Part shown: in pieces, positions 1-64,000 of the stretch | How positions within the stretch are numbered: the first letter of the stretch is position 1 | How the letters are laid out: each line of letters begins with the position of its first letter | Source of the DNA: a virus | Direction: 5' to 3' (one strand) | Length of the DNA: 64,000 bases | Virus record (IMG/VR): IMGVR_UViG_3300045988_074170 | The notes under the pieces: model-generated | What the model was told of the DNA's origin: nothing | The model's database searches: none | What the model saw: only the letters and a program-made list of their open reading frames with translations | Program-made: the position numbers and the translations under genes

Positions 1-1979
1 TTAAATGTACCGTCCCCAACGAACCCTTTAACCGCTCCAGGAGCAGCCACTATACCATCGGGGAACACTTTACAGGCTTCGGCAACTATATCCTGGGCAC
101 AACGATATGTCATTGACAGAGGCAACGTCACTGTATTAGGAGCATTCTTGATAGCCTGTAACGAGTCAAGATTACTCCCCATGAATGAATAGATTGACTG
201 CTTTTCATCCCCTACTGCTATCAGGCGACCTCGTGGCGTCTTGCACATCTTCACGACCTCGAACTGTAATGGGCTGATATCCTGACACTCGTCAAGCATA
301 ACGACATTGTACTGTTTGAAGTCTTCCCGATGAACGTATTGAGTCGCATAATATAACATATCGGTAAAGTCCATAGGGAGTTTCCCTCCCCCACCTTTTA
401 GGAAGTAATTATCGGCAATCCTTTTGTTAAGCATACGGAGCTCTATTGCTCTCTTAGCGAGTTCTTCGTCAGCGTCCTCACCGTACCTCTCCCCCAATGC
501 TATTATTGCCTCTATATCGTCTGGTACGAGGTTAAATCTCATGAGGTCATAGAGCCTACATACTTTCATTATTATTCCGGGAATGCGCTTCGGGTGAACC
601 CCTTTGAATTCCATCTTCTCTTTCGCCAGATTGAAATTCTTTGAATCACTCAGGCTGAAATTCAGGCTGAATGCTTTGCACAGGGACGACAGCGCACAGG
701 AGTGAAGTGTCTGAGCCTTTACAGTTCTTGGAAGCCTCTGCCCAAGTTCTTCAGCTATTGACTTATTGAAAGCCAAGAAGATTGAACTCTTTATAGGAGG
801 AGTCATCTCCGCTAACTTGCACAGGGTGAATGTCTTCCCAGAATTATGAGTAATAGTAAAATCCCCTAATAGATATCTATTATCCCCATCAACAGTAAAA
901 CCAAACCACGCACCCTTTCCAATAGGTTTTAAAGAAAATCCAGTGTGAAGCACATCTTTTATTTGTTTTCTCTTACTTGCCTTTTTTCGTGAAAGAATGT
1001 TAGGAATAATCTCTGTATGACCCGAAATCCCTATTCTAAAATAATATGCTTCAAAATTTCTTGATTTAATTGTTGAACGTTTCCATTTATAAGACGGATA
1101 TAACCCTAATGAACGAACTAAGTAAACAATTCCCTCTCCCAAGGACTCCCATTTCGTTGAAATTGAAAAACAACATCCATCACTTTTCTTATATCCATCG
1201 CCATCAATAAGTCCAGCAAGAAGTCTTAATCTGTTCTCCACTGAATTAATCAGATAATTTTGAGGAATGAAAACATTTCCCAATTCATCAATGCATTTCT
1301 TAAATTCCTCCCTAAAAATATTTTTAGAACCGCACCCCACAAATCTTACCTGAACACAATTTTCACTATCATCTTTTATTTTGCATTCAATTCCTTTTGG
1401 AAGAGGATAAGATAAAAGATAATCAATAATATCTGAATCCTGTTTACATATACTAAAATATGGATTTCCTTTGTGCTTCGTTCCTTCTGCAAGCCATAAC
1501 CCTAACAAATAAGGGTCAATAGGGATGGTTTCCTCCTTAAATTCGACACCTGTTCTGACAAGTTTTAAATGACCAATTTCGCCATTATTTTTCTGAAATT
1601 TTAAAATTTCTTTAATATGTTTGTCAACTATATCAGAAGTCTTTGCCGAATTATATAGCCTCATTGAACGAGTAATATATTGGTCATGAACAGTAAAAAT
1701 ATGCTCATCATTACATATCCATTTTTCACCCTTTTTCGGAGAAACTTCATACAAATTAGAAATTCCGCTATCAATTTTCAAAACATTTCTTGGGCAAGAA
1801 TCTGGTCCCATTAATACGTCTCCAACGCAAATTTCTTGAGACAATTTTGTTGAACCATCAAACATTAAAACCTTGACATCTTTTCCAAGACATCCAGCCG
1901 TTGCGCTGACGAAAATGTTCCTGTTCGTACTTTGGTATTCGTCAACTATCGCCTGTTTATATTCGTCCAATTTCGCCAT
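1..1979 (-). CDS. UvrD/PcrA-like SF1 DNA helicase, N-terminal part (3' end runs off the window), interrupted by an intein
   Basis: Hand translation of the minus strand from the ATG at 1979. It is absent from the ORF track because there is no stop in the window. It reads MAKLDEYKQAIVDEYQSTNRNIFVSATAG|C..(intein)..THN|SGKTFTL. The spliced Walker A would be ATAGSGKT. The downstream extein has DECQD (motif II), VGDEKQSIYSFMG (motif III) and TYRC (motif IV). Confidence 0.8.
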   Translation of the reverse strand, partial: MAKLDEYKQAIVDEYQSTNRNIFVSATAGCLGKDVKVLMFDGSTKLSQEICVGDVLMGPDSCPRNVLKIDSGISNLYEVSPKKGEKWICNDEHIFTVHDQYITRSMRLYNSAKTSDIVDKHIKEILKFQKNNGEIGHLKLVRTGVEFKEETIPIDPYLLGLWLAEGTKHKGNPYFSICKQDSDIIDYLLSYPLPKGIECKIKDDSENCVQVRFVGCGSKNIFREEFKKCIDELGNVFIPQNYLINSVENRLRLLAGLIDGDGYKKSDGCCFSISTKWESLGEGIVYLVRSLGLYPSYKWKRSTIKSRNFEAYYFRIGISGHTEIIPNILSRKKASKRKQIKDVLHTGFSLKPIGKGAWFGFTVDGDNRYLLGDFTITHNSGKTFTLCKLAEMTPPIKSSIFLAFNKSIAEELGQRLPRTVKAQTLHSCALSSLCKAFSLNFSLSDSKNFNLAKEKMEFKGVHPKRIPGIIMKVCRLYDLMRFNLVPDDIEAIIALGERYGEDADEELAKRAIELRMLNKRIADNYFLKGGGGKLPMDFTDMLYYATQYVHREDFKQYNVVMLDECQDISPLQFEVVKMCKTPRGRLIAVGDEKQSIYSFMGSNLDSLQAIKNAPNTVTLPLSMTYRCAQDIVAEACKVFPDGIVAAPGAVKGFVGDGTF
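843..1892 (-). mobile_element. Intein (350 aa) with LAGLIDADG homing-endonuclease domain, inserted in the helicase P-loop
   Basis: Starts with Cys (TGT at 1892-1890) and ends ...FTITHN (AAT at 845-843), followed by Ser. Block B-like NDEHIFTVH is present. Two dodecapeptide motifs are present: PYLLGLWLAEGT and LLAGLIDGDGY. Confidence 0.8.
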
Positions 1980-1980
1980 A

Positions 1981-2700
1981 CTAAATCGTTTCTATTTGTA
2001 GTTTAACATCCAATTTTCCACTGTAATAAGCGTCGAACAGAGCCGTTCCGTTCAGTCTGTCGAACAATTCTTCTTCGGTCGCATAGTAACAGTCTCCTAA
2101 TAGAAGAATGTCTCCCATCTTATTCAATTCTTCGTACCTTTCGGTCTTCTCAATAAACACAACATCAGAACCCTCATGGTGGAACCAACTGAACCCCTCA
2201 AGAGGCTTGTCCTGAACGTAACTGTCTTGCGTCTTATAATTCGCCAGAGCGTCCGCACAGGCATTACCGTAAACCAACGGGTCGGACAGGTCTTTCCCGT
2301 GTCCGTTGATGTGTGATATATCGAACACCATCTTTCGACGGCTTTCAATTTCTTTCAGGATTTCTTTCCAAAGTTCAGGATTCTTAACTCCCCACCACCC
2401 GTTGGCTCGCCATTGTGAAAGTAGGGACTTCTTGAAGGCATTCACCACGAACTCGCTGTCGGCTACGACATGAACCTTTGTATAGACGTCTGGGTCTATC
2501 ATCTGTATCGCTGCCAGCAACGCTTTCATCTCCATACGGGAGGTCGTCGTGTTCCAGAAGCCTCTTCTCAGGTGTATCTCCTGATTTCCATAAGGAATGT
2601 ACACCCCAAACCCACCTAATTTCCTGTCGCTTTTTGCATTACAACTTCCGTCGGTGAATATTGTTATATTAATCCTCTCTTTTGGAACCATATCACTCAA
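1981..2700 (-). CDS. rnhA: Ribonuclease HI with a C-terminal extension
   Basis: Motifs FTDGSC, TSRMEMKALLAAI, ADSEFV and HINGHGKD..GNACADALAN match the RNase H DEDD/H motifs. The track start at 2700 is TTG. An ATG at 2691 is the more likely start. Confidence 0.8.
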   Translation of the reverse strand: MSDMVPKERINITIFTDGSCNAKSDRKLGGFGVYIPYGNQEIHLRRGFWNTTTSRMEMKALLAAIQMIDPDVYTKVHVVADSEFVVNAFKKSLLSQWRANGWWGVKNPELWKEILKEIESRRKMVFDISHINGHGKDLSDPLVYGNACADALANYKTQDSYVQDKPLEGFSWFHHEGSDVVFIEKTERYEELNKMGDILLLGDCYYATEEELFDRLNGTALFDAYYSGKLDVKLQIETI

Positions 2701-2863
2701 CCTTTCTTATCTTTAAGCCGTGTATGGTTTGCCACCCCTGTAACCGAAGAGCGTCCTCAACCTTGTCCGCACTGACAGCCATAACAAATTCCGACTGTTG
2801 CTTAATTTGTCCTTTACGTTCTTTCGTACCGAAGAACTTTGCTTTGAATTGAATTTTGTCCAT
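2693..2863 (-). CDS. Small hypothetical protein (56 aa), below the track cutoff
   Basis: Hand translation gives MDKIQFKAKFFGTKERKGQIKQQSEFVMAVSADKVEDALRLQGWQTIHGLKIRKVE. It fills the gap between the SNF2 and RNase H genes. Its stop lies just upstream of the RNase H ATG (TGATATG). Confidence 0.3.
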   Translation of the reverse strand: MDKIQFKAKFFGTKERKGQIKQQSEFVMAVSADKVEDALRLQGWQTIHGLKIRKVE

Positions 2864-2920
2864 TGTTATCACTAAATTATTTGATAATTACATAACGGCT
2901 CCCGATGGCTCGAGTTTCCG

Positions 2921-4579
2921 TCATTTCAGATGTTTCTGTAAGAATTTCCTTGCCAACAGTTCGTTCTCGCTTTGCCCCTTGTTCACCACCCCTGTTATAA
3001 GGCTCTTATCCTTAACGGTTTCCCTCATTTCGACGTCTATTGTGTCTGGTGATAATAGGTAGGTGATATTTATACTATTCTTTTGCCCCATTCGCTCAAG
3101 ACGACTGTTCGTTTGTTCCAGGTCGGTTGACTTGTCAGGAAGTTCAATGTAGAAGAGGTTCGAGCAGTTGTCCTGAAGACCGTCTGTACCTGTGCCAGCC
3201 GACTGAATGTTCGCAAAGAGCAACCGATGTTTCCTCTGTGAAAACTCGTTCACAATTTGTTGTTTCTTATCAGCCGAGACTCCACCCTGTATTATCGGAG
3301 CCTTAAAGTATTTCGCCAGTTCCTGGAGCGGTTCACGGTGCACACCGAAGACCACCAACTGTTCGTCTTCATTCGCCTCTAACCAATCCTTGATGTATGA
3401 TTGCATGAACGGCAACTTCCCTTTCACCGACAGGGATTTCAACGTGTTAATCATTACAAGATGAGGAGCGTTCACGGCATTGTTTGCCTTCTCGATATCT
3501 ATCTTCTCGAGATACGCTAACAGGTCTGACTCGGCTCGCCTGTACTCCTTGAGATTCACAATAGGAACGTCAACTGTTTGCTCTACCAACGGTGGGAGCT
3601 CGGTGAGGACGTCTCGCTTATTTCGTCTAATATAGCCTCCCATTCGTAACAGTTCATGAAGTTCCTCAAGATTACTGAACCCACTAAAATCGAAGCCATA
3701 TGGCGTTTGCTTCGCATTGCAATACCTGTACTTAAAGTCGAGGTCGGCTCCGAATATATCTTCGAACCGTCTAATTATCTTGAACGGCTGTATCAGGTCA
3801 GACGGCTTATTTTGAATCAATGTACCTGTCAATCCCCATACGTGCTGAATTCGTTTAGCAATCTTCTTTGCCATCTTTGTGCGAAGAGCCTTTTCACTCT
3901 TCAGGAAGTGTATCTCATCCATAGCACAGGATGCCCAATACTTTCGTAACAGTTCCTTGAACTTTGCAGTCGGTTTCTCCATGTTACGTTCTCCGAGCAC
4001 ATCATAGTTGATGATGACAACATCGTTGTTCCACACTTCGGTGTCAAACTTTCGTTTGCGCTCAATCACACCTATCTTTCGATTGGGGTTCCATTTCTCC
4101 CACTCCTTCTTCCAGTTGTACTTCACAGACGCTGGAGTAATAATTAGAGTTGGGAAAGCATCCATTAACTCAATTGTAATAATCGTTTGACCTGTCTTAC
4201 CAAGACCGCACCCGTCCCCATTGATACAGTTCCCATGATTAATCATATACGCAACCCCCTCACACTGATAGGGACGAGGCACACGTTTCAGCCCAATTTC
4301 CTTACAGGCTTGAGCGACTTCCTCTGGAGTTATCACTTCTGGAGGCTCTTGATAAGCTATAACATTCGGAGAGGGAACGTAGTTCATCCCCTCTTTAAAT
4401 CCGTTCGCTTCCAGCCACTTCTTTAGTGGAGCCAATGTCGTTAATTGAATTGGGACGTACCATTCCCTGTTCTGAGGATTGTATCCCGCACCAGCAAACT
4501 TCTTTACAGCCGTAACCAATTCTGGGTCATACCTAAACCCGACGTAAATATAATTTCCGTCACTGTACCAATATCTCAT
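2921..4579 (-). CDS. SNF2-family helicase with an N-terminal HARP-like domain (SMARCAL1-like annealing helicase)
   Basis: Contains GCGLGKTGQTI (motif I), DEIHFLK (DExH) and a helicase-C region ending QSAGTGTDGLQ. The N-terminus, YIYVGFRYDPELVTAVKKFAGAGYNPQNREWYVPI, resembles a HARP repeat. Confidence 0.75.
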   Translation of the reverse strand: MRYWYSDGNYIYVGFRYDPELVTAVKKFAGAGYNPQNREWYVPIQLTTLAPLKKWLEANGFKEGMNYVPSPNVIAYQEPPEVITPEEVAQACKEIGLKRVPRPYQCEGVAYMINHGNCINGDGCGLGKTGQTIITIELMDAFPTLIITPASVKYNWKKEWEKWNPNRKIGVIERKRKFDTEVWNNDVVIINYDVLGERNMEKPTAKFKELLRKYWASCAMDEIHFLKSEKALRTKMAKKIAKRIQHVWGLTGTLIQNKPSDLIQPFKIIRRFEDIFGADLDFKYRYCNAKQTPYGFDFSGFSNLEELHELLRMGGYIRRNKRDVLTELPPLVEQTVDVPIVNLKEYRRAESDLLAYLEKIDIEKANNAVNAPHLVMINTLKSLSVKGKLPFMQSYIKDWLEANEDEQLVVFGVHREPLQELAKYFKAPIIQGGVSADKKQQIVNEFSQRKHRLLFANIQSAGTGTDGLQDNCSNLFYIELPDKSTDLEQTNSRLERMGQKNSINITYLLSPDTIDVEMRETVKDKSLITGVVNKGQSENELLARKFLQKHLK

Positions 4580-6533
4580 TCTCGAAATCTTTTCTCGAAA
4601 TTATTTTAATTCCATATTCTGACGCTTTTTTCATTTTAGATGACGAACTATTCATGTCGGCTGTTACCAACAGATATAAATCTTTTGATACTCCGTTTGA
4701 TACCGTATATCCAAACTGAGGAAGCATCTTTTCAAGTTCTTTATCCCGAAAACCTGTTAAACATACCTTTTTGAACCCCCCTTCCGGAGTTTCAACTTTC
4801 GGAGACTGAACATAAGTAATAACGATTCTTTTATCCTTTCCCCTCGAAAGATACGTTTTTAACCCCTTTACGAAAGTCAAAGCCAGCACCTCACCTATTC
4901 CCGGAATGAGTTCACATTCGTGCTTTAAAGCGACCGCAGACTCCGCAGTGAGCGCATAACTGTTTGGGTCTCGAAGCCTCTCAACCGTTTCCTCATTCAA
5001 GCCGTCTAAGATTTTCTGGCAGGTCGCCTCGGCAATCTTTCCGTCAAATACATTTATGGCTGTTAGGTAACGAGCCAACGGTACTCCGGCAAGAACCTTT
5101 TCAATCTGACTTGAAACGGTCTTCCCCTTTGACTTCCCTAACAGGTTCTGGAACTCCGCAACGTGTGACTCAAGAATTGTGTCTATCGTCTTATAGCCGT
5201 GTCCATACAAACGACGTATCGTAGGCTCTTCAAACTGTTCGCAACCCATCGTGCGGAAGAAATACACCATACCAGAAATTACTCTTTCCTTGCACGACTC
5301 ATTTGAGCATACAAGGTCAACGTGCGTTTCGTTCCATTTGAGCGGTTCACCACAGGACGGACAAATAACAAGGTCGTCCATCATATCGGTGTACGCATTC
5401 TCGTTATACTCAATCGTCTTCAAGTGTTTAGGGATAACGTCTCCACCACGTGTTACTTCGATGAACGCTCCCTCACAGATATGCTGGTCAATCAGGTAGG
5501 CTGCATTATACGCTGTGGCTCGTGATACGGTTGCTCCGTTAATCTCAACAGGTTCAATGATGATTACAGGGTTCAGAACACCTGTCTTCCCTATTCCCTT
5601 TTCTATACTGATGACCTTTGTCTGATACACGTCGCACCACTCTTCCTTCTTGAACGCAATAGCATAGGCGGGATTTCCGTTAGGAAGCCGTCCGAGTTGT
5701 TCGCGGACGCTTTCCTCATCGACTTCTATCACCACGCCATCAATCTTGTATTCAGCGTCAAACCTGTCATGAAGTTCCTCATCAAGCAACAGGTTCATTT
5801 CTTCATCGTCGAGTTCCATTATCTCTTCAATCAAGAAACTGACATACGGAGTAACATTATGGAACGTTCTTTTCAATTCTTCGAGAACGCTTGACTTGTC
5901 GCCTGTAAGGTCAGAGCCATAACGCACGAAGTCCACGTTTGCCAAGAAGCGGTTGTTCCAGCCGTCCGGAGAGTTGAATATTCCGGCAACCATATTACGA
6001 GCGTTCTTATAGGCGAAGTCGGCTTGGTTGTCCTTGAGGTGGGCAAAGGTCTTCTTTTTAATGATAGCCTCGCCCCACGTATGCATGAGGTGTGGCTCCG
6101 GATGCTCGCCCTCACCATTGAACATACGGCCGAAGTGTTTCGTTGACAACTGTCCTTCTACACCATCACCACGAGTCCACGCTCTCTTATCGTCTTCATC
6201 AACGACAAGGCTTATTCCGTCAAATTTAGGAGTGGCGACAATCTCCTTACAACCTGCCGCAAGCATCTTCTGTAACCATTTGCGGAAGTCCTTGATTGTC
6301 TTGATTTTTTCGAGGCTGTACATAGGGACAGGCAACGGCTCCATACGGTCGATGGCTTCCTCTACGATACCTTTCTTGAAAAACTCATCCTCAGGACTGT
6401 TCTCCCTGAGAGTTTCGACCATGTGGTCATACTCAACATCTGACACTTGAGGATTGCCCTCGCGATAAGCCTTATTCAGAGCGATAAGTTCTTCTCTCAG
6501 GCTGTTAATCTTTTCTTGTTTCATCTTTGCCAT
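4560..6533 (-). CDS. ligA: NAD-dependent DNA ligase
   Basis: Adenylation motif TPKFDGIS (KxDG), Zn finger CPSCGEPLKWNETHVDLVCSNESC, HhH region and C-terminal BRCT-like tail. The length of 657 aa is typical. Confidence 0.9.
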   Translation of the reverse strand: MAKMKQEKINSLREELIALNKAYREGNPQVSDVEYDHMVETLRENSPEDEFFKKGIVEEAIDRMEPLPVPMYSLEKIKTIKDFRKWLQKMLAAGCKEIVATPKFDGISLVVDEDDKRAWTRGDGVEGQLSTKHFGRMFNGEGEHPEPHLMHTWGEAIIKKKTFAHLKDNQADFAYKNARNMVAGIFNSPDGWNNRFLANVDFVRYGSDLTGDKSSVLEELKRTFHNVTPYVSFLIEEIMELDDEEMNLLLDEELHDRFDAEYKIDGVVIEVDEESVREQLGRLPNGNPAYAIAFKKEEWCDVYQTKVISIEKGIGKTGVLNPVIIIEPVEINGATVSRATAYNAAYLIDQHICEGAFIEVTRGGDVIPKHLKTIEYNENAYTDMMDDLVICPSCGEPLKWNETHVDLVCSNESCKERVISGMVYFFRTMGCEQFEEPTIRRLYGHGYKTIDTILESHVAEFQNLLGKSKGKTVSSQIEKVLAGVPLARYLTAINVFDGKIAEATCQKILDGLNEETVERLRDPNSYALTAESAVALKHECELIPGIGEVLALTFVKGLKTYLSRGKDKRIVITYVQSPKVETPEGGFKKVCLTGFRDKELEKMLPQFGYTVSNGVSKDLYLLVTADMNSSSSKMKKASEYGIKIISRKDFENEILVQ

Positions 6534-6560
6534 AACGAAATTATTTAATTTAGGAAATTC

Positions 6561-6592
6561 TTTAATAAAAACAGGGGGAACGAATCCCCTGT
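6561..6592 (-). terminator. Rho-independent terminator
   Basis: Minus strand reads ACAGGGG-ATTCGTTC-CCCCTGT (stem 6571-6577/6586-6592), followed by TTTTATTAAAG. Confidence 0.6.
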
Positions 6593-6683
6593 GAATTATC
6601 TTACCAATTAATTTTCTTTATATAAGCTCCCCAACCATGACCAGTAGCACCTTGAAAACCGCTTGACAAGCAAACAATTTGGT

Positions 6684-7004
6684 CTATCTTAACATTGTAA
6701 TGAGCAACTTCTGTATGGTCGGCTTTGCCTGACTTCCCAAATTTACAAATGACTGTGATTCTTTCGCCTTCACCATTATAGGCAGAGAACTTAGTATTGT
6801 CTCACCGTTATAGTGTTTTTCGTTTTCATTGATGAAAATTTCGTGACCCTGTACTTCAATGCCTGTAAGTTCAACATCAGCATATTCAGAAACGTATTCT
6901 CTCTTAGTTCTCTTTGTCGGCTTTCCGTTACGCATAATGGGTACATCTTGAAATTTATCACCAACAAACAATTTAGCAACGATTGTATTACCTGTTCTTT
7001 TCAT
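6684..7004 (-). CDS. Hypothetical protein
   Basis: 106 aa ORF, preceded by a predicted promoter and followed by a terminator. No recognisable motif. Confidence 0.5.
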   Translation of the reverse strand: MKRTGNTIVAKLFVGDKFQDVPIMRNGKPTKRTKREYVSEYADVELTGIEVQGHEIFINENEKHYNGETILSSLPIMVKAKESQSFVNLGSQAKPTIQKLLITMLR

Positions 7005-7032
7005 AATTCCTTGTTTTTTAATTTTGACACTA

Positions 7033-7063
7033 CAAAGGTAGTGGAATCTGATGATATTCCAAA
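7033..7063 (-). promoter_or_regulatory. Bacteroidota-type promoter (-7 TAccTTTG, -33 TTTG)
   Basis: Minus strand has TTTG (7063-7060), a 19 nt spacer, then TACCTTTG (7040-7033). It sits 29 nt upstream of the ATG at 7004. Confidence 0.5.
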
Positions 7064-7081
7064 GAGTTTCCCCGAAATTCT

Positions 7082-7312
7082 TTAATATTTTTCAAATTCT
7101 TCCGCTGTTAAACTTAAACAGCCAACCCACGCACGAGTTTCGCTCTCCGTGTGAGCTTCAATACGTTCTATAATTTTACCGCCTTTAGACTTTACCCGTA
7201 ATCTCGGATATTTTGTATAATCATAAGCGATTTCGTCAATTTCATCTACAAGAAATAGAGGTTGACCTCCATTCAATTTCTTTTGTACTTCGTCTCTTGA
7301 TGACTTTTTCAT
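7082..7312 (-). CDS. Hypothetical protein
   Basis: 76 aa ORF that overlaps the stop of the upstream gene by 4 nt. Confidence 0.45.
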   Translation of the reverse strand: MKKSSRDEVQKKLNGGQPLFLVDEIDEIAYDYTKYPRLRVKSKGGKIIERIEAHTESETRAWVGCLSLTAEEFEKY

Positions 7313-8007
7313 AACTTAATATTTCTCACTTCGTTATAATACTTTTCACTTTCCTTAATTAGAACTACTGCCTCACCGCTTGTTTTCGGTAACACACGTA
7401 TTCTTTCATAAATTTCATGACCACGTCCCGGAGCTACTCCTGACTTCCTACATTTTTCAAACAGTTCCTCGCCTAACAAAGTTTTCGAAATTTCGGGTTT
7501 TTCCTTACCGAAAATCATTTGAGGGGTGTTTACCTGTATTTCACCAACAAGACCGTTGCCAAACTCTATATTTAGAATATGACCTGAATATCCAGCAAAG
7601 TTTTCAGGAGTCTGAACCTTATGTCTAACAACCTTAAACTCACCTTTCAGCTCAAAAAGAATTTCATCCAATTTAGATGCTTCAACAATGAACGTGTTTC
7701 TAATTAAGTCCTTCAGCTTTGAAACAGAAGTTCCCTCAAGTAAAATTTTTCGCTTAACACTCTCAACTGATTTTAAACTAACAGACGTAACTCGTATCCC
7801 AAACTTATTCGCAAAACCATAGGAAGCCTTCTGAAAAGAATTTACATTCGGAATAACCTTTTGGCTGAAATAATTCTTAATCTCGACAACCTCGTCAACC
7901 TTTTGAACGCCATATCTTTGTCCAACTCTGTGTAAACGACGATTTTCAGGTGTGTCCTTATACACACCTGAACGAGACTTTAATAGTTGAAATTCAATTA
8001 AGTTCAT
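7309..8007 (-). CDS. RelA/SpoT-homologue synthetase-like protein (small alarmone synthetase / toxSAS-like nucleotide pyrophosphokinase)
   Basis: By-eye matches to RSH synthetase motifs: SLKSVESVKRKI (RxKxxxSxxxK-like), KDLIRNTFIV (DxxGxR-like), AGYSGHILNIEF (GYRSxH-like), GEIQVNTPQM (EIQIRT-like) and GHEIYERIR (H..YK-like). Confidence 0.5.
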   Translation of the reverse strand: MNLIEFQLLKSRSGVYKDTPENRRLHRVGQRYGVQKVDEVVEIKNYFSQKVIPNVNSFQKASYGFANKFGIRVTSVSLKSVESVKRKILLEGTSVSKLKDLIRNTFIVEASKLDEILFELKGEFKVVRHKVQTPENFAGYSGHILNIEFGNGLVGEIQVNTPQMIFGKEKPEISKTLLGEELFEKCRKSGVAPGRGHEIYERIRVLPKTSGEAVVLIKESEKYYNEVRNIKL

Positions 8008-8416
8008 GATTTAAAATTGAAAGAGCAACAGAATATTTCTCACGATTATACACCTTTCCTCTATTGGGGTCAGTATTATCAGCAATATCATATTTCTTAA
8101 CATTAATCGCCAAACAGTTTTTACTGCCCCTAATTTTTCGAATGTAATCAAAATAGGGAACGCTTTTATCGTGATTTAATAATTCCAATGCTTGAATAAT
8201 ACAATCGTTATTTGTCACCTCTCGTTTTATATCCTCAACCGTATAATGAGTGTCCTCAAGAACATCATGTAGCAACGCAACAATCTTTTCATCGTCAGTG
8301 AGTGCCATATAAGACACTCTTACAGGGTGTAAGAAATATTGCACACCGCTTTTATCAACTTGTCCCTCATGGGCTTTTTGAGCGAACTGTAATGCTTTAT
8401 AAACTTCTTTTTTCAT
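7994..8416 (-). CDS. HD-domain small alarmone hydrolase (SpoT/Mesh1-like (p)ppGpp/(p)ppApp hydrolase)
   Basis: ALQFAQKAHEGQVDKSGVQYFLHPVRV...IVALLHDVLEDT matches the RSH hydrolase (HD_4) signature. The track start at 8452 is TTG and overlaps the predicted -7 box, so the ATG at 8416 is used here. Confidence 0.7.
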   Translation of the reverse strand: MKKEVYKALQFAQKAHEGQVDKSGVQYFLHPVRVSYMALTDDEKIVALLHDVLEDTHYTVEDIKREVTNNDCIIQALELLNHDKSVPYFDYIRKIRGSKNCLAINVKKYDIADNTDPNRGKVYNREKYSVALSILNHELN

Positions 8417-8439
8417 ACACTTGTTTTTATTTGACGCTA

Positions 8440-8470
8440 CAAATGTAGTCAAAGAAATTGGAAGAACAAA
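8440..8470 (-). promoter_or_regulatory. Bacteroidota-type promoter (-7 TAcaTTTG, -33 TTTG)
   Basis: Minus strand has TTTG (8470-8467), a 19 nt spacer, then TACATTTG (8447-8440). It sits 24 nt upstream of the ATG at 8416. Confidence 0.55.
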
Positions 8471-8479
8471 GAAATTTCA

Positions 8480-8508
8480 GGAATATTCGACGGGATTCCG
8501 AATATTCC
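8480..8508 (-). terminator. Perfect 10-bp inverted repeat hairpin (terminator or operator)
   Basis: Minus strand reads GGAATATTCG-GAATCCCGT-CGAATATTCC, followed by TGAAATTTCTTTGTT. It lies directly after the stop of ORF 8519..9133. Confidence 0.5.
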
Positions 8509-8518
8509 TTTAAAATTT

Positions 8519-9133
8519 TTACTCTTCCATCATGTTATGATATAGGTCAAGGCGAATTTTCGCATAAGCTGCTTCGACATTTGTAAATGCCCTTTGATTG
8601 TTTGCACCCTGTTCATTGTATATTTCGGATTCAATAACTTTTGCAACCTGCTCAACCCATTTTGGATTTGTATAAGAAGACAATTTTTTGCCATGGTAGG
8701 AAAAACAGTCGAATTTTGAATTTCGGTCTTCATGAAGATTTGTTAAAAGCTGTCGAATTTTCTTTGCTGTGGCTTCTTTGTCCGAAATATGATTCTCTTC
8801 CCGAACCTTCTTAATTATCCGGCAAACCCTTTCAATTGCAAGGTCGAAAGCCATATTAGTAACAGTCTTAATTCGTAGCTGCGTTTCCGGAACTAGGCTC
8901 TCGGATATAACACTAAGCTGGATATTTTGATTCCTTGTTTCTGTCAGTAGTTCCTTAAAAGTTTCTCGCTGGGAATTCATAGTGTCGTTTATCACCTTCA
9001 TGAACCAACGGAAGAAAGTTACCCACATCAGTGCTGACAGCACCAAAAAGAATCCGGCTGTAATAGCCATCATTCCGAAATCTCCAATGCTCTTTCCTGT
9101 CTCGATAGCAGGATTAATCATGTCTGTACCCAT
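8519..9133 (-). CDS. Hypothetical single-pass membrane protein
   Basis: Hydrophobic segment FGMMAITAGFFLVLSALMWVTFF near the N-terminus. The rest looks helical and soluble. Confidence 0.5.
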   Translation of the reverse strand: MGTDMINPAIETGKSIGDFGMMAITAGFFLVLSALMWVTFFRWFMKVINDTMNSQRETFKELLTETRNQNIQLSVISESLVPETQLRIKTVTNMAFDLAIERVCRIIKKVREENHISDKEATAKKIRQLLTNLHEDRNSKFDCFSYHGKKLSSYTNPKWVEQVAKVIESEIYNEQGANNQRAFTNVEAAYAKIRLDLYHNMMEE

Positions 9134-9185
9134 CGTTATTCCTTGATTTTGTTAAAGTTTTCACTCGTTGTTATCTTTATTGGTA

Positions 9186-9193
9186 CAAAGATA
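9186..9193 (-). promoter_or_regulatory. Possible -7 box (TAtcTTTG)
   Basis: TATCTTTG on the minus strand, 53 nt upstream of the ATG at 9133. No well-spaced -33 TTTG. Confidence 0.3.
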
Positions 9194-9213
9194 ATAATTC
9201 AAAATGAAAGTCT

Positions 9214-9552
9214 CTAACCTTGGTTCAAGGACACTTTGGTAATCCAGAAGTAATTATCCGTTCCAAACTTGAAATCCTCTTTGTGAACTGACTGAATTCG
9301 CTCACGAAGCCTCTGTTCCGTCATTCCACTGGCGAAGTTATGCCCGATGTTTGCGAGTAGCGGTGTAACCTCTTGAGCGTCCCGTACTTCATTGTATCGA
9401 CATTCACGTGTCTTCAACCGTACTTCCGGAGCAACGTAGGCTCGGAACTCACCCATGATTTCCACAACGAGTATCTTACAGTCACAATTCATTACAAGTC
9501 CCCGACAAGCGTCAAGGAACTCTTTCTTAGCAGCGTTATTTTCCATAACCAA
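9214..9552 (-). CDS. Hypothetical protein
   Basis: 112 aa ORF in the operon. No motif recognised. Confidence 0.45.
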   Translation of the reverse strand: MVMENNAAKKEFLDACRGLVMNCDCKILVVEIMGEFRAYVAPEVRLKTRECRYNEVRDAQEVTPLLANIGHNFASGMTEQRLRERIQSVHKEDFKFGTDNYFWITKVSLNQG

Positions 9553-9880
9553 TCATTTTTTCTATTGCATTCTTCTTTCGTTGTTCTTTCTCATCAGCAG
9601 CACCACGCTTCAGTTCCCTGTCAAACCGCTGGCGAAGTATCTCCTTCTTTTTGTCGTCAGGCAGTCCCTTAAAGACGCCAACGCTGAACTCTGGTATAGT
9701 GCTCTCAACTTCTGCGAAAACCATCTGTTCGCGACAGTTAGAACACTCATACGGCTTCCCCACAATAGTAGGAACCATCTTCTTGAGTTCTTTACTGTAC
9801 TTCATCACGTATTTTCCCGGAGTAAACGCCACGCCATGAAGTTCACAGGCTTCATTCGGGCAGCACAATACATATTTCAT
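9536..9880 (-). CDS. Hypothetical zinc-ribbon protein
   Basis: CCPNEAC...CSNC cysteine pairs and a basic C-terminus. Confidence 0.45.
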   Translation of the reverse strand: MKYVLCCPNEACELHGVAFTPGKYVMKYSKELKKMVPTIVGKPYECSNCREQMVFAEVESTIPEFSVGVFKGLPDDKKKEILRQRFDRELKRGAADEKEQRKKNAIEKMIGYGK

Positions 9881-10374
9881 AGATAATGCCTCCTCCCATA
9901 TTCAGCGATTAATAAACTGTCAGTCAAGTTGTCATCGGCTTTCGCACAGTTCTCCGTCCGACGTAAATCCTGTCGGGGGAACAACCGCTTCGCTGCAAGC
10001 ACTGACATCACTTTCTTGTCGGGGTTCGGCTTGATGCCCTCGTACATTTCTTTCTGCCACTTCTTAGGAGTCACCAACACTATCCTTAATCCACACATGA
10101 TGAACCCCATTCGGAGCGCATAACATACTCCCCCAAAAGTGAATGTAGCACCTGCAGCGGAACGTGGCAGAGCGTGAACATCCTCTATCACGACAACCGT
10201 GTTATTGATGTCACACTCTTCCGATATCTGAATAATCAATTCTGACAGTTCATGCAGGTCAAGTTCCTTCCCTACCTTTGGCATCGGATAGTGCTTGATA
10301 CCTGTACTTTTCATCACCGTGATGAACCCCTGTTTTCCTGGGTCTACTCCGATAACTGTTTGCTTCTTTTCCAT
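9877..10374 (-). CDS. RuvC-like Holliday junction resolvase
   Basis: VIGVDPGKQG (first catalytic Asp), VVVIEDVH (Glu) and DDNLTDSLLIAEYG (C-terminal acidic pair) in the RuvC order. The 165 aa size fits. Confidence 0.7.
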   Translation of the reverse strand: MEKKQTVIGVDPGKQGFITVMKSTGIKHYPMPKVGKELDLHELSELIIQISEECDINNTVVVIEDVHALPRSAAGATFTFGGVCYALRMGFIMCGLRIVLVTPKKWQKEMYEGIKPNPDKKVMSVLAAKRLFPRQDLRRTENCAKADDNLTDSLLIAEYGRRHYL

Positions 10375-10375
10375 A

Positions 10376-12376
10376 TTATTCTATATAACTGTAACCGTTT
10401 TCCTTCACGACGGTGAGAGTGGTTACACCAGCACGAATATTCATGACGTGACTGATTACATATACAGGATGATGAACGTCGCTCATTGACTCAAGTAGAA
10501 GAGCCAAGCCCAACGGGTCTGTTCCCTCAAGAACCTCATCAATCATTAGGAAGTGAAGTCCTCCCCATTGGTTCGTTCCGTTAATCATTTCCTGAAATGC
10601 TTGTATCAAAGCCATTTCAATTCTTGCTCTCTCGCCTCCGCTAAACGACCAGAATGATTTATATTCGCCCTCGCCATTGATGACTGATACAGTTATCTCC
10701 TCCTTGATTTTCCCTTTCGCATTACGCTTGAACCCGTCTATTGACAGGCGAAGTTCTGAACGCTGCTTCTGTAAGGACATATTCGCGAAGTTCTGAATTA
10801 TCCGTAACTGCTCACAAGCAAGGCTCATCTTGAACTCCTTGAAACGCAACCCCCACTGTACCATGTCTGATACCTGTTTCTCGCAATCCCCGTATTCCTT
10901 GTTTGCCTTTTCGAGTTTCTTTTTCGTCAGGGCAACAAGACCTTCCAGTTCGGCTTCCTTGGTTTCCATTTCAGCCTGTTCAGCCTTTTCAAGTTGTTCA
11001 ACCAACTGTTCGCTCTCACTGTTACAACGTGATTGAATCCCTTCTTGATGCTTGATATCTTCTTGGTAGGAGGATATCATTTGGTTGCTTCGGGTTATCT
11101 CCCCACGGATTTTTGTTATCTCTGCTTGAACCTCACGAATGGCTCTGACTGTACCCTGTTCCTGAACACGTATCTTCATGAACTTGTCGTCGTACTTTTT
11201 CACCCGTTCCTCAAACGAGTTGAGTTCTTCCAACGCTGTTTTCGCAAGGTTTTCCTGGGTCTCGGCTTCCTTCTTCTGTTTTTCAATCCTCTTCCGAGTA
11301 TTAGGAACATCAACCGTTTCATCTGATGTCACGAACTCCGTTCCACACTTCGGGCACTTTACAGTCCCTTTCAGGATAGCCGTGAGGCGGTTGGCTTCGG
11401 CAGTGTACTGTGAGGACAGTTCCTGTGCTGCTTTACGCTTCTTCCTCGCTGCCTCTACCTTTGTATCAGTCGAAGAACGTTCTTTCGTTAGAGAGTCATA
11501 TTGAGCCTTATAGTCAATCGCTTCTAATCCCTCTAACTTCTTAGAGGCTTCAGCAACTTTCTTCTGGTTGTCCTTGATACTCTGTTCAGCCAACTTGATA
11601 GCCGTCCTGGAATTCTCAATCTTCTTTTCCGCTCCGTCGTACTCCTGTATGACAGCGTCAATTCGTTCGTTTATACGCTCTATAAGCGATTGTCGTTCCT
11701 CCTCAAGATTACGTTCTCGCTCCGCAGCCAACTGTCCTGTATAGACGCTCAATTCACCCTCTATCGTGTGAACCTTTGCCTCGGCAGCTTGTTGCTTTTC
11801 CTGTAACGGCTTAATCTTCTCTTTAATTACATTGTCCGCATCATCTAACTGTTCAGCTTTGATGAAGCGGTTGATGAGTGAAAGTTTGTCCGTATTAGAG
11901 GAACTCACAAATGATTTGAAGTTCTCTTTATTCAGAATATAGAAACTCTTCAGGTCTTCCGCTGAAATACCTATCCATTTCAGGATGTAAGCGTTTCCAT
12001 CGTTTACGGTTGCAAACTGTACCGAACCCTCTTCTTCATTGAGCATAAGCTCCAACGTCGCTGAACCTTTCTGTCTGAGAGTCCGGTGTATGTTCAGCGT
12101 CTGTTTCCTTATCGGGCAGTAAATGTCAAGCCAAATGTCAGCTTCCTCCTCTCCCCACAAAATCAAGTCTCTGTCAAGAGTCTGTTTTTTCAAGGAGTTT
12201 GCCAGGATTGCATACGCAATCCCAGCCTCCATTGTGCTCTTCCCTGCTCCGTTTGTTTCCTTTGATTCAATCTCAGTCAAGTTCTTTCCCTTGATTAAGA
12301 CAGGCTCGTTCAGGAATTTATGTTTCAACTCCTTGAACGATAAGAAATTCTTCAAACGTAAATAGGTCAGTTCCAT
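10376..12376 (-). CDS. sbcC: SbcC/Rad50-like ATPase (T4 gp46-like)
   Basis: Walker A NGAGKST, long coiled coil with a CPKCG zinc hook, signature FSGGERARIEMAL, and Walker B LHFLMIDEV. Confidence 0.8.
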   Translation of the reverse strand: MELTYLRLKNFLSFKELKHKFLNEPVLIKGKNLTEIESKETNGAGKSTMEAGIAYAILANSLKKQTLDRDLILWGEEEADIWLDIYCPIRKQTLNIHRTLRQKGSATLELMLNEEEGSVQFATVNDGNAYILKWIGISAEDLKSFYILNKENFKSFVSSSNTDKLSLINRFIKAEQLDDADNVIKEKIKPLQEKQQAAEAKVHTIEGELSVYTGQLAAERERNLEEERQSLIERINERIDAVIQEYDGAEKKIENSRTAIKLAEQSIKDNQKKVAEASKKLEGLEAIDYKAQYDSLTKERSSTDTKVEAARKKRKAAQELSSQYTAEANRLTAILKGTVKCPKCGTEFVTSDETVDVPNTRKRIEKQKKEAETQENLAKTALEELNSFEERVKKYDDKFMKIRVQEQGTVRAIREVQAEITKIRGEITRSNQMISSYQEDIKHQEGIQSRCNSESEQLVEQLEKAEQAEMETKEAELEGLVALTKKKLEKANKEYGDCEKQVSDMVQWGLRFKEFKMSLACEQLRIIQNFANMSLQKQRSELRLSIDGFKRNAKGKIKEEITVSVINGEGEYKSFWSFSGGERARIEMALIQAFQEMINGTNQWGGLHFLMIDEVLEGTDPLGLALLLESMSDVHHPVYVISHVMNIRAGVTTLTVVKENGYSYIE

Positions 12377-12377
12377 A

Positions 12378-13340
12378 CTAAATTGTTTGGGTGATTAATT
12401 CTTCAAGTTCTTCAGCAAGGTCAGGGTCATTCAAGATAACCTCTCTTGCCTTTTCAGCTCCCTGTGCAAGTGTCTTTCCTTTGTACTTAAAGAACGACCC
12501 TGCCTTCTCAATAACGTTTCGTTCGACGCCAACTGATAACAGCTCTGAAGCCTTATCAATTCCCTCACCGAAGCGAATGTCGAACTCGGCTTTCCTGAAC
12601 GGAGGCGCAACCTTATTCTTCTCAACTTTCACCTTGATGTGGTTAGCGGTTTCTTCACCACGGTCTCCAACTGTACCCGACTTCGCAATGTCCAACACCT
12701 GTGAAGAGTAGAAGCCAAGAGCCTTTCCTCCCGGAGTCGTCTTCGGTGAACCGTACACCACGCCAATCTTGTCACGATACTGATTGATGAAGATAACCAA
12801 CTGTTGGTTCAGTTTAATATCACCAATCAATCCGGGAAGCCACGTAGCCATAAGCCGAGCCAGCACGCCCATCTTAGCATCACCCACATCGGCTTCCAAA
12901 TAACATTTAGGGAACATTGCCGCCACCGAGTCCATCACGATTGCTCCGATTGCTTTCGACTTAACAGCCTCTCTCATGATTTCGAAACATTCTTCCGCAA
13001 CTCCTGGCTGGCACAGAATAAACATCTCCGGAGATATGTTCACCCCCAGTGCTTCTACATAATCCATGTCAATTGCGTTTTCACGGTCTATGTAGAGAAC
13101 CGCTTTGCCTGTCTGTTCCTGTATGTTCTTACAGGCTGTCAGAGCCAACGTAGTCTTTCCCGAAGACTCGTAGCCACGCAATTCAATGATACGACCCATC
13201 GCATAACCGCCACCAAGTGCCAAGTCGAGCGACAGGCTTCCTGACGATACGAACTCTACTCCTTGAGTATTGTTTCCCGCCACAACTTCTTTGCCGAACT
13301 TCTTTTGTAGGGAGTTCACCAAATCTTCTACTCCTGCCAT
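12378..13340 (-). CDS. recA: RecA recombinase
   Basis: SGSLSLDLALGGGYAMGRIIELRGYESSGKTTLAL is almost the canonical RecA N-terminal/Walker A block. 320 aa. Confidence 0.9.
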   Translation of the reverse strand: MAGVEDLVNSLQKKFGKEVVAGNNTQGVEFVSSGSLSLDLALGGGYAMGRIIELRGYESSGKTTLALTACKNIQEQTGKAVLYIDRENAIDMDYVEALGVNISPEMFILCQPGVAEECFEIMREAVKSKAIGAIVMDSVAAMFPKCYLEADVGDAKMGVLARLMATWLPGLIGDIKLNQQLVIFINQYRDKIGVVYGSPKTTPGGKALGFYSSQVLDIAKSGTVGDRGEETANHIKVKVEKNKVAPPFRKAEFDIRFGEGIDKASELLSVGVERNVIEKAGSFFKYKGKTLAQGAEKAREVILNDPDLAEELEELITQTI

Positions 13341-14362
13341 TGCATTACTTCTTTTAATAGTTTATATCCTTCATCATATTCGTAGCCTTTTTCATCGCAA
13401 AATGCTTTGAACTTTTCGGCTATATCTGTTCCGGACAGTTCCTGAACCACTTCGGCTTCCTCAGCCTCCGTGACTTCGACATCCGTGTACTTTGCTTTCA
13501 CTGAGATACCGTGTTCGGTGAAGACTTTTTTGTTGACAGCCTTAACAGCCTGTTGGTCTCCCACAAGTGTTATCCGAACGTTGACGCCATCTGTGTTCGT
13601 TTTAGCGAGTTTTAATATCTCTTCCTTTGAGGTCTTAAGGACATCAACTTTTATTTCCTTATACGGAACAAATTGAGCCTTTACGAACTCGAAGGACGTA
13701 TCGCTGTACAATACCGTGAATCCCTTCTCCTCATCTTCCCCGAAGTTATTCTGACGGGTACTCGGTAGGTGAAACACGTTGGCTCCTGGTTGCTGAGCGT
13801 CATGATAGTGCCCTAACATCACCTTTCCATATTTCTTGAACAGGTTCAGCGGGATACGGTTGTTCACTACCTTTCCATCGTTATTGATAGAACCCTGTAC
13901 GGCTGTATGACTGAATAAGATTGATTTCTTTGAATGAGGAGTAGGAAGCTCCCCAAACTTCTCAAGCCAAATATCCTGACTGTAAAATGGAACAAAATGA
14001 CATTCCACACCCTGTATCTCAATAGTCGTAGGAACTTCAAACAGGTTGAATCCTGGGTGATATCTGTACTGGGTCAAGAAACTTTCGTCAGACTCATAAT
14101 CCGTCTTGTCATGGTTTCCAGGAATACAATAGATTGTTATGCCGGATGCGCTGTACAGTTCAATCATCTCTGTTAGACAGGTGAGAAGTTCCTGACGTTG
14201 GCTTAGTCTGGAGTCGAATATGTCACCGAGCCAAATTACGACCGAGACCCCCATCCGTTGAGCTAATGCTATTTCCTGTTCCGCTATATCAAGCAGTTCG
14301 ACAGCATTCGACTCCTGAAGATGTTTGTCTGTACTAATTATTGCGATTGGTTCTTTATTCAT
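13328..14362 (-). CDS. sbcD: SbcD/Mre11-like nuclease (T4 gp47-like)
   Basis: Calcineurin-type phosphoesterase motifs STDKH, GDIFD, GNHD and GHYH. Adjacent to the SbcC-like gene. Confidence 0.8.
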   Translation of the reverse strand: MNKEPIAIISTDKHLQESNAVELLDIAEQEIALAQRMGVSVVIWLGDIFDSRLSQRQELLTCLTEMIELYSASGITIYCIPGNHDKTDYESDESFLTQYRYHPGFNLFEVPTTIEIQGVECHFVPFYSQDIWLEKFGELPTPHSKKSILFSHTAVQGSINNDGKVVNNRIPLNLFKKYGKVMLGHYHDAQQPGANVFHLPSTRQNNFGEDEEKGFTVLYSDTSFEFVKAQFVPYKEIKVDVLKTSKEEILKLAKTNTDGVNVRITLVGDQQAVKAVNKKVFTEHGISVKAKYTDVEVTEAEEAEVVQELSGTDIAEKFKAFCDEKGYEYDEGYKLLKEVMQWQE

Positions 14363-14371
14363 TGTCGAAAT

Positions 14372-14408
14372 ATTTAAAATGAAAGTCCAAGTGTATAACG
14401 CTTGGACT
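14372..14408 (-). terminator. Rho-independent terminator
   Basis: Minus strand reads AGTCCAAG-CGTTATACA-CTTGGACT (14408-14384), followed by TTCATTTTAAATATTT. Confidence 0.6.
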
Positions 14409-14425
14409 CTCTTTCTGTACCTGAA

Positions 14426-15871
14426 TCAAATGTTACTTTTTCTTCGCACGCGCATAGCACGGATACGGTCAATGGCACTTTGACCAGATGCGCTACCAGC
14501 GTCGGCTGGAGCTTTTACTCCGGAAGCCGGAGTTTCATCTTCTGGTTCGGGGTCGGGTTCATCACCACCGTCATTGTCCCCAGCGTACTCTTCACCACCA
14601 TCGGAATCACCGTCATCAGAACCATCCCATCCGGGAACGTGTTCAATATCGTATCCGAGGTCTTCGTGTTTCAGAGCCAACTGATAAGCCTCTTCAAGTT
14701 CTTCACCCTCAAGCTCCAACTCTTCGTATCCTTCGCCGTACTGGCGAATGAACTCTTCGTTGACAACTTTCAGTTTCTCTTCCGGAGTAGGTTCAGCAGG
14801 TTTCTTCTTCGCTGCGGCTTTCTTCGGTGCAGGAACCGAAGCCTTGGCTGTCGGTGCTTTCTTAGAAGCAGGAGCTGCAGCAGGTTTCTTTTCCTCTTCG
14901 CTCGGGCCGAAAGGTAAGTCATCAGCACCAGACGGTTTGTCGCCTGTCTTTTCTTCTACCATTTCCTGAAGTTGTTCAATCATGTCAAGGAAGTCATCCT
15001 GTGCGAAAATCTGATACTGGTTAGCATCGTCGAAACGCTTCAGACCGTCAAGAGCATAATCGAAGTCTCTTTTCGTATAGCAGTCCACGTACAGTTTCTG
15101 AAGGCTGGGGAGACCGTCAAGTTCTTCCAATACCTTGTCAGGAACAGCGTTCTTGTCGAAGTAGTCTTCCCAAGTCTGACCCATTTTCAACGGCAACGAT
15201 TTCAGTGTTTCTACTGTCTTGTTATTGTCGTCTTTTTCACGACTCCATTGAATAGGGAAGCCAGTTGACGGGTCGCTGAACATATCCACAGCAGCGGTGT
15301 CGTTCTGGGCACAAAGGTCAGCAGACTCTTTGTTCAGTGCTTCCATCTGTTTCGGTTTCAGGCTGTCTCGCCAAATCTTTCCTTCGATGAGCGCATAATA
15401 CACGTATTCCAATTGAGGACGAATTCCCGGAACCCACGTACCGTTCTTTCCACCCATACGATAACCCGTAATCGGGTTCAGGAAGCGAGCACGTTCTTCT
15501 TTGTCCTGGAACTGTTCAGCCTGTTCGTAGACACGCTTGATGTACTCTTCGATGATGTCGTACGGATAACCACCGTGAAGCGTCGCCAAGAAGATTTTCT
15601 TGTTTGAGATTTTCTTCCCGATAACTTTTCCTTCCTTGTCCTTTTCGTCGACTTCACACTTGAGCATCGCTGTCAGCATAGGCACGTAGGGAGAGTCTCC
15701 TGGTTCGTGTGCCGGAAGAACACGTTTCACGGTGATACCGTCTCTTTGTTTCCAGAATTGTGCATAATCACCTTTACCACCAAAATAGGTGTCGAACTGT
15801 TTGGTTTGCTGAACCGTCTCACTAACAGTTGAGAGCGGTGCTGCCTTCCATTTACTTCTGTCTAATGGCAT
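14426..15871 (-). CDS. Putative gp32-like ssDNA-binding protein with low-complexity K/A/P linker and acidic C-terminal region
   Basis: Weak by-eye similarity to T4 gp32 (VKRVLPAHEPGDSPYVP vs VIRFLPSKNDEQAPF; GKIWRDSL vs GKKIWDKI). Has an acidic DGDSDGGEEYAGDNDGGDEPDPEPEDE tract. It sits next to recombination and replication genes. Confidence 0.4.
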   Translation of the reverse strand: MPLDRSKWKAAPLSTVSETVQQTKQFDTYFGGKGDYAQFWKQRDGITVKRVLPAHEPGDSPYVPMLTAMLKCEVDEKDKEGKVIGKKISNKKIFLATLHGGYPYDIIEEYIKRVYEQAEQFQDKEERARFLNPITGYRMGGKNGTWVPGIRPQLEYVYYALIEGKIWRDSLKPKQMEALNKESADLCAQNDTAAVDMFSDPSTGFPIQWSREKDDNNKTVETLKSLPLKMGQTWEDYFDKNAVPDKVLEELDGLPSLQKLYVDCYTKRDFDYALDGLKRFDDANQYQIFAQDDFLDMIEQLQEMVEEKTGDKPSGADDLPFGPSEEEKKPAAAPASKKAPTAKASVPAPKKAAAKKKPAEPTPEEKLKVVNEEFIRQYGEGYEELELEGEELEEAYQLALKHEDLGYDIEHVPGWDGSDDGDSDGGEEYAGDNDGGDEPDPEPEDETPASGVKAPADAGSASGQSAIDRIRAMRVRRKSNI

Positions 15872-15898
15872 AATACTAAATTTTTAAAATGTTGATAA

Positions 15899-16225
15899 TT
15901 ATCTGTTTTCCTTCACTATTCGTGTAACGTCTTCGAGGAACTTCTGTTCGTAACTCTTAATAGATTCCATCAGTTCGATGATGTCCTCAGCCTCTTGTCC
16001 GGCACATTTGTTGGCGATTGACTGTAATGCTCTCGGGAGCGTACAACCATAAGCCATGTCATCCATTTTTCCATTAGGATGGCGAGGACTGTCAGACTTC
16101 TTTAATTGGTAAACGTCATAACTTGATGCGTGACTTTCAACTGGTTTCAGGTAGAATCCGTCTGTGACTTTGATGTAACCTTTGAATTCTTCTACTGCGC
16201 TGGATTGAACTGTTTTCTTTGCCAT
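15899..16225 (-). CDS. Hypothetical protein
   Basis: 108 aa ORF downstream of a predicted promoter. Confidence 0.5.
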   Translation of the reverse strand: MAKKTVQSSAVEEFKGYIKVTDGFYLKPVESHASSYDVYQLKKSDSPRHPNGKMDDMAYGCTLPRALQSIANKCAGQEAEDIIELMESIKSYEQKFLEDVTRIVKENR

Positions 16226-16265
16226 AATTCTAATTATTTGAATGTTTAACTTAAATTTGATGATA

Positions 16266-16296
16266 CAAAGGTAATGGAATCATTCGAATTATCAAA
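16266..16296 (-). promoter_or_regulatory. Bacteroidota-type promoter (-7 TAccTTTG, -33 TTTG)
   Basis: Minus strand has TTTG (16296-16293), a 19 nt spacer, then TACCTTTG (16273-16266). It sits 41 nt upstream of the ATG at 16225. Confidence 0.5.
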
Positions 16297-16324
16297 GAAG
16301 TTCCCCGAAAATTCTTCGAAAAAT

Positions 16325-16873
16325 TTATTTGAACCCTGCTTTCTTGATAAAGAAACTGTTTACTTTACCCTCTACCAATTCCCCGAGGAACTCCGTTGGG
16401 GTGACAGGTTTAAGGAGATTGTTCAGTTTCTTAGACTTGTCCTGAACCGCCCACTGAAGTGCGTCAAGAACACTGAAATTCTTCTGAGCGTCAATATACG
16501 CAATACAGAGATTCTGATAGTCTTCGTCAAGTAGGAGAGCCTCGTCAAGAGCCTTTTCCGACAACTTGATTTCCTCAACTTCCCCGTCTTCCAAAGCCAA
16601 CGTGAACTTTCCGCCATTACGGTTCGCCTCGCGACGCCATTCCTTCTTTGTCTGGGCTTCGTAAACCTCTTTCTCGAGTTTACATTCCGCGACTTTCTTT
16701 TCGGCTTCAGCACGGAGCAACCCTACTTTGTTCAGGAGCGCACTGACTGTAACCGCTTCACCATATAAATTGCTGTACTCAATAGAAGTGAGTTTATCAA
16801 TGTCAACCGTGTCCTCAAATCCATTTGTTTGTAATGTCACTGGGACATCATTGAAATGCACAAGAATGTTCAT
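16325..16873 (-). CDS. Hypothetical protein (coiled-coil rich)
   Basis: 182 aa ORF immediately downstream of dnaE. Confidence 0.5.
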   Translation of the reverse strand: MNILVHFNDVPVTLQTNGFEDTVDIDKLTSIEYSNLYGEAVTVSALLNKVGLLRAEAEKKVAECKLEKEVYEAQTKKEWRREANRNGGKFTLALEDGEVEEIKLSEKALDEALLLDEDYQNLCIAYIDAQKNFSVLDALQWAVQDKSKKLNNLLKPVTPTEFLGELVEGKVNSFFIKKAGFK

Positions 16874-16900
16874 AATTTTCTTCCTTTTATCTTAGTAAAT

Positions 16901-19900
16901 TTATAACGTCAAAGTAACGATATTCGACTCGAAACAGGCTCTCAGCGTGTTCACCTCTTTACGGTTGTCGTAGGAAAGGATACCATTGATGAGTATCAGG
17001 TTCGCTCTTCCGCACGATAACAGGGGTTCCAACTGTTCGTATTCCTGCTGGAATATCACAATTTCGATGAACTCGTAGTTCTCCTCTAATATCAAACGAC
17101 ACATCGTATCCCCCTTGCGGGTCTTCTTAATCTCCATTTCAGCGATGAACCCAGCCAACACGACGTACCCGTTATTCGGCTTCACTTCCGTGTCGTGACA
17201 CTCCTCAAGAGTAGCATATTCGTAGGCATCAGGGAACTCCCCAGCGAACCTGTCATATATTTTCTGGTAATCAAAGAACGCCAGTCCGGATACTTTCTTT
17301 TGTAGGAGTGCCCACCACCACGCGTCATTGGCGTGGAAGTCGGCTCCAACTAATACAGGGTCATCTTCCTTGACATTTCCCTTCGTTGTTCCGAGGAAGT
17401 GTACAAACAGGTCTATTCGTTCCTGGGGTTTCTTTACCCCCTCAAGACTGTCGAACGCTCCTGCCAATATCAAGTTTCTGATGATACGACTGTTCACTGC
17501 TGAACCCTTCCATTTATGTCGGGTGATAAAGTCGTCTAATGACCAATATTGACCGTTCTCTGTGCGTTCCTTTATAATCTGGGTTGCAGCCTTTTCTGCG
17601 ACCTGTTTGACTCCTGTAATTGACCAATACAAGGCTTTCTCTTTGAAGTTGATAACAACATCGGTATCCGATATATTGATATCCACAGGACGTACCGTAC
17701 AGACTCCCGTTTTATTGATTTCCGCAATATAGCGTGAATAGTCAGACTCCATCGCATATTTAAACGCCACCGACCAATACTCAATAGGATAGTGAACCTT
17801 TATCCACTGAGAGATATAGCCTGTAATTGCATAGGCAGCAGCGTGGCTTCGGTTGAACAGGTACGTCGAAGCCTTATCAATAGCGTCCCACACCTTTTCG
17901 GAGTATTCCTGGGTGACGTTATAGTTGTCCCGATAGTAAGGAATAAACCGTTCTTTGTACTGCTGGAGAGCCTCGTATTTCTTCTTCACCATCGCTTTAC
18001 GAACGTCATCGGCTTCCACCAACGACAGCCCACCCAACTCACGACAGAGTTGCATGATTTGTTCCTGATAGGCAAATACTCCATACGTGTTATTCAGTAT
18101 CTTGTCCGTTCCGGTGAAATACTCAACCTCCTTCTGACCCTCTTTACGGGAGACGTACTCGTTATGGAAGTTGTTCTCCATTGCTCCTGGGCGATACAAT
18201 GAAATAGCAGCGATAAGGTCTTCAATATTGTCTGGCTTCATCTGACGACAATAACCTGTCAATCCGGAACTACCAAAGTGGAAGTTATCCTCGTTCCAAC
18301 CATTCTTGAAATACCTGTACACCTCTGGGTCATCCAACGGCACACTGAAGATGTCTAAATCCACACCCTCGTGCTCCTTCACCAGCCGAACCATGTCCTG
18401 GAACTTGTCGAACTGTTTCACACCCAGCACGTCCTCTTTTAGGAAGCCAGCAGCATCCATCTCACCACCTTCCCACTCGGTTACATACTCCTCGCCATTC
18501 TTACGAATAGGAACCCAATGAAACATATCGTGTTCCTCTGGGAATACCATCATCGCACAGGCATGAATTGACTGAGCCTTTGGTGCGGGCATTATCAGCA
18601 TCACTTCATTGATGAGGTCGGAATGTTCAACGACAAAGTTCTTCACTCGTGAATGAGCACAGGCTATCTTGAACAGGTCTTCAGGCTTCCTGTCCTTGAC
18701 GTCAAACACTTTCATCATTTCGTTCGTTTCCTGGAAGTCCAACCCGTACACACGAGCCATATCCTTGATGGCTGCTCGTAACTGTAATGCGCTGTAAGTT
18801 CCCACGGAACACACCTGTTTCCAGCCGTACCGTTCTTCCATGTATTTCTTCACACGGGGACGGTCTTCACCAGGATAGTCGCAGTCAATATCAGGGAGTG
18901 ATACCTTAACACGTCCTGCGTTCAAGAAACGCTCAAAGAGTAGGTCGTATCGCATTGGGTCTAACTTGGTAATCCCCAACAGGTAGGAGACAAGACAACC
19001 ACCAGCCGAACCACGACTGATACCCGTCATTATACCGTTACGATGGCACCAGTTGATAATGTCCCAAGTAATTAGGAAGTAGTCAATTGCTTCCCCTAAC
19101 TTTATAACACCCACCTCTCGGTCTATTCGTTCCATAATGACCTTTTCACCCCAATCCTCAATGAGGTCTGGGTGACGCTCAAGACCGTCGGCTATAAGAG
19201 ACCAAAAGAGGTCTTCATTTGTTTCGAACTGTTTTGCCTCTTCCTTTGTCATCTTATAGTGAGGCAAGTGTCTCTTCTTTACGTCGATGACAAAGGTTAT
19301 CGCCTCAGCAATGTTTTCGAGGAATTCCAACCCTTCCATGAAACGGCTGTACACGTCCATGAACCCTTCTTCGGTATCCGGAAACATTTGAGCCAACTCA
19401 ACAAACAGTTGGTCGTTCGATTTAAAGTATTGATTATCGCTCTCGTAGGCAGTTGTTCCACCAATACTATGTAGGCGAGGTCTGATACAACTGTACTCCT
19501 CGTCAAGATACCACGCATCAACCGACGGAACGGGTAACAGGTTCTTGTCCTTGAAGAATTTCTTCAGGTTCGTCAGATACCATTCGTCACGGTTATCATC
19601 TACATATTCGCATGGGTCTAACTGATAAACGGCAGCGTCTATATGCAAGTCTTTCAACTTGTCGTAATCCGTTGTCTTCGGGTCAAGAAACATAATCAAA
19701 TCATCGTTGTTAGTGGTGATTTTATTGAAATCCTCAAGACCGATGTACTTCGGATTGTCACAGTTGATGAACTTGTTTATAGTAAGGAGGTCTCGCCAAC
19801 CCTTGTCGTTCCTTGCGTACACCTTAACAGTGAAGCGGAAATCCCGAGGCTGGTCATATACCACACACTCCATACCAATCACGCTCTTGATGTCGTTCTT

Positions 19901-20401
19901 CTGGCATTCCGCTTGGAACTTCAACGCTCCGGCAAGTGAATTCTTTTCACAGATACCCAACGTCTTCACTCCAAGAAACTTTGCCTTCTTACACCAGTCG
20001 GCATACGTTCCCGTCCCGGACATCATTTCATATTGACCATGAACTCCCAAGAATACAGGGGTTTCAATTTCCTGTTTCGCCTGACCGATATATTTCAGCC
20101 GTGTGAGTTTCACGTCATTCTCTTTACCTTTGGCGAGCATATAATACACTCCTCCAAAACTGAATGCGTAGAAGTCACATGATGTTTCGACGGATTCCTC
20201 TCCCGAGCCTTTACGCTTCGGGTCGGCAGGAATACCAACAAAGTTGAACCCGTCATCAAACAGTGCACCGTCATACGCTGGCTGATACAATTCAAAGGTC
20301 TTCCCTCCTATCTCGACCACATAGTCAGAAATAGGAGCGAAGTCCATTAAATTCTTCTCAAGATATTCTTTGAATTTATCCATTGATTTTCTGCTTAACA
20401 A
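16901..20401 (-). CDS. dnaE: DNA polymerase III alpha subunit (DnaE-type C-family polymerase)
   Basis: 1166 aa. It has an N-terminal PHP-like region, PDIDCDYPGEDR (the PDID motif of the palm), RSHAAAYA, and a C-terminal OB-like region. Confidence 0.9.
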   Translation of the reverse strand: MLSRKSMDKFKEYLEKNLMDFAPISDYVVEIGGKTFELYQPAYDGALFDDGFNFVGIPADPKRKGSGEESVETSCDFYAFSFGGVYYMLAKGKENDVKLTRLKYIGQAKQEIETPVFLGVHGQYEMMSGTGTYADWCKKAKFLGVKTLGICEKNSLAGALKFQAECQKNDIKSVIGMECVVYDQPRDFRFTVKVYARNDKGWRDLLTINKFINCDNPKYIGLEDFNKITTNNDDLIMFLDPKTTDYDKLKDLHIDAAVYQLDPCEYVDDNRDEWYLTNLKKFFKDKNLLPVPSVDAWYLDEEYSCIRPRLHSIGGTTAYESDNQYFKSNDQLFVELAQMFPDTEEGFMDVYSRFMEGLEFLENIAEAITFVIDVKKRHLPHYKMTKEEAKQFETNEDLFWSLIADGLERHPDLIEDWGEKVIMERIDREVGVIKLGEAIDYFLITWDIINWCHRNGIMTGISRGSAGGCLVSYLLGITKLDPMRYDLLFERFLNAGRVKVSLPDIDCDYPGEDRPRVKKYMEERYGWKQVCSVGTYSALQLRAAIKDMARVYGLDFQETNEMMKVFDVKDRKPEDLFKIACAHSRVKNFVVEHSDLINEVMLIMPAPKAQSIHACAMMVFPEEHDMFHWVPIRKNGEEYVTEWEGGEMDAAGFLKEDVLGVKQFDKFQDMVRLVKEHEGVDLDIFSVPLDDPEVYRYFKNGWNEDNFHFGSSGLTGYCRQMKPDNIEDLIAAISLYRPGAMENNFHNEYVSRKEGQKEVEYFTGTDKILNNTYGVFAYQEQIMQLCRELGGLSLVEADDVRKAMVKKKYEALQQYKERFIPYYRDNYNVTQEYSEKVWDAIDKASTYLFNRSHAAAYAITGYISQWIKVHYPIEYWSVAFKYAMESDYSRYIAEINKTGVCTVRPVDINISDTDVVINFKEKALYWSITGVKQVAEKAATQIIKERTENGQYWSLDDFITRHKWKGSAVNSRIIRNLILAGAFDSLEGVKKPQERIDLFVHFLGTTKGNVKEDDPVLVGADFHANDAWWWALLQKKVSGLAFFDYQKIYDRFAGEFPDAYEYATLEECHDTEVKPNNGYVVLAGFIAEMEIKKTRKGDTMCRLILEENYEFIEIVIFQQEYEQLEPLLSCGRANLILINGILSYDNRKEVNTLRACFESNIVTLTL

Positions 20402-21023
20402 GTTCCGTTATATCGTCACCATCCTTACAACCCAACGACAGGAAGTATTGAGCAAACTTCTCGCTGACATGGTCATTCAATTCATAGGAGTCCGAATGAT
20501 AATCACAGAAGTATATCTGAACTTCTTTACCTGTCGCCTCGGCAACCTTGAAGATAGCCTCAGCCTCACAGTCGAAACGCAATGAGCCAAACACGATATC
20601 GCACATAAGAGCGTCTTCTTCAGACATCTTTGCCCAACTGTTCGTAACAGCGTTTGCCGTCCAACGTGCCCATACGTCTTCTCCAGCCAATGACTTGAGA
20701 TATTCGCCTGTACGCCGTAACAGTTCACGACCCTCAACCCGTACCGAGTCAAGAATATTAGGAGACTCTTCTTGAGGCTTGAACGGTAACAAGATGTCGC
20801 TGCTCAACTGTTTCCACTTCGCATACGCTTCACCCGTACAGTCAATCTTCTTTGATTCCCCTGTAAAGATGTTCATCAACGTCTGGCGAATTCCTTCACT
20901 GAAATCTCCCATAATCATGGGTCGTTCTTCACACGCAGCACCAACCATAAGTGCTTCTGCTTGGTACGATTTACCGGAGCCAATAACCCCTACCAAGCCA
21001 TATATCTTTCCTTTAAGGCTCAT
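20376..21023 (-). CDS. Deoxynucleoside monophosphate kinase-like P-loop protein (T4 gp1-like)
   Basis: Walker A GVIGSGKS. GRELLRRTGEYL / VWARW / GSLRFDCEAEAI resemble T4 Dnk blocks (SVRRLMQALG / YWVKLF / DTRQDHEMDAA). Confidence 0.5.
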   Translation of the reverse strand: MSLKGKIYGLVGVIGSGKSYQAEALMVGAACEERPMIMGDFSEGIRQTLMNIFTGESKKIDCTGEAYAKWKQLSSDILLPFKPQEESPNILDSVRVEGRELLRRTGEYLKSLAGEDVWARWTANAVTNSWAKMSEEDALMCDIVFGSLRFDCEAEAIFKVAEATGKEVQIYFCDYHSDSYELNDHVSEKFAQYFLSLGCKDGDDITELVKQKING

Positions 21024-21552
21024 ATTGATTCATGAATTTTTGAATGCTCTTGAAGAGTTTCCAGCCGTCCGTGTACTTCTCCAACAGTTGTTCGCAGTTT
21101 GTGATACAAGTCAATAACTTCTTGGACGTGTTTCCCAGAGCCTGTTCGCTCTTACAGAATATCCATAAGTCCAAATAATCACAGGTCTTGAAAAGACGGT
21201 ACTGGAGGTCAGTCATTGTCTTCTTAATTTCTTCATCGGAATACGGCAACAGGTTCACGTCGCCATAACAGATTTCGTATTCAATGATATCCCATGCCGC
21301 AGCCGTGTTCTCATTGAATTTCTTTACGCACGCATTGAGGTCGCCTGTAACACTTTCCACGTAGTCGTGGAGTAACACCTTGTCAAACACGTTGATGTCG
21401 TAAGCAACGTCCTCTTCTGAGGCAAACCAACGAAATAACATGCCTACCACCAACCCATGCTCCAAGAGGTTGTACCCCCTGTGATGGGGGGTATTAGGCA
21501 ACCTCTGGATGTCTTTCATCCCTAACAGGATGTCAATCTTCTTGAAATTCAT
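21013..21552 (-). CDS. HD-domain 5'-deoxynucleotidase (YfbR-like)
   Basis: NLLEHGLVVG...LLHDYVESVTGDLNACVKKFN closely parallels YfbR (NVSEHSLQVA...[21 protein letters not shown]). Confidence 0.7.
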   Translation of the reverse strand: MNFKKIDILLGMKDIQRLPNTPHHRGYNLLEHGLVVGMLFRWFASEEDVAYDINVFDKVLLHDYVESVTGDLNACVKKFNENTAAAWDIIEYEICYGDVNLLPYSDEEIKKTMTDLQYRLFKTCDYLDLWIFCKSEQALGNTSKKLLTCITNCEQLLEKYTDGWKLFKSIQKFMNQYEP

Positions 21553-21584
21553 AACTAAATTGTCTTTATTTTAGTGGATAATTC

Positions 21585-22703
21585 TTATCCGATGAACAGT
21601 TCGTTCAGTAACGGGTTCCGGAACTCTACCAACTGTTTTGTCCAATAACGGAAGATAACCTTTGCCCAGTCAGAGAACATCTCATCTTCAAACTTTTCAA
21701 TATCCGCACGCAATAACTCGAAGTCCTGTTCTGTACGGTTTTCACTGTTACGACAGTTTTCTTCGAACTGGCTCAACTGAGCGATAAGCGCATCGAACTC
21801 CTCTAAAGTTTTAAACGTCGTCTTATAGGAAAAGTTTACTCCGGAAGGATACGAATTTGGGTCTCTTTTAGCGATTTCTTCAGCCAACGGAATGAAGTCC
21901 TTATAGACATGAAGATTGTCTGCCTTGTGGTAATATTTCCCGACAGGCACGCCCACTATCGCTGCGACGTACTCCTGCATCAATGTAAAGTTGAACACGT
22001 TCACCGCACTGAACCCCCAGATAAGGTCATTCGAACGGATATCCACGTAACAGTTCATCTTTCCATTCACTATCATGAAGTGGATTGAACGGGTACACGG
22101 TGTATCCTTTGTGAGGAGCAATGGAGCCTTTTCCCCGTCCTCTTCATTCTGATTGAAGTTGTCAGAGATAGGGTCGTGAATTGTGATAACCGCTTCACGG
22201 GTATCGATGTCCTGCTTGAACTTTTCAATGACGAACCGTAATTGGTCAGTCACGTTCTGGTACAGTCCGGGAGCCTTCAATTTTGAATAACGACCGTTTT
22301 CGTCTGCTTTACCGTTCTTATACTGTCGCGGAAGTAACTTTCCGGACAATGTTACCATCGAATCAAAATTGTCCCCGTAACGACGTATTCTGGGTCCATA
22401 TCCCGCTCTCATGAACTTCCCATCATCTGAAAAGTTTACAAGGTTCTTCACGTAGGAAGCAGGCATCTCAAGACTGTTATCCCCACGAGCCAACCACAGG
22501 GACTCAATCCACCCCAATGTTTTGTTCCATTTACGCTCCGGAACACGAACATAGCGGTCGGTCGGATTAGTTATCTCAATGAGGACGGCTCCAGGGAACT
22601 CACGACATTCGAACCCTCTTCGGGTAACGTCAATCCCTTTATCCATCAATTCCTTACAAAGTAGCACCAGCGCACTACTCAAATTTTCTGCTTGAAAATA
22701 CAT
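21585..22703 (-). CDS. Thymidylate synthase-family enzyme, candidate dUMP hydroxymethyltransferase (or ThyA)
   Basis: TPCTRSIHFMIVNGKMNCYVDIRSNDLIWGFSAVNVFNFTLMQEYVA aligns to the ThyA core [34 protein letters not shown] (catalytic Cys, RS.D, Asn). 372 aa, with a long C-terminal extension. Confidence 0.7.
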   Translation of the reverse strand: MYFQAENLSSALVLLCKELMDKGIDVTRRGFECREFPGAVLIEITNPTDRYVRVPERKWNKTLGWIESLWLARGDNSLEMPASYVKNLVNFSDDGKFMRAGYGPRIRRYGDNFDSMVTLSGKLLPRQYKNGKADENGRYSKLKAPGLYQNVTDQLRFVIEKFKQDIDTREAVITIHDPISDNFNQNEEDGEKAPLLLTKDTPCTRSIHFMIVNGKMNCYVDIRSNDLIWGFSAVNVFNFTLMQEYVAAIVGVPVGKYYHKADNLHVYKDFIPLAEEIAKRDPNSYPSGVNFSYKTTFKTLEEFDALIAQLSQFEENCRNSENRTEQDFELLRADIEKFEDEMFSDWAKVIFRYWTKQLVEFRNPLLNELFIG

Positions 22704-22717
22704 AAGTCTTTCTTGAT

Positions 22718-23752
22718 TTAATCGATTAATAATTCTCCTGGCTTGGGCAACTTAGCATTCCACTTCGGGGGGAATACGAACTCAATCTTCTTCGGACTCT
22801 TTTCGTAGGTGTGCTTGATACGTTCATTTCTACCTTTGTTGAAAGACGCTCCTAATCCCTTTGCAAACTTCGATGTTTCACAGAAACAGTTCTGAAGATT
22901 TGTAAGAGTAGGAACAGGCTCCCACGGTAACGGGTTCCACTTCATACCTGTCTTTTCGCAGAAGTCACCCATCAGCCTTTCAAAGTTGTCGTGAACCCAC
23001 TTGATAGTGCCCACATAGTCATAACGCTTTCCGGACGCTCCGTCAAATGTCCAACCGATACCTTTCAGCGACCCTGGACCAGTGATGACAAAATCGTTTT
23101 CCGAAAAGTTAAACAGGGGTGAATAATTCAGGTCAATGCAATATTGCTGAGCCGTGAAGTCCCCGTAGATTTTCATATTCCTGAAAACCCAATACAAGTC
23201 CTCAAAGGTCTTCGCCTCTAAGAAGTCATACAAGTGTCCGTTCTGAAAGATTTCATCTTCGAAGATACGAAAGTGGGCACGATGCTTGCTCATCCCTGTA
23301 ATATGTTTATATTCGGGATATTGATAGAAGAAGCAGTTCACGATGTAGGCATTACCATATATCGTGTCTCCGCCATCAACAACCTTGTCAAGAAACTTCG
23401 CTATGTTTTCCAAGCCTGTTTCGTAGGTGATGTCCCCGAACTCCTTTTCCAACAAATCCCACGTTTCGTTCTTATTGAAATGCTTGAAAAGCAATATGCG
23501 AAAGAACATATCCTCTGGTTCATACTGTTTGCCATTGTAAATTACACGGCTCAACAGGTATTGGCTGACCCTATCCAAGCATCTATAAACATTGGTGAAC
23601 TTGAATCCCCGAAGTATTTCATCGTCTGTCCATGGTCCAACCTGTCCATTGTACTTTTTCCAGAAAATGTTTTGTCTTTCGCATATCCAATACAAAAACC
23701 AATTAAATGTTTCTAATGGAACTGGCTTAAACGATTTTATATCTTTTCCCAT
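22718..23752 (-). CDS. All-alpha protein, candidate alpha-glutamyl/putrescinyl-thymine pyrophosphorylase-like (aGPT-Pplase) DNA base hypermodification enzyme
   Basis: The N-terminal block FNWFLYWICERQNIFWKK..GPWTDDEILRGFKFTNVYRCLDRVSQYL resembles, from memory, proteins annotated as DNA base hypermodification proteins. The call rests mainly on gene context (TS-like enzyme plus P-loop kinase). Confidence 0.35.
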   Translation of the reverse strand: MGKDIKSFKPVPLETFNWFLYWICERQNIFWKKYNGQVGPWTDDEILRGFKFTNVYRCLDRVSQYLLSRVIYNGKQYEPEDMFFRILLFKHFNKNETWDLLEKEFGDITYETGLENIAKFLDKVVDGGDTIYGNAYIVNCFFYQYPEYKHITGMSKHRAHFRIFEDEIFQNGHLYDFLEAKTFEDLYWVFRNMKIYGDFTAQQYCIDLNYSPLFNFSENDFVITGPGSLKGIGWTFDGASGKRYDYVGTIKWVHDNFERLMGDFCEKTGMKWNPLPWEPVPTLTNLQNCFCETSKFAKGLGASFNKGRNERIKHTYEKSPKKIEFVFPPKWNAKLPKPGELLID

Positions 23753-24521
23753 TCGTTAATTCTCTTGATTTTATAAATTTACATAAAGATTTCCGGCACA
23801 CCCCTAAAGATTCTTTAGCAATTCCAATTGAATCAAAAGTCCTCAAAATTTCCCCTGAGTCAGAAATTTCAATCACTCTTTTAGAACGTTCCCGTTTAAA
23901 ATCTTCAGAATGATGCTTACCATAAAAAGGATTCTTTTCTCCTAATTTTGATTTAGAAAGATTTAACTTGTGAGTTTCAGAAAATTTCCTTCCCTTCCTT
24001 GCTAAAGACATTTTCAAACGAACCTCTACAGAGGCTTTCTTTCCTAAATGTGCTTTAGAAATACGCTTTCGACCCTCTTCGGTTAAATAACACTTTCCTC
24101 TTCTACTTTCCGCAGATTTTCTTATTGATTCTTTTGATGGATGATAACCCTTTCGAGCTAAAGACATATTTCTACGACCTTCTTCTGAAACTTTCCAAGA
24201 CGCACCCAATGTGCCTTCACCACCATCCGTCGTATTGTACCCGTTGCGTCGGGTGTCGTACTTCTGAATGAAGTGTCTCTCAAGGAAGTCAAGCTTCGCT
24301 TTAAGAGCCTGTAAAGAGGAAGCCTCAACCGATATGACTTCCTCTATTGTGAAGTTCTTGGAACCGTACTTTCGAATCGCTCTATGAAACTTGAGAGCGG
24401 AACCGTTGTTAGCGGAAACAACATGCTGGCGCCACCGTGCCTCAATCGACCTAACAGTTTGCCCAAAATACGGCTTTCCATTCTTTAGGCAAGTGACGCA
24501 ATATATTATCCCGCGCTCCAT
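23727..24521 (-). mobile_element. Free-standing GIY-YIG homing endonuclease gene with NUMOD3-like repeats
   Basis: GIIYCVTCLKNGKPYFGQT (GIY-YIG), RWRQH, FHRAIRKYG, YNTTDGGEG, and repeated SxEGRRxxSxARKG modules. Confidence 0.85.
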
Positions 24522-25258
24522 TATTTACCTTTCTCAAACGTTTCAAAAGAGTTTCTTTCAATGTAGTCCGACGCTTCACAGAAAGCCACGAACTCTTCAC
24601 ATAGTTCTGACAGCCCAAAGAAATTGAAAATATGAACACCCAAGTCCCAGACCGGAGCGTCATACGGTTGGTCGTGAAGAACCACACAACCGCCAGCCTC
24701 ATTCACCTCTTCTCCCTCTCTTTGAGCCTTTTCGAAGTCGTGCATAAAGGTTCTGTGCTTTCGCCACATGCAATCTCCCTTAGGAGACTCGCCAGACCTG
24801 TATGCTATCCGAGCACAATACTCATCCCATTGGTCGTCACGGTAATCATACCTGACATGGAGAATGTTCGTAAACTCACTCTCTCCGCATAAATCCAAGG
24901 GACGCAATCGCCATGATACAGTTGTTCCTGCACCATCAATCAAAACTCCATGCCCTGCCTTAGACGTTTCCTTCAAGAAGTAGGATAGACCCTCAGCCTT
25001 GCACAGTCGCGACGTCATACTGTCGTAACCTTGCCAGCGTCGGATACCGCCATTCTCATAGAATTTCCCAACGAAAACCATATTGAAGTCCTCGGAGTAA
25101 ACCCCGACTTCCTTTTCCTTTCCGTCAAGTGTCTTAAACTTGTATGGGCGGAGTTTCATACCTAATGATTCGAAGAACTCGAGGAAGAGGTAAACCCTTG
25201 TAGATTTACCGCTCCCCGAGATGCCTTTAACCAATACTATGGATTCCCCGTCAACCAT
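24521..25258 (-). CDS. P-loop kinase, candidate 5-hydroxymethyluracil DNA kinase
   Basis: Walker A GISGSGKST and Walker B-like VLIDGAG. The functional guess is from context only. Confidence 0.4.
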   Translation of the reverse strand: MVDGESIVLVKGISGSGKSTRVYLFLEFFESLGMKLRPYKFKTLDGKEKEVGVYSEDFNMVFVGKFYENGGIRRWQGYDSMTSRLCKAEGLSYFLKETSKAGHGVLIDGAGTTVSWRLRPLDLCGESEFTNILHVRYDYRDDQWDEYCARIAYRSGESPKGDCMWRKHRTFMHDFEKAQREGEEVNEAGGCVVLHDQPYDAPVWDLGVHIFNFFGLSELCEEFVAFCEASDYIERNSFETFEKGK

Positions 25259-25978
25259 TTACTTCTTCTTTGGAGTTTTCTTTGCGGGTGCAGGTTTGGC
25301 GTCCTCAGCCAGTTCCAACGCTGTTACACGTTTCTTGATAGGCTTGTCGTCACCGAACTTGACCATACACTTTTCTTTTCCGTCTCCGGACTTGTACAGG
25401 CGAGTGATTTCACCAACAGCGTCCTCGCCTTTCAGGATAACTTTCGAACCTACTTTCAGTCCCGGAATTTCTTCCGATTCTTCGAGGTTCTGACGTTTTG
25501 TTTCACGAGGAGTCTTGTCGGCTTTCGCTGACTTCTTTTCCTTCATAGACTTGTCTGATTTAGACGGAGTCTTGCGGTTTTTCTGACGTTCCTCGTACTC
25601 TGCCTCAGCCTTTGCCAAGCGTTCTTCCTCTTCCGGAGTCAGTTGTTCTTCTGACTGATAGGTAGAGTTGCGTTTGTTCTGACGTTTCATTGCTGCTTCG
25701 GGTGAACCGTCTTCAGGGTCGGGGTCTTCAGCAGCCTCTTCTTTCGCAGCTTTCTTAGGAGCAGCCTTTTTGTCAGCTTTCTTTTCAGCGACTTTCTTGG
25801 CTGGAGCTTTCTTAGGAGCTTCCTCTTCTTGAGCGGTTTCGCCACCTAATTTGTCAAGGAACTCTTGAGCTACCTTAACTTCCAATTCACTTGAATTTTC
25901 ATCATTGATGATTTCTTCGAGCTTTTCAGCATCGAACTTTCTGTACTTCATCCGAAGTGCTAATGCATTACTTGCCAT
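25259..25978 (-). CDS. Lys/Ala/Glu-rich low-complexity protein with small C-terminal beta domain (possible DNA-binding protein)
   Basis: KKAPAKKVAEKKADKKAAPKKAAKEE histone-H1-like tracts. The C-terminal KVGSKVILKGEDAVGEITRLYKSGDGKEKCMVKFGDDK looks like a KOW/Tudor-like barrel. Preceded by a promoter-like motif. Confidence 0.45.
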   Translation of the reverse strand: MASNALALRMKYRKFDAEKLEEIINDENSSELEVKVAQEFLDKLGGETAQEEEAPKKAPAKKVAEKKADKKAAPKKAAKEEAAEDPDPEDGSPEAAMKRQNKRNSTYQSEEQLTPEEEERLAKAEAEYEERQKNRKTPSKSDKSMKEKKSAKADKTPRETKRQNLEESEEIPGLKVGSKVILKGEDAVGEITRLYKSGDGKEKCMVKFGDDKPIKKRVTALELAEDAKPAPAKKTPKKK

Positions 25979-26041
25979 AATCGTTTTTACTTTTAATTAT
26001 TAAAATTGTTTTTCTGTGATGTTTTATCACTTATCTCGCTA

Positions 26042-26049
26042 CAAATATA
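26042..26049 (-). promoter_or_regulatory. -7 box TAtaTTTG with upstream TTCGGGGA element
   Basis: TATATTTG on the minus strand, 64 nt upstream of the ATG at 25978. The -33 is degenerate (TTTTCG). A CGGGG element lies 36 nt upstream, as in the promoters at 7033 and 16266. Confidence 0.4.
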
Positions 26050-26096
26050 ACTGGAAATTTTCGAAAAGGTTTAATTTTCTCCCCGAAAAATCGAAA

Positions 26097-26294
26097 TTAT
26101 TTTTTGCCGGAATGACCAAATCCACCCGCACCTCTCTCAGTGTCAGTGAGTTCTTCGACTGAAGAAACTTCGACAACTTCCTCGACTTTTGCATACGGAG
26201 CAAAGACGATTTGGGCAATTCTGTCACCATTCTCGATTGTTTGTGGTTCTGTCGACAGGTTAATCAACGGAACACCTACTTCCCCACGATAATC
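26097..26294 (-). CDS. dut: dUTPase, exon 2 (motif 3 second half, motifs 4-5)
   Basis: [21 protein letters not shown] and [11 protein letters not shown] are dUTPase motifs 3b, 4 and 5. Confidence 0.8.
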
Positions 26295-27164
26295 CATTTA
26301 ATTTTGGAGATTGTTAATCTAACAGGCTCTTTATCCTGCTATTTCTTTGCTTTATTTTGTTATATGCAAAGTTCAGACTATATCTTCACTTTCTTTTGAA
26401 AGGCAGGACACTCGTGTCAGCATTACTGTCCTCAACCTTACTTGTTTGGACTCGGCTGTTAGTCGTTGAACCTTCAAGAACATTACTGTTCATGCTTGGC
26501 TGCTGATTGCCCACTTCTGGGTTTTCCAGCAATTCACCCTGTTTTAAGACGCCAATTATTCTGCCTGTTTTATTGTCTCTAATAATTGTCTTTTCAAAAT
26601 TATGAATTGTCGTATGCTCTCCGCGAGTTAAAACTTCAAGATTTTCTAATCGATTGTCAGTCTTATCTTCATTTATATGATGAACATCGTAACAATCTTT
26701 CAAAACTATCCAGCCACATATATTTTCAAACAGTTCTTTAGAAAACTTGTCATAGTTTCTTTCAATGATTAATCTGTGTTTCAATATATAAGTTGCCTTC
26801 CCTCTATCTCGAATTTTACCACCTTTAGGATGTCCAGGAACATTTTCCATTATATAACCTGCTGAATTTATCTTTTCATCATGCTTATAGGAACTATTCA
26901 ACTCCCCTGTCAATCCAAACTGATGGTTCCCCTCACCCGTCATATATCTTGAACGTAAAATCTTTCCACATTCTTTTGAGCATGAAACTCCATGAATTTG
27001 ACGTTTAAGTCTTGACGGCTTTACCCACATTTTAACTCCACAAATTGAACATTGACAATTTGGTTCTCTATCAAATTTTCCCATACCATTTATATTTATC
27101 GGCACAAAGTTAGTCAACTTTAATAAAGAACCATAGACTCTTATCAAGCAGTCATTAAAAGTCC
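26295..27164 (-). mobile_element. Group I intron (870 nt) carrying an HNH endonuclease ORF, inserted in dUTPase motif 3
   Basis: Joining ...ACG ATA GAC GCT | GAT TAT CGT... restores GTIDADYRGE. The exon ends in U and the intron ends in G. AAGATATAGTC (26386-26376) matches the group I S element. GTTCAACGACTAACA (26471-26457) resembles the R element (GACUA/UAGUC would form P7). Exon ACGATAGACGCT can pair with intron AGAGTCTATGGT (27141-27130), giving a candidate P1. Confidence 0.65.
26386..27147 (-). CDS. Intron-encoded HNH homing endonuclease
   Basis: CYDVHHINEDKTDNRLENLEVLTRGEHTTIHN is a classic HNH motif, and there is an N-terminal CQCSICG...CSKEC zinc motif. The track start is TTG at 27147. 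The first ATG is at 27084. Confidence 0.8.
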   Translation of the reverse strand: MIRVYGSLLKLTNFVPININGMGKFDREPNCQCSICGVKMWVKPSRLKRQIHGVSCSKECGKILRSRYMTGEGNHQFGLTGELNSSYKHDEKINSAGYIMENVPGHPKGGKIRDRGKATYILKHRLIIERNYDKFSKELFENICGWIVLKDCYDVHHINEDKTDNRLENLEVLTRGEHTTIHNFEKTIIRDNKTGRIIGVLKQGELLENPEVGNQQPSMNSNVLEGSTTNSRVQTSKVEDSNADTSVLPFKRK

Positions 27165-27416
27165 AGCGTCTATCGTTCCGGGAGCATTGATTACGGTCAG
27201 ACCCTGTTTAACAGCGCAACCGCTGCGAGGTCTAACCTGACCCTCGTACCCCTGTTCGATTTCCATGTACAAACCAGTAGGAATGATTTTACGCTCCATA
27301 GGAGCCAACGTGATTGAACCCTCGGGAAGATAAGCACGCAAGTCCATACCCGAACTGTCTGGAGTTTTGTACTCCGGCAGAGCATTTGTGCTCTTGTTTA
27401 CGATTTTTAATTTCAT
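27165..27416 (-). CDS. dut: dUTPase, exon 1 (motifs 1, 2 and the first half of motif 3)
   Basis: SSGMDLRA (motif 1), VRPRSGCAVKQG (motif 2) and NAPGTIDA (motif 3a). If unspliced, the frame stops 6 codons past the junction. Confidence 0.8.
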
Positions 27417-27440
27417 ACTGTAAATGATTAAAATGAAATG

Positions 27441-27932
27441 TTACAACCAATCAAAATTGTTTATAATTGTGATGTCATTATATTTAACGAGAAAATCACC
27501 TTTCGAGCCTCGAATTTTGACTTCCTCCTTAGCAGGATTGTTGCTTACGACCTCCATTATCGTCCCTTTGTACAGGACTTTGGTATCCCTGTAAAGGATG
27601 TACCAACGGTCATAATTTCCCTGAACTCTTCTCTGTTCTTCGTCTTTGTACTGAAACGCTGGAAGACCTTTCTTTCCCCAGAAATTCTTTTCGACGAACT
27701 CCGCCACATTATATCCAGGAGTGAAAATACTGTCGACGTTGAATTTCACACTCAACTCAATAATCTTCAACCGCTTCTTCTTAGCAATATCCGCTGCGAC
27801 TGACGCATACGTTCCATTACGGTATATAGAGGAACGTAATTTGTGAGTCAGATACTCCAATTGAAGCCGTGTCAAAAACTGTCTGTGGCGCAGTCCTTTG
27901 TCCTCACAGGTTTCTTCTCTTACTTTGTCCAT
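27441..27932 (-). CDS. Hypothetical protein
   Basis: 163 aa ORF. No motif recognised. Confidence 0.5.
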   Translation of the reverse strand: MDKVREETCEDKGLRHRQFLTRLQLEYLTHKLRSSIYRNGTYASVAADIAKKKRLKIIELSVKFNVDSIFTPGYNVAEFVEKNFWGKKGLPAFQYKDEEQRRVQGNYDRWYILYRDTKVLYKGTIMEVVSNNPAKEEVKIRGSKGDFLVKYNDITIINNFDWL

Positions 27933-27946
27933 AATTACTCAAATTT

Positions 27947-28657
27947 TTATTTCCATAAATATCCTCGATAAGGCAAACCATCCTCAAGTCTTTTCCTTAA
28001 AGTATGCCCATTCAATTTCAGTTCTCGTTTGATATCAATTATAGTATTCCATTCTTTAATAAATATTCCACCCTTCGAATATTGAAATACTTTTCTACAA
28101 TTATTTTGATACCCAGGTTTTCCCGAATTCGCTTCTGATATTTTTCTTTTTGTTTCTTCTGAATGATGTTTTCCATATAATGGATGATTCTTTCCAGAAA
28201 GTTTATGATTTCCGAAATTCGAATTTAATTCCCCAATTCGTAATTTAGCAGCATCGCTCATTCTTTTCAAAGTCTCATCCGAAAATTTTCTACCTTTCAA
28301 GGCTTTGCTGATTTTAGCAAGTGATTCTTCAGAAAGATTTACTAAACCATCCCCACCATCTGTCGAATTATACCCGTCAATCTTAGTGTTGAACCGCTTT
28401 ATAAGCCTCATTTCAGCGTAGTCAAGTTTCCTCTTGAGAGCATCCTTCGTAGGAGCCTCCACGAACATCACCTCTTCGACCAGGAAGTTCTCCTCACCAT
28501 ACTTTCGTATGGCTCGGTGGAACTTGTGGTCGGAGCCTCGCTGAGAAGAACGAACATGCCGTCTCCAACGACTCCTTATAGAGAGCATCGTTTGCCCGAA
28601 GTACAGTTTCCCAGTGGGCAGACAGGTGACGCAATATATGAAGCCTTTCTGAATCAT
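27947..28657 (-). mobile_element. Free-standing GIY-YIG homing endonuclease gene
   Basis: GFIYCVTCLPTGKLYFGQT, RWRRH, FHRAIRKYG, YNSTDGGDG, and NUMOD3-like GKNHPLYGKHHSEETKRKIS. Confidence 0.85.
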
Positions 28658-29688
28658 AACTTTCCCAAATAAAAATTTAACGGGTCTTCAACATTTTTCA
28701 AAACATCTTCAAGTTCTTCAATTGAAATATTTCCGGGGTCTACTCCTGGAGTTCTAATTGCTGCAACCCAAACTGAATCAAACAAATCCCTCATTCTCAA
28801 GGCTGCTTCTTTACTTTCTTTTATTGTTCCATAGTCGTACAAAAGAATTATATTCTTCACTTTCTTTTTCAAAAGCATATCAATTTGTCCCCGACCAATA
28901 GAATTCCCAAAAGTAAAGCAACATTTCAGCCAATCCTTTTCTGTTAAGTTCAAAAGATTTGAAATTCCTACATAATCAAAAATCCCTTCAACCAAAATAA
29001 CCGTTTCAGTCCTTCCCTCTATCAACTCATCGCAACCCCCTAACAGGTCTTGAAAGTTATTCTCGGAGTTCCTGTAACGTAACACCAAGTCAGCCTCGTG
29101 ACGCTTGTATGCCTCAAGATTTTCTTTGTGCCATTCCTTTGAATACCTACTGCGTGCCCACCACGCCACACACACACCATTGACTTTCATCTTAAAGATG
29201 ATGAAGTTCTTCAACTTCGCTTCCAACGGTGTATTGGTATAGGAAGGCTCGAACTCCGCATAGTGTTCAGGTCGGAACCCACGATTATTCAGGTACTCAT
29301 CATCCACAAGTGGTTTCAGCCGTAACGGAAGAGTAACAGGCTTTAATTCCTCTTCCTGTACCTGTTCCGCATCACCCTCCATCCACTTCGATGTCTCCCC
29401 CTGAATATCACCTATCTTCGGACAGTTCTCAAGTTCATTCGGCTTGACTGTATAGGAGCGTTTCGCGAGGTCTGTTCTACCAAGTTTCTTGAGGAACTCA
29501 TAGACGGACACTTTACGAGGACACTTCCAACAGTGGAACGTTGCCACGCCATTCATGTTGAAGATGATACCCCACTTCCCTGCTTTTCCGCAGAAAGGAC
29601 AGTCCATATCCTTATTCGTGAGCCACCCCTGTGAACCAAATGGCGTGAGATTAAAATCAGCGATTATCTGTTCCTTATCGTACCGCAT
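28654..29688 (-). CDS. DnaG-like DNA primase (zinc finger + TOPRIM)
   Basis: CPFCGK...FHCWKC zinc ribbon, ILVEGIFDYV (TOPRIM Glu) and LLYDYG (DxD-like). The ATG at 29688 is used because the track start at 29748 overlaps the helicase gene by 53 nt. Confidence 0.7.
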   Translation of the reverse strand: MRYDKEQIIADFNLTPFGSQGWLTNKDMDCPFCGKAGKWGIIFNMNGVATFHCWKCPRKVSVYEFLKKLGRTDLAKRSYTVKPNELENCPKIGDIQGETSKWMEGDAEQVQEEELKPVTLPLRLKPLVDDEYLNNRGFRPEHYAEFEPSYTNTPLEAKLKNFIIFKMKVNGVCVAWWARSRYSKEWHKENLEAYKRHEADLVLRYRNSENNFQDLLGGCDELIEGRTETVILVEGIFDYVGISNLLNLTEKDWLKCCFTFGNSIGRGQIDMLLKKKVKNIILLYDYGTIKESKEAALRMRDLFDSVWVAAIRTPGVDPGNISIEELEDVLKNVEDPLNFYLGKL

Positions 29689-29695
29689 AACGAAA

Positions 29696-31339
29696 TTATT
29701 TCTTGCGAGGTACAGGCTTCCTCGTTGTCTTCGGAGTTTCCTGCACACCCTTGTTTGCTAAATATTCCTTGAGCGACTGTTTAGTCTGTCGCTTATTCAA
29801 CGTCTCTTGTGGCTCCTGCGCAGCCGTTTCACCCTCGCCAACTACCTTTGTTCCGTACACTCCTGGTGCTATCTCTACTCGCTCCTTCTTCTCCCCAACG
29901 GCTGCTTCTCCGTTACCTTTACGGCTGCGACGGCTCTCAAGCCTGTCAAGAGCCGACATATCCAACACCTGCTCAACGATTGTTGAACGTGATATATCGT
30001 AGAAGAAGCCGTTCTCGTAATTAGTAGGGATTCGAATGATGATACCATTGTTTCGGTAGTTTCGTAACTTATCACAATAGATACGAGCCATGTTCTGTTT
30101 GCCCTCTTCAATTGTAATGTTACCTGTAAACACGAACGAGAATGGCTTGATAAGTGTGCGGTCACCCTCTGTATTCTGGCGAGTGATTACCCGTGTCGGG
30201 TCGTTCCATACTTCAATAGGAACGTCTCCCGTCTGGGTCGCTGTAATTACGGCACAGTCGTATTTCTTCGCGATATCCTTTAATCGCTGGGCACACTTCT
30301 GTAACCTGTATTTGATGAAGTTCGGGTCGAAGTCAATCTTCTTATTTTCTCCTGTCAATAACAGGTCAATAGAGTCGACTGTGACCAAGTCAGGATAATA
30401 CCCATACTCTTTTTTATAGTCCTCTATCGCAGCCACCAAGTCGGCTATCGTCATGTCCATCATCTCTTCAGAAGCGTACACGTCAATATCACTGTTCACC
30501 GTTTGCGCCCTCTTGATGAGTGCGGAGATACGTTGTCGGGTCTCATCGCTGACATCACCCCTCATGATTTTCGCATAGGTAGTGTTCGCCAACATTTGGT
30601 CAAACTTAACAACCGCCTCATCACGACCACCCTCTAACTGAAAGTGAAGACAATGATTGTGGGCGATTGATGTATTGTACCAAGAGAAGTATTTAAGAGC
30701 CGTGGATTTACCAACACCGGAACGCATGATGAGTAAGACGGTATCCTGGCGAGGAATTCCCCCATCAGTAATTTCGTCAATCGTTGATATTCCTGTCGGT
30801 ATCTTTGCCCGACGTGTTTCATCCTCGGCTTTCATTTGTGCCGTTCCTATGTTCCGATAGAAATCCCTGTACACCCGTACAAACTTCCCTCGGAACTTGT
30901 CTAAGGAAAAAGCGTTTATTTCCGCCATTCTTTTCTCAAGAAGAAGCATCGCTTCCTCTGGCTTCCCTTCATTATACATATCCGACACTTCGTGCTGAGT
31001 AGCAACAAACGTCTGGCGTCTAATAAAGGTTTCCAATTGCCGTGTCATGGGTTCTACCTCTGGAAGTTTAATTCCCTTGACCTCAGCAATCTTCTTTGAA
31101 ACTTCCTCGTTGTTAGGGAAGGTCATTTCCACCATACCGAATGTCGCCAGATTACCCGTTTTCTTCATCGTATCTGCCAACACTTTCAGCATCGCTTTAC
31201 ACCCTCCCAATTCTCGGGGGAAGTTACTTAAATCAAGATTATCTACCACCAACTCCGCAAACTGTTTATTCGCAAAAGCCAACCTCAACATTTCCTCTAC
31301 AAAGTTAGGTGATAGAATAGCATCAACTTTTTTGCCCAT
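29696..31339 (-). CDS. DnaB-family replicative helicase
   Basis: RecA-like C-terminal domain with Walker A MRSGVGKST and Walker B DLVTVDSIDLL, and an N-terminal helical domain. Adjacent to the primase. Confidence 0.75.
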   Translation of the reverse strand: MGKKVDAILSPNFVEEMLRLAFANKQFAELVVDNLDLSNFPRELGGCKAMLKVLADTMKKTGNLATFGMVEMTFPNNEEVSKKIAEVKGIKLPEVEPMTRQLETFIRRQTFVATQHEVSDMYNEGKPEEAMLLLEKRMAEINAFSLDKFRGKFVRVYRDFYRNIGTAQMKAEDETRRAKIPTGISTIDEITDGGIPRQDTVLLIMRSGVGKSTALKYFSWYNTSIAHNHCLHFQLEGGRDEAVVKFDQMLANTTYAKIMRGDVSDETRQRISALIKRAQTVNSDIDVYASEEMMDMTIADLVAAIEDYKKEYGYYPDLVTVDSIDLLLTGENKKIDFDPNFIKYRLQKCAQRLKDIAKKYDCAVITATQTGDVPIEVWNDPTRVITRQNTEGDRTLIKPFSFVFTGNITIEEGKQNMARIYCDKLRNYRNNGIIIRIPTNYENGFFYDISRSTIVEQVLDMSALDRLESRRSRKGNGEAAVGEKKERVEIAPGVYGTKVVGEGETAAQEPQETLNKRQTKQSLKEYLANKGVQETPKTTRKPVPRKK

Positions 31340-31349
31340 ACTAAATTAT

Positions 31350-33449
31350 TTAAACTGCGTCAATTTTTATCATTACAGTGCTCTCTCGTAACTTGTTAAT
31401 CGCCATGAAAGAGGAAGACACGGTATCATCGTGCCCACTGATACTCTCAAGAGTTCCCTTATCGCTGCGGAACGCAACCGAGTTGAACTCCCCAAACATC
31501 TGGTCAATCTTAGCAGCCGTGTCAGGATGATACGGGCACTTGATTACACCTCTCTCAAATAACGCTGCAAGTGATGCCCACCCTGTTCTCAGGTCTTTCT
31601 TATTCCCGGAAGTCGTCGTGAACGGTGTAATATTCTTGATACCCATCTGAACGCACATATCCGCCAATATACTTTGGAAGCCGTTGTTTTCCACGACTAT
31701 CTCGTTTGGCTTGAACACCCTGTTCAGTAGGTCAATCTTCTGTATCTGTTCATTATGAGATAATCCCTTTTCCCGGAATATGTATAGGAGATAATAATTC
31801 CCCTGGACATCCTTCCCCCAAACTGTATAACAAGTATAGTCGGCTCCCACATTTCCTGAGACAGCGAAGTCACAACCCATGACCACCCTCTGTAACTTGA
31901 TAGGAAACGACTCTATGTTATCAACGAGCCTGACGTTTTCCATCCCGATTGTACTCCTCTTTAATATCTCCCAAGGGAAGATTGTACTGTCGTCGGAAAT
32001 AGGTACGACCAAATACTCACGAGAGAATACGAGCGTCCCCAGAGACGCTTTTTCCTCCATAAGTTTTGCCCACGTAAAACGGTCAGGAGCCAACAGGCGA
32101 CCGTCCGGGAATATGGCTGGGTACTCAAAGACACGGAACTTTGGGTCTTTCTTTAATTCGGCATACAAGTCCTCTTGCTGATACGGTGTACCATCAACGA
32201 TGTTATATCCATACGGCTCAACGATAGGCGTGATAGCACCTTTAAACAGGTCTCTCAACTTCTCACGCTGTTCCAATGAATAGATACTACTCTCATCTGG
32301 TAAGTCATCGCTGACCGCTGCCCCCACGTGAAGACCACGAATAAACCCGTCCTTTCCACGGAGGTGAAGTTTCGTTCCGTTCTCACATTCAATACTTGTC
32401 GCTGCCAGTGAAGCCTTTCCAGTAGGGTTCAGTTTTGCTGCCAAAGCCTCATTCACACGGATTTCCTCAACCACCTTGTCAATGTGCTGTTTACCCAGTT
32501 TTTCCGTGTTCGTAATAATACAGGTTTCCTGGCGATTTTTATTGTCAGGAATATCAGGTCGCATAAACGTCGGACGTCGGTAACTGTATAATCTCCACAG
32601 CGGGAACGCCATACAGAACTCGTAGGAATTGTGAACGACTGTACCATCCTCTAACTGAAACAGATGGTCACCATCGCACATAAACCCGTAATAAGACTCT
32701 TCCCCAATAGGTTCAACCGTTATATTCCCACGCTCGAATACAGGCTTATCGTAAGAGAACACCCTGTACCCCTGGAACCGTCTTTGCTTCTTGACAGGAT
32801 ATTTCAGGAATTGTCCCATTTCTATTTCGACATACTTCTTCCGCTTCGTGTCAAAGAGGCACATCGTGTGCGCTCGGTTCACGGCATACGGCATACCATT
32901 CTCCTGCTCAACCCTGAACATCTGGGCACGACCGATATGTCGTGTCAGAACCTTTCGGGGAGTGAAGTCTAATCCCATCACTTCCATTCCAGGATAGATG
33001 TCCTCTATATTCTTCACGGAAAAGTCAGCCATCAGCACCCGTGTACCTCTCGCAAAGCATTTACCGTGAGAACGAGCAGCAAGATATGCGCTGTTCGGAT
33101 AAAGTTGCACCATGTTTCCCCATTCAAGATTTCTCCAACCCTGACGGAAATTAGGAAGCATAGTTGTCTTGAAATAGTTGTACGACTGAACTTTCAGCGT
33201 CTCATCCATTGACTCTTCCAATTGGTCAATGTAGTTGAGCCGTTCAGTTTCAAGCGTGGTATTTAGGGAAAGAACATTATTCGTCTGAATGAAGATTTCC
33301 GATAACAGTGCATCGACGTCACCACCATAGCCACCAACCAATTGATTGATAGCCACAGGTGGTAACGACTCAAGCACGTTGAACGCAGTAGAGAACACCG
33401 TGTCCAACTGTTTGTACGACAACTTTAAATCTTCATTAAAATGTATCAT
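31350..33449 (-). CDS. terL: Terminase large subunit, interrupted by a mini-intein
   Basis: Spliced Walker A AARSHGK|S, Walker B-like GAAVSDDLPDE, and a C-terminal RNase-H-like nuclease (VMGCDFAVS...ADYTCYTVWG...VVENNG...GHDDTVSS). Confidence 0.75.
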   Translation of the reverse strand: MIHFNEDLKLSYKQLDTVFSTAFNVLESLPPVAINQLVGGYGGDVDALLSEIFIQTNNVLSLNTTLETERLNYIDQLEESMDETLKVQSYNYFKTTMLPNFRQGWRNLEWGNMVQLYPNSAYLAARSHGKCFARGTRVLMADFSVKNIEDIYPGMEVMGLDFTPRKVLTRHIGRAQMFRVEQENGMPYAVNRAHTMCLFDTKRKKYVEIEMGQFLKYPVKKQRRFQGYRVFSYDKPVFERGNITVEPIGEESYYGFMCDGDHLFQLEDGTVVHNSYEFCMAFPLWRLYSYRRPTFMRPDIPDNKNRQETCIITNTEKLGKQHIDKVVEEIRVNEALAAKLNPTGKASLAATSIECENGTKLHLRGKDGFIRGLHVGAAVSDDLPDESSIYSLEQREKLRDLFKGAITPIVEPYGYNIVDGTPYQQEDLYAELKKDPKFRVFEYPAIFPDGRLLAPDRFTWAKLMEEKASLGTLVFSREYLVVPISDDSTIFPWEILKRSTIGMENVRLVDNIESFPIKLQRVVMGCDFAVSGNVGADYTCYTVWGKDVQGNYYLLYIFREKGLSHNEQIQKIDLLNRVFKPNEIVVENNGFQSILADMCVQMGIKNITPFTTTSGNKKDLRTGWASLAALFERGVIKCPYHPDTAAKIDQMFGEFNSVAFRSDKGTLESISGHDDTVSSSFMAINKLRESTVMIKIDAV
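32628..33059 (-). mobile_element. Mini-intein (144 aa, no endonuclease domain) in the terminase Walker A loop
   Basis: HGK|CFARGTRVLMADFS...(144 aa)...LEDGTVVHN|SYEF. Cys1 is TGC at 33059-33057. The terminal HN is followed by Ser. The N-terminal block is Hint-like. Confidence 0.75.
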
Positions 33450-34129
33450 ACCAATTGGAACCTTTCTCTAAATCTTGACTCTTTTCTTGTAGATGAAACT
33501 GCTGCCACAGGTGAAGAACCCCCTGTGCCTCTCATGTGCTCAATGTACTTCAACATGAGTTGAGCGTTTGCTCGGGTATCTACCAGCGCACGGTGGGCAT
33601 CTACCAACTCAACACCCTCCAGTCGGCAGCACGTACCGAGTTTATAATTTTCTTGCTCTACTGCCCGATACCACCCCAATTTCATTGTATCTTCAACAAA
33701 TTTAACATATTCCCATAAATTATCTTGCTGAAACTCAAAGAGTCCTTCGAAAAACGGAATATCGAATAATTGAAAATTGTGTCCACACAAAATTGTGCCC
33801 ACACGGGGATTTTTATACTTCGTCAAAAATGATTTCACGGACTGATAAACATTTTTGACACTTTCCCCATTTTCAGTAAGATGCTTCAATGATAAACCAT
33901 GAACTCTTTCGGCTTCTGGGCTGTATTCTAACCCATCTTTATAAGGTGAAATTATTTCGCTATATTCATCAACTATTTTCAAGTTGACTAAATCAATAGC
34001 AACCAGCGCAACCTCACACAATGGAACATCGAAAAAAGCCTTCTTTTCTGGCTTCCCTTTAGAAGCCTTACAAGGCAACCCTCCTGTTTCGGTATCCGCA
34101 ACTACCATAAAATTTGCAGTCGTTTTCAT
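33446..34129 (-). CDS. DnaQ-like DEDDh 3'-5' exonuclease (candidate proofreading subunit)
   Basis: Exo I VVADTETGG, Exo II LCGHNFQLFDIPFF and Exo III HRALVDTRANAQL. Confidence 0.8.
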   Translation of the reverse strand: MKTTANFMVVADTETGGLPCKASKGKPEKKAFFDVPLCEVALVAIDLVNLKIVDEYSEIISPYKDGLEYSPEAERVHGLSLKHLTENGESVKNVYQSVKSFLTKYKNPRVGTILCGHNFQLFDIPFFEGLFEFQQDNLWEYVKFVEDTMKLGWYRAVEQENYKLGTCCRLEGVELVDAHRALVDTRANAQLMLKYIEHMRGTGGSSPVAAVSSTRKESRFRERFQLV

Positions 34130-34137
34130 ATCAAAAT

Positions 34138-34842
34138 CTATTTTAATTTGTAACTAAATTCAAATCCATCAACACTTATAATCTTCCCCAAACAACAGCG
34201 ATTTATTCTACCAATTCCAATAGAAGTTTCTAAAGCAGCCTGAGTTAAACTATCAAAAGTTTTCAGCAACTTTCCATCTAAATATTGGTAAACTGCTTTC
34301 CTTCCAACTCCAGTCCTACCTTTGAGAGAATCAGAAATATGTTTCCTCTGTTCAAGAGTTCTCTTCTTTCCCCGAAGTTTTTCTGCTCTATTTTCTATTT
34401 CTATTGTGGACTGTTTTCTTCCTCTTAATGGGGAAATACGCTTTTCTATTTCTTCCTCAGATTGTTTCTTGCCTCTATTTCCTGAGCCCATTTTATACAG
34501 AATTTCTTCAGTAAACTCATACCCACTTCGACCACCCGAAGTTGAATTATAACCATTCTTATAGGAATCGTAAAAAGAAATCCAATATTTTTCTCTTTCA
34601 TCCAACCATTTCACGCATTCAACTAAATTTTGAAATGGTTTCTTTTCAAGGCATTCAACAGAAAAAGAATCTTTACCGTATTTTCGAATTGCTCGATAAA
34701 ACTTACAGTCCTTTATTCGTTTCTTTGTTTTAAATGCCGTCCGGATATGCCGATTAAATCTTCGATGATATTCATGAGTAACCTGACCAATATAAACTTT
34801 ATTAGTCTCAGAGCAAGTCACCATATAAATATATCCAGTCAT
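34138..34842 (-). mobile_element. Free-standing GIY-YIG homing endonuclease gene
   Basis: GYIYMVTCSETNKVYIGQV, FYRAIRKYG, YNSTSGGRSG and repeated basic NUMOD3-like modules. Confidence 0.85.
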
Positions 34843-34855
34843 AATCGTCTTTATT

Positions 34856-35245
34856 TTAAGAAATCATAAACTTTAAGTCTTCTAAATCTCGGTCTCTTGT
34901 TTCGATGTCATCGTACACCAGCGTCAAATTGACGACAGGGTTCTTCTCACCCTTTAACCCCAACGGGAAATCGTTCAGCACGATTGTAGGCTCGCCCTCA
35001 ACCGTCATATCGCCTCGGCATTGAATGACATAGAACTTGATAAGAACTTGGTTGGTTCTATCGTGAAACTGAAAGACTTTCGAGTTGAACTTCTTTTCAA
35101 GTTTCTCAATGAACCTCGTGAAAGCCTCAAGAAACTTTTCCTCGGTCTCTGAATTCTCTTCTGATACTGTTAGGAGGTCAGCCAACCGCTTCGCACCAAA
35201 CAGCAAGCAAAGCCTCACGAGAACACCTACTATTCTTTCATCCAT
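34856..35245 (-). CDS. Hypothetical protein
   Basis: 129 aa ORF. Confidence 0.45.
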   Translation of the reverse strand: MDERIVGVLVRLCLLFGAKRLADLLTVSEENSETEEKFLEAFTRFIEKLEKKFNSKVFQFHDRTNQVLIKFYVIQCRGDMTVEGEPTIVLNDFPLGLKGEKNPVVNLTLVYDDIETRDRDLEDLKFMIS

Positions 35246-35267
35246 TTCGGTTACAATTTAATAATTA

Positions 35268-35678
35268 TTACTCGTCTTTACAAACTGAACTTCTCGCTCC
35301 AAATTCGTACTTCGTGTGGCAATCTTCGCAAGTCAGTTCGATGTTACTTTTTACCAGCCTTAACTCGGGATAAGCACCCTTCGATTTGATGTGGCTAAAA
35401 TAAATCGGTTTAAGCGGTTCTAAGAGACGCTTTCCACAATGCGTACAAATGTGAGGACGCTCCGCCCATATTTCCTTAAAGAGAGCCAATTCACCCGTTG
35501 CTGGTCGGAGTTTAGGTTTCTTTGCCTTACTCCTTTCCGCACGTACCTCAAATCGTGACTTCCCGTTGTGAAGCCTTTTATAATTACAGTCATCACACAG
35601 GCACTTGGTTCGGTTCGTGATATACCGATGTTTCCCGCACCCGTTGCATATCTGATATTTTTCAGTCGTCTTCGCCAT
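35268..35678 (-). CDS. NinG/Rap-like zinc-binding recombination nuclease
   Basis: CTHCGKRLLEPLKPIYFSHIKSKGAYPELRLVKSNIELTCEDCH parallels lambda NinG [41 protein letters not shown]. There are also N-terminal CxxC pairs. Confidence 0.45.
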   Translation of the reverse strand: MAKTTEKYQICNGCGKHRYITNRTKCLCDDCNYKRLHNGKSRFEVRAERSKAKKPKLRPATGELALFKEIWAERPHICTHCGKRLLEPLKPIYFSHIKSKGAYPELRLVKSNIELTCEDCHTKYEFGARSSVCKDE

Positions 35679-36336
35679 AGTCTGTCATACGTGATACTTC
35701 CCTTATTGTAACGTGAGAACCCTGTAATTGCTGTGTCTCCGTAGCACTCTTCTTTTCAGCACTTTCCGAGATTTGTTCGTACAGGCTTTTCCCGCTGGCG
35801 TCCTTTGTTCCAAACAACATCTTACAGTCCTTTTCGAACGGACAAGTATAACAGATTTCATCCTTCGGATTGTAGGGACTACTCCCGAACTTCGCTTCAC
35901 AGAAATTCGGACCCGATATTCTTGACATTCTCAACCGTTCCCTGCGAAACACGTCATCCGATACCGCTTCATAAGTGTTTGTCTTGACAGGGTTCACCAA
36001 CTTCTTCTCACGTGCCCAATCCCTTGCATGCCACTTTGCTTCATCAGAATATTCATTCCAACGTCTCCATGCTTCTTTCCCCATGAACCAACTCGGCATC
36101 GGTTTGCGTTCATGGTCTTGACCCACAAAGACATAGAATTGAAATAGGAGGAAGTTCCAAATGAAGTCCGCTCCCGCAGTCGGGGGAAGCGTTTCCATGA
36201 AAGAAACAACCGCAGAACGATGTAAAGGCTTATTCATCTTGAGCGTTCTGGGCTGTTCCTTCATCCTCATTTGCAGATACTCGTATATCCGCAAAATTAT
36301 CTTCAAAGTTTCATTATAAGAATATAGCATAATCAT
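35662..36336 (-). CDS. Hypothetical protein
   Basis: 224 aa ORF. No motif recognised. Confidence 0.45.
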   Translation of the reverse strand: MIMLYSYNETLKIILRIYEYLQMRMKEQPRTLKMNKPLHRSAVVSFMETLPPTAGADFIWNFLLFQFYVFVGQDHERKPMPSWFMGKEAWRRWNEYSDEAKWHARDWAREKKLVNPVKTNTYEAVSDDVFRRERLRMSRISGPNFCEAKFGSSPYNPKDEICYTCPFEKDCKMLFGTKDASGKSLYEQISESAEKKSATETQQLQGSHVTIREVSRMTDYGEDD

Positions 36337-36347
36337 CTTTAATTTAG

Positions 36348-36370
36348 GGAGAGGGATTTTCTCCCTCTCC
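36348..36370 (-). terminator. GC-rich hairpin (possible terminator or processing site, no T tract)
   Basis: GGAGAGGGA-TTTTC-TCCCTCTCC, a 9-bp stem between ORFs 36375..36944 and 35662..36336. Confidence 0.3.
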
Positions 36371-36374
36371 GTTG

Positions 36375-36944
36375 TTACACCCAGTCGACAATCATATCAA
36401 TTGACTCCTGTTGGGGGTGCGTTACAGGTTTATAACGTCTTCCCGTCGGGTCGGCTGGGTCTGGCTCGCATACATCATCGTACTGTTTCTTGGCAATCTC
36501 GGTATCAACGTGACGGCAAAGCCACAACCCTATTTCCGCACCAGCCTCTAAATCACCTACTTCCAAAACAGCGTCTTCGGTCATGTCAATAAACTGTGCC
36601 CTGAACGGCTTATTCGTAGGAGCCATGACATTCTCCATAGACTTCTGGTTGTATTTGTTCACTACATTCATCGCACCGACAGCCATCTTGTAGGAACAAA
36701 TCGCTCCTTCTTGACGGCTTATCTTCACTGTAATATTCGTACACGGTGTATCGAACTCATTCTTCAGCACGATGGCACGATATTCATCCCTTCCAGACTT
36801 CATTGTCATCAATGATATTTCATCAAAGATGTTGCTGAAGTCATCATTTGCAACAGGGGTGGAGGATTTGAATCCTCCAAGTGAACGCTCGGGATTGGGC
36901 TGTTCACCATTGTACCCTGTGGTCGTAGTGTAGTAAAGTTGCAT
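36375..36944 (-). CDS. Hypothetical protein (possible virion protein)
   Basis: 189 aa ORF at the end of the fibre gene run. Confidence 0.4.
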   Translation of the reverse strand: MQLYYTTTTGYNGEQPNPERSLGGFKSSTPVANDDFSNIFDEISLMTMKSGRDEYRAIVLKNEFDTPCTNITVKISRQEGAICSYKMAVGAMNVVNKYNQKSMENVMAPTNKPFRAQFIDMTEDAVLEVGDLEAGAEIGLWLCRHVDTEIAKKQYDDVCEPDPADPTGRRYKPVTHPQQESIDMIVDWV

Positions 36945-36948
36945 ATCT

Positions 36949-38334
36949 TTATGAATTTTCGTTTACTTTTACCATTACACCCTCGTATTCACCAGTTCCG
37001 GCTTGAGTCGGTACGGTAAACAGTTCGTATCCTCCATCAGCAGTCTTAGTTTCGAAGTCCCAGAAGTCTTCCTCGGTATCCTCAACGAATGTTGCTGTGT
37101 ACACCGTATCAGCCTGAGCAGCAATATCCTGAATGGCTGTCTGATTGTGAGCATTACCATTACGCAACCATCCAGCAAACTTGTAACCAGCAGCAGCCTG
37201 AGCGCATATCTGTACAGTCGTACCCATAGGCACGGATATTGACTCTTCTGCCTTGTCGATTGTTGCTGAATTGTTGATTGAAACGGCTCCTTGAGTTGTA
37301 CCACCGCTGGCTGTCTTGACGGTTATCTTGACATCCTGTACAGGGTCGGGGTCGACTTCCAACACGATGTTTAAGGTCTCGTTCTTTCCCGATACGGTAT
37401 AGTTGCCAGTTTGGGTTAGGTATCCTGGCTTTGATACCGACCAAATCAATGTACGACCGTTTATTGCCTCAACGCTGTTTGTGATAACACCATCGATGAT
37501 TACCTGTGCATCGGCTGGCGTTGGGTTGATTGTGATTGTATAAGTCTGACCCGAACCTCCTGAACCGCCCAGCGTCCAATACTGTGTACGCTCGTCAAGA
37601 ATTGTAACCGAACCACCATTATTACGGACACGAGCGATATAATACTCATTCGCATTCTTAGGAGGCATTGTACTTGCCGATGGCTCCTCTACAAAGGTTA
37701 ATTTATACGTGTCAAAGGTATATAATCCTTCCAACTGTTCATCGGTGAACCTACGACCCATAGGAACGCTTCCCAGAACGATTACCCGTAACTGGGTCTC
37801 AGCCTGAAACGCAACACCGCTTGAGAGAACGATGTTGTTATTATTGATGATATCAACGATTTGATACACCTGATTGTTCAATGGCTGTGAGCCGTCTTCC
37901 TTTACGAAACGAATACAGGTAGGAACGCCAGAACTCTGACCTCGTACGATTCCATTGAAATTGACAGTTCCTGACACGTTTCCTGACGTATCAACCTGAA
38001 CAGTTCCATTCTCGTAATTGTGTGAGTCGGGACCGACTTTCAGCCAATAATACTTCTGGTCGTTAGGAACAGGGAGGTCGAGTTGATTGTCGACCCTGTA
38101 CCCTTTCAGGTCAGAGCCAATCACATATCCTCCCACCATGTTAATCGCTCCCAGAGTTGTGGAAGCCGTCACTTTGAACGCTGAACCAGCCTTTCCTCCA
38201 GGAGATACCAACCCGAAGGAAAGGGAGGCAGCGAAGATTGCGGAAACTTCAGGCTTCTCGTTCAAGAAGCCTATCATCCGTGTGAGTTCTTCTTTCTCTA
38301 AGAACGTACCTCTGTGAATGTTTATCTTACTCAT
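36949..38334 (-). CDS. Tail fibre-like protein with C-terminal Listeria-Bacteroides repeat-like domain
   Basis: Beta-rich sequence. AQAAAGYKFAGWLRNG...TVYTATFVE matches the GY.F.GW repeat signature. It follows the baseplate genes. Confidence 0.45.
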   Translation of the reverse strand: MSKINIHRGTFLEKEELTRMIGFLNEKPEVSAIFAASLSFGLVSPGGKAGSAFKVTASTTLGAINMVGGYVIGSDLKGYRVDNQLDLPVPNDQKYYWLKVGPDSHNYENGTVQVDTSGNVSGTVNFNGIVRGQSSGVPTCIRFVKEDGSQPLNNQVYQIVDIINNNNIVLSSGVAFQAETQLRVIVLGSVPMGRRFTDEQLEGLYTFDTYKLTFVEEPSASTMPPKNANEYYIARVRNNGGSVTILDERTQYWTLGGSGGSGQTYTITINPTPADAQVIIDGVITNSVEAINGRTLIWSVSKPGYLTQTGNYTVSGKNETLNIVLEVDPDPVQDVKITVKTASGGTTQGAVSINNSATIDKAEESISVPMGTTVQICAQAAAGYKFAGWLRNGNAHNQTAIQDIAAQADTVYTATFVEDTEEDFWDFETKTADGGYELFTVPTQAGTGEYEGVMVKVNENS

Positions 38335-38350
38335 ATTTTCAAATATTTAT

Positions 38351-40690
38351 TTATCCCTGTTGGTCAATTTCAATTCTTATCGGAGTTTCACCCTCATCAC
38401 CTGACATCGGTGTAACCTTTGCCCAATTTTCAGGTAATGGGTCGAGTGCCCATTTCTTAGAGGCAGAAACAACGATTGTCTGAATACCACCTGTTGCTGG
38501 TATCTCAACCGCAGACGGAGTGAATGTCAATTCGCTGTTGCGCTCGAATATAGCCTGAATGTCGAGGTCATGGTCACCAACCCAATATTGAGTCGGGTTC
38601 CGAACGTCTTCCGTAGCATCTGTGATAATGTTCCATTTCTTAAACGTATATCCATCACTCGGAGTAGCAGTAAGCGTGATTTCCGTTCTCGGCAAACGGC
38701 TTCCCTCAACTGTGGCGGTTCCCCATCCTGGTTCAACGATTTCAATGTTTACGTCAAGAGGCAAGTTCATCGTGATGTCAAGCGTCTTGTCTTTATCCAT
38801 TGTTACTTCCCCAGTCTGGGTTATTCCCTTGGCGGTGATAGTATAACGGATAACCTCATTCATCGACACTTCGAAACGAACATACCCATTGGCGTCCGTC
38901 GATGAAATAAACCCGTTACTCAACTCTACTTGCGCACCCTGTACAGGTTGCCCGTCAAGTTCTCGTTTGACATTGAACGTCAAGAAGTAGGAAGTCCGTA
39001 CCACCCAATCCAACCACGTGTACGACACGACATTCTTGTACGATACAAGGTATCGTCTCACGAACTCTTCGATATCGTTCTTCGTTCTTGCTGACTTGAT
39101 TTGGGCATACATTGCTATCACGTTCTTCTGCCCCAGATACCCCTGTGAGAACGGGAGGTCAAGCGGTTTAAGAACTATTCCGGCAATAAGAATGTCCGCT
39201 GAAATTGAATCCCTGTCCTGAACGATATAAGGAGCCATATACTTCACATCACCAATGAAGCGAAGCGGTCTTCCGTTCTCAAAATTCAAATACAGGCTTT
39301 CGTCTTTCTGTTCAAGCACATTATAGATGATACCCCTCAATCGGTAGTATATTCCTGGAACCTTACAGGGACTCTGATAACGGGAACCCGTGAAGAAACT
39401 GTTTGTCTCCCGCCAATCGGTGATACGCACCTGATTGATAAGGTTGAAATTCGCATCGTAACAGTTTACCCCAAACTCAATATTCTGGTTCCCTAAACTC
39501 AATGCCTTCACCCATACAGTCACTTCGTAGTCCATTCCGGGATAAACCTCCATCGCCTTACTTTTATCGGCTTCGGTTGATATACCTACTCTTCCCCCAC
39601 CTGTCGGCTGGAAAACGTACATATTATCGATGAATTTTCGTTTCACCGCACCGAGTATAGGGTAATCCTTCAATGGTCCAACTCCGATAGTGTACGACTC
39701 CGAAAACTCAGCCGGAACGTCCTCTCCTGTATAGATTTGCCACGGATAAACCGTATAAATCTCATTCATCTCGGGAGCACCTGTACGCTTCATCTGAAGT
39801 TCATCTTGGTCAAACTGTATCAGGTCGCTGAATGTATCTCCGGCATAATCGGGTCCATAGTCCCAACCCTTTGACACGGCATTCACGGTTTCTGTGCCAT
39901 ACCAAGTAGGAGAACTCCACCCTAAACACCAACCCACGTTCTGTGGGGATAACACTCCGAAGATGAACTCATTCGGCTTTTCGTAGCCTACCAACCTCCT
40001 CAACTCACCCTCTATCGTTCCACCCGTTTCTACGACTTGATATGTTCCTCTCTTGTAGAATTCTTGAATCCAATTATTGAACAGGTAACGACGCTGGTCA
40101 AGTGTATCAATATTCTCATACACCAACCCCCATCCTTCGATGAATTCCTTCATGAGCAAATCGCTGTTCTCCAACTGACGATAGTTTCGTGCATAGATTA
40201 CAACAAATGCAAAATAGTGGGTCATCGTGAGGAAGAATGTATTATAGTCGTCTTGGTTGTTACGACTCACATACATTGGGACTATTCCAGGCTCAAATAG
40301 CTTCTCTAAGACATTTACCGCCCACGTCAGAACCTGTGGGTCGTTGCTGTCAAAGAACGTCTTAAAAATCGTCTTATCGTAAATGGTAGTTGATAGTGGG
40401 TCAGCGTATGGGTCAATAAAGGCTCGCGTCTTAACATACGGTTTCGTCACGTAGTCAAGAACCAAATCACAACTGTCAGTGAGCCGACCCAGTTCACTGA
40501 AAGTTTCTTTCGTCAAAGTTATCCACTCGGTGTACGTTTCACCCCCATCCCTTGAATAGCGGAACAGGCTCTGCTGGTCAGAACGTGCTGCCCTCAGAAC
40601 CGTTACCAATCCCGCAGGTGGAATCATTTGGGTGTGAACCGTAAACCCCTGTCCAACTCGAGGAAATTCTTTAAACTTTATTGTCGCCAT
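38351..40690 (-). CDS. Large tail fibre/baseplate-distal protein with Ig-like C-terminal domains
   Basis: 779 aa. The C-terminus has ATPSDGYTFKKWNI...IQAIFE (Listeria-Bacteroides repeat-like) followed by a BACON-like half, LTFTPSAVEIPATGGIQTIVVSASKKWAL...NWAKVTPMSGDEGETPIRIEI. Confidence 0.45.
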   Translation of the reverse strand: MATIKFKEFPRVGQGFTVHTQMIPPAGLVTVLRAARSDQQSLFRYSRDGGETYTEWITLTKETFSELGRLTDSCDLVLDYVTKPYVKTRAFIDPYADPLSTTIYDKTIFKTFFDSNDPQVLTWAVNVLEKLFEPGIVPMYVSRNNQDDYNTFFLTMTHYFAFVVIYARNYRQLENSDLLMKEFIEGWGLVYENIDTLDQRRYLFNNWIQEFYKRGTYQVVETGGTIEGELRRLVGYEKPNEFIFGVLSPQNVGWCLGWSSPTWYGTETVNAVSKGWDYGPDYAGDTFSDLIQFDQDELQMKRTGAPEMNEIYTVYPWQIYTGEDVPAEFSESYTIGVGPLKDYPILGAVKRKFIDNMYVFQPTGGGRVGISTEADKSKAMEVYPGMDYEVTVWVKALSLGNQNIEFGVNCYDANFNLINQVRITDWRETNSFFTGSRYQSPCKVPGIYYRLRGIIYNVLEQKDESLYLNFENGRPLRFIGDVKYMAPYIVQDRDSISADILIAGIVLKPLDLPFSQGYLGQKNVIAMYAQIKSARTKNDIEEFVRRYLVSYKNVVSYTWLDWVVRTSYFLTFNVKRELDGQPVQGAQVELSNGFISSTDANGYVRFEVSMNEVIRYTITAKGITQTGEVTMDKDKTLDITMNLPLDVNIEIVEPGWGTATVEGSRLPRTEITLTATPSDGYTFKKWNIITDATEDVRNPTQYWVGDHDLDIQAIFERNSELTFTPSAVEIPATGGIQTIVVSASKKWALDPLPENWAKVTPMSGDEGETPIRIEIDQQG

Positions 40691-40692
40691 CG

Positions 40693-41163
40693 TTACTTCT
40701 TAAATTTTCTTATCAGCCAAAAGATTCCTCCACCAACAGTGGCTATCCCTGCGTAGAAGAATATCTTTTCCCACCACCGTAACGGCATACGTTTCGGAAC
40801 CTCAACTTTCTTCTCGACCTCGACAGGATACGGAGCGGGAACTTCCTTGATAACTTCCCTATCCTTATACACTACTTTGACCGGAATACTGTCTTGCTTG
40901 TTTTCAATATCATGCTCGAGCAAACCCGATTCCCCATGATATGTTGCGGTTGAACGAGCGTATTTCGTTTCAACCGTGCTTGTCGTATCAGGTGTGATTA
41001 CTTTCACATACTCCTTCTCGAGTTGTACCTGTACGACTGTGTCCCGTACTGTTTCCGTTACTGTAACAGTCTTCTCCACGGGAATATAAATCTTTCGGCT
41101 GCACGCAGCAACCAAAAGAACTATTCCCACCAGCATAAAAGCCACTTTCGAAATCTTTTTCAT
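40693..41163 (-). CDS. Lipoprotein with C-terminal transmembrane helix (unimolecular-spanin-like)
   Basis: Signal peptide plus lipobox MKKISKVAFMLVGIVLLVAAC, a beta-rich middle, and a C-terminal TM IFFYAGIATVGGGIFWLI followed by RKFKK. Confidence 0.45.
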   Translation of the reverse strand: MKKISKVAFMLVGIVLLVAACSRKIYIPVEKTVTVTETVRDTVVQVQLEKEYVKVITPDTTSTVETKYARSTATYHGESGLLEHDIENKQDSIPVKVVYKDREVIKEVPAPYPVEVEKKVEVPKRMPLRWWEKIFFYAGIATVGGGIFWLIRKFKK

Positions 41164-41170
41164 ATCTTAA

Positions 41171-41629
41171 TTATTCAATGGTTATCCAAACATTCCTCCC
41201 AGCCTTAATCGCTTCACGGACAAGTTTCTTGACCCTGTCAGTGACGTTGAACTGGTTCCTCAGTTGTTCCCTTCCAGGAACCCTGTCGCCTGTCAAAATG
41301 CATCCTTCGGTATGTCCTGGATTGGCTCCTGCGTGAATAAGTATCCCCAAGAAGTGAGGCACGTCTTCAAGAGCAGGATATTCTTTTCCGAATTTCGGAG
41401 AATACCGATAGATAACTTTATAACGTCCTGGAGGAATACAGGTTTCTCCGTACACCTTTTCAGGACATTTGCAAGCAACTCCCCTTGGAGTATTAGGACA
41501 GGTCTCCGGAAGTTTACGTTGGGTGTCTTCCAAAGTATCAGCTATCCTCAACCCATCACAATACAAAACTCCCATCGTGGCGGTTGAGGAAAATTCCTGA
41601 CGAATAAGTTTCAATTCTAAATTATCCAT
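41171..41629 (-). CDS. YkuD/DUF5675-like putative peptidoglycan peptidase (endolysin candidate)
   Basis: ILIHAGANPGHTEGCILTG resembles the L,D-transpeptidase-fold His...(S/T)xGC active-site signature. 152 aa. Confidence 0.4.
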   Translation of the reverse strand: MDNLELKLIRQEFSSTATMGVLYCDGLRIADTLEDTQRKLPETCPNTPRGVACKCPEKVYGETCIPPGRYKVIYRYSPKFGKEYPALEDVPHFLGILIHAGANPGHTEGCILTGDRVPGREQLRNQFNVTDRVKKLVREAIKAGRNVWITIE

Positions 41630-41689
41630 ATCACTTTATCTTTATATTCAACAGCGTAAAAATACAGCAAATTTTCTCTTGAAACAAGT

Positions 41690-42862
41690 CTAATTTGCGG
41701 GATAAAACACGGGTGAGAACTCGTTTGACTCATCAAACATCACGTTCCCTTCCAAGTCTCTCATTATAAATTTCTTAATTCTCGGAAGCATGAAATCTGA
41801 TACAGGCTCATCAACTGACGGCTTGAACCATTCAGAAGCAACATAACGAACCCCCTCTGTATTCTTCACTATCTCTAACAGGTTATCCCACTCAACTCGT
41901 TGGCCAGCTTCCCAGAAGCGGAAGTCAAGATACTTCGTCATTCCAACCTGTATGTTCTTTCTCACAACAGCCGTATCATAGCCAGCCTCCAGTTCACAAC
42001 GGAAATCAACACCGTCTTCCCCTCCAACTTCGTACCACGTAGCGTTCTCCAACTTGATACCCATCAACTTCCCGGAAACTATCATATCTCCGATACCGAA
42101 ATAGGGAGTCGCTTTTTCAAGCAATGTCTTCAACTCTGCGGAGGAAAGTTCTTGACCGTTCTGTGTCGCCAACTGTATGTGAATGAACGAGTCTTCCATG
42201 ATTCCTACAAACATAATCTTGAGGATTCTGTTATCGAAATTTTGAAAGATTTGAGTCAGTTTTTCAATCGTCGCTGTGGCATACACGTTCTGGTGGTTCA
42301 GGATACGTCTCCGAAACATTTCATCGCTCTCCTTGTCACGACCGCCAATGGCATAGTATTCATTCGTACATTCGTAGTGCCCTTGCGGAATAGGGTTCAC
42401 GGTCGTAATACTGTTCGCATCAACGTTCGTAAAGCTCCCTAAAGCCTCGCTTCTCACCTTTACATAACCATACCCCGACTCGCCAACTGTAAGAGAGTTT
42501 TCGATGGCGAAACGAACGCCATTTGTGCTCACAAAGGTATTCACTCCAGCCGTGTACGTTGTTCCTGGCTCAGCATATACTCTGATGTACGTAGAAGAAC
42601 CCAACGCTCCGTAACGAGCCGTCACTCCAAACAGTGAGGCTGCTCTATCCAAGTAATCACCAGCAGCCGTTTCTGGAAAGATTTGAGCCTCTACGATAGC
42701 CACGTCCTTGATTGCCTTTTGCGCAACCTTTGCCGTCGCATATGCGGCAGCGTTCAAAACGGAGTTGTCGGTGATATCTGACACTTTATCCGTTTTGTTC
42801 AAAAATGTCTCGACCCAAAGATTTTTCAGGAATGAGATTGTGTTATTTACTTTCGTTATCAT
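41690..42862 (-). CDS. Baseplate J-like wedge protein
   Basis: AAGDYLDRAASLFGVTAR resembles the conserved Baseplate_J block. Size and position also fit. Confidence 0.55.
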   Translation of the reverse strand: MITKVNNTISFLKNLWVETFLNKTDKVSDITDNSVLNAAAYATAKVAQKAIKDVAIVEAQIFPETAAGDYLDRAASLFGVTARYGALGSSTYIRVYAEPGTTYTAGVNTFVSTNGVRFAIENSLTVGESGYGYVKVRSEALGSFTNVDANSITTVNPIPQGHYECTNEYYAIGGRDKESDEMFRRRILNHQNVYATATIEKLTQIFQNFDNRILKIMFVGIMEDSFIHIQLATQNGQELSSAELKTLLEKATPYFGIGDMIVSGKLMGIKLENATWYEVGGEDGVDFRCELEAGYDTAVVRKNIQVGMTKYLDFRFWEAGQRVEWDNLLEIVKNTEGVRYVASEWFKPSVDEPVSDFMLPRIKKFIMRDLEGNVMFDESNEFSPVFYPAN

Positions 42863-43779
42863 ATCTGAATATTTGTTACAAGGAAATTATTCGTGACTGT
42901 CTTCGCCTGTATCTTCATGAAGATTGCGTCCTCTTTACGGTACAGGTCAAGAAGATTTACCTCAACCCAACGAGCGTCCCTTTGGAACATATTGACAAGA
43001 TGCTTAAACAGGGACGGATACTGTATAGCGTTCACCGAACTACCGATTGCCTCGTTAGGAAGCCCATAATCCGGGAACTCCGGAATTGAACCTTTCAACG
43101 AATTGATGATAGTGTCAAGTGCCTGTCCTATCGCTGCCTCGTATTCAAGTGTCGCCAAGTCATCATTTTCAAACCGAAAGTTCTTATCAATGTCCTTTCC
43201 GAGTATCTTCTCAGAATCAAGATTATCAACGATGTTAGGAATGTTGAAATTTCCCGTAGTACGAATGTTGATTTTGAACATCCCTCCACCCTTGTTAGCA
43301 TCGTAGTCCTCTTCCTCTACCAAGTTGTTTCTTGCGATATCGACCCAATCATCCTGAGGATTGTTCGAACCTAACTGTGACGATACATTCTCAAACGTCT
43401 CACGAGTCTTGAGAACCCTCTGAAGTGCAACGTTCATACCGTACCGCCCAATGATAGCCGAGCGCAACCATCGTGATGAATTGTCTATCGTCCACAACTT
43501 CGTTTGACACTCCGTGAACATATCAAGCAATTCCCATGAATCTATTCTCGCCAAGCCTGTTGCCTTGAGCGTGAACAGGGGTTCAATCTCTCGTGACTGT
43601 TTTAACAGCGTATCAAGCCGTCCGAATGAATCCCCGATATCAATATCGTCCTGACCTGTATAATATGCAACTATCAGAGGATAGTAGGAATTCGCGAACA
43701 GCGCAAACGACTCAAAGAACGACTGAATGTCGTACCCTGTTTGCTTCTTAAAGGTCTCTAATGCGTCTCTCATAACCAC
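42859..43779 (-). CDS. Putative baseplate protein
   Basis: Synteny only. 4-nt overlaps with its neighbours. Confidence 0.35.
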   Translation of the reverse strand: MVMRDALETFKKQTGYDIQSFFESFALFANSYYPLIVAYYTGQDDIDIGDSFGRLDTLLKQSREIEPLFTLKATGLARIDSWELLDMFTECQTKLWTIDNSSRWLRSAIIGRYGMNVALQRVLKTRETFENVSSQLGSNNPQDDWVDIARNNLVEEEDYDANKGGGMFKINIRTTGNFNIPNIVDNLDSEKILGKDIDKNFRFENDDLATLEYEAAIGQALDTIINSLKGSIPEFPDYGLPNEAIGSSVNAIQYPSLFKHLVNMFQRDARWVEVNLLDLYRKEDAIFMKIQAKTVTNNFLVTNIQI

Positions 43780-44564
43780 CCCTCCAATACTGTTTCAGTT
43801 ACAGGTTGCAAAGCGTCTGTGACCACTGAAGCGACCTCACTCACTCCCGTCTGTATCATCGAAGGAAGTAACTTATCAAGCAACGATTTGTTATTCTTGT
43901 TAGATACTGCCTCCAGCGGAGCCAACGCTATCAACGTCAAATTATAATTCCAAATCATGTTTTTCGACAAGTCCTGAGAGAACTGTACCCCACTCGGTGG
44001 AATAGCCACAAGATAACTTTCCCCGAGTGCCATGTTATAGAAGTACAAACGCAACGGTTTACCCTTATCGTCAAGACCCACACTCTTACTTGCCATAGCC
44101 TGTAATATCTTCATCACACCATAACCCGTCTTGACGTTCAGGTTAAAGTTCGAAAAGGCGAGTCCCGATATTGAACCGCTTTTCTTTGTAATGTCGAACA
44201 GGTGGTATTTCCCAGCACTCACACTCTTACTTGAAGAGTTGATGCTCACATCTGGCTTTGGATTTATCAGGATTTTGAATTGACGACCGAAACTTCCCTT
44301 AATGTTAATTTCCTGAGGCGAATAAGAAGGAGTCGACAATACTGTTACTCCAGCCATTGACTTCTTGATATTCGTTCGAGTAGGTTCGGTCTTTGAGATA
44401 GAATCCGGCATAATAGGGAATGTCAGATAATCTATCGTATTGTCATCACTATCCGCAAGTTCCAAAGCAACCATGTACCATTCGAAGTCGTTGGGATACA
44501 GGCTCGCAAGAGCCTGTCCCCCGATTGACTTCGCCATGTTCATAACTGTATCTAATGCAGACAT
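43770..44564 (-). CDS. Putative baseplate/tail protein
   Basis: Synteny only. Confidence 0.35.
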   Translation of the reverse strand: MSALDTVMNMAKSIGGQALASLYPNDFEWYMVALELADSDDNTIDYLTFPIMPDSISKTEPTRTNIKKSMAGVTVLSTPSYSPQEINIKGSFGRQFKILINPKPDVSINSSSKSVSAGKYHLFDITKKSGSISGLAFSNFNLNVKTGYGVMKILQAMASKSVGLDDKGKPLRLYFYNMALGESYLVAIPPSGVQFSQDLSKNMIWNYNLTLIALAPLEAVSNKNNKSLLDKLLPSMIQTGVSEVASVVTDALQPVTETVLEGWL

Positions 44565-44581
44565 ATCTTTAAATTTTTCTA

Positions 44582-44589
44582 CAAATATA
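44582..44589 (-). promoter_or_regulatory. Possible -7 box TAtaTTTG
   Basis: TATATTTG on the minus strand, 18 nt upstream of the ATG at 44564. No good -33. Confidence 0.3.
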
Positions 44590-44597
44590 GTAAATCG

Positions 44598-44819
44598 TTA
44601 CAATATTTTTCCTGGACCAGTCGTAGCACCTGTCTGAGCAGTAGCAGAACCAGCGGTCGAAACAGGGATTCCAGCCTGAACCTCACCCGTCTTGACAAAA
44701 GCGTCAATTGCGTCTGCCAACCCGTTCGCGAACTTACTATCATCAATCTCGGTTTCCTTTCTCGCGTCTGTCATCAATTTCAATATTGATTGTGCGAGTG
44801 CTGTTTTATTTAATGGCAT
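44598..44819 (-). CDS. Hypothetical small protein
   Basis: 73 aa ORF within the baseplate cluster. Confidence 0.4.
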   Translation of the reverse strand: MPLNKTALAQSILKLMTDARKETEIDDSKFANGLADAIDAFVKTGEVQAGIPVSTAGSATAQTGATTGPGKIL

Positions 44820-44825
44820 AATCTC

Positions 44826-45866
44826 TTATTTATTAAAGAATTGTTTCAATAAACTGTTCAATTCAGTCGTCTTCTGGATTGTAGGCGGTAACGGTGTACC
44901 ACTCGGACCAACAGCCGTTGAAACGGTCAATGTTGCTATCGCATCCACAATCTTCGTCAACAACTCGTTCAAACCTGTGCCACCATTAATAATCGCCATT
45001 TTCCCATTGCTGATTTCAATCATCGCTTCTCCTTGAGAAAGAGTTACTTTCTTGTCCTCAAAACGTAGGGTGCAATCGAATATCGTGGTTTCGGCTTTGC
45101 TTCCATTTACCGTGTGTTTGTAATCGGTGTCACCCACCTTTGTTTCGGTCACGAACCCTTGCTCCGTTATAGTCGTTTTTGAGAAGTCTTTGTCCTCGTC
45201 CTCACCATACGTAGCAAACACACTCATTTCTTCCTTATTGACGCTTATTCCCGACTCATTTTCGGTGACAGGGTCAATCATCTTTGCAGTGAGTTCCTCA
45301 AAAGCCTCTATTTCGGCTTTCTTGCTCGCAGTCACTTTCACTGTACCCGTTGAACCAACCTCAAGAAGAGCGTTCTCATCGCCAAGTGCATTTATCTTGA
45401 GCGTTCCGAACTGTTGCCCCCGAACATTGATAAACAGGGTTCCTCGCTTCGCACTACCTGTAATGCTCAAAGAACCCTTGTCCCATTCCCGAAGGATTGA
45501 AAACTCTTCATCACTTCTCATAGGGATTCTTCCATTCGTTGCAACAAACGTACCAACTATCATTGGTTGGTTCATGTACGACTGTGAAATCCACATTACT
45601 GGAGTTCCCTTCTCACCAACTTTTCGAGGAAACTGTATGTTCTGAAGAGCCTCGTTTGAAATAAAGCACTCGTGAATAATATTCCCCTCGCTATCATCAA
45701 TGATAGATATCTTGTTGGTTCTGAAACAGGTGTCAACGAACTTATCTCGGTCAACCCCCTCCGGAATCAATACATATCCGAACCCAGTTGTTTGCTGAAC
45801 TGTCCCCTGTTTGCGTACAGGGGAAACTCCTTGCTTTCCTACTTTCTTAACTCTAATCTGTGCCAT
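44826..45866 (-). CDS. Putative baseplate central spike/hub protein
   Basis: Position after the tape measure and hub genes. Beta-rich repetitive middle region. No firm motif. Confidence 0.35.
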   Translation of the reverse strand: MAQIRVKKVGKQGVSPVRKQGTVQQTTGFGYVLIPEGVDRDKFVDTCFRTNKISIIDDSEGNIIHECFISNEALQNIQFPRKVGEKGTPVMWISQSYMNQPMIVGTFVATNGRIPMRSDEEFSILREWDKGSLSITGSAKRGTLFINVRGQQFGTLKINALGDENALLEVGSTGTVKVTASKKAEIEAFEELTAKMIDPVTENESGISVNKEEMSVFATYGEDEDKDFSKTTITEQGFVTETKVGDTDYKHTVNGSKAETTIFDCTLRFEDKKVTLSQGEAMIEISNGKMAIINGGTGLNELLTKIVDAIATLTVSTAVGPSGTPLPPTIQKTTELNSLLKQFFNK

Positions 45867-48021
45867 CTTTAAACATTTCTCTTTTTAAGAAGAAGTTGAA
45901 CACACTTGAATTGACTCCAAACTTCGTAGAAGAAGGAGCAATCGTTTCATCCTTATGCTTTGGGTCACGTTTCTGAATGTCGGCTCGTATTCCGTCTATA
46001 TCCACGATGTTGAAATAGTTGTTAGAAGCATTCGTGATATACTCAACCAACATTCCTCTTTCAACTGTCAACACCGTAACACGGTCAATTGCATCGTTCG
46101 TGAACGATATTGTATTGTTTACGGCTGTAACATAGAACAACTCCTGGGTGGATTCTAAGATAATGAACGTCCCCACTTTGATACGTCTATCCCCATTCAG
46201 CGTTATCGTTCCCTTACGAGTAAACGGAAGATAACAGGTCGTCTCCACAACGTATAACAGGTCATTCAACAAGGCTTGCGACATTGTGTTGATATTCTTC
46301 TCATCGTCCTTTCCTTTCAGGCTCTTTTCTGATAGGTAGATGTCATTCGTGATGCACCGCTTATTTCCGAAACGCTCCACGTATTCATTCAGGAAGATAA
46401 TAGGAACCAACGCCAATGACGAAAACTGTGAACTACCTGTCAAAGCATTCTGAGGCATTATCCTGTACCAAGCATAAACACGGTTATCGTACTCAAGAGA
46501 ATACGACAGTAAATCCTTCGGCTCTACTCCAACATACTGTTTCGAATTAACGACACTTTGTATCGCTGTCTTCGTGAACGGTGGCTGGCGAGCCATAAGG
46601 TCGTATTCATTCCCCCACGTATCCCCCCAAAATTCAACGAAAGGTTGCTGGCAAATCTTATTGAAGAAGTCCATCAGGGTTCCTTCGGGGTTCGTCAGTG
46701 AACGGTCAACGATACGTCTGTCTGACAGTTGTGAATCTACCCATAACTTTATCATCTGCCATACCCCTCGTGCTTCCGGACGTTGAGCGCAATGAGCAAA
46801 GATACTGTCAGGCACGATACCTATGTTAGACAACTGGTCAATAATGAACGATGATACCGTATCAATTTTCTGGAATTCATACGCAAAATAATAGTCGTAA
46901 GAACCTGTCACCATATTACGCTTGAACCACGATGAAGACGGGTCTCCACCATAGAACCAACGGTCGGGACTTCCCTCAACAAATTTCAACGGAATAAAGT
47001 AGGAGCCATCCTCAACTAACAACTTCGACAGGTCTCGTCCATTTACGTTCACCGCATAATCAGTGCTATTGGCATCTACATTCGTTGAAACGGTATCAAC
47101 CAACCCCATCATATCCCATATCAACTTGTTATTCAATTCTGACGGTTCTACGACGTGTGTGCTCGACTGTCGCTTCCCTTGGTCTTCGTACTTCTCTTTC
47201 TTCAGTTTCTCGAACCGTATAAAGACCATGTCATTATGCTGTATAAACTTCGAGAACCAATCACGATTGATACTCCCTCGCTTATCAGTGATGTTGAAAT
47301 GGTTAGCGAAATCATCCCCAAATGTCTGTATTGTCAGCGTATCAGTAGGAACCAACTCGAAAGAAAATGTCCCCATCTGAAAGTCCTTTTGAGTCGAACA
47401 GGTTCTTATCCATGAACTGATGTCGTATATCTTACCGAAAGCGTGAGAATATACCCACACTTTGATATTCAATGCTTTCATCTGAACGTGATACTCTTTA
47501 TTCTCATCGCCTGAACCCAACGCTGCCGCACGCTTCCGTGCCGCATACGAGTCGTTGATAGGCTTCGAACTACTTGATTCCCCATTGTTCGTAGGCGAGT
47601 CCCAAGGAACATATTCGGGGTCGGACAAGAGTTCTGCCTGTTTATCTGACCAGAAAGCCGAAAAACTGCTGTACTGGCGCATAAACAGGTCGGACGCAAG
47701 TATCTCTTGCAGTTCGGCTGTTATCTGTTTGTTCGGTATAGCGTACCAAGTACCGATAGGAATCAACGGTGGCTTATTCTGCTCTATTTCGCTCTTGTAT
47801 TTCTCTTTCATGAGCGGAGAATAATTGTTGATGATTACCTCCGCATTTGTCAAATGACCGTCTGAAAACTTTAAGAAGTCGTCGACAGTCAAGTCTTCTT
47901 GATACCCCTGTTTCTTCAGGTCGTCAAGGAAATCTTGGATAGTCGCTGCCTCGCGACTATCTCCAATCCCCTGGAACCAACTTGTTGAATACGGTGGTAT
48001 TTTCTTTTCCTCTTCTGCCAT
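45853..48021 (-). CDS. Putative tail/baseplate hub protein
   Basis: 722 aa ORF immediately downstream of the tape measure gene. Confidence 0.4.
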   Translation of the reverse strand: MAEEEKKIPPYSTSWFQGIGDSREAATIQDFLDDLKKQGYQEDLTVDDFLKFSDGHLTNAEVIINNYSPLMKEKYKSEIEQNKPPLIPIGTWYAIPNKQITAELQEILASDLFMRQYSSFSAFWSDKQAELLSDPEYVPWDSPTNNGESSSSKPINDSYAARKRAAALGSGDENKEYHVQMKALNIKVWVYSHAFGKIYDISSWIRTCSTQKDFQMGTFSFELVPTDTLTIQTFGDDFANHFNITDKRGSINRDWFSKFIQHNDMVFIRFEKLKKEKYEDQGKRQSSTHVVEPSELNNKLIWDMMGLVDTVSTNVDANSTDYAVNVNGRDLSKLLVEDGSYFIPLKFVEGSPDRWFYGGDPSSSWFKRNMVTGSYDYYFAYEFQKIDTVSSFIIDQLSNIGIVPDSIFAHCAQRPEARGVWQMIKLWVDSQLSDRRIVDRSLTNPEGTLMDFFNKICQQPFVEFWGDTWGNEYDLMARQPPFTKTAIQSVVNSKQYVGVEPKDLLSYSLEYDNRVYAWYRIMPQNALTGSSQFSSLALVPIIFLNEYVERFGNKRCITNDIYLSEKSLKGKDDEKNINTMSQALLNDLLYVVETTCYLPFTRKGTITLNGDRRIKVGTFIILESTQELFYVTAVNNTISFTNDAIDRVTVLTVERGMLVEYITNASNNYFNIVDIDGIRADIQKRDPKHKDETIAPSSTKFGVNSSVFNFFLKREMFKDGTD

Positions 48022-48026
48022 AACCC

Positions 48027-50213
48027 TTATTCTTGAGTAATTGTTAAGTTATTCAATTTCTTCTCAATTGATTCTCCAACTGCCTTTCCGGTTGTTCTAC
48101 CTATTTTCTCCAACTGCTCGTCAGAAAGTTGTAACGGTGGGAACCCACCCTGTTGACCTGTGCCAGCACCCGCACTTCCGGGAGCGGGAGCCACGATTGT
48201 AACAGGTATCGGACCCTCGTCTTTTATAGCCTTAACAACCGCAGCGATAGAACCTTTACCACCAAGGATTTCTTCATATCCGTCCCTGATTTTTCTGTTC
48301 TGCGTTGCGGCAGTAGAAGCAGCGATATCCCCAACCATGCTTCGAGCCTCCGCTTCAGAATACTCAGCACCCGTTGAACGACCACGTCTGAATATCTTCT
48401 GGGCATCGTTTCCGGTTGCCTTCTCCAAATCAATAATGTCAGTCATTGACAAGTTAGGGAAGATTGACTTCATCACCTGTCGACCCATTTCACCACCACC
48501 CGTCATCTTCTGTATTCTTTCAAAGAACTTTTGCTGAAGTTCAGGTTTCTCCGGCATCTGTTCAATCATCGCTTGTAAATCCGATAATTGAGCATCGGGA
48601 CCAGCAACCTCTCTTGCGGTTCTCAAAAGCAACGCTTGGCTGACGTCATCTTGACTTATATTGTTTCCCATTAAAGAGTTCTGTACACGCTCTAATTGGC
48701 GACCCTCCATCCCAGTAGCGTTCTGTATGCTTGTCATCGAACGTACAATTCCAGCCGTATTGATTCCACCTGTCCTATTAAGAACATTTTCCGCCATACG
48801 GTTGAACGATTGTAGGTACTCGCCAAGTGTCGACGCAATGTATTGGTCACTCTTTCCGAGACCCTGTAAGTTAGTGTCGAAAGCCTGTACGACGTTGGCT
48901 CCTGTACGACCTGAACGGTCAAAACGGGTTGTCGCCAACACCGAAGCAGCGTCATCTTCCGATAAGCCTCTAATCTTACCAGCCATTAACAGTTGGTTCA
49001 CATCATGAAGCGAAGTGTTCCGTTCATAGACTCCTGCCTTCTGTAAAGTTGTAACCTGCGACAGATAATCTGTCATATTCAACCCCAGCGTCCGGGAAGC
49101 CCATGTAGGAAGTTCATCCCTGTCCGTTACCAGCCCAGCCTTATCAGCATTCCTCAACTGCTGTACCTTCTGACCATGTTCCCATTCTTTCCAACCTTTT
49201 GCGTCTTGCTCAGTTCTTGGGAAAGCAAGCATTGAGAAATCAAGTTTTGTTGGGTCTTTCGGTTCAGATTGTTTCTGCCTGTATGACCAGTCAGTCGCCA
49301 TCTTATAATCATGGTACGTTGTGTTTCCACCCGTAACATAATCAACATTATCCCCGAATGAATCAAGGAATTGGCTTCCCAACGCTTGTCGATAGGACAT
49401 ACGATGTAGAGCGGAATAATCACCCAATGCTCTATCGTTCTGGGTTGCCGCATTACGACCAACTTCCTTCTTTTCGGCTTCGGCTCCGGATATACCGAAT
49501 GTCAGCATATTCAGCAACCAATGATTCCCCCTGTTATTCCGACGCTGGAATTCATTTTCAGCACCGTACTGAGCAGACTCATATTTCGCTTGCTGACCTA
49601 ATATCGTACCAATCCCCATGATAAGCGCACCGAAAGGAAGCATTCCCATCAATCCGCTCATACTCGTAGGCATCTTAAACCCTTTACCAAACAGTCCAGC
49701 ACCGCCTCCCTGCCCAAGAGTAGGCACATCAGGAGTTTCGGGTGCAGGAGGCTGTGGGGGTTCCCCACCGCTGCCTGTTGGCAAGACTCCATTAGTGTCA
49801 TCCCTCTGGGTCTTTTCCATCAAGTCTGCTATCCGTACAACTTCTGACAGTATTTTATCGAGAGTCGTTTGCTGGCGTTCGGTCAATTGAGTATTTAAAG
49901 CACGACCAGAGGTTCCCGGAGTAACCGCACCCCCTCCACCGCTTAAAGGTCGCCCAGTATAAGGGTCTATAAGCGTCGGTCTTCTTTCAGTCGGGGTATC
50001 ATTAGGAAGCCCACCTTGCATTCCCCCTGCGAGAGCGTTTCGCTCCTTTAACAGGTCGATTTGCTTTTGGATGACTCCAACCGTTTGTTCAGCGATGTTT
50101 TTGAACTCGCTTTCCATTTTGTTGAAGTCGTTCCACAAGGCTTGGGCGTTCTGTCGGAGTTCCTGAAGCGGTGACGCATCAGCCGATACCCGTATTCTCT
50201 TGTCTTCCGCCAT
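48027..50213 (-). CDS. Tail tape measure protein
   Basis: 728 aa, helical and Gly-rich, with a hydrophobic GLMGMLPFGALIMGIGTILG segment. Preceded by two small chaperone-like ORFs and the tube/sheath genes. Confidence 0.7.
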   Translation of the reverse strand: MAEDKRIRVSADASPLQELRQNAQALWNDFNKMESEFKNIAEQTVGVIQKQIDLLKERNALAGGMQGGLPNDTPTERRPTLIDPYTGRPLSGGGGAVTPGTSGRALNTQLTERQQTTLDKILSEVVRIADLMEKTQRDDTNGVLPTGSGGEPPQPPAPETPDVPTLGQGGGAGLFGKGFKMPTSMSGLMGMLPFGALIMGIGTILGQQAKYESAQYGAENEFQRRNNRGNHWLLNMLTFGISGAEAEKKEVGRNAATQNDRALGDYSALHRMSYRQALGSQFLDSFGDNVDYVTGGNTTYHDYKMATDWSYRQKQSEPKDPTKLDFSMLAFPRTEQDAKGWKEWEHGQKVQQLRNADKAGLVTDRDELPTWASRTLGLNMTDYLSQVTTLQKAGVYERNTSLHDVNQLLMAGKIRGLSEDDAASVLATTRFDRSGRTGANVVQAFDTNLQGLGKSDQYIASTLGEYLQSFNRMAENVLNRTGGINTAGIVRSMTSIQNATGMEGRQLERVQNSLMGNNISQDDVSQALLLRTAREVAGPDAQLSDLQAMIEQMPEKPELQQKFFERIQKMTGGGEMGRQVMKSIFPNLSMTDIIDLEKATGNDAQKIFRRGRSTGAEYSEAEARSMVGDIAASTAATQNRKIRDGYEEILGGKGSIAAVVKAIKDEGPIPVTIVAPAPGSAGAGTGQQGGFPPLQLSDEQLEKIGRTTGKAVGESIEKKLNNLTITQE

Positions 50214-50520
50214 TTTGTTCTAATTTAAGCATTTCTTCAATTTCTCTTTCAGCCTCAGTAGAGAAGTCCTCAATCGTAGTCGGAGCTTTAAAGATATCCC
50301 CAATTCCGGGAATATACTTATCTTCATCTTTCTCACGTTCAGTCTGAAACTCTTTCAAATACAGCTTGTCTTCTTCAAATTCTATTAGCTGATATAAAAA
50401 AGAAGATTCCCGATGAGCAGGGGACATAAATGAAACATTATGCTTTATTCGCCACCACCTGTCCAACGGGAATCTGTTGTTCCAGCTGACCATACCCTGT
50501 ATCAGCTCGGAATGTTTCAT
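50179..50520 (-). CDS. Putative tail assembly chaperone
   Basis: Small ORF between the tube and tape measure genes. Confidence 0.4.
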   Translation of the reverse strand: MKHSELIQGMVSWNNRFPLDRWWRIKHNVSFMSPAHRESSFLYQLIEFEEDKLYLKEFQTEREKDEDKYIPGIGDIFKAPTTIEDFSTEAEREIEEMLKLEQNGGRQENTGIG

Positions 50521-50521
50521 A

Positions 50522-50890
50522 TTACTCCTCCTTCTTTACGTCATCACTTTCACCACCTTTCAGGAGGTCAGTAATTTCTTTAAAGAACGGAGCAACCGTC
50601 TTGAAGTATTCATCACGGATAAGTTTATAGTCCCTGACATCAAGTTCTGAAAAATTCTTCACTTTCAAATCCTCAATCAATTTCGGGCACAAAACAGCAA
50701 TCGCAGCCTCGATATCAATCATGTCAAGAGCGTGCTGAGCCATTGCTGAAGGACTCATTACCATTGAGTTATAGAATCCTCTGGACAGGCTTTGCTTCAT
50801 CGCCTCAATTTGGTAGAACTGACCCACATTAGGGAACTTCACAGGGTAACTATGCCCCTTGATTTCAATTGTTACTTCATCTTTTATCAT
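50522..50890 (-). CDS. Putative tail assembly chaperone
   Basis: Small acidic ORF between the tube and tape measure genes. Confidence 0.4.
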   Translation of the reverse strand: MIKDEVTIEIKGHSYPVKFPNVGQFYQIEAMKQSLSRGFYNSMVMSPSAMAQHALDMIDIEAAIAVLCPKLIEDLKVKNFSELDVRDYKLIRDEYFKTVAPFFKEITDLLKGGESDDVKKEE

Positions 50891-50912
50891 AATCTTCTTT
50901 TATTTAAAGCAA

Positions 50913-50929
50913 GGCAGGATTATCCTGCC
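50913..50929 (-). terminator. Short hairpin overlapping the tube gene stop (possible attenuating terminator)
   Basis: GGCAGGA-TAA-TCCTGCC, followed by TTGCTTTAAAT. Confidence 0.3.
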
Positions 50930-51408
50930 ATGCTGATTGGTTCAAGATAAATACCACTGATGTCGGTTCCTGCAAGCCCAGCTTCCTGGATGCTGAATGA
51001 CTGAGTATTCAGTAAACAGCCTTGCAAGCGAGCAATGGTTTCACCCGTGTTATCAACTTCGGTAACAAGTTTCGTCGCTGCGTCTTCGCTTGATACCGTT
51101 TTCGCATACACCGTAATGTCAAAAGCAATGTCCCCCAATACGAGGCTATTCTTTATCTCCGCTATGCTTCCAAACTTCTTGAGCATCTTCTTCATAATCG
51201 GAGTATTGAATGAAATGAAGTATTGTGATACACTCCATTGACAAGTGTACGCCACAGGGGGTGCTTCCTGATAAGTCAGGTTTCCCAACCCCTGAACGTT
51301 GGCACGCTGTACGTTTTCCGAGAATGTCAGATTGCGGACGTATCCTGCAACCTCGTTATCTATTTTGATAAACGCTTTCGGTGCTGTAAAAACTCTTCCT
51401 CTTGCCAT
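50920..51408 (-). CDS. Tail tube protein
   Basis: 162 aa ORF directly after the sheath gene. Beta-rich. Confidence 0.55.
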   Translation of the reverse strand: MARGRVFTAPKAFIKIDNEVAGYVRNLTFSENVQRANVQGLGNLTYQEAPPVAYTCQWSVSQYFISFNTPIMKKMLKKFGSIAEIKNSLVLGDIAFDITVYAKTVSSEDAATKLVTEVDNTGETIARLQGCLLNTQSFSIQEAGLAGTDISGIYLEPISMAG

Positions 51409-51413
51409 ATCTT

Positions 51414-53072
51414 TTAATTTTTAAGTAAGAATCCAGTGAAGAAAATCTTAGTGATTTCGCTGTTCACCACCACCTCATAGGTGACATCGTAGTAGTCCTC
51501 AATTCGGGTTGCAACTACATTCTGGAAACGCTGTATCAAGTTGTCTTGATTAGCGGTTGCCACACGTGATTGCAAGAAATTGATTGTCCAAGTCTCAAGA
51601 GCACCTTTTGACAAGGTATTCAAGTTTACACCGTTTTCATCACCCAACAAGTCAATTTCTGCATTCACCACACACTCTTTGTTCAACTGTGCGATAACAC
51701 GCATGAACTGGATGCTGAATGAGAGACCTTTTTTGTTGAATAATGTTTTGTTATCTTGCAAAGTTGTAACACCCTGTAAGACAACGAAACGACCGAGATA
51801 CGGATTCGGATAAACCACAACCAAACCAGCCTTAACAGCCTTTTCCATTTCCTTCTCGTCAGGAATGTGTTGAAGTTTATCGCCACCGATTGTCTTGTTG
51901 GTAACGGGGATATAGGGAGGCTTTCCGCTGACACGTCCAATAACCTGACACAGATTGTAGAATACACCCCACCAACGTACCTTTGAAGCAACAAAATCGC
52001 TCGCAGTACCGATACCACCATGAACACAAACCACGTATGCATTGTTGAACTGTTTCGCCATATCCAGTGAGTCGTTGAACTTCACTTTCGAGTCGTATGC
52101 CCCAACGTACACGAATTTATCGAATTTCGCCTGAGTATTGCGGTGTGCGATAACCTTGTTATTCGTAGCACCAGCACCCGACGCACCGATTTGGTCAGTG
52201 AATACGATGTTATATTCAACATCGGTGATTTGAGCCAACAGGTCATCGAGGTCAGTCGGTTTGTACTGTTCCGTACCACCTGTCGCAACCTGATATCCTG
52301 CGTTATCCGTGATATCTGACGCATCAACCGTTCCGTCACCTGTAATCTTGCTTGAATCATCAAGAATGAATCTTGACCCAAAGTTCTCATCGGTTTGGCA
52401 CCACTGAATAACCTGAGCCAAATTAGTACATTCCGGAGTCTGACAAATCAGATACGGGTCAGCCTGTTCAACCGTCAATTCATCATAGGAAAGTTCAACC
52501 CCTGTAATCGGGTCTTTGTAAAGACCTGTAAAGGTTCCTCTCCAGAATTTCAGAATGAACGCATTTGTGTCTTCCGTTCCGGCTTCAATTGTCCACGCAT
52601 AACCTGTTTTCAGGAAATCGCCCTCAACCCCACCATTTGCATTCAATCCTTCGTCGATAGTTTTCACTACCAGCGTACCACCTTTCGACCCACCACCCGT
52701 AGGAGCGAAAGTCATCGTTGCCGGAGTTGTCGTACATGCACGGGCATACAGTAACTTGCTGATACCAACCGCATCCGCATTATACGGGTCGGGGGTAAAC
52801 AGAGCCTCTGCACATTTCCAGAACATTCCGCCTTTCACGAAATCCCGGAAATCCGATAATGTTTCGAACTCGTAGACAGCGTCCTTGCCTTGCTTGTCAG
52901 TTCCGTTCACACCAGAACCACCACCGAAGCCAGCACCATAAACACCTGTGTCAATCAAGAGCACGGTTCCATAGTCCAAATTTCGGGAAGCACTACTCTC
53001 GCCCGACGTGATTGTAGAATACACACCAGGAAGAGTTCTCAATTTTCCATTAAAATAGACACTCGTTGCCAT
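51414..53072 (-). CDS. Contractile tail sheath protein
   Basis: N-terminal LRTLPGVYSTI matches the sheath PGVY signature. 552 aa, and followed by the tube gene. Confidence 0.7.
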   Translation of the reverse strand: MATSVYFNGKLRTLPGVYSTITSGESSASRNLDYGTVLLIDTGVYGAGFGGGSGVNGTDKQGKDAVYEFETLSDFRDFVKGGMFWKCAEALFTPDPYNADAVGISKLLYARACTTTPATMTFAPTGGGSKGGTLVVKTIDEGLNANGGVEGDFLKTGYAWTIEAGTEDTNAFILKFWRGTFTGLYKDPITGVELSYDELTVEQADPYLICQTPECTNLAQVIQWCQTDENFGSRFILDDSSKITGDGTVDASDITDNAGYQVATGGTEQYKPTDLDDLLAQITDVEYNIVFTDQIGASGAGATNNKVIAHRNTQAKFDKFVYVGAYDSKVKFNDSLDMAKQFNNAYVVCVHGGIGTASDFVASKVRWWGVFYNLCQVIGRVSGKPPYIPVTNKTIGGDKLQHIPDEKEMEKAVKAGLVVVYPNPYLGRFVVLQGVTTLQDNKTLFNKKGLSFSIQFMRVIAQLNKECVVNAEIDLLGDENGVNLNTLSKGALETWTINFLQSRVATANQDNLIQRFQNVVATRIEDYYDVTYEVVVNSEITKIFFTGFLLKN

Positions 53073-53163
53073 ATTATCATTATTAAAGAGTTTACGAATT
53101 TATTTCGGAATAAAGGTATAAAATTTTTCCAAAACATCAATAATCACAAATCTTTTTGAGGAA

Positions 53164-53187
53164 GGGCAGGAGCCGAAACTCCTGCTC
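53164..53187 (-). terminator. Hairpin after the Ig/BACON-like gene (no clear T tract)
   Basis: GAGCAGGAG-TTTCGG-CTCCTGCCC on the minus strand. Confidence 0.3.
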
Positions 53188-53194
53188 AAACTCA

Positions 53195-54262
53195 TTAAGA
53201 AATCTTCCAAGTAATGTTGGTCGTAATCTTGAATGTCTGAGAACCACCCGTTGCCCCATAGGACAAACTGGTAGGAGTGACGTCAAGATACAGAATCTTC
53301 GCTACCAATGTTCTCGCACCTGTTACTGTGAACGTGTACGAAAGACTCGTGCTGACACGGGTACTGCCCTCGTACCATCCGTCAAATACATCTTGACTGT
53401 TGGCCTTAGTACATTTCACCGTTGCTGAAGCACCATAAGCATAAGAGCCACCGCCAGATACAGAACCACGTCCCGCAGCAGAACTGTCAAGACTGACTGA
53501 AATTGTATATGACTTGGTAGTTCTCGTACCACGAGCCTCAAAGGTTCTGTTTGCTGTTATATTTTCCACGCTCAATGACAACGACGAAGAAATCTTCGTG
53601 TCGCCCTCATACCATCCTAAGAATGAATAAGAGTATTGAGCCGTATTCGCGAGCAGTGTTGCAACCGCAGTTGCGGTATTTCCCCAATTAATCTTCTCAG
53701 AAGTCTTATTAATCGTATTGATATAATCTCCTTTCGAATAGGTAACAGTCCAAGTCGAAGTCGCTTGAGTAACCGTTACCGTCCCCACGACAGAAGCAAT
53801 TGAACCCGTAACAGTTATCTTCCCTGTACGCTGCCCAACTGTGTTCTTAGGAATGGAGATTTGGACACTGAATATAAACTCATCAACGGCTCCTGGGTCA
53901 TCAGGAATTGATGTCCCATTCACCGTCAATAAGCCATTCGCAGTATAATTAGCAGGCAAAACAATAGGGATATCATTCCCCGAACCAAGAGCGAAAGTAA
54001 TCTTCGGTGAGTTACTCTTTCCAGAAACAGTTATCGTCGAAGCTCCTTCGCCTACCTCAAATGAAGTCTTGTCCAAAGTAATGTATTCAGCAGTTGGCTC
54101 TTGCTTAACTTGGTAAGATTTTGCCGCTTCAATTCCTTTGACCACAGCCGTAACAACTGTCTGACGTTCAAGGCGACCTTTATGTATCGTGCCTGAATTG
54201 GTCAGAGTAGCGTCACCCTCTCCGGTCATTGGATTAACGGTCAACCAAGAATCTTTCGCCAT
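53195..54262 (-). CDS. Ig-like multidomain protein: N-terminal BACON second half, two Listeria-Bacteroides repeat-like domains, C-terminal BACON first half
   Basis: N-terminus AKDSWLTVNPMTGEGDATLTNSGTIHKGRLERQTVVTAVV, internal YSFLGWYEG and DVFDGWYEG, C-terminus LDVTPTSLSYGATGGSQTFKITTNITWKIS-stop. Confidence 0.55.
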   Translation of the reverse strand: MAKDSWLTVNPMTGEGDATLTNSGTIHKGRLERQTVVTAVVKGIEAAKSYQVKQEPTAEYITLDKTSFEVGEGASTITVSGKSNSPKITFALGSGNDIPIVLPANYTANGLLTVNGTSIPDDPGAVDEFIFSVQISIPKNTVGQRTGKITVTGSIASVVGTVTVTQATSTWTVTYSKGDYINTINKTSEKINWGNTATAVATLLANTAQYSYSFLGWYEGDTKISSSLSLSVENITANRTFEARGTRTTKSYTISVSLDSSAAGRGSVSGGGSYAYGASATVKCTKANSQDVFDGWYEGSTRVSTSLSYTFTVTGARTLVAKILYLDVTPTSLSYGATGGSQTFKITTNITWKIS

Positions 54263-54287
54263 ACCTTAAATTCTTTTTAAATAGTTA

Positions 54288-54824
54288 CTAACTAACAGTC
54301 CAAGGCACATTCGTGCTGACTTGGAATGTCTTACTTCCACCAGCAGCGTCGTAATCCAACGAGGTCGGTGTAACATCAAGATAATTAATCTTAGCAACCA
54401 GACTCACTGCTTCCTGAGCCGTAAATGTATGGGTCGCATTCGAACTCACCTTAGATGAACCACTGTACCATCCGTCAAATACGTCACCACTCTTCAACAA
54501 GTTACATTTCACAGTAACTTGGTCTCCAACGTTCACTTCCGCTGTTGCTGTCGCTCCCGCAGTACCATTATTGATTTGAACCGTTCCTCGGCTTGTGACA
54601 TCGGAATTAACTGAAAGAGTAACTTGGAACACACCCTTCGCAATGTCTTTCAACATCACATAGTCATTATTTCCGTAGGAAGCCAAAGAATCAGCGTCAA
54701 ATTTATTGGTCGCGATAAGTTCCTTCTTGCGGACGTAATCGTTAGCAGCCACGCCAATATCGCCAGGAGTTATCCCAACGCTGTCGGCAGCCTGTTTCGA
54801 TGTCGCATACGGATTATTTGCCAT
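54288..54824 (-). CDS. Ig-like protein with Listeria-Bacteroides repeat-like domain and C-terminal BACON first half
   Basis: DVFDGWYSGSSKV...LDVTPTSLDYDAAGGSKTFQVSTNVPWTVS-stop. The ATG at 54824 is used; the track TTG at 54857 overlaps the upstream gene. Confidence 0.5.
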   Translation of the reverse strand: MANNPYATSKQAADSVGITPGDIGVAANDYVRKKELIATNKFDADSLASYGNNDYVMLKDIAKGVFQVTLSVNSDVTSRGTVQINNGTAGATATAEVNVGDQVTVKCNLLKSGDVFDGWYSGSSKVSSNATHTFTAQEAVSLVAKINYLDVTPTSLDYDAAGGSKTFQVSTNVPWTVS

Positions 54825-54826
54825 GA

Positions 54827-55051
54827 TTAAGAAGTTTTTCCAGCACCTGACTGGCAATCTACATATTTCTTGAAAACGATATTTCCTGATACGGAATTAA
54901 TCTTGTCGATAATTCCTTGCCCAGTGAGTTTATCAAGAATGTTCTTTTCCGTCAGACCGTTCAAAATGCTTGACGGATTGTCTTGCTGAGTCTGAACCGC
55001 TGTCAGCAGTTCGTCGACCTTTGCTCCTGTAAATTTCGATTTGTACGCCAT
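54827..55051 (-). CDS. Hypothetical small protein
   Basis: 74 aa ORF. Confidence 0.4.
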   Translation of the reverse strand: MAYKSKFTGAKVDELLTAVQTQQDNPSSILNGLTEKNILDKLTGQGIIDKINSVSGNIVFKKYVDCQSGAGKTS

Positions 55052-55070
55052 ATCTTTCTTATTTTAATGG

Positions 55071-55331
55071 TTATTCTTTCAATACACCAAAGTCCTCCCC
55101 AGTACTATCCTGGAACGGCTCGTCACTATCAAAAGGAATGAACGGTTCCCGAAGACCCAGTTGAGTAATCGTAAAGGAAGATGTCAAGGGGATAGTCCCT
55201 TCGGTGATTTTACCTGTTACAGTCATTCTCCTGTCGAACCCCTCATTCGTTTCAACTGAAAGAGGGACAGCAGCCGTCATGACTGACGGCTGTGCCTCTA
55301 CTTTGCTTTTCTTTAACCGTTTCTTTCCCAT
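55071..55331 (-). CDS. Hypothetical small protein
   Basis: The ATG at 55331 is used; the track start at 55361 is TTG. Contains PLSVETNEGFDRRMTVTGK, which resembles a BACON C-terminal strand. Confidence 0.35.
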   Translation of the reverse strand: MGKKRLKKSKVEAQPSVMTAAVPLSVETNEGFDRRMTVTGKITEGTIPLTSSFTITQLGLREPFIPFDSDEPFQDSTGEDFGVLKE

Positions 55332-55345
55332 TATTTCTAAACGTG

Positions 55346-55999
55346 TTAGGACAATTCCCAAGAAGTATTAGAAACGATAGTCTGAGATACGGCAGCACCA
55401 CTGGCTTCAAGAGTGATTGTCTCCTGACCGAATGAGAATACAGGGTCGCCAGCAGATTGCTTGATTTGAATCTGAGCCGACTGACCTCCAGCGGTCGTTA
55501 CTTTCATTGCTGCAGTCAATTCGTCAATTGTCGTATTTGCTGCAATTCCAGTGAAAGTGATACTGAACTCAAACTCCTGCTGTGCTCCAGGGTCGCCAGT
55601 GATAGCCACATTATTGGTGGTTTCTACTCCACCAGCGGTGTACTTCGAAGGAAGAGTCAATTTCAAACCTCCCTCAACGACCACACGAGTCTCAAGGTCA
55701 ACCAATTCGAAGTTCAACTTCGAAGAGTTGGTTTTACCTGTAATCGTCAGAGTTCCACCTGCTTTTCCAACAGTTGTTTCTGCTCCATTCGTAAATGAAA
55801 CGAACTCAGGTTTTCCTTTCTGGATAACCTTGTAAGTTTTATTCGGCGAAACTCCAACCGCCACACCTGTTACAGTCGTCTCACGTTGTTCACGACCTGT
55901 GTGAACTGTACCAATGTTCTGAACTGTACCAATGTTCTGAACTGTCGCATTACCGTTTCCCGAAGCGGGATTGACGGTCAACCATGCTGCTTTTGCCAT
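55346..55999 (-). CDS. Ig-like protein, paralogue of 53195..54262 (N-terminal BACON second half, C-terminal BACON first half)
   Basis: N-terminus AKAAWLTVNPASGNGNATVQNIGT..HTGREQRETTVTGVAVG, C-terminus ITLEASGAAVSQTIVSNTSWELS-stop. The first 150 aa or so are collinear with 53195..54262. Confidence 0.55.
   Translation of the reverse strand: MAKAAWLTVNPASGNGNATVQNIGTVQNIGTVHTGREQRETTVTGVAVGVSPNKTYKVIQKGKPEFVSFTNGAETTVGKAGGTLTITGKTNSSKLNFELVDLETRVVVEGGLKLTLPSKYTAGGVETTNNVAITGDPGAQQEFEFSITFTGIAANTTIDELTAAMKVTTAGGQSAQIQIKQSAGDPVFSFGQETITLEASGAAVSQTIVSNTSWELS
55903..55945. repeat. Perfect 18-bp tandem duplication (2.4 copies)
   Basis: gaactgtaccaatgttct at 55903-55920 and 55921-55938, plus a partial gaactgt. 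In frame, it encodes VQNIGT VQNIGT. Confidence 0.9.
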
Positions 56000-56043
56000 A
56001 AATTCACTATTTTAAACGTTAAACAAAATTTTTTTTCCACCAA

Positions 56044-56051
56044 CAAAGATA
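56044..56051 (-). promoter_or_regulatory. Possible -7 box TAtcTTTG
   Basis: TATCTTTG on the minus strand, 45 nt upstream of the ATG at 55999. No well-spaced -33. Confidence 0.35.
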
Positions 56052-56071
56052 ATAATATTAGAGCGAATTCC

Positions 56072-56953
56072 CTACTCAAGCCTCCAAGCGGTCTTCGCTT
56101 CAATATCCTGTTCACCTTTGTTGTTCATCTCATCAAGCCATACATATCCCGAACCAAACTTGAACAGTTCGTCACCAACTGATAACACCCAATCAGTATT
56201 CGAATAGATAGTGTTCTCACCTGTTGCTAACAGTGAATCCAGCCATACATACGGATTGGAGAATTCGAAATATTTGTCCAAAGGAGGCGGAACCCATCCT
56301 GGGTCTGACCCAACAGGTATCGCATCCTCAATGATAAATCTCCTCACAATTTCAGGTCGAATGATAGAAGCATAATCACCAATGTCCTCAACCTCTATTG
56401 ATACGTTCTTTACCAATATCGGCTGCGGGAACAGAGCGTTTTCTGCTATCAATTCATTCGTGCTGAAATCGAAGTAAGCAAACTCCTCTTCAAATGTATT
56501 TCTGGCTCCAATGAGCAACGCATATATAACCTCCCCCATCAGAATTGATTCAAGCATATTCTCACTGAAGCACATCAAATCAATCTTCGACAAGGCTGGT
56601 TGGCGGAACCCCTCACGTTCATATTCCGTTCCACCAAACGTGTCTAATACGGGTGCGCCATAACCTCCAAGCGGTGCTGGCTTATCCGTAGAACGTCCTG
56701 GCTCCCTTACGATAATACATGGAAGATGACTTTTATCCTTCGGATACTCCATCTTTACCTGTATCTTTCTGGGACTCGTATTAGTTCTCAGGAACAGTTT
56801 CTTTGCTTGCTCATAGAAGTCAAAAGAGCCGTCCCTCGTCCCATAGAACATATGGTAGAGGAAAGTCTCATGCTCCGGAACACTTTCGTAATCATACTGA
56901 ATGTACTGGAGTAACCCATCGACTATCTGTTTTATTCTCGCAATTAAAATCAT
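56072..56953 (-). CDS. Putative neck/head-tail joining protein
   Basis: Position between the capsid and tail modules only. Confidence 0.35.
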   Translation of the reverse strand: MILIARIKQIVDGLLQYIQYDYESVPEHETFLYHMFYGTRDGSFDFYEQAKKLFLRTNTSPRKIQVKMEYPKDKSHLPCIIVREPGRSTDKPAPLGGYGAPVLDTFGGTEYEREGFRQPALSKIDLMCFSENMLESILMGEVIYALLIGARNTFEEEFAYFDFSTNELIAENALFPQPILVKNVSIEVEDIGDYASIIRPEIVRRFIIEDAIPVGSDPGWVPPPLDKYFEFSNPYVWLDSLLATGENTIYSNTDWVLSVGDELFKFGSGYVWLDEMNNKGEQDIEAKTAWRLE

Positions 56954-56955
56954 CT

Positions 56956-57726
56956 TTATAATTGATTTAAAAATTCATCAATCGCCATGTCCGCAACCTC
57001 AAACACCTGTGCCTCGTCGAGTGCCCTATCCATGAACTTCCAAGGTTCAAATCCCGGATTTATCCAACTTAACGGGTCGCTCTTATCACTCACTCTTCGG
57101 AATGTGAAGTATCCTCCACGGTTCTCCTTATCAGTAGAAGCGATATCAATTCGTACGAGTCCTTGATATTGAGGTGCTTTGTGAGTATAAGCCGGAATAA
57201 TTCCTTCGGCTGTTTGAATAGGTTTACGCTGCCCGAGTTGTGCGTACTGTATAGGAAGCTGATTCTTCTTTACAGGCTGTCCACCGTTACTCTTAGCAAT
57301 ATCGTAAATCTCTTTCGGCAGCCGATTTTGAAACACCATTGATTCCGCCACAGCATCAGGAGTAGCGTACCGAAACGGAATTGTCAGATACCAACCCCCA
57401 CTCGCAGATGTCTTCTTCTTTGAGGAGTTGGAAAATCCTGGCTTCATGTCAAAGGGAGCCTTCCCCTCTTCAAGAGCCAAAGCCAACCCGTCCTGTCCGG
57501 GAGCAAGCCCAAACACCACTTCCGTCGGACTCACCCTATCAACGTACATGGCATTCTTATACAGTTTTCGGGTCTTCTTTAACTCTCTATTGACAAGGTT
57601 CTCCCACTTGTTTACATACTCAGTCACCACCCGATTGATAATCTCACCACCGAGTTCCTGAGCCTGCGAACCTGTAAGAGCAAACTCCGCTACGATTTCA
57701 CTCAAATCAACGTATATCGGAATCAT
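56956..57726 (-). CDS. Putative neck/head-tail joining protein
   Basis: Position only. Confidence 0.35.
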   Translation of the reverse strand: MIPIYVDLSEIVAEFALTGSQAQELGGEIINRVVTEYVNKWENLVNRELKKTRKLYKNAMYVDRVSPTEVVFGLAPGQDGLALALEEGKAPFDMKPGFSNSSKKKTSASGGWYLTIPFRYATPDAVAESMVFQNRLPKEIYDIAKSNGGQPVKKNQLPIQYAQLGQRKPIQTAEGIIPAYTHKAPQYQGLVRIDIASTDKENRGGYFTFRRVSDKSDPLSWINPGFEPWKFMDRALDEAQVFEVADMAIDEFLNQL

Positions 57727-58516
57727 TGTCGTCGTTATATATTATTCCACTTCCATCGTAATTAGGACGCTGCATGTCTATTAGGTGAGTTCTCCGTCCC
57801 ACACCCTGTATCGGCATCTTGAGGATTTGAAACTGTCCGCTCTTCTTATCCTTACCTAACGAGGCTCGGATTTCGTGAGGCATATCAATGATGTGGTATT
57901 CCACCCTGTGTTTGTACAGGACTGAAACACCTGTCTCTGGAGGAACGTTCCCAGGAGCAAATCTCAAGCAATACGGGTTCTCGGGAACTATCTCGTAGAC
58001 TGATGGGTCTAACTTGATTAACGGGGACTCGGAATCCTTAAAGGTGTACACTGCCACGATACCATCCTCTATTGGGGCATAAGAGAGAAAAACAGCAACC
58101 TCGTCACCTATCATCTCCCTCGCCACCAACATTTCCGTAAACGAAGCATATTCATCCTCTACCGTCACTCTATCAAAGTAGGAAAGGAAGTCTTTATCTT
58201 CATCCCGAACGGTTATCGCAGCCGTACCCATCAATTCCGGAGCCCATTGAACGTACTGTGTATTCTTGTTCAGACCTGTTACAAGTGCTTTGGTTCTCCT
58301 CGGATTTACGAAGAAGTATCCAAAGCCGTGACAGTTCTGACAATCAGGTAACGGACTGCCCGAGTTTCCCTGACACGGACAGCGTATTGCCTTTTCACAG
58401 ATTATATCATATCCGTGCGCCCAAATAACTGAATTGAAGTCATTCGGGCGAAAACTCACTTGAGGCTGTCCATATAAGGACTGCTCGGGAGCCTCTGATA
58501 TAGGTCTTCCATTCAT
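57707..58516 (-). CDS. Putative virion protein with CxC...CxxC zinc motif
   Basis: IRCPCQGNSGSPLPDCQNCHGFGYFF. Position in the neck region. Confidence 0.35.
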   Translation of the reverse strand: MNGRPISEAPEQSLYGQPQVSFRPNDFNSVIWAHGYDIICEKAIRCPCQGNSGSPLPDCQNCHGFGYFFVNPRRTKALVTGLNKNTQYVQWAPELMGTAAITVRDEDKDFLSYFDRVTVEDEYASFTEMLVAREMIGDEVAVFLSYAPIEDGIVAVYTFKDSESPLIKLDPSVYEIVPENPYCLRFAPGNVPPETGVSVLYKHRVEYHIIDMPHEIRASLGKDKKSGQFQILKMPIQGVGRRTHLIDMQRPNYDGSGIIYNDDNDSDIR

Positions 58517-59109
58517 GATGCGTATCTCCTTTCTAATAAAGTTTTAGAATTCCAAGGCTGAGGTTTACCCTTTAACGCTTTAGAAATCCTTTTCCGAGTT
58601 TCTTCTGAATGATGTTTCCCCAACATTGGTTTTCTACCGACCCTTGCTTTCGACATTTTCTTTCGAGTTTCTTCAGAGTGTTTCTTTCCTATATGAGTGG
58701 CAAGCAACTTCTCTTTCAACCAATCAGGCATCGGAACCCCTTTGTTCCAAGGAGTTTTACCCTTGTGAAGTTCTGATATCTTTTGTCTAAATTCGTCAGT
58801 CACTTCCTTTCCCGTACCGTCACCGCCTGGAGTTGAATTATACCCACACTTATAGGAATTGAATCTACTTATGCAAGCCTTTTCAAACAAAGGAAGTCTT
58901 TCGATTGGAATACCACTCAATAAGCAATCAACGTGAAAATTCTGCGAACCATATTTTCTGATTGCCTTATGAAACTGAAAATTATCCTTCTCCGCTTCCG
59001 CAGCATAAATATGTTCATGAAATCTTCTATGAACCTTACGAACAGTTATACCAACGTAAACTTTATCGTTGATATCGTTATACACAATATACAAACTACC
59101 TGTCTTCAT
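58513..59109 (-). mobile_element. Free-standing GIY-YIG homing endonuclease gene
   Basis: GSLYIVYNDINDKVYVGIT, FHKAIRKYG, YNSTPGGDG and NUMOD3-like GKKHSEETRKKMS / GKHHSEETRKRIS. Confidence 0.85.
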
Positions 59110-59910
59110 TTATACAACTACCATACGAATTTCATCATATACTAATTTCAATTTCTTCACAGAATCCGCAATCTCTTTTTGATATTGCAAAATCCTTGCC
59201 CCATATCCTGCGTTGGTTGCTGATGATGTTGAACTAATTGATTGACTCAACCCGTCAACACCTATCGACTGGGCAGCGATACCCGCACCCAATATCAAGT
59301 CACCAGCAATTCCAAGTGGCCCGAACGTAGCCAATTTCCCCGTCAGATTGATTAAGTCCATAGGCATATGGTCGAGGTCAAAGCCTGTAATATACTGGAA
59401 GTCCCAATAATCCGGAATCATCCTGAAGTGCTGGCTTCCCAATTGGGTTGTCAGACCACTCAAGATGACCTCAGCATTGGCAGTAGCAACAGCCGAACCC
59501 GTGGGAACGATTGAAACTCTTCGCTTATATAGACCATAACTGTTCTGGTGAGTTGTCAGCCATTGTGTCGGATAGGAAATTTGCTCAAGATTGTTGAACC
59601 GTCCCGTCAACGATATCGGTTTGTTGACGGGATAGTTCGTGAACAGAATAGGGAAACTCTGCCAATAGTCGGCTCGGTAAAATGTCAACTTCTCTTGGTC
59701 AATGAACTGGCGCATCAGTTTCAGGTTGAAGAAGTTCTCAACCTCTCTTTGAGCAGCCTGTATATAGAACCGCATACTTTCACTGCTGAAAGAAGTCCCG
59801 TCGCCTCCCTGTATGGTTATCCCGTACAGGTACAAAGAAAAAATCTCCGTTGGATTAAATATCATCCCCGTGTTCTTTCTATACTTCATTGTCAAAACAA
59901 GTTGTCCCAT
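59110..59910 (-). CDS. Putative head-completion/virion protein
   Basis: Position only. Confidence 0.35.
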   Translation of the reverse strand: MGQLVLTMKYRKNTGMIFNPTEIFSLYLYGITIQGGDGTSFSSESMRFYIQAAQREVENFFNLKLMRQFIDQEKLTFYRADYWQSFPILFTNYPVNKPISLTGRFNNLEQISYPTQWLTTHQNSYGLYKRRVSIVPTGSAVATANAEVILSGLTTQLGSQHFRMIPDYWDFQYITGFDLDHMPMDLINLTGKLATFGPLGIAGDLILGAGIAAQSIGVDGLSQSISSTSSATNAGYGARILQYQKEIADSVKKLKLVYDEIRMVVV

Positions 59911-59916
59911 CTCGCA

Positions 59917-60561
59917 TTACTCTTTAGAAGCGTTTACCAAAAATTCGATGATTTCGGCTTTGGTTTTTTCAGCAACAGCGGTCATGTCAATACCACCCTC
60001 CTGACCGAAAGCAATCAGTTCATCTTTCTTCATTACACCCAATTCCTTGCGTAGAGTAGCCTCTTCCTCTTCAGGAGTAGGGGTTCCCTCGTCACCTGTT
60101 ACTTCGGGGTCAGCGTCTCCCTGAGTTTCCTCGCCTGTACCCTCTGTTGGGTTCTCTACGATAGCTTCAGGTGCAGGGGGTGTAACTGTCTCGGCTGGGG
60201 GAACGGTTCCCGCAGCGAGTTGAATACGAGCCTCGTGTTCACGATTGTATTCGTTCTTCCAGTTTTCAACCTCTTGCTCGAGTTCCTCAATCTTCTTTTT
60301 GTTCGCTGTATTGACATTTGTCAGGCGAGCAATCTCTTTCTTGTACCACTCTTCACGGTCTTTGAAGTCTGACTTCATCTGAACCTCTTTCGGGGTTTCG
60401 AATACAGGCTGTTTGCCGTGTTCGTACAGGTCGGGAATTCCTAACTTGAGGACTTCCTTACCAAAGTCGTCTTCGACCTCAGCAACACAATTCACGAACT
60501 TCACGTTCTTACCATTGTAATTGATGGTTTTGTTTCCCGCTTTTCTGTTAAACAGTTTCAT
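59917..60561 (-). CDS. Hypothetical protein with acidic/Pro-rich linker and C-terminal HeH (Rho_N/SAP-like) motif
   Basis: LRKELGVMKKDELIAFGQEGGIDMTAVAEKTKAEIIEFL resembles a helix-extended-helix motif. Confidence 0.4.
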   Translation of the reverse strand: MKLFNRKAGNKTINYNGKNVKFVNCVAEVEDDFGKEVLKLGIPDLYEHGKQPVFETPKEVQMKSDFKDREEWYKKEIARLTNVNTANKKKIEELEQEVENWKNEYNREHEARIQLAAGTVPPAETVTPPAPEAIVENPTEGTGEETQGDADPEVTGDEGTPTPEEEEATLRKELGVMKKDELIAFGQEGGIDMTAVAEKTKAEIIEFLVNASKE

Positions 60562-60594
60562 AATTCTTTGAATTTATTTATGATTATAAAATTA

Positions 60595-60624
60595 ATGGGG
60601 ATGGGACATACACCCCATCCCCAT
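60595..60624 (-). terminator. Rho-independent terminator after the major capsid gene
   Basis: Perfect 11-bp stem ATGGGGATGGG / CCCATCCCCAT (60595-60605/60614-60624) with an 8-nt loop, followed on the minus strand by TAATTTTATAAT. Confidence 0.6.
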
Positions 60625-60649
60625 CATTATAACGTAATTGTCCTCGTTA

Positions 60650-62167
60650 TTAGGTAGTCGGCAGACCAATCTTACCGATGTTGATAATACGAGCAATCTT
60701 TCCAGGCATATACTCAACCGGAGTACCATAGTTCAGGACAGAGAACGAACGTCTCGGACCAACAATAGCGTAATCCAGTTTCATTGTACCACCCAGTTCC
60801 AAATACTCAATCATTTCACTTCCGTTGAAGTAAACGAGAGCAGACTTGGTTCCGGCAATCCAACGGTTGCGGTCGTGAACCGCTCCCGGAGCAGCACCGT
60901 CCCATCCAGCAGCAAGTTCAGTCTTGCTAACTTCGAAGATAGGATAGAAATCAGCGATGCCTTTGTCGACCGGATTTGCTTCGGTACGATAGATGACATA
61001 ACAGGTTTCAGGATAAGCCGAAGAGTTTGCACCAGCAAACTTCAGAGTCACAGACTGAGTTGCGCCAACAGCCTGTTCAGCGTCGTTCAGCAAAACGGGT
61101 TCAGACTCTCCGTAACGGTTCTTCGCTGTAACAGCATAGAAGTAGTTACCAGCGTGAACAGAACCGAACATTCCCTTTGCGTCAACGGCAACAGCGACAG
61201 GAGTCGTAACATCCTTAATAGGAGCGTTCGGAGCCTTGTCAGAAGTCTTACCACGACCCAACTTAATCGGCTGGTTGAAGTCGAAGTATTTGTCCGCTTT
61301 GATGTTCACCTTACCAAACTGAGTGGTGATGTCGTTTACCGACTGACCCATAGTTGCGCCCACAACGCCACCAGCCATACCAACGATAACACGTTTAGAC
61401 TCGTGGAAGAGTTTCACGTAGTTGTTGAATACGACAGGGGAAGAAACGATACGGTCGATGATACCGTTTCGGTCGTTTACAACTGCCTGAGCAGCGTCCT
61501 CAACCAAAGCGTCATTCAGAACAGAACCGTTTGCGTTCAATACGGCAGGGTCTCCGAAGTAAGCGTCAAGCACCTGTTCAGAAGTTTTACCCAGCAAGCC
61601 ACCTGTGATATCGTTGATACCAGCGATGTGCTGTGCAAATACACCGTCGAACTCTTCAGGAACTTTTGCCGAGTCAGCGTCAATCACTTTCTTGTCAAGG
61701 ATAGTCTGAAGCAAGATGGTCTTGTTTTCAACTTCCTTGGTGTACAGTGAACCAACGACAGTCTTGACAATCATACCCGGATGAGTAACCTGTCCAGTCA
61801 CACCTGTGAACTTGACAACGATTGACTTCCGACGATATACAGAGTCGGTCTCAGTAGGAGTTTCGCCTTCCTGATTGAAGATGCCCACTTCCTGACCATA
61901 CTTGTACAACTGATTGTACTGATGAACAGTATTGTCAATCTTCTGACGGTTCAACTCATTCCAGAACACCAACTGGTCCAAACGGTTTTCAAGGTTCTTC
62001 AGCACAGAATCCAAGGATTCAGGTTTCAGACCTCCACCGTTATTCAATTGGTCGTTGTACTGCATACCAGTCAACAGACCTGCTTCCATCGCCTTCAAGA
62101 TTTCATCCGAAGACATACTTTCCAACGGATTGGCGTTTTCCGTTCCAGTGTAATTGAATAAATCCAT
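60650..62167 (-). CDS. Major capsid protein (presumed HK97 fold)
   Basis: 505 aa ORF in protease-scaffold-capsid order, followed by a strong terminator hairpin. Confidence 0.6.
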   Translation of the reverse strand: MDLFNYTGTENANPLESMSSDEILKAMEAGLLTGMQYNDQLNNGGGLKPESLDSVLKNLENRLDQLVFWNELNRQKIDNTVHQYNQLYKYGQEVGIFNQEGETPTETDSVYRRKSIVVKFTGVTGQVTHPGMIVKTVVGSLYTKEVENKTILLQTILDKKVIDADSAKVPEEFDGVFAQHIAGINDITGGLLGKTSEQVLDAYFGDPAVLNANGSVLNDALVEDAAQAVVNDRNGIIDRIVSSPVVFNNYVKLFHESKRVIVGMAGGVVGATMGQSVNDITTQFGKVNIKADKYFDFNQPIKLGRGKTSDKAPNAPIKDVTTPVAVAVDAKGMFGSVHAGNYFYAVTAKNRYGESEPVLLNDAEQAVGATQSVTLKFAGANSSAYPETCYVIYRTEANPVDKGIADFYPIFEVSKTELAAGWDGAAPGAVHDRNRWIAGTKSALVYFNGSEMIEYLELGGTMKLDYAIVGPRRSFSVLNYGTPVEYMPGKIARIINIGKIGLPTT

Positions 62168-62205
62168 TTCCTATTTATTTTTAAAGTTATAATTCGATAA
62201 CGAAA

Positions 62206-62982
62206 TTATTTCACGAGACGAATGTTCTTCTTGTTATACATATACAAGGCTGCGTCTTGACCGATTGCCCCACATACAGGGTCGAGCAAATAGGCAGTTG
62301 TATTGTCACGCAAAGACTTCTGAATTTCGGGGTCGGTTTCCTCGTCGATTGATTTAGTAATCAATTCACGAACAACCGCACGGTCACGAGATACGCTCAG
62401 GATGGTTTTGTTATCCTCGTCTTTCGCTCCACCGCCCATTTCGAGACTCTTTTCGATAACAGCCTTATTCAGACCAGCGGTCTTAAATGCAGGAGCAGTA
62501 TCACCAAAAGCAATAATCGCTTGACGCATTCCGTCCAAAGATTTTTCAATCTTATCAACGACAGGGGTCAAAGCCTGTTCAATTACTCCGGGAAGAGATT
62601 TCATGAACTCATCCTGAGACTGAGTAACCTTGCCAAGCAAGTTGTCTTCGATACTCTTCATGATATCCGCAGAAATTGACTTGGCGATGTCGTCTGGGTC
62701 TTTACTCTTGTCAGCACCGCAACCCTTTTCAACATCGTCTGGGTCTTTGTCACCATCCTTGTCATCAGGGTCTTTCTTGTCTTTTTCTTTGTCCTTTTCC
62801 TTCTTCTCGTGTTCACCGTCTCCGTCGCCTTCACCATGGTCATCCGGACCACTCTGAACCGACTTCTCCAATTTGATTGAGCCGGAATCAATCCAACCAG
62901 CAATCACCTCTTCTGAGAACCCACTACCAAGCAGGGACTTAACGAGGTCGTCATTTTTTTGTTCATCTGTTAACTGTACCAT
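62206..62982 (-). CDS. Putative scaffolding protein
   Basis: Acidic, helical, with a low-complexity tract (KKEKDKEKDKKDPDDKDGDKDPDD). Lies between the protease and capsid genes. Confidence 0.5.
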   Translation of the reverse strand: MVQLTDEQKNDDLVKSLLGSGFSEEVIAGWIDSGSIKLEKSVQSGPDDHGEGDGDGEHEKKEKDKEKDKKDPDDKDGDKDPDDVEKGCGADKSKDPDDIAKSISADIMKSIEDNLLGKVTQSQDEFMKSLPGVIEQALTPVVDKIEKSLDGMRQAIIAFGDTAPAFKTAGLNKAVIEKSLEMGGGAKDEDNKTILSVSRDRAVVRELITKSIDEETDPEIQKSLRDNTTAYLLDPVCGAIGQDAALYMYNKKNIRLVK

Positions 62983-63042
62983 AATCTTTTGAATTTTTCG
63001 GTTTAAAAATATTACAAAATTTCTTTTCCCTAAAATGAGTCG

Positions 63043-63717
63043 TCAAATGTCTTCTTGAACAATGCGGAATTTTGAGTCAATAATTATCCTCTTGTTTCCA
63101 ACTACCTGTTCGAACATGATACTCTTTCGTAGGTGACTCTTCAAAATTTCACCCGTAGGAATAAAATCTTGCATTTGAATCCCCTTTACAAAATCGATAT
63201 ACGAATTGAAATTCACAGGTGTGAACGTCAGAGCAATGTTATTGATAATTGCTTTCGTGATATGCTTTTCATTTTTCGGGTCTCGCTCGAGTGCTTTGCC
63301 CTCAATAGACATTCCAGGCTTTCGGGTTGAACCGCTTTCACGCATTTCAATACACTTGTCCCAAAAGGCTCTCGCCTCTGGAGACTCGCTCCACAGTTTT
63401 CCTTTCACCCAAAATTTATTATCAACTATCTTTCCGTCAAGCGGTTCACCAATCCAAAACCTACTCTTCAGCTCTTTTGCTCGAACTGTTAGGTGGTCAA
63501 GATTGAATAAGCCGTGTTTCAGGAAGTATTGAATCTCGAAGCCGTTTGGCTCCATAGAGTCACCTTGATAATCCTTGCTGTCATCACTTGCGATACCCTC
63601 AAAGACCATGTTCTCGTAGCGACGTTCATCACCACGAGGATACTGCATAGCTTCCTCAGACTTCATAATGTCAAGAGGAAGCCAGAAGTTGAAATCATTT
63701 GGGGTTTGCTTCTTCAT
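63043..63717 (-). CDS. Prohead maturation protease (S78/U35-like)
   Basis: VFEGIASDDSKDYQGDSMEPNGFEI..FLKHGLFNLDH resembles the HK97-family prohead protease N-terminal block. Position is upstream of the scaffold and capsid genes. Confidence 0.6.
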   Translation of the reverse strand: MKKQTPNDFNFWLPLDIMKSEEAMQYPRGDERRYENMVFEGIASDDSKDYQGDSMEPNGFEIQYFLKHGLFNLDHLTVRAKELKSRFWIGEPLDGKIVDNKFWVKGKLWSESPEARAFWDKCIEMRESGSTRKPGMSIEGKALERDPKNEKHITKAIINNIALTFTPVNFNSYIDFVKGIQMQDFIPTGEILKSHLRKSIMFEQVVGNKRIIIDSKFRIVQEDI

Positions 63718-63742
63718 TGAATCCGTTTTTAAAATTCTGAGA

Positions 63743-63774
63743 CAAAATTACAAATCATTTCAGAAAGTTACAAA
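63743..63774 (-). promoter_or_regulatory. Bacteroidota-type promoter (-7 TAatTTTG, -33 TTTG)
   Basis: Minus strand has TTTG (63774-63771), a 20 nt spacer, then TAATTTTG (63750-63743). It sits 26 nt upstream of the ATG at 63717. Confidence 0.5.
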
Positions 63775-64000
63775 TATTGGGTCACCAACATAATCGGTTC
63801 CTCTTTCATTCGCTGCCATAAATTCTTCATGAGGTGTCCGGACTTTCATCGGTCCCACCATCAAGGAATATTTCATTTCCTCGAGAAGACGTAACATATC
63901 CGAGTCGTCGCCTGTAAACACAATTTCGCATTCAGTCAAGCGGTTGGTCGCTGGGTCTTCCTTATACCTTGTATCATGAATGATTAGAGGCTTCAAGAAC
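63760..64000 (-). CDS. Hypothetical protein, 3' part (reading frame open to the window edge)
   Basis: The frame stays open to position 64000. The track TTG start at 63996 is probably not the true start. Confidence 0.4.
   Translation of the reverse strand, partial: FLKPLIIHDTRYKEDPATNRLTECEIVFTGDDSDMLRLLEEMKYSLMVGPMKVRTPHEEFMAANERGTDYVGDPIFVTF

Follow-up and report, generated by a model that had tools for sequence, protein, structure and literature searches.

A putative Tas1-type toxin–immunity cassette with a shared leader motif in a probable Bacteroides myophage

Organization of the three-gene cassette

The window analyzed here is a 64,000-nucleotide stretch of viral DNA (IMG/VR record IMGVR_UViG_3300045988_074170), in which three overlapping minus-strand genes occupy a variable slot. 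The features of the slot and two head genes considered below are as follows.

8519–9133, minus strand: 204-aa membrane protein (phrog_19698), upstream border of the variable slot
8479–8509 (approximate), minus strand: terminator-like hairpin with a perfect stem, upstream edge of the cassette
8440–8470, minus strand: promoter-like site of the Bacteroidetes type (TTTG-N19-TAcaTTTG), some 24 nt ahead of the hydrolase ATG
7994–8416, minus strand: HD hydrolase gene (aph-like), 140 aa from ATG, predicted enzymatic immunity
7309–8007, minus strand: synthetase gene (apk-like), 232 aa, predicted (p)ppApp synthetase toxin
7897–8007, minus strand: leader of the 232-aa protein, residues 1–37 (core motif 7909–7980)
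7082–7312, minus strand: tis1/iapK-like gene, 76 aa, predicted toxin-binding immunity protein
7086–8517, no strand: insertion relative to empty-slot relatives (blastn breakpoints against L026 and L038), containing the hairpin, promoter, and three genes
7033–7063, minus strand: second promoter-like site TTTG...TAccTTTG, belonging to the next small ORF, downstream cassette edge
6684–7004, minus strand: 106-aa ORF with no family matches, second variable element of the slot
6571–6592, minus strand: intrinsic-terminator-like hairpin and T run, closing the slot ahead of the ligase gene
4560–6533, minus strand: NAD-dependent DNA ligase (Pfam DNA_ligase_aden/OB on orthologs), downstream border of the slot
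63043–63717, minus strand: head maturation protease (phrog_1028, E = 4.7e-40), relevant to possible processing of leader-bearing proteins
62206–62982, minus strand: 258-aa protein at the scaffold position

The initial annotation of this DNA had described a pair consisting of the HD gene and the 232-aa gene, and the sequence bears out both ORFs and their 14-nt overlap, with the HD stop codon TGA at 7996–7994 and the synthetase ATG at 8007–8005. The pair is real, but a third coupled gene, encoding the 76-aa protein, had been overlooked; its start overlaps the synthetase stop as ATGA. A longer version of the HD gene would begin at a TTG (8452) that precedes the −7 box; the HD homologs have 140 aa. 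On the whole, the three genes are probably coupled in translation and driven by one promoter, the toxin gene having a predicted antidote gene on either side.

The operon had also been credited with its own promoter. The TTTG/TAcaTTTG match is present, in a position compatible with an mRNA start ahead of the ATG at 8416, but the motif is barely above chance, with five occurrences in the window versus an expectation of 1.94, a count of five being reached by 6 of 100 shuffles. The perfect inverted repeat noted ahead of the operon was recovered as GGAATATTCG-N-CGAATATTCC, with 12 pairs and a 7-nt loop (RNA fold −26.8 kcal/mol, z = −4.84). The hairpin lies inside the inserted segment and, since it begins 10 nt past the stop codon of the 204-aa gene, reads as the terminator of that gene. 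At the downstream edge, an 89-bp block (7085–6998) with the second promoter-like site is kept in the empty-slot phages L026 and L038, and a 79–82-aa ORF of relatives is replaced here by the 106-aa ORF, with a different ORF in L023 and L026.

The hydrolase as an Aph1-family member

As judged from its sequence, the 140-aa HD protein is a member of the Aph1 (p)ppApp-hydrolase family. The HD_4 hydrolase motifs reported in the initial annotation are present (Pfam HD_4, 29.0 bits vs. a cut-off of 27.2). The protein matches Aph1 (7SMG) with an E-value of 1.8e-22, versus 5e-10 or worse for the hydrolase domains of Rel, SpoT, and Mesh1, and matches phrog_990 with an E-value of 7e-32. H16, H30, H50-D51, and D110, corresponding to the H...HD...D metal site, are invariant in the hydrolase alignment. 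The specificity signature of Aph1 comprises D24, R96, D116, R119, K133, and Y134 (PMC10083569). Five of these six residues are identical in the HD protein (D21, D116, R119, and K127-Y128), and the R96 position is occupied by K94 or R96, which is basic in an ambiguous stretch of the alignment. These specificity residues show little or no variation across 21 relatives.

The Aph1 family neutralizes (p)ppApp toxins (PMC10083569), and Aph immunity is described as "universal" and interchangeable between systems (PMC12226406). The gene also occurs apart from a toxin gene: the sibling phages L002 and L003 carry aph beside the ligase gene without a detectable apk, and a Bacteroides MAG has an integrative element that encodes an 84%-identical Aph (L085–L088) together with a leader-only 60-aa ORF. 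Such orphan aph genes are as expected if the toxin reaches other cells.

The 232-aa protein as a Tas1/Apk-type synthetase

The sequence and the predicted fold both identify the 232-aa protein as an RSH synthetase of the Tas1/Apk type. It aligns with Tas1 (6OX6_A) at a phmmer E-value of 5.6e-24 and 37.7% identity (63 of 167 residues), and its sequence profile retrieved Tas1 from the PDB with an E-value of 4.2e-51. No other RSH chain was matched in this profile search at E ≤ 0.01, although CapRel is present in the PDB; judged from these PDB chains, the protein probably lies outside the toxSAS subfamilies FaRel, FaRel2, PhRel, PhRel2, and CapRel. The RSH synthetase blocks recognized in the initial annotation are real and in register with Tas1. 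The identical residues in the Tas1 alignment include K79, S80, and K87, D100 and R103, G139-Y-S-G142, E156 and Q158 of the E156-I-Q158 block, and H197, Y200, and E201, and the synthetase (Syn) motif residues are invariant in the alignment of the synthetase family. Catalytic residues were assigned from the alignment and the Apk2 papers. The AF2 model has a pLDDT of 84.9, with all five models at 83–85. The top Foldseek match of this model is Tas1 (6ox6_A; E = 1.7e-13, TM 0.85). Other RSH synthetases rank below it, and TM values to SaEAS, CapRel, and Rel are 0.3–0.58. The structural matches to CapRel and SAS enzymes are eight orders of magnitude weaker than that to Tas1.

The initial annotation had proposed a PF04607 search of the 232-aa ORF as a refuting test, and the protein formally fails it: RelA_SpoT reaches 13 bits (E = 0.13) where the cut-off is 27, in the correct register. 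This test is too narrow, as the Pfam model has poor coverage of the Tas1 clade; a 38%-identical homolog of the synthetase scores 24.2 bits. A dismissal based on Pfam is overturned by the sequence and profile searches against the PDB. No PAAR or MuF delivery domain was found on the synthetase, in which just 37 leader residues precede the catalytic domain, and its match to phrog_7625 is confined to the C-terminal toxin part of that family (309–490 of 504). The acceptor nucleotide is unreadable from the sequence, and (p)ppApp is the predicted product; recoding of the Apk2 specificity motifs has been attempted and failed (PMC12226406).

The 76-aa protein as a predicted Tis1/IapK-like immunity protein

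The 76-aa protein is predicted to be a Tis1/IapK-like immunity protein from its modeled fold. Among 350,542 chains, the top Foldseek match is Tis1 (6ox6_B; E = 6.5e-3, probability 1.00, TM 0.61, rmsd 2.4 Å), obtained with the single confident model of five; the next match has an E-value of 0.26. That model has a pLDDT of 94.3 and the other four 50–55, from a shallow alignment. Both Tis1 and the small protein consist of 76 residues. A phmmer search gave no sequence link between the two, and a profile of the 76-aa family gave no Tis1 match in the PDB at E ≤ 10, so that the tie to Tis1 is one of predicted fold. BcTis1 itself is just 24% identical to Tis1 (PMC10083569). Homologous 82-aa and 72-aa ORFs lie 3′ of apk genes in L001, L012, and L013 and on contigs encoding MuF-fused Apk, and the position of a small ORF beside apk is conserved in L001, L009–L013, and L014/15. 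Homology supports the core reading of the initial annotation, namely an alarmone hydrolase with a toxic RSH synthetase in a phage, probably not as a classical TA system.

Distribution, selection, and carrier phage

The cassette is missing from 16 of 19 close IMG/VR relatives and appears as a clean 1.43-kb indel bracketed by terminators. The earlier description of the operon as self-contained is correct and even understated, as the whole unit is an insertion/deletion polymorphism among near-identical phages. Its absence from most close relatives implies that any benefit is conditional. The cassette lies within a low-GC island (0.33–0.38, vs. 0.43–0.49 in the flanks) in the replication/recombination block rather than among the late genes. 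Purifying selection acts on each of the three genes, with dN/dS values of 0.08 for the hydrolase, 0.09–0.10 for the synthetase, and 0.14–0.15 for the 76-aa gene; the overall range of 0.08–0.15 at dS 0.5–1.0 rules out chance ORFs or decaying genes.

The survey of relatives was seeded with the 204-aa membrane protein and yielded 62 loci, 43 of which were set aside as an unrelated group of 30–60-kb phages carrying the homolog among different genes. A DNA search of the phage collection with the cassette returned nothing informative, and tblastn gave one unannotated fecal contig. No integrase was seen among the ORFs examined, and neither a prophage copy nor close toxin relatives were found in 185,579 species genomes; the phage presumably grows lytically. 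The initial annotation had placed the operon in the early region of a lytic phage, a setting that is presumptive. Bacteroides is the likely host. The promoter type had suggested a crAss-like phage, which is ruled out by the tail sheath, baseplate J, and an SP-10/DAC-like capsid. On balance, we regard the carrier as a gut Bacteroides-infecting myophage of about 105 kb and the cassette as a mobile toxin–immunity unit of the Apk(Tas1)–Tis1/IapK–Aph1 kind.

A leader motif shared by slot toxins and head-module proteins

Residues 1–37 of the synthetase (MNLIEFQLL-KSRSGVYKDTPENRRLHRVGQRYG) form a conserved leader, which the initial annotation had likewise overlooked. Its consensus of 25–37 residues is KSRSG-x-Y-x-D-x3-NRRLHRVGQ-x-YG, and it is predicted to be disordered in the AF2 model (pLDDT 38–55). 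No Pfam model covers the leader, and a literature search with leader strings returned no match; 946 representative sequences bear it. The identical motif is found on Tas1-like, Zeta_toxin, and Gln_amidase proteins in this same slot among sibling phages, and a small ORF lies 3′ of each of these leader-bearing toxins. The leader also occurs on head-module proteins encoded one to three genes upstream of the portal gene in L004–L008, of which L008 is 97.5–98.3% identical to the window. In the head-module proteins, [LI]EKS sites precede the motif; otherwise such sites occur only in the 258-aa protein at the scaffold position, which holds all three found in the minus-strand ORFs of the window. The toxin leader reads LLKS where the head proteins have LEKS.

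By analogy with leader-directed packaging, we infer that the leader may serve as a virion-loading signal, as suggested by its sharing between toxins and head proteins together with the gene neighborhood. A broader proposal, which we advance tentatively and consider somewhat doubtful, is that the leader acts in trans as the virion-loading signal of a new family of polymorphic toxins delivered by phages, whose warheads would include at least the Tas1-like, zeta-kinase, and glutamine-deamidase types. If so, interchangeable toxins would be loaded into the capsid without fusion to a structural protein, and orphan aph genes and leader-only peptides would be the response of sibling phages and of integrative elements in Bacteroides. 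Tandem arrays of the same short motif also occur in animal protein kinases, so that it may be a peptide with a general binding role and have nothing to do with capsids.

Comparison with known systems

Dual immunity to (p)ppApp toxins has precedents among T6SS effectors and MuF-fused prophage toxins. To our knowledge, neither a role for phage (p)ppApp toxins nor their exit from the producing cell has been demonstrated. Apk2–IapK/BcTis1–Aph1 modules reside in temperate phages of Bacteroides caccae, Streptococcus pneumoniae, Mannheimia, and Pasteurella, and these triads confer additive protection with "universal" Aph immunity (PMC10083569, PMC12226406). The cassette shares their phage-encoded combination of a Tas1-like synthetase, a small putative binder, and an Aph1-family hydrolase, as well as the likely Bacteroides host. 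It differs in that the toxin lacks MuF, comprising 232 aa with a 37-aa leader instead of a head-morphogenesis fusion of about 500 aa; in its location within the replication block between the membrane-protein and ligase genes instead of beside the portal gene; and in its gene order, which is hydrolase–toxin–binder versus toxin–binder–hydrolase. Unlike the temperate carriers, the phage is a myophage of about 105 kb with no integrase seen among the examined ORFs and no prophage in the reference genomes. The cassette follows the known Apk2–IapK/Tis1–Aph1 logic without the MuF domain. MuF-fused relatives of Apk were detected with PHROGs in L014, L017, L019, and L020; for the larger Apk proteins of viruses, Pfam returned no MuF match. 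L007 carries a separate, toxin-less MuF-like gene 3′ of the portal gene.

The Tas1(Apk1)–Tis1 pair of Pseudomonas aeruginosa (PDB 6OX6) is the best match for both the toxin (37.7% identity, TM 0.85) and the small protein (TM 0.61). Unlike that pair, the cassette lacks a PAAR/T6SS domain, resides in a phage, and includes an additional gene for predicted enzymatic immunity. The initial annotation had likened the operon to FaRel-type modules, and the pairing of a synthetase with a hydrolase does stand, but the closest system is the three-part Apk(Tas1)–Tis1/IapK–Aph1. In FaRel/ATfaRel, an enzyme serves as the antidote to the toxin (PMC12691689). As in that toxSAS pair, a toxic RSH synthetase would be neutralized by a small alarmone hydrolase in a compact, co-transcribed arrangement. 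In contrast to FaRel–ATfaRel, the cassette toxin falls outside the subfamilies by PDB profile, is accompanied by a predicted Tis1-like binder, and bears a leader common to other toxins.

In phage T4, a capsid-targeting sequence leads variable internal proteins into the head. T4 proteins packaged in the head and injected are summarized in PMC9503650. The slot resembles the T4 internal-protein loci in that a short conserved N-terminal leader is found on unrelated proteins, the locus is hypervariable among siblings, a prohead protease is encoded, and a candidate cleavage tetrapeptide lies beside the leader. Unlike the T4 case, the leader has no sequence similarity to the T4 leader, packaging and cleavage are putative, and the presumed cargo comes with immunity genes, of which the T4 internal proteins have none. 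Polymorphic toxins (PMC3482391, PMC5576092) likewise combine a constant N-terminus with swappable C-terminal toxins, here Tas1-like, Zeta, and Gln_amidase, with a small cognate gene after each toxin and with orphan immunity genes and 5′ toxin remnants elsewhere. In contrast to these, the constant module here spans only about 25–37 residues, includes no recognized trafficking domain, and is also present on proteins of the phage structural module.

Proposed mechanism and alternative explanations

We favor, with modest confidence, a delivered (p)ppApp toxin cassette with a double antidote as the best overall explanation. The synthetase would transfer pyrophosphate from ATP to the 3′-OH of ADP or ATP, generating (p)ppApp and draining the adenylate pool; the Aph1-family hydrolase would return (p)ppApp to ADP or ATP; and the Tis1-like protein would bind the toxin and occlude its acceptor site. 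The leader may bring its proteins to the prohead, much as the variable internal proteins of T4 are brought there by their capsid-targeting sequence, and a few toxin molecules may then enter the next cell along with the ejected DNA. There, a brief ATP drain and (p)ppApp burst would shut off the host or disable ATP-dependent defenses until newly made Aph and Tis-like protein end the burst. The two antidotes would also protect the producing cell late in infection.

An unlikely alternative is a classical intracellular toxSAS TA or abortive-infection module, in which the toxin is never exported and is released from two antitoxins by a trigger, e.g., a superinfecting phage, so as to exclude competitors or stabilize the element. 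The overlapping co-transcribed genes, their own promoter, an enzymatic antidote as in FaRel/ATfaRel, and the accessory nature of the cassette are consistent with such a module. However, the toxin groups with the delivered Tas1/Apk enzymes and not with those of the CapRel/FaRel type, and the product of the third gene looks like the immunity partner of a secreted effector. The leader common to head-module proteins and unrelated toxins is a hallmark of polymorphic delivered toxins, and orphan Aph occurs in phages and a host element that lack the toxin, which also argues against an exclusively intracellular role. Less probable still is a host-reprogramming circuit, in which (p)ppApp acts as a signal within the cell, e.g., by inhibiting purine synthesis or altering transcription, the hydrolase and binder set its level and timing, and the leader has some other role, for instance in binding a host factor or nucleic acid. 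The enzyme assignments hold for this circuit as well, and it fits the location among replication and nucleotide-metabolism genes, the bacteriostatic rather than lethal action of Apk2 (PMC10083569), and the basic character of a leader motif found in non-phage proteins too. On the other hand, a zeta kinase and a glutamine deamidase with the same leader in the slot are ill-suited to tuning one signal, the cassette is dispensable in most relatives, and two neutralizers suggest containment over regulation. It is improbable that the hydrolase is the primary component, countering (p)ppApp toxins of the host or rivals, with the synthetase and small gene being later, separable additions. Retention of aph beside the ligase gene without detectable apk in siblings, the interchangeability of Aph immunity (PMC12226406), and the lone alarmone hydrolases of other lytic phages (PMC12846349) are in line with this order of events, but in this lineage the aph, apk, and tis-like genes have overlapping reading frames, are gained or lost as one block, and are under similar purifying selection.

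For the delivered-toxin reading, the cassette provides a cleaner handle, as its toxin is free-standing and tagged just by a short leader that is also found on portal-proximal head proteins. Naturally isogenic phages with and without the cassette exist, and a Bacteroides chromosomal element carries an 84%-identical antidote, permitting direct tests of delivery and benefit. If the leader is a loading signal, injection of phage polymorphic toxins would be directly testable in the cultured Bacteroides phages SJC03/DAC (DAC16–23), which carry leader-bearing proteins, SJC03_69 among them. This phage lineage occurs very commonly in metagenomes of the human gut; in the collection, 1,718 blocks are indexed for one of its head proteins.

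A three-gene cassette at a variable genomic position

As read from the ORFs, the minus strand carries all genes of the window. The cassette and its immediate surroundings comprise the following features:

8509-8479 and 6592-6571: terminator-like hairpins bracketing the region
7994-8416, minus strand: HD protein gene, 140 aa counted from the ATG, with homologues of equal length
7309-8007, minus strand: 232-aa ORF (synthetase)
7082-7312, minus strand: 76-aa ORF, whose start overlaps the synthetase stop as ATGA
6684-7004, minus strand: 106-aa ORF next to the cassette, with its own conserved promoter-like site

The initial annotation described the HD gene and the 232-aa ORF as overlapping by 14 nt, and this overlap is exact: the HD stop codon TGA lies at 7996-7994, and the synthetase start reads ...AATC ATG AAC TTA ATT GAA.... 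The hairpin preceding the genes was also confirmed, with a 12-bp perfect stem and an RNA fold energy of -26.8 kcal/mol (z = -4.84 versus shuffles). Since the upstream 204-aa gene ends 10 nt before it, the hairpin is most simply interpreted as the terminator of that gene. The promoter-like match TTTG...TAcaTTTG proposed at 8470-8440 is present, but it is statistically weak alone, with five occurrences in the window versus 1.94 expected. The three cassette genes are predicted to be co-transcribed and translationally coupled.

Cassette presence was surveyed in the 19 IMG/VR contigs that encode a flanking membrane protein with at least 87% identity to that of the window. Of these, 16 lack the 1.43-kb segment with the hairpin, the promoter, and the three genes, and three carry it; homology to the cassette-less contigs stops exactly at 8518 and restarts at 7085. 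The cassette region forms a low-GC island (0.33-0.38 versus 0.43-0.49), and strong purifying selection acts on each of the three genes, with dN/dS of 0.08-0.15 at dS of 0.5-1.0 against 89-92%-identical relatives. The adjacent 106-aa ORF, for which no relatives were detectable, stands where relatives, including those sharing the cassette, have a conserved 79-82-aa ORF (MKKFNIQYNGGDT...). The 204-aa membrane protein has homologues (68% identical) in an unrelated group of 30-60-kb phage contigs (L043, L055, L060, L072, L077 (7001-9500)), in which the genes that follow resemble a cell-wall amidase by eye; this membrane protein may be lysis-related.

Enzyme families and the third gene

The 232-aa protein matches Pfam RelA_SpoT below threshold (E 0.13, 13 bits), in the correct register. 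Its one strong match among solved structures is Tas1 (E 5.6e-24, residues 61-228 versus 266-434, 63/167 identical), a P. aeruginosa type VI effector that synthesises (p)ppApp. Each of the RSH synthetase blocks recognized in the initial annotation aligns with identical Tas1 residues. When nine family members were combined into a profile, Tas1 was retrieved at E 4.2e-51 and was the sole RSH chain among the solved structures to reach E <= 0.01. The AlphaFold model, confident over residues 40-232, likewise has Tas1 as its best PDB match (E 1.7e-13, TM 0.85, rmsd 2.2 Å), with the SaEAS, CapRel, SAS, and Rel folds about eight orders of magnitude behind. By the tests run, the protein is assigned from its sequence to the Tas1/Apk catalytic family as a Tas1-type pyrophosphokinase. 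Apk1 itself was ruled out by the absence of PAAR and Apk2 by that of MuF, and a FaRel/CapRel-type toxSAS was ruled out by sequence.

The hydrolase is closest to Aph1 (7SMG, E 1.8e-22), an enzyme specific for (p)ppApp that is encoded by a Bacteroides caccae prophage, with Rel/SpoT hydrolase domains at 5e-10 or worse. The Aph signature residues of Ahmad et al., D24, R96, D116, R119, K133, and Y134 (PMC10083569), have counterparts in D21, K94/R96, D116, R119, and K127-Y128 of the window hydrolase, and these positions are invariant or nearly so across 21 relatives. By the tests run, this protein is placed in the Aph1 family. Both enzyme assignments appear highly probable, and (p)ppApp is the likely product by analogy.

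The 76-aa protein has no sequence match in Pfam, PHROG, or the PDB. Its best AlphaFold model reaches a pLDDT of 94, the remaining four just 50-55, and the top match of that model among 350,542 PDB chains is 6ox6_B (E 6.5e-3, TM 0.61, rmsd 2.4 Å), the Tis1 protein of 76 residues that confers immunity to Tas1; the runner-up has E 0.26 and TM 0.35. In another phage lineage, an 82-aa homologue (29% identical) follows a 38%-identical synthetase, and an HMM of the family also detects a 72-aa ORF directly 3' of MuF-fused Apk genes in other viral contigs. The modelled fold thus points to a Tis1-like small protein with a predicted immunity role. With this gene beside the toxin and hydrolase, the unit matches the three-part Apk2 system, in which the toxin is accompanied by one immunity protein that binds it (BcTis1/IapK) and by another that acts enzymatically (Aph1). 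There, protection by the two antidotes is additive and the hydrolase is interchangeable across systems (PMC10083569, PMC12226406). By analogy, the cassette would work like Apk2-IapK-Aph1 and Tas1-Tis1.

The carrier phage

The cassette is carried by an uncultured myovirus with a genome of roughly 105 kb, which encodes a tail sheath, baseplate J, a family-B-like polymerase, and terminase. It is located in a RecA-SbcCD-RuvC-ligase-helicase block, a position that does not by itself make its genes early ones. Distant relatives of the capsid protein are found in the B. thetaiotaomicron phages DAC/SJC03, a Chryseobacterium phage, and Bacillus SP-10-like phages. The phage is very common in gut data, with 1,718 blocks of the collection indexing its protease; no close toxin copy was found across 185,579 species genomes. 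No integrase was found among the ORFs tested, and a lytic lifestyle is plausible. A 5-hmdU DNA kinase gene (HMUDK_hel, E 4.6e-75; 22718-23752, minus strand) adjoins a thymidylate-synthase-like gene (21585-22703, minus strand), and the phage DNA is probably thymidine-hypermodified, as in SP-10-like phages.

The contig L008 is 97.5-98.3% identical to the window across 11 kb and therefore shows the region just past coordinate 64000 in the same phage species. In one strain (L007 7698-8645), the MuF-like minor head gene that follows the portal gene encodes 315 aa; in another (L008 6636-8645), it encodes 669 aa and bears intein and homing-endonuclease signatures. A 433-aa NUDIX protein (L008 8657-9958) is encoded between this gene and the protease, and a divergent Rep3-type plasmid replication initiator, recognized by weak Pfam matches, lies just upstream of the head module (L007 1241-1987; L008 1-614).

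A leader common to toxins and head-module proteins

Most database matches to the 232-aa protein are confined to its first 25-40 residues, at 50-96% identity. These leader-only matches have KSRSGVYKDTPENRRLHRVGQRYG in common, after a short M-x-L-x-E stretch. The leader is predicted to be disordered in the AlphaFold model, is covered by no Pfam model, and its string was not found in the searchable literature. In sibling phages, the corresponding slot, which lies between the genes for the membrane protein and the ligase, holds other leader-bearing proteins. They are a papain-fold glutamine-deamidase toxin and a zeta-toxin kinase; a small ORF comes after each, and a Tas1-like toxin is sometimes present as well (L001-L003, L012-L013). 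Leader-bearing proteins without a recognisable toxin domain are encoded one to three genes upstream of the portal, and usually terminate in a conserved VNLKKYLS...FNxNFDxxxKSxRAExLY module (L004-L008). A leader profile retrieved 946 cluster representatives at E <= 1e-3 from 1.84 billion proteins. Pfam assigned no domain to most of the 61 representatives with an N-terminal leader, and recognized Gln_amidase, Zeta_toxin, RelA_SpoT, and MutS_I in a few; the MutS_I domain, present in one representative (alignment A5, E 2.4e-25), is an unexpected cargo beside toxin domains.

The N-terminal delivery domains surveyed in Apk1 homologues are Sec, T7SS, XopAD, MuF, DUF4157, and PAAR, and include nothing resembling this leader (PMC12691689).

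A head maturation protease is among the proteins of the phage (phrog_1028, E 4.7e-40). Directly before the leader motif, head-module proteins carry [LI]EKS (MTTLIEKS...RLEKSRSG, METLLEKS), which also occurs at the N-termini of portal-adjacent proteins (L008 1963-2205 and 2288-3949). All three occurrences in the minus-strand ORFs of the window fall inside the 258-aa scaffold-position protein (62206-62982, minus strand), and the toxin has LLKS at the corresponding place. As a post hoc observation, [LI]EKS fits a candidate prohead-protease cleavage site.

Aph-family hydrolases also occur apart from the toxin. Two sibling phages, L002 (7302-7778) and L003 (8670-9143), keep one beside the ligase with no Apk/Tas1-like gene within 6 kb, their slot being occupied by zeta and glutamine-deamidase toxins. 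In an uncultured Bacteroides MAG, an integrative element with genes for an integrase, HTH_17, and a Phage_CRI replication protein adjoins Nmad2/Nmad3 genes and encodes an Aph 84% identical to that of the window. This gene is overlapped by a 60-aa ORF consisting of the leader and the first residues of the next module (L085 6001-6593; same in L086, L087, and L088), and fragments of a degraded second Aph copy lie nearby (L085 8552-9010). The element resembles either orphan immunity on the side of the host or a satellite that makes use of the leader.

Proposed function and alternatives

In T4 internal-protein loci, a constant short N-terminus, the capsid-targeting sequence, precedes interchangeable cargo at a hypervariable locus. 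The leader-bearing loci are arranged in the same way. The packaging and injection of T4 head proteins have been reviewed (PMC9503650). Because of this arrangement, because portal-adjacent proteins of the same phage bear the leader, because a head maturation protease is encoded with a candidate site near the motif, and because orphan antidotes occur in places in which they would be of use against a delivered toxin, we tentatively read the leader as a virion-loading signal for putative delivery in capsids, a possibility that we rate just short of even. A caution comes from snail and starfish proteins (Biomphalaria pfeifferi KAK0061970.1, Acanthaster planci XP_022104385.1), in which 7-13 tandem copies of the motif (Y-x-D-N-x2-NR-x-LGRVG), covered by no Pfam model, precede Ser/Thr kinase domains; the motif may therefore be a general binding peptide.

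The best overall explanation, which we regard as slightly more probable than not, draws on both the enzyme families and the leader. Judging from characterised relatives, the toxin would convert ATP/ADP into (p)ppApp and deplete the adenylate pool, the small Tis1-like protein would block its acceptor site, and the hydrolase would recycle the product. As the leader suggests, part of the toxin could be loaded into capsids and enter the next cell with the DNA, causing a transient energy and nucleotide shock until new antidote is made, and the antidotes would also shield the producing cell. That the cassette instead acts as an intracellular toxin-antitoxin or exclusion module is unlikely; a regulated nucleotide-signalling circuit is less probable again, and a hydrolase-first role in counter-defence is the most improbable of these. 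The enzymology of the cassette is expected. What is new, and can be tested, is the leader itself, its presence on head proteins as well as on other warheads, and the corresponding orphan antidote carried by a host element.

Leader-bearing proteins are also found in cultured B. thetaiotaomicron phages, which offer an experimental system for virion loading. SJC03_69 of Bacteroides phage SJC03 (L022 5971-6816) consists of the leader and a P-loop kinase, zeta-toxin-like by eye, and DAC16-23 have two to three leader places each.

Follow-up and report, generated by a model that had tools for sequence, protein, structure and literature searches.

Which base does a phage place in its DNA when its genome encodes enzymes predicted to make and phosphorylate 5-hydroxymethyl-deoxyuridine (5-hmdU), together with a conserved helical protein and none of the known enzymes that would finish the modification? 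We addressed this question for a 64,000-nucleotide stretch, here called the window, of IMG/VR virus record IMGVR_UViG_3300045988_074170, in which a preliminary description had predicted a thymidine hypermodification gene set. The phage is an abundant human-gut phage, among the more abundant gut myovirus lineages, and its 90% cluster holds 3796 member sequences; many contigs measure 106-108 kb. We conclude that the module is a novel, pared-down form of the established 5-hmdU pathway, in which the synthesis of 5-hmdU and its phosphorylation in DNA are well supported predictions from the encoded proteins.

The five genes of the predicted set and the GIY-YIG endonuclease gene that interrupts them were all found as ORFs at 20376-25258, on the minus strand, with neighbors that overlap by 1-26 nt or are separated by gaps of 14-32 nt (Table 1). 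Four of the five gene assignments stand; the fifth, the dNMP kinase, is weakly supported. The arrangement did not arise by chance. The same order (HMUD2 kinase, an endonuclease or none, the helical protein HMUDK_hel, the thymidylate-synthase-family (TS) enzyme, HD protein, P-loop protein, DnaE) recurs in ~36 IMG/VR loci, whose helical proteins share 42-100% identity with that of the window. Among related loci, the TS and YfbR-like pair is present in 46 of 70, as it is in M6 (gp58/gp59), 39 of 70 have the 215-aa P-loop gene straight after that of the HD protein, and the DnaE-type polymerase always lies directly downstream of the module.

Table 1. Features of the module and its surroundings in the window
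Feature	Coordinates	Strand	Basis
dUTPase exon 1 (residues 1-84)	27165..27416	-	tblastn with intact homologue
Group I intron in dUTPase gene, with HNH ORF 26386-27147	26295..27163	-	Rfam RF00028
dUTPase exon 2 (residues 85-149)	26097..26294	-	tblastn with intact homologue
Predicted 5-hmdU DNA kinase, HMUD2 type, 245 aa	24521..25258	-	Pfam PF18747
GIY-YIG/NUMOD3 homing endonuclease, mobile insertion	23727..24521	-	Pfam GIY-YIG, NUMOD3
HMUDK_hel / aGPT-Pplase clade 1 protein, 344 aa	22718..23752	-	Pfam PF18723
Thymidylate-synthase-family, predicted dUMP hydroxymethylase, 372 aa	21585..22703	-	Pfam Thymidylat_synt
YfbR-like HD 5'-deoxynucleotidase, 179 aa	21013..21552	-	Pfam PF12917
P-loop protein, possible dNMP (hmdUMP) kinase, 215 aa	20376..21023	-	PHROG 139 only
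DnaE-type replicative polymerase	16901..20401	-	Pfam PHP, DNA_pol3_alpha, finger, HHH_6

The GIY-YIG gene (Pfam GIY-YIG, 2.9e-7; NUMOD3, 2.1e-12) is present as first described, but it is no structural part of the module, being missing in near-identical relatives. Relative L003 lacks window positions ~23822-24479 and has a 98-bp spacer there instead, with 98% nucleotide identity to the window in the downstream flank on the helical-protein side. The same junction in other relatives carries different endonucleases of 201, 205, 262, or 289 aa, or none. By sequence comparison, the gene is a selfish mobile insertion without a role in the pathway. The dUTPase noted upstream was also found, at 26097-27416. 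A group I intron interrupts it (Rfam match at 26357-26606, 64.4 bits, E = 1.2e-15); this intron bears an HNH ORF (Pfam HNH_3, 3.4e-8) and is missing from relatives with a 149-aa dUTPase. Exon 1 is 93% identical to residues 1-84 of the uninterrupted 149-aa dUTPase of locus L109, and exon 2 matches the intact protein's residues 85-149 at 97% identity (tblastn); L003 has a Pfam dUTPase match as well.

The 372-aa protein belongs to the thymidylate synthase family, as predicted (Pfam Thymidylat_synt, 5.1e-17, profile positions 57-235 of 266), and sides with phage dUMP hydroxymethylases rather than ThyA. Its top PDB match is the CMP 5-hydroxymethylase MilA (1.3e-18, compared with 2.6e-8 for the best ThyA), and an Asn occupies the site of MilA's cytosine-specifying Asp. 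SP10 gp188 aligns with it at 31% identity (7e-37) and M6 gp58 at 26% (1e-26). We predict that it is a uracil-specific hydroxymethylase-type enzyme, closest to these two proteins, and by homology it would be the dUMP hydroxymethylase of a 5-hmdU pathway. The preliminary description had considered the case of a plain ThyA. That the protein is an ordinary thymidylate synthase, with neighbors serving general nucleotide salvage, is very improbable: PHROG (PHROG 5131, 2.9e-63) and NCBIfam do name it “thymidylate synthase,” but its NCBIfam ThyA scores fall far under the cut-offs (e.g. 45.7 versus 327 bits), its Pfam alignment lacks the ThyA C-terminus, its nearest solved relative is a hydroxymethylase, and the families of two neighbors (4.6e-75 and 5.5e-24) are specific to 5-hmdU DNA modification.

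The YfbR-like HD 5'-deoxynucleotidase was confirmed by Pfam (4.1e-14) and by PDB entry 2paq, YfbR (1.5e-5), with the HD...E..TGDL motif aligned; we infer that it clears dTMP. The protein described as a T4 gp1-like dNMP kinase is indeed a P-loop protein, with the invariant residues G12, G15, G17, K18, F41, S42, R46, R99, R149, and E153. The T4 gp1-like label itself is weakly supported, because PHROG 139 “dNMP kinase” is the sole match (4.5e-6, residues 5-157); neither Pfam nor NCBIfam gave a match, and no PDB chain was matched by the sequence or by an 11-homologue profile (E > 0.1).

The link of the 245-aa P-loop kinase to 5-hmdU in DNA is borne out. Searched against 5-hmdU DNA kinase families, it matched Pfam HMUD2, the ViI gp243 family, at 5.5e-24. 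It aligns over the full length with Cba120 orf243 (ViI gp243 type; 27% identity) and keeps 20 of 20 family-invariant residues, including P-loop G12/S14/G17/K18, so that on all three counts it is the predicted 5-hmdU DNA kinase of the pathway. ViI gp243 was shown experimentally to phosphorylate 5-hmdU in DNA; the kinase alone is enough for this in vitro, and phosphorylation alone stops NcoI cleavage (PMC8989533).

In the published route, the phosphate is displaced with an amine or amino acid by ADDT, the aGPT-Pplase clade 2 enzyme shown to catalyze this step (PMC8989533). The Pfam ADDT profile had no match in the window or, by scans and precomputed matches, in the other ~43 kb of the genome as represented by close relatives. 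A custom ADDT HMM applied to six-frame ORFs gave nothing better than E = 1.9 in the window (M6 gp51 control, 8e-69), and the same held for the parts analyzed of a 99%-identical 107.8-kb genome and of other close relatives; jointly, these sequences cover the genome outside the window. The ~107-kb genome considered here was reconstructed from close relatives, not from the window's own contig throughout. No PLP, radical SAM, FAD lyase, GNAT, amidoligase, or GATase gene was found in the window or the relatives' genomes, in agreement with the earlier observation that PLP, radical-SAM, and amidoligase genes are not visible in the window. Likewise, none of the ~36 loci with the minimal layout has ADDT within 10 kb. 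The described neighborhood is thus upheld as a 5-hmdU gene set, but the ADDT step is missing, and therefore hypermodification is not established beyond hmdU synthesis and DNA phosphorylation. With a known final-group enzyme lacking, the end product would hinge on the conserved helical protein; 5-phosphomethyl-dU (5-PmdU), thymine, and a new adduct are all possible final bases, and we predict none of them over the others.

Sister phages vary at this site. Three of them (L146, L147, and L150) carry GATase, ADDT, and GNAT there, genes that the kinase accompanies in some sister-phage cassettes, and loci L102 and L138-141 have a cytidylyltransferase and a glycosyltransferase in place of the kinase, with the helical protein kept.

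This helical protein (HEL) matches Pfam HMUDK_hel at 4.6e-75 (253 bits, positions 3-273 of 281), the former aGPT-Pplase clade 1, which includes M6 gp55, SJ3 ORF171, the SP10 gp186 C terminus, and PhiW-14 C9DG43. The earlier assignment to aGPT-Pplase proteins is correct for the family but not for the amine-transferring clade 2, and the notion, also raised there, that the 344- and 245-aa proteins belong to unrelated families is contradicted by both Pfam matches. We rejected HEL as an ADDT: Pfam ADDT (PF18724) did not match it at E ≤ 0.1, BLASTP against M6 gp51 was not significant, and the fold likeness is only remote. The AlphaFold2 model (pLDDT 94) matched SP10 gp186 in Foldseek at TM 0.73, PhiW-14 C9DG43, and BFVD proteins named “Pplase1 clade 1”; ADDT proteins were matched with probability 0.8-1.0 and TM of 0.37-0.44, and the best PDB match had E > 1. 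Comparisons by hhalign, with probabilities of only 0.3-1%, include a 203-column colinear alignment placing C291 on the conserved ADDT cysteine, which is essential by mutagenesis (PMC8989533). Statistically, the tie between HEL and ADDT is weak, a point against the explanation we favor below.

Fourteen residues of HEL (R26, P40, F52, N54, R57, D60, A135, F199, D207, G227, G231, C291, E292, and K295), including a C-E-x-x-K motif, are invariant family-wide and common to the SP10, M6, ViI-like, and LuckyBarnes homologues. From its sequence and model, HEL looks catalytic. Published work has assigned no activity to clade 1 proteins, none having been shown to date for any HMUDK_hel protein, and they were dispensable in every reconstitution: M6 gp55 and ViI gp160 are not needed for in vitro hypermodification, and the SP10 kinase domain is active without its helical domain (PMC8989533). 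In LuckyBarnes, HEL stands beside TS and two glycosyltransferases with no 5-hmdU kinase (first 50,000 of 50,774 bp); as loci L102 and L138-141 lack the kinase too, a role tied strictly to 5-PmdU is ruled out. The dispensability and the kinase-free genomes likewise count against the explanation favored below.

The cluster is probably a minimal two-stage module for thymidine replacement and modification, in which HEL may resolve the phosphorylated base. In the first stage, before replication, homology suggests that the intron-split dUTPase would supply dUMP, the TS-family enzyme would convert it to 5-hydroxymethyl-dUMP, the HD nucleotidase would clear competing dTMP, hmdUMP may be phosphorylated by the 215-aa P-loop protein, and the phage DnaE polymerase would build 5-hmdU DNA; the dTMPase and dNMP kinase roles are assumptions. 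In the second stage, on DNA, the HMUD2 kinase would add one phosphate to the hydroxymethyl group, yielding 5-PmdU. At this point the genome, without ADDT or tailoring enzymes, would depart from the published route. HEL, the only other dedicated component, may be a catalytic, DNA-acting ADDT paralogue whose invariant Cys291 would attack the modified uracil at C6, resolving the activated base to thymine or a simple adduct.

It is rather unlikely that the pathway instead ends at 5-PmdU, or at 5-hmdU plus 5-PmdU, with HEL as a non-catalytic accessory, such as a protein that binds DNA or flips bases, one that targets particular sequences, or one that protects the DNA from host glycosylases. Such an ending would fit a kinase that needs no partner in vitro and a phosphorylation that by itself blocks NcoI cleavage (PMC8989533), yet packaging of 5-PmdU is not known from any phage. 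In Pfam the domain is named after the kinase, as its helical domain, the two are fused in SP10 and adjacent in M6 and here, and HEL is kept with kinase, ADDT, or glycosyltransferase cassettes, as a generic helper would be. Against this, SPO1-type hmU phages do without HEL (PMC5889632), and Cys-Glu-x-x-Lys and 11 other polar or aromatic residues stay invariant down to 18% pairwise identity, which would be unusual for a mere scaffold.

More doubtful still is a roundabout route to thymine, in which hmdU DNA is phosphorylated and fully reduced to T by HEL, leaving canonical virion DNA. In SP10, PhiW-14, M6, and ViI, all non-hypermodified hmdU becomes T at the polymer level (PMC5889632; PMC8989533), HEL is the one component without a job conserved in all four phages, and the methylene intermediate that ADDT generates yields T on reduction with borohydride (PMC8989533). 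The phage also assembles readily from short-read metagenomes, as its large cluster and long contigs attest, but hmdU DNA is expected to do so too. Furthermore, HEL occurs in kinase-less genomes, and complete reversion has no clear selective advantage. HEL has no evident reductant-binding domain, and neither a hydride donor nor a domain that would bind a cofactor stands out; this speaks against reduction of the base to thymine, in the two-stage module as well.

Returning to the two-stage module with a catalytic HEL, we tentatively entertain the further idea that the kinase and HEL (Pplase1) form a self-sufficient post-replicative system, Pplase1 resolving phosphorylated 5-hmdU through Cys291 to thymine or a new base. 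If so, Pplase1 would be the long-sought enzyme for the hmdU-to-T step of SP10, PhiW-14, M6, and ViI; alternatively, the product would be a previously unseen base, packaged 5-PmdU or a simple metabolite adduct. Such chemistry would then operate in one of the more abundant human-gut myovirus lineages.

Comparison with known systems places the module among several relatives. ViI and the Ackermannviridae (Lee et al. 2018, 2021) encode kinase 2 (gp243), Pplase1 (gp160), kinase 1 (gp67), a serine:DNA transferase (gp247), and a PLP decarboxylase (gp226). The HMUD2-type kinase here is orthologous to gp243/Cba120 orf243, HEL shares 27-28% identity with SJ3 ORF171 of this type, and both systems have a dUMP-hydroxymethylase-type TS; the second kinase, ADDT transferase, and PLP decarboxylase are absent here, and the modification genes, dispersed in ViI, are contiguous. 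The HMUD2 and ADDT counts of cultured phages agree genus by genus, so that the two families go together there, whereas here HMUD2 occurs without ADDT.

SP10, which turns hmdU into both alpha-glutamylthymidine and T (PMC5889632) and offers a precedent for the explanation favored above, also partners a kinase with HMUDK_hel beside a TS homologue (gp188), lacks ADDT in its whole genome, and has a distantly related major capsid protein (29%). Its kinase gp186, however, is of HMUD1 type and fused to the helical domain, whereas ours is HMUD2 and a separate gene; the adjacent 896-aa gp185 (radical SAM per Lee 2018) is absent here, and the SP10 host is a Firmicute (Bacillus). The M6 cluster gp51-gp59 (ADDT, PLP, rSAM, kinase, Pplase1, Nmad5, TS, HD) shares the local order kinase, HMUDK_hel, TS-like, and YfbR-like HD, although in M6 Nmad5 and a second small gene lie between HMUDK_hel and the TS-like gene. 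Nmad5 and the ADDT, PLP, and rSAM genes directly upstream in M6 are not found here; M6 is a siphovirus with an HMUD1-type kinase and a PolA-type polymerase. SPO1-type phages replace T with hmU completely and modify it no further. Our module shares their pre-replicative logic of dUTPase, dUMP hydroxymethylase, dTMP removal, and dNMP kinase, and the phage shares a Herelleviridae-like capsid ancestry; unlike SPO1, which has neither (PMC5889632), it carries both a DNA kinase and a Pplase-type protein, implying that hmdU is processed in DNA.

Every gene of the 64-kb window lies on the minus strand, and the six open reading frames that the preliminary description had named, five as a thymidine hypermodification set and one as an interrupting GIY-YIG gene, are present at 20376-25258, close together. 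In a PDB search, YfbR was matched by the 179-aa HD protein (1.5e-5), with the HD...E..TGDL motif in register. The 215-aa P-loop protein had been described as a T4 gp1-like dNMP kinase, a call that is weakly supported: it matches PHROG 139, and Pfam, NCBIfam and the PDB gave no match, the last also when searched with a profile of 11 homologues. The dUTPase reported upstream is real, but its gene is split by a group I intron carrying an HNH endonuclease frame. Close relatives keep an uninterrupted 149-aa dUTPase gene, which indicates that only part of the population has the intron.

Features of the window and their database matches
Feature	Coordinates	Strand	Length and match
HMUD2, "5-hmdU DNA kinase 2"	24521-25258	-	245 aa; Pfam 5.5e-24
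GIY-YIG + NUMOD3 homing endonuclease	23727-24521	-	264 aa; Pfam 2.9e-7 / 2.1e-12
HMUDK_hel, "5-hmdU DNA kinase, helical domain" (HEL)	22718-23752	-	344 aa; Pfam 4.6e-75, 253 bits
Thymidylat_synt (TS)	21585-22703	-	372 aa; Pfam 5.1e-17; PHROG 5131 2.9e-63
YfbR-like HD 5'-deoxynucleotidase	21013-21552	-	179 aa; 4.1e-14
P-loop protein	20376-21023	-	215 aa; sole match PHROG 139 "dNMP kinase", 4.5e-6
DnaE-type polymerase, directly after the 215-aa P-loop gene	16901-20401	-	
dUTPase exon 1	27165-27416	-	
Group I intron	26295-27163	-	869 nt; Rfam RF00028, 64 bits
HNH endonuclease ORF inside the dUTPase intron	26386-27147	-	
dUTPase exon 2	26097-26294	-	
Lys/Glu/Ala-rich protein	25259-25978	-	239 aa
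Free-standing GIY-YIG/NUMOD3 gene	27947-28657	-	
Free-standing GIY-YIG/NUMOD3 gene	34138-34842	-	
Free-standing GIY-YIG/NUMOD3 gene (probable)	58513-59109	-	
Large terminase subunit with Hint-type intein	31350-33449	-	699 aa; Pfam Hom_end_hint 2.9e-14
Small HD_4 (RelA/SpoT-type HD) protein	7994-8452	-	weak match, 4.7e-6, just under Pfam cut-off

The 239-aa protein, which ends in a small globular domain, is kept between dUTPase and kinase in relatives, measuring 225-240 aa in the nearest of them; family searches with Pfam, PHROGs, NCBIfam and PADLOC gave no match, and a PADLOC scan of the uncharacterised proteins yielded nothing useful. The small HD_4 protein would be a second HD-domain protein of the replication module.

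The 245-aa P-loop protein, taken for a kinase, has its match in a 5-hmdU DNA kinase family. Over its full length it can be aligned with Cba120 orf243 (ViI gp243 type) at 27% identity, and it retains 20 of 20 invariant positions, P-loop included, in an alignment spanning 27-93% identity. ViI gp243 has been demonstrated to convert 5-hmdU in DNA to 5-phosphomethyl-dU (5-PmdU) (PMC8989533, section 15).

The TS homologue is very unlikely, judging from its sequence, to be a plain ThyA, because its best PDB match is the CMP 5-hydroxymethylase MilA (1.3e-18, against 2.6e-8 for the best ThyA), because the Asp that specifies cytosine in MilA is Asn in the window protein, in M6 gp58, in SP10 gp188 and in every aligned TS adjoining HMUDK_hel, because the ThyA C terminus is missing (the Pfam match ends at profile position 235 of 266), and because NCBIfam ThyA scores fall far under the cut-offs. 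Its identity is 31% to SP10 gp188 (7e-37) and 26% to M6 gp58 (1e-26). Homology to characterised enzymes gives good support to the prediction that hmdUMP is made, that hmdU is built into the DNA and that it is phosphorylated there. From context, the HD protein would clear dTMP and the 215-aa protein would phosphorylate hmdUMP.

Pfam splits the former aGPT-pyrophosphorylases of Iyer et al. into PF18724 ADDT ("amino acid:DNA transferase"), which is clade 2, and PF18723 HMUDK_hel, which is clade 1. M6 gp51 matches the former (1.4e-46), whereas M6 gp55 (8.1e-56), ViI-like SJ3 ORF171 (4.9e-82) and the C-terminal half of SP10 gp186, whose N-terminal half is an HMUD1 kinase, match the latter. The helical 344-aa protein of the window (HEL) belongs to HMUDK_hel, and a Foldseek search of its model against BFVD returned SP10 gp186 (TM 0.73), PhiW-14 C9DG43 and proteins named "Pplase1 ... 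clade 1". Its earlier description as an aGPT-pyrophosphorylase therefore holds for the superfamily but not for the function, as the transferase is clade 2; HEL as the catalytic transferase was ruled out, neither Pfam, BLASTP nor hhalign placing it in ADDT. Clade 2 enzymes swap the phosphate for glycine, serine, putrescine or diaminopropane (PMC8989533, PMC11472151, PMC13458397). Clade 1 was not needed in any reconstitution, and the SP10 kinase domain does not need the helical domain to be active (PMC8989533, sections 15-16); our literature search found no activity ascribed to clade 1.

We then looked for the missing pathway steps. Pfam scans of the window ORFs agree that no PLP, radical-SAM or amidoligase gene is present there, the rest being replication, recombination and structural genes only. 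The genome measures ~106-108 kb, and the remaining ~43 kb was surveyed through loci of close relatives in IMG/VR, walking from L009 to three merged overlapping loci (L021+L041+L063) and on to L074 + L096, which brought the walk full circle at the portal region. The L009 stretch encodes UvrD, class II RNR, GroEL and DUF4494; the walked ORFs include ferritin, a sigma factor, a Tad2-like protein, HU, glucosaminidase, DUF2400, a PNK3P-type HAD phosphatase, BACON-domain proteins, a papain-like peptidase, Rep3, portal and NUDIX. Pfam detected no ADDT, PLP, radical-SAM, amidoligase or GATase in these ~43 kb. An ADDT HMM was built from 13 phage homologues and M6 gp51, and it recovers M6 gp51 at 8e-69. 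Its best score on any stop-to-stop ORF was E = 1.9; the search took in the window and the regions walked, among them fetched pieces of a contig of 107,782 bp that shares 99% identity with the window across ~14 kb surrounding the cluster.

The DUF2400 protein (253 aa, Pfam 1.4e-60; L021+L041+L063 29639-30400 and L079 12231-12989) was seen in relatives only; its gene sits outside the window in the 99%-identical 107.8-kb genome, and a PDB search with the relatives' protein found no sequence match. Nearby are a Tad2-like anti-Thoeris domain, a crAss001_48-related protein, the PNK3P-type phosphatase and a sigma-70 factor.

To place the cluster among its relatives, 75 HMUDK_hel-encoding IMG/VR loci were fetched, 70 of which had a callable HEL gene. 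TS adjoins HEL in 55 of the 70. In the clade with the same replication module, the order runs from primase/helicase through dUTPase to a variable cassette followed by HEL, TS, HD, P-loop and DnaE. Cassette (a), HMUD2 alone, occurs in ~36 loci with HEL 42-100% identical. Cassette (b) holds HMUD2 with GATase, ADDT (Pfam 8.8e-20), a 292-aa protein and GNAT (L146, L147, L150), or HMUD2 with a 363-aa protein, an ADDT-like 401-aa protein and a 240-aa protein (L153, L103). Cassette (c) (L138-141, L102) is without HMUD2 and comprises a cytidylyltransferase, a GT1 glycosyltransferase and a 351-aa protein without Pfam match, which looked like a fusion of HAD and an aminoglycoside-kinase-like domain. ADDT lies within 10 kb in only 13 of the 70 loci and in none of group (a). 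The alternative cassettes upstream of HEL-TS-HD (L102, L103, L138-L141, L146, L147, L150-L153) look like a swappable "modification island". The kinase seemed to be missing from the near-identical loci L106-108, L121, L142 and L130; this was an artefact of the ORF-overlap filter, tblastn finding HMUD2 intact in the five retested (all but L107).

The kinase-HEL junction is a homing hot spot, being empty in some group (a) relatives and occupied in others by one of several unrelated endonucleases (201, 205, 262, 264 or 289 aa). Comparison with L003, which has a 98-bp spacer at this point, shows that the GIY-YIG gene of the window was inserted there and that the insert spans roughly 23822-24479. 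The idea that it split a once-fused, SP10-style kinase-helical gene was ruled out by endonuclease-free relatives, in which the two are separate genes with the 98-bp spacer or a short overlap. The window carries at least three, and probably four, free-standing GIY-YIG/NUMOD3 genes. The terminase intein starts at residue 131, and CFARGTRV... marks its N-terminal edge; relatives also have inteins in DnaE (1489 aa versus 1166 aa; L004, L005), UvrD helicase and class II RNR.

Among cultured phages, HMUD2, HEL and ADDT counts run parallel per genus (Salmonella 160-164, Vibrio 62, Klebsiella 44-45, Escherichia 29), and at this resolution, coarser than single records (Pseudomonas phage Cygsa01, for one), no cultured counterpart with HMUD2 and HEL but without ADDT was found. 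A nucleotide search with the cluster matched none of 50,697 phage records; there is no close cultured relative.

Several observations suggest that HEL might itself be catalytic. Across M6, SP10, ViI-like, LuckyBarnes and gut-phage members (18-46% identical to the window protein), 14 residues never vary: R26, P40, F52, N54, R57, D60, A135, F199, D207, G227, G231, C291, E292 and K295. The AF2 model (pLDDT 94) found nothing with E < 1 in a Foldseek search of the PDB, just weak recurring OGG1 and PaMx11 gp46 matches; beyond its own family in BFVD, it matches ADDT proteins (probability 0.8-1.0, TM 0.37-0.44). The HEL-ADDT profile-profile alignment is non-significant (hhalign E 0.052, probability 1%), though colinear over 203 columns, and it sets C291 over the conserved ADDT cysteine, which is essential in M6 gp51 and ViI gp247 and proposed to attack C6 (PMC8989533, section 17).

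SP10 makes both glutamyl-T and T out of hmdU at the polymer level (PMC5889632); its HEL is fused to the kinase, and a profile search of its whole genome found no ADDT. Residual hmdU is converted to T in all four classic hypermodifying phages (M6, SP10, ViI, PhiW-14), the enzyme being unidentified (PMC5889632). This makes HEL, which has no assigned task, the obvious candidate for handling the activated base. A role strictly dependent on 5-PmdU is opposed by the kinase-free group (c) loci and by LuckyBarnes, which has TS, two glycosyltransferases and HEL and lacks both HMUD kinase and ADDT in the first 50,000 of its 50,774 bp.

The phage belongs to an abundant Bacteroidales-associated gut myovirus lineage, in line with the Bacteroidota myovirus of the preliminary description. 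Its sources are human faecal, its BACON and Flg_new domains suggest that the hosts are Bacteroidales, and its nearest capsid relatives are the Bacteroides thetaiotaomicron phages DAC16-23 and SJC03 (33-34% identity in the major capsid protein). The phage is abundant in human gut metagenomes: the 90%-identity cluster of HEL numbers 3796 sequences, and the collection's index lists a neighbouring structural protein in 1718 blocks. In such a phage a non-canonical base would have consequences for gut virome sequencing bias, Bacteroidales restriction evasion and phage engineering.

Together, these data uphold the part of the hypermodification proposal that concerns hmdU synthesis and its phosphorylation in DNA, but give no support to the route published for transfer of an amine or amino acid, ADDT not having been found. 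Which terminal state is reached, whether 5-PmdU, thymine or a new adduct, hinges on HEL. The system bears on two questions, namely the role of the second, universally conserved "aGPT-Pplase" paralogue and the route from 5-hmdU back to thymine in DNA, a step that Lee et al. (2018) leave unexplained. It is a new minimal variant of the known 5-hmdU system, pared to kinase and Pplase1 with no other component to confuse reconstitution, and the ADDT-based or glycosyltransferase-based cassettes at the same locus in sister phages provide a natural control set.

Follow-up and report, generated by a model that had tools for sequence, protein, structure and literature searches.

In the window analysed here, which is the whole 64,000-nucleotide stretch of virus DNA, neighbouring genes of a gut phage each encode one half of a BACON domain, a small domain of the sugar-binding type, most likely for end-to-end assembly of their products into a surface fibre. 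The same split arrangement recurs in many gut phages.

Halves of one BACON domain at the protein termini

All genes of the split-BACON locus were located on the minus strand. Three of the proteins, C (55346-55999; 217 aa, starting with MAKAAWLTVNPASGNGNATV and ending with ITLEASGAAVSQTIVSNTSWELS-stop), B (ATG at 54824, stop at 54288; 178 aa, ending with YLDVTPTSLDYDAAGGSKTFQVSTNVPWTVS-stop), and A (53195-54262; 355 aa, starting with MAKDSWLTVNPMTGEGDATL and ending with YLDVTPTSLSYGATGGSQTFKITTNITWKIS-stop), carried a “tail” of ~30 residues (...L.V.P..L.F...GG..TF.V.SN..W.VS) that ran to the stop codon, consistent with the original prediction that three proteins end in the first half of the domain. 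C and A also started, as predicted, with the second half right after Met-Ala-Lys, a “head” of ~50 residues in its canonical form (M-A-K-..-W-L-T-V-.-P-.-S-G-.-G-N...HTGR..R....V). No single protein reached the gathering score of the PF19190 (BACON_2) profile, 25 bits, at its termini. The B tail alone had no match to PF19190, the C head within the whole protein scored 13 bits, and the heads alone scored 17-22 bits overall (the A head 16.8 bits at positions 41-91 only, the C head 22 bits at positions 40-88). When a tail was joined to a head, the B tail with the A head matched positions 2-91 of 94 (43.5 bits, E 3e-11), and the A tail scored 41.9 bits with the A head and 47.1 bits with the C head; the best joined E-values were in the range of 1e-11 to 1e-12. 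The C tail with the C head reached 29 bits (positions 9-88), as did the P293 tail with the C head (positions 27-88). The profile alignment proposed as a check on the domain boundaries found the terminal segments to be partial: no full-length match to BACON existed within one chain of this locus, and only artificially joined tails and heads passed, at 42-47 bits. The terminal pieces of C, B, and A are halves of one BACON domain, far beyond a chance match. As judged from the profiles, C and A contain BACON halves and a sub-threshold BACON-like middle domain.

The structure of a solved BACON domain (3ZMR_A) supported this assignment. Its residues 15-39 aligned to positions 178-202 of the C-family profile, at the C-terminal end, and its residues 42-92 aligned to positions 4-55, at the N-terminal end. 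Only two residues separated the two segments, which stood in permuted order relative to the C-family profile, so the halves were adjacent and colinear parts of one solved domain. The split lay between strands C and C', with 3-4 strands on each side. A search of the PDB with the C-family profile returned BACON-containing glycoside hydrolases only.

Organization of the locus

The locus had the neck genes on one side and the sheath gene on the other; in other lineages it closed the tail module, ahead of the lysis genes. P293 (56072..56953), a neck-module protein by synteny alone, would serve as the anchor (“X”). It occupied the position that in distant relatives comes immediately ahead of sheath, and its residues 1-188 were 42% identical to the corresponding protein of MT835500, which is 232 aa long, is encoded in front of the sheath gene, and has no tail motif. 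The match of P293 to PF23932 (phage termination protein) was weak (E 0.075), and a sequence search against the PDB gave none. At its C-terminal end, P293 carried two tail-like motifs in tandem, both variants of the first half of BACON. The first (56180..56272, residues 228-258, YFEFSNPYVWLDSLLATGENTIYSNTDWVLS) gave a weak partial match to the half1 HMM (9.7 bits, E 0.036) and was colinear with the tails of C, B, and A when aligned by eye, and the second (56075..56167, residues 263-293, LFKFGSGYVWLDEMNNKGEQDIEAKTAWRLE-stop) could be aligned with C-terminal X tails from other lineages.

In C, the head (55814..55999, residues 1-62, the second half with strands C'-G) scored 57 bits with the half2 HMM, and its residues 3-50 matched PF19190 positions 40-83. 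Strands were predicted by AF2 at residues 7-10, 27-30, 39-45, and 54-60. The gap that the original prediction had left in this head turned out to be an exact 18-nt tandem duplication (55902..55937; family D6 of the repeat search), which encoded VQNIGT twice and was missing from all close relatives, the 120 closest homologues all being 211 aa long. The middle domain (55448..55813, residues 63-184) was a β-sandwich of the BACON-like kind, complete but interrupted by an insertion (mid HMM 149 bits), modelled with nine strands at a pLDDT of 95-98. The tail (55349..55447, residues 185-217), the first half up to the stop codon, scored 51 bits with the half1 HMM.

The ATG of ORF86 (55071..55331; 86 aa, “Y” type) was found 14 nt past the stop of C. 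A divergent second half of BACON occupied about residues 20-59, preceded by a Lys-rich N-terminus and followed by a short GLREPF...FGVLK tail. Since neither Pfam nor the half2 HMM detected this head, its assignment was based on natural fusions, in which ORF86 was colinear with the segment after the C-type tail (P0265, P0206, and P0244), and on profile-profile comparison. ORF86 lacked the first head strand and its Trp; like the failure of the profiles to find it, this speaks against pairing between chains.

ORF74 (54827..55051), a small protein bearing YKSKFTGAKVDELL as its N-terminal motif, was the conserved fourth member of the cassette. It showed 47.8% identity over 23 aa to the N-terminus of a 987-aa fibre-like protein encoded after Y in L117, and also resembled proteins of 65 aa (L116) and 136 aa (L059) after Y. 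A split long fibre made of ORF74 and B was considered and rejected: only the first ~25 residues of ORF74 matched the post-Y N-termini, and the N-terminus of B matched nothing.

B was composed of an N-terminal region of ~65 aa, one InlB-B/Flg_new repeat (residues 66-147), and the tail (54291-54383, residues 148-178; half1 HMM 31 bits). Its residues 81-145 stayed below the thresholds of PF09479 (23.2 bits vs 27) and PF18998 (18 vs 23.6). In all relatives, B was 177-178 aa long and kept the tail. A contained the head (54098-54262, residues 1-55; half2 HMM 56 bits), a middle BACON-like domain (residues 56-169; mid HMM 105 bits, PF13004 19.4 bits), two Flg_new repeats (residues 170-248 and 252-324), and the tail (53198-53290, residues 325-355; half1 HMM 26 bits). 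Residues 258-322 belonged to the InlB B-repeats, with 25.7 bits for PF18998 above the cut-off of 23.6. Orthologues of A with 1042-1390 aa had the same head and tail and many InlB-type repeats. A GC-rich hairpin read directly from the sequence (GAGCAGGAGTTTCGGCTCCTGC, 53166..53187) came just after the stop of A, ahead of a 122-nt spacer to the sheath gene; the terminator scan made no call there because the hairpin has no T-run. None of the five proteins P293, C, ORF86, B, and A could be placed in a PHROGs family.

The set of halves was thus larger than the three tails and two heads first described, which all stood: the two tail-like motifs of P293 and the divergent head of ORF86 had to be added. 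The window held five tails (P293 twice, C, B, and A) vs three heads (C, A, and ORF86), an imbalance that does not favour pairing between chains. The description of C, B, and A as three paralogues held for A and C, which shared head and middle domain, whereas B shared only the tail module with A.

Adjacent genes could in principle be joined into one polypeptide by translational recoding (frameshift, read-through, hopping, or reassigned stops). Ig-like domains are often added to phage structural proteins via programmed frameshifts, and some cassette junctions were very tight, with 0-2 nt between the genes. However, B ended in AGT TAG TAA, 25 nt separated it from A in a different frame, and a TAA was present two codons before the ATG of A in the frame of A, the stop codons being as originally described. 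The B-A spacer measured 25, 14, 21, 17, 21, or 12 nt in relatives with no conserved frame relation, the P293-C spacers of 48-95 nt contained stops in all frames, and every downstream gene kept its Met-Ala-Lys start. The domain is truly split, in agreement with the claim that neither read-through nor a single frameshift could rejoin it, and recoding, rejected on the stop codons and variable spacing, is extremely improbable.

Conservation of the X-C-Y cassette

The unit of head, middle domain, and tail (~200 aa) formed a large family. Matches to C at E<=1e-10 were found for 205 cluster representatives, most of them ~200 aa long and aligned from 1-217 of C to 1-~202. In 115 of the 150 best representatives, the protein opened with the head at residue 1, and its tail ended at the stop codon. 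This near-constant co-occurrence in one protein is what closure in cis directly predicts. Related loci were retrieved with a 12-sequence subset of the family alignment. An X-C-Y cassette, in which the upstream gene (X) ended in a tail and the downstream gene (Y) started with a head, was present in 85 of 94 C-type loci. These loci included crAss-like phages, and crassviruses cr111_1 and cr127_1 were among the independent loci outside model building. The X tails aligned to the half1 profile over the full length (hhalign, 95.9% probability, E 5.5e-9) and the Y heads to the half2 profile (94.4%, E 8.4e-8), while hhalign comparisons of each with the opposite half were negative. Both the split and the order of the genes have persisted across deep divergence, with protein-level conservation down to 30-45% identity and no DNA similarity.

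The junctions might be conserved although the halves never pair, for example as recombination “linkers” for module swapping or changes in repeat number, or as short β-hairpin motifs that dock on a different virion protein. Phage fibre modules are mosaic, and even close relatives differed in the length of A, which ranged from 355 to 1390 aa. Additionally, the tails of B and A were closer to each other within a genome than to their orthologues across lineages (for example, 31/35 residues in L018), which fits gene conversion or recombination. Against this, the conservation is at the protein level while the DNA is dissimilar, and the B and A tails of the window shared only short DNA stretches, 71-75% identical. 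The split was always in the same loop and the complementary half always in the neighbouring gene, neither of which linkers require, and a lone half of a β-sandwich would leave its hydrophobic core exposed. We regard this explanation as improbable.

Natural fusions and structure predictions

Fused versions of the modules exist in nature. P0125 and P0164 were C+C fusions whose internal junction gave a full BACON_2 match (positions 2-92 of 94); P0265, P0206, and P0244 were C+Y fusions; and P0137 was an X+C fusion. One nucleotide upstream of P0244, a 115-aa X ended with YPTIIWLSEENDYRATIEVKSNTNWTVE-stop, and the gene after P0137 encoded an 89-aa Y starting with MEKVIPWDIGGGNIHLSYYGTGNG. With one junction fused, closure within one chain is impossible there, yet the orphan partner half was present in the adjacent gene. 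A chimeric-query search for a natural B+A fusion found none (best coverage 72%), an observation that weighs against assembly in trans.

These fusions bear on a circular permutation, in which the head and tail of C or A would close into one BACON domain within the chain. The middle domain, with the Flg_new repeats in A, would then be an excursion running alongside, antiparallel; the X-C-Y order would have arisen from tandem duplication or insertion, and the orphans P293, B, and ORF86 would pair mutually or never. The permuted alignment of 3ZMR is exactly what permutation by duplication would give, and the two-unit proteins P0125 and P0164 resemble the expected intermediates. The pairs of C tail with C head and A tail with A head both scored as full BACON_2 (29 and 42 bits), and the two halves occurred together on 115/150 representatives regardless of length. 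The AF2 monomer of C had a mean pLDDT of 93.8, a pTM of 0.84, and a pLDDT of 91-97 at both termini; the tail in this model had two 3-residue strands only, too few for a complete sandwich. In contrast, four strands (188-190, 194-197, 206-210, and 214-217) appeared in the C tail once ORF86 was appended, with ORF86 strands at 250-258 and 266-273 (pLDDT 63-87). For B and P293, which lack a head, a complete domain requires a partner chain, and in A orthologues of 1042-1390 aa ~20 domains would have to be looped back. In the C+Y and X+C fusions, the open half still faced a complementary orphan in the adjacent gene. Closure within one chain could still apply to C and A, but in the fused lineages the comparative data argue against it, and we consider it unlikely overall.

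The models also contained features that do not favour pairing between chains. The confident termini of the C monomer fit one-chain closure at least equally well, and in the chimera the N-terminal head was still confident (pLDDT 71-97) though its presumed tail partner was engaged with ORF86. In Foldseek searches, the best matches of the chimera were linear arrays of three domains and CfaB pilin fusions with donor-strand complementation, the CfaB trimer fusion 3f85 at the top. C alone gave generic tandem Ig-like matches only, from which the pairing of segments could not be read, a self-complemented FimA variant among them. Distance-matrix correlations did not favour the X-tail/C-head pairing over C-tail/C-head, and mirror-tree partial correlations among X-tail, C-head, C-tail, and Y-head with the middle domain controlled (0.48, 0.45, and 0.32) did not separate cis from trans.

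Proposed assembly of the fibre

Complementation in trans is the better supported of the two explanations first offered, although not as a donor strand or a homo-oligomeric ring: the conserved X-C-Y cassette and the natural fusions with a complementary orphan half next to them favour an ordered heterotypic chain. We think it somewhat probable, from the sequences, that such complementation joins successive gene products (P293 to C to ORF86, and B to A) into a virion fibre or adhesin. The genes of the locus would encode modules of this structure, held together without covalent bonds because two polypeptides jointly re-form one BACON (Ig-like β-sandwich) domain. The tail of the proximal subunit would give strands A-C and the head of the next subunit strands C'-G, so that the order of the chain would follow the gene order, with the tail from gene n and the head from gene n+1. 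P293 with its two tail motifs would anchor C, ORF86 would cap C, and B would anchor the InlB-repeat fibre A. The tail of A would be left open; it may take up a further subunit that has a head (A or C) or remain unpaired. We infer the pairing in trans, the choice of tail and head partners, the presence on the virion, and the binding of glycans from this arrangement.

The chances are about even that half-domain BACON complementation is a general assembly code for the fibres and adhesins of phages that infect gut Bacteroidota, crassviruses among them. Each module would possess a “sticky” head and/or tail, with X-type, canonical, and Y-type variants setting the order of assembly and the chain following the genes. 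Evolution could then fuse, split, duplicate, or swap modules with unchanged interfaces. If true, this rule would tell which hypothetical proteins connect to one another in the fibres of gut phages that are abundant and for the most part uncultured. The tail fibres of crassviruses were too flexible to be resolved by cryo-EM (PMC10172136). That each terminus carries only half a domain explains why such proteins go without domain annotation or bear wrong labels (“cellulase”, “GH5 protein”, or “lipocalin-like”). Donor-strand complementation, a principle of bacterial pili, would gain a counterpart in phage particles that uses half a domain in place of one strand. In laboratory phage work, the halves would be natural connectors, apparently orthogonal, with which receptor-binding or adhesin modules could be exchanged.

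Comparison with known systems

BACON proteins are known from gut phages. Tail-region proteins with tandem repeats of BACON or otherwise containing it (PF19190) occur in phages of the gut, crAss-like ones among them (PMC6949934). “Modular adhesins” with BACON/Ig-like domains have also been described from gut phages, and the BACON-bearing proteins of crAss-like phages and of an unassigned myovirus-like group are reported to mediate adherence to epithelial layers (PMC13370021). The proteins of this study share with them the domain family, the tail or fibre gene setting, and the ecology, but the domains there are described as intact in one chain. Term searches of both papers found no mention of domains divided between genes, and a sequence search of the supplements of PMC13370021 gave no match. 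A limited literature search found no description of split BACON domains or strand complementation in phage fibres. From gene position alone, the proteins are putative virion-displayed Ig-like adhesins of the Hoc type (“bacteriophage adherence to mucus”).

Among bacterial systems, the subunits of chaperone-usher pili (CfaB of CFA/I, FimA) likewise have an incomplete Ig-like fold completed by the next subunit in a non-covalent head-to-tail fibre. In contrast, each partner here would give about half of the sandwich (A-C vs C'-G) instead of a single strand, the chain would be heterotypic in gene order, and the family is BACON, not pilin. No chaperone or usher gene was present in the cassette, and assembly would be cytoplasmic, without a periplasmic chaperone or usher. 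The likeness to donor-strand pilins, which are defined by a single missing G strand that comes from an N-terminal extension of the following subunit and by a dedicated chaperone and usher, is one of principle alone. The type V pili of Bacteroidota (FimA/Mfa1 class), which we take to be the host phylum of this phage as well, polymerise by strand exchange between β-sandwich subunits. Type V pilins are lipoprotein precursors that undergo proteolytic activation on the cell surface, and the strand they exchange is C-terminal, whereas the proteins here start with MAK..W and have no signal peptide, lipobox, or protease site. Permutants formed by duplication and truncation resemble the present family in the permuted order relative to the BACON domain of BoGH5A (3ZMR) and in the two-unit proteins with an intact central domain. 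However, a true permutant closes in one chain, whereas the fused lineages with their orphan neighbours, together with the absence of a head from B and P293, speak for closure between chains at some, at least, of the junctions here.

Division of a BACON domain between gene ends

Rereading of the window sequence showed that proteins A (355 aa), B (178 aa), and C (217 aa) had exactly the termini described in the original prediction. All three ended in a "tail", the first ~30 residues of a BACON domain (strands A-C), and C and A began with a "head", the last ~50 residues (strands C'-G). Alignment to PF19190 bore out the proposal that the domain is split, because the terminal segments were not complete domains and a joined tail and head gave a near full-length match. 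The B tail by itself did not match PF19190, and the A head by itself scored 16.8 bits, confined to profile positions 41-91. The artificial join of the B tail to the A head covered positions 2-91 of 94 (43.5 bits, E 3e-11), and joins of the A tail to the A head and to the C head scored 41.9 and 47.1 bits, respectively. The C-family profile matched the solved BoGH5A BACON domain (3ZMR_A) in permuted order, with residues 15-39 of 3ZMR_A aligned to the C-terminal end of the profile and residues 42-92 to its N-terminal end.

The set of three tails and two heads reported earlier was present, and family-built HMMs found strong tails in the 64-kb window only in C, B, and A and strong heads only in C and A; the set was nevertheless incomplete, as the tails of P293 and the head of ORF86 had been missed. 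The C-terminus of P293, encoded just upstream of C, contained two tandem tail-like motifs (residues 228-258 and 263-293) that were colinear in alignment with the C, B, and A tails. The first matched the tail HMM weakly (E 0.036), and the second reached the stop codon. ORF86, which started 14 nt past the C stop, carried ...AAVPLSVETNEGFDRRMTVTGKITEG...FTITQLG, which is similar to strands F and G in a head; this head was degenerate, without the first strand and without the Trp. The tail:head tally in the window was thus 5:3. The head of C also carried an exact 18-nt tandem duplication (55902-55937, minus strand) in the loop/strand-E region of the half-domain, which added VQNIGT and gave the length of 217 aa; all of the closest database homologues (120/120) were 211 aa.

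Genome setting and close relatives

The source phage had a contractile tail and a genome of ~107 kb. It was abundant in metagenomes of the human gut, and many contigs of 105-110 kb carried a near-identical copy of protein C. Every gene in the region lay on the minus strand. In transcription order, the SU10-type major capsid protein (60650-62167) was followed by four neck-module genes that ended with P293 (56072-56953), and then by C (55346-55999), ORF86 (55071-55331), ORF74 (54827-55051), B (54288-54824), A (53195-54262), the tail sheath (51414-53072, phrog_279), and the tube gene. The block from C to A was absent as a whole from the more remote relatives MT835500 (53% sheath identity) and Chryseobacterium phage MA9V-3 (34%). 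The P293 homologues of these phages (232 and 236 aa, respectively) lacked the C-terminal extension and were separated from the sheath by one small gene. The split termini therefore belong to an accessory module, an insertion that separates the neck genes from the sheath gene. Immediately 3' of the A stop codon was a GC-rich hairpin (53166-53187, minus strand) without a T-run, which was not called by a consensus terminator scan and was followed by a 122-nt AT-rich spacer to the sheath gene; it may mark an operon boundary.

At the junction, B ended with AGT TAG TAA, the ATG of A lay 25 nt on in a different frame, and a TAA stood two codons ahead of this ATG in A's own frame, all as first noted. 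The termini of A, B, and C were unchanged in every orthologue of 20-odd IMG/VR loci with 75-100% sheath identity. Recoding, in which read-through or frameshifting would rejoin the halves, was ruled out almost with certainty because the B-A spacer varied from 12 to 25 nt in these relatives with no conserved frame relation. The final ~35-60 residues of B and A were near-identical within one genome (31/35 in L018) and different between lineages (L017:5140-9870, L018:806-4512, and other relatives). This likeness points to concerted evolution of the tails of B and A, and a shared partner or gene conversion could account for it.

The length of A ranged from 355 to 1390 aa among the relatives, as set by the number of InlB-B/Flg_new repeats. 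Compared with the 1042-1390 aa of relatives L002, L009, L014, L017, L018, and L020, the A of the window had ~700-1000 aa fewer of these repeats. Since the short form was seen again in the protein database (P0271, 84 member sequences; P0272, 29), it would be either a variant within the population or a repeat collapse that recurs in assembly.

Other genes of the window

A minus-strand gene at 38351-40690 encoded a baseplate-side fibre-like protein of 779 aa with CarboxypepD_reg-like and Flg_new_2 domains. Its C-terminal BACON-like domain broke off within the second half (...LTFTPSAVEIPATGGIQTIVVSASKKWALDPLPENWAKVTPMSGDEGETPIRIEIDQQG-stop), so that strands F-G were missing, and the gene next to it did not provide them. 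ORF86, set beside this protein, had E-F-G-like strands and no C' strand. Three further minus-strand genes were observed. The terminase large subunit (31350-33449, 699 aa, Terminase_6C) contained a Hom_end-associated Hint domain at residues 131-201, probably an intein. The 461-aa protein at 36949-38334 combined a Flg_new_2 repeat with a domain of PF25641 ('Head fiber dimeric protein-like', E 1.3e-15), a family that was established from a crassvirus head fibre and here occurs in a myovirus-type genome. The 1166-aa protein at 16901-20401 was a full-length DNA polymerase III alpha subunit with PHP, NTPase, finger, and HHH_6 domains.

A conserved X-C-Y cassette

The 1.84 billion cluster representatives were scanned in full by HMMER with C, which gave 407 matches at E<=1e-3, of which 205 reached E<=1e-10. 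Most of them by far were ~200-aa proteins aligned with C end to end. By half-domain HMMs, 115 of the 150 best representatives began with the head at residue 1 and ended with the tail at the stop codon. This near-universal co-occurrence of both halves in a single protein favors closure within one chain, the main rival explanation for C and A, to which we assign a rather low probability.

The neighbours of C-type genes were compared in 80 IMG/VR loci (47-95% identity to C) together with GenBank phages, ENA/Logan contigs, and GTDB genomes. The upstream gene, X, was mostly 70-150 aa and at times 260-400 aa, stopped 18-95 nt ahead of C, and ended in the motif YL.V.P..IWL...N.....V.V.SN..W..-stop. 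The downstream gene, Y, began 0-19 nt past C with M...I.W..G.G.I.IT....G...V.SD.N.G..R...V.F.T and was either ~80-100 aa (ORF86-like) or 230-730 aa with fibre-like C-terminal domains. Profile-profile comparison showed homology of the X-tails with the C-type tail over its full length (95.9%, E 5.5e-9) but none with the head (0.2%), and of the Y-heads with the head (94.4%, E 8.4e-8) but none with the tail (7%). Across all loci, 85 of the 94 C-type genes had both neighbours, and the pattern also occurred outside the loci used for model building, for example in the crassviruses cr111_1 (gp003/004/005) and cr127_1 (gp35/36). In the window, the part of X is taken by P293, a neck protein with an X-tail fused on, and that of Y by ORF86. 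On siphovirus-like contigs, the cassette closed the tail module directly before the lysis genes.

In several lineages, the gene after Y was marked by the N-terminal motif M..Y.SK[FYH]TG..[IV][ED]ELL (ORF74, 54827-55051; L116:1012-1209; L117:3268-6231; L059:6877-7287) and the encoded product ranged in length from 65 aa to the 987 aa of a fibre; this type of gene is a fourth conserved component of the cassette. A C-type gene with a Y neighbour was also found on L136 (Vibrio olivae NZ_JBHMEP010000023.1) and L139 (an 'uncultured Mycoplasma sp.' bin), and the remaining genome matches were all Bacteroidales (Prevotellaceae, Rikenellaceae, and Muribaculaceae). The two non-Bacteroidota assignments could reflect contamination, mis-binning, or a wider host range. 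In public records, C-type proteins went under the names 'cellulase', 'glycosyl hydrolase family 5 protein', or 'lipocalin-like protein' (P0034; OR575929.1; NC_055880.1 gp004); the proteins so named had no catalytic domain, and the enzyme names were probably transferred from BACON-containing enzymes.

Natural fusions

Several database homologues contained the junction within one chain. P0125 and P0164 consisted of two C units, and their internal tail-head junction was a complete BACON_2 by Pfam (profile positions 2-92 of 94), while the outermost head and tail stayed open. P0265, P0206, and P0244 were C+Y fusions, with which a C+ORF86 chimera was colinear through ...N[ED]G[FI]DR...T[IV]TQ.GLR..F...GVLK, and P0137 joined an unrelated N-terminal body to a C unit via an intact junction (X+C). 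No natural B+A fusion was found when looked for. One nucleotide ahead of P0244 stood a 115-aa X with a tail at its end, and P0137 was followed by an 89-aa Y with a head at its start. The tail of P0244 and the head of P0137 appear to be already used in cis, which would leave the adjacent gene product as the sole available partner for the open half. These adjacent orphan halves are the strongest argument for pairing between chains. In the window, B and P293 likewise had tails and no heads. That the halves do not pair and serve as a 'recombination linker' is, like recoding, unlikely, and we give it little credence.

Structure prediction

AlphaFold2 modelled the C monomer from a 97-sequence alignment with a pLDDT of 93.8 and a pTM of 0.84. 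Both termini were confident, and the tail had only two 3-residue strands. This confident model again speaks for closure within one chain, which fits the predicted monomer at least as well as anything else. The C+ORF86 chimera was modelled from 24 sequences, an alignment shallow over ORF86, with a pLDDT of 83.3 and a pTM of 0.68. Its C tail formed four strands (188-190, 194-197, 206-210, and 214-217), the ORF86 part formed strands 250-258 and 266-273, and the N-terminal head was as in the monomer. Foldseek matches at E<=1e-3 increased from 28 for C to 269 for the chimera; ranked first among the latter were donor-strand-complemented fusions of the pilin CfaB, along with cadherin arrays of three to four domains over 280-360 aligned columns. 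The chimera model suggests a linear arrangement of head, middle, and tail plus ORF86.

Discussion

The genomic pattern of the split BACON domain is well supported; the mechanism set out here is a proposal. We moderately favor half-domain complementation that holds an ordered chain together, with the proposed links P293 to C to ORF86 and B to A. Such chains would form fibres at the neck or otherwise exposed on the surface, rich in BACON-like and InlB-B repeats. A cut inside the domain, not between domains, would make the joint obligate, tight, and sequence-specific.

BACON domains are known, intact, in gut phage tail-region proteins (PMC6949934), and intact BACON domains, among them those of an unassigned myovirus-like group, have lately been linked to epithelial adherence (PMC13370021). 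Fibre assemblies are unresolved in the crAss001 structural atlas. No account of a BACON or other Ig-like domain split across neighbouring phage genes was found in the searchable literature. The nearest known principle is the donor-strand complementation of chaperone-usher and type V pili. Unlike these pili, the split-BACON cassette has neither chaperone nor usher, and it differs from them in how large the exchanged piece is, in the compartment, and in the heterotypic order of the subunits.
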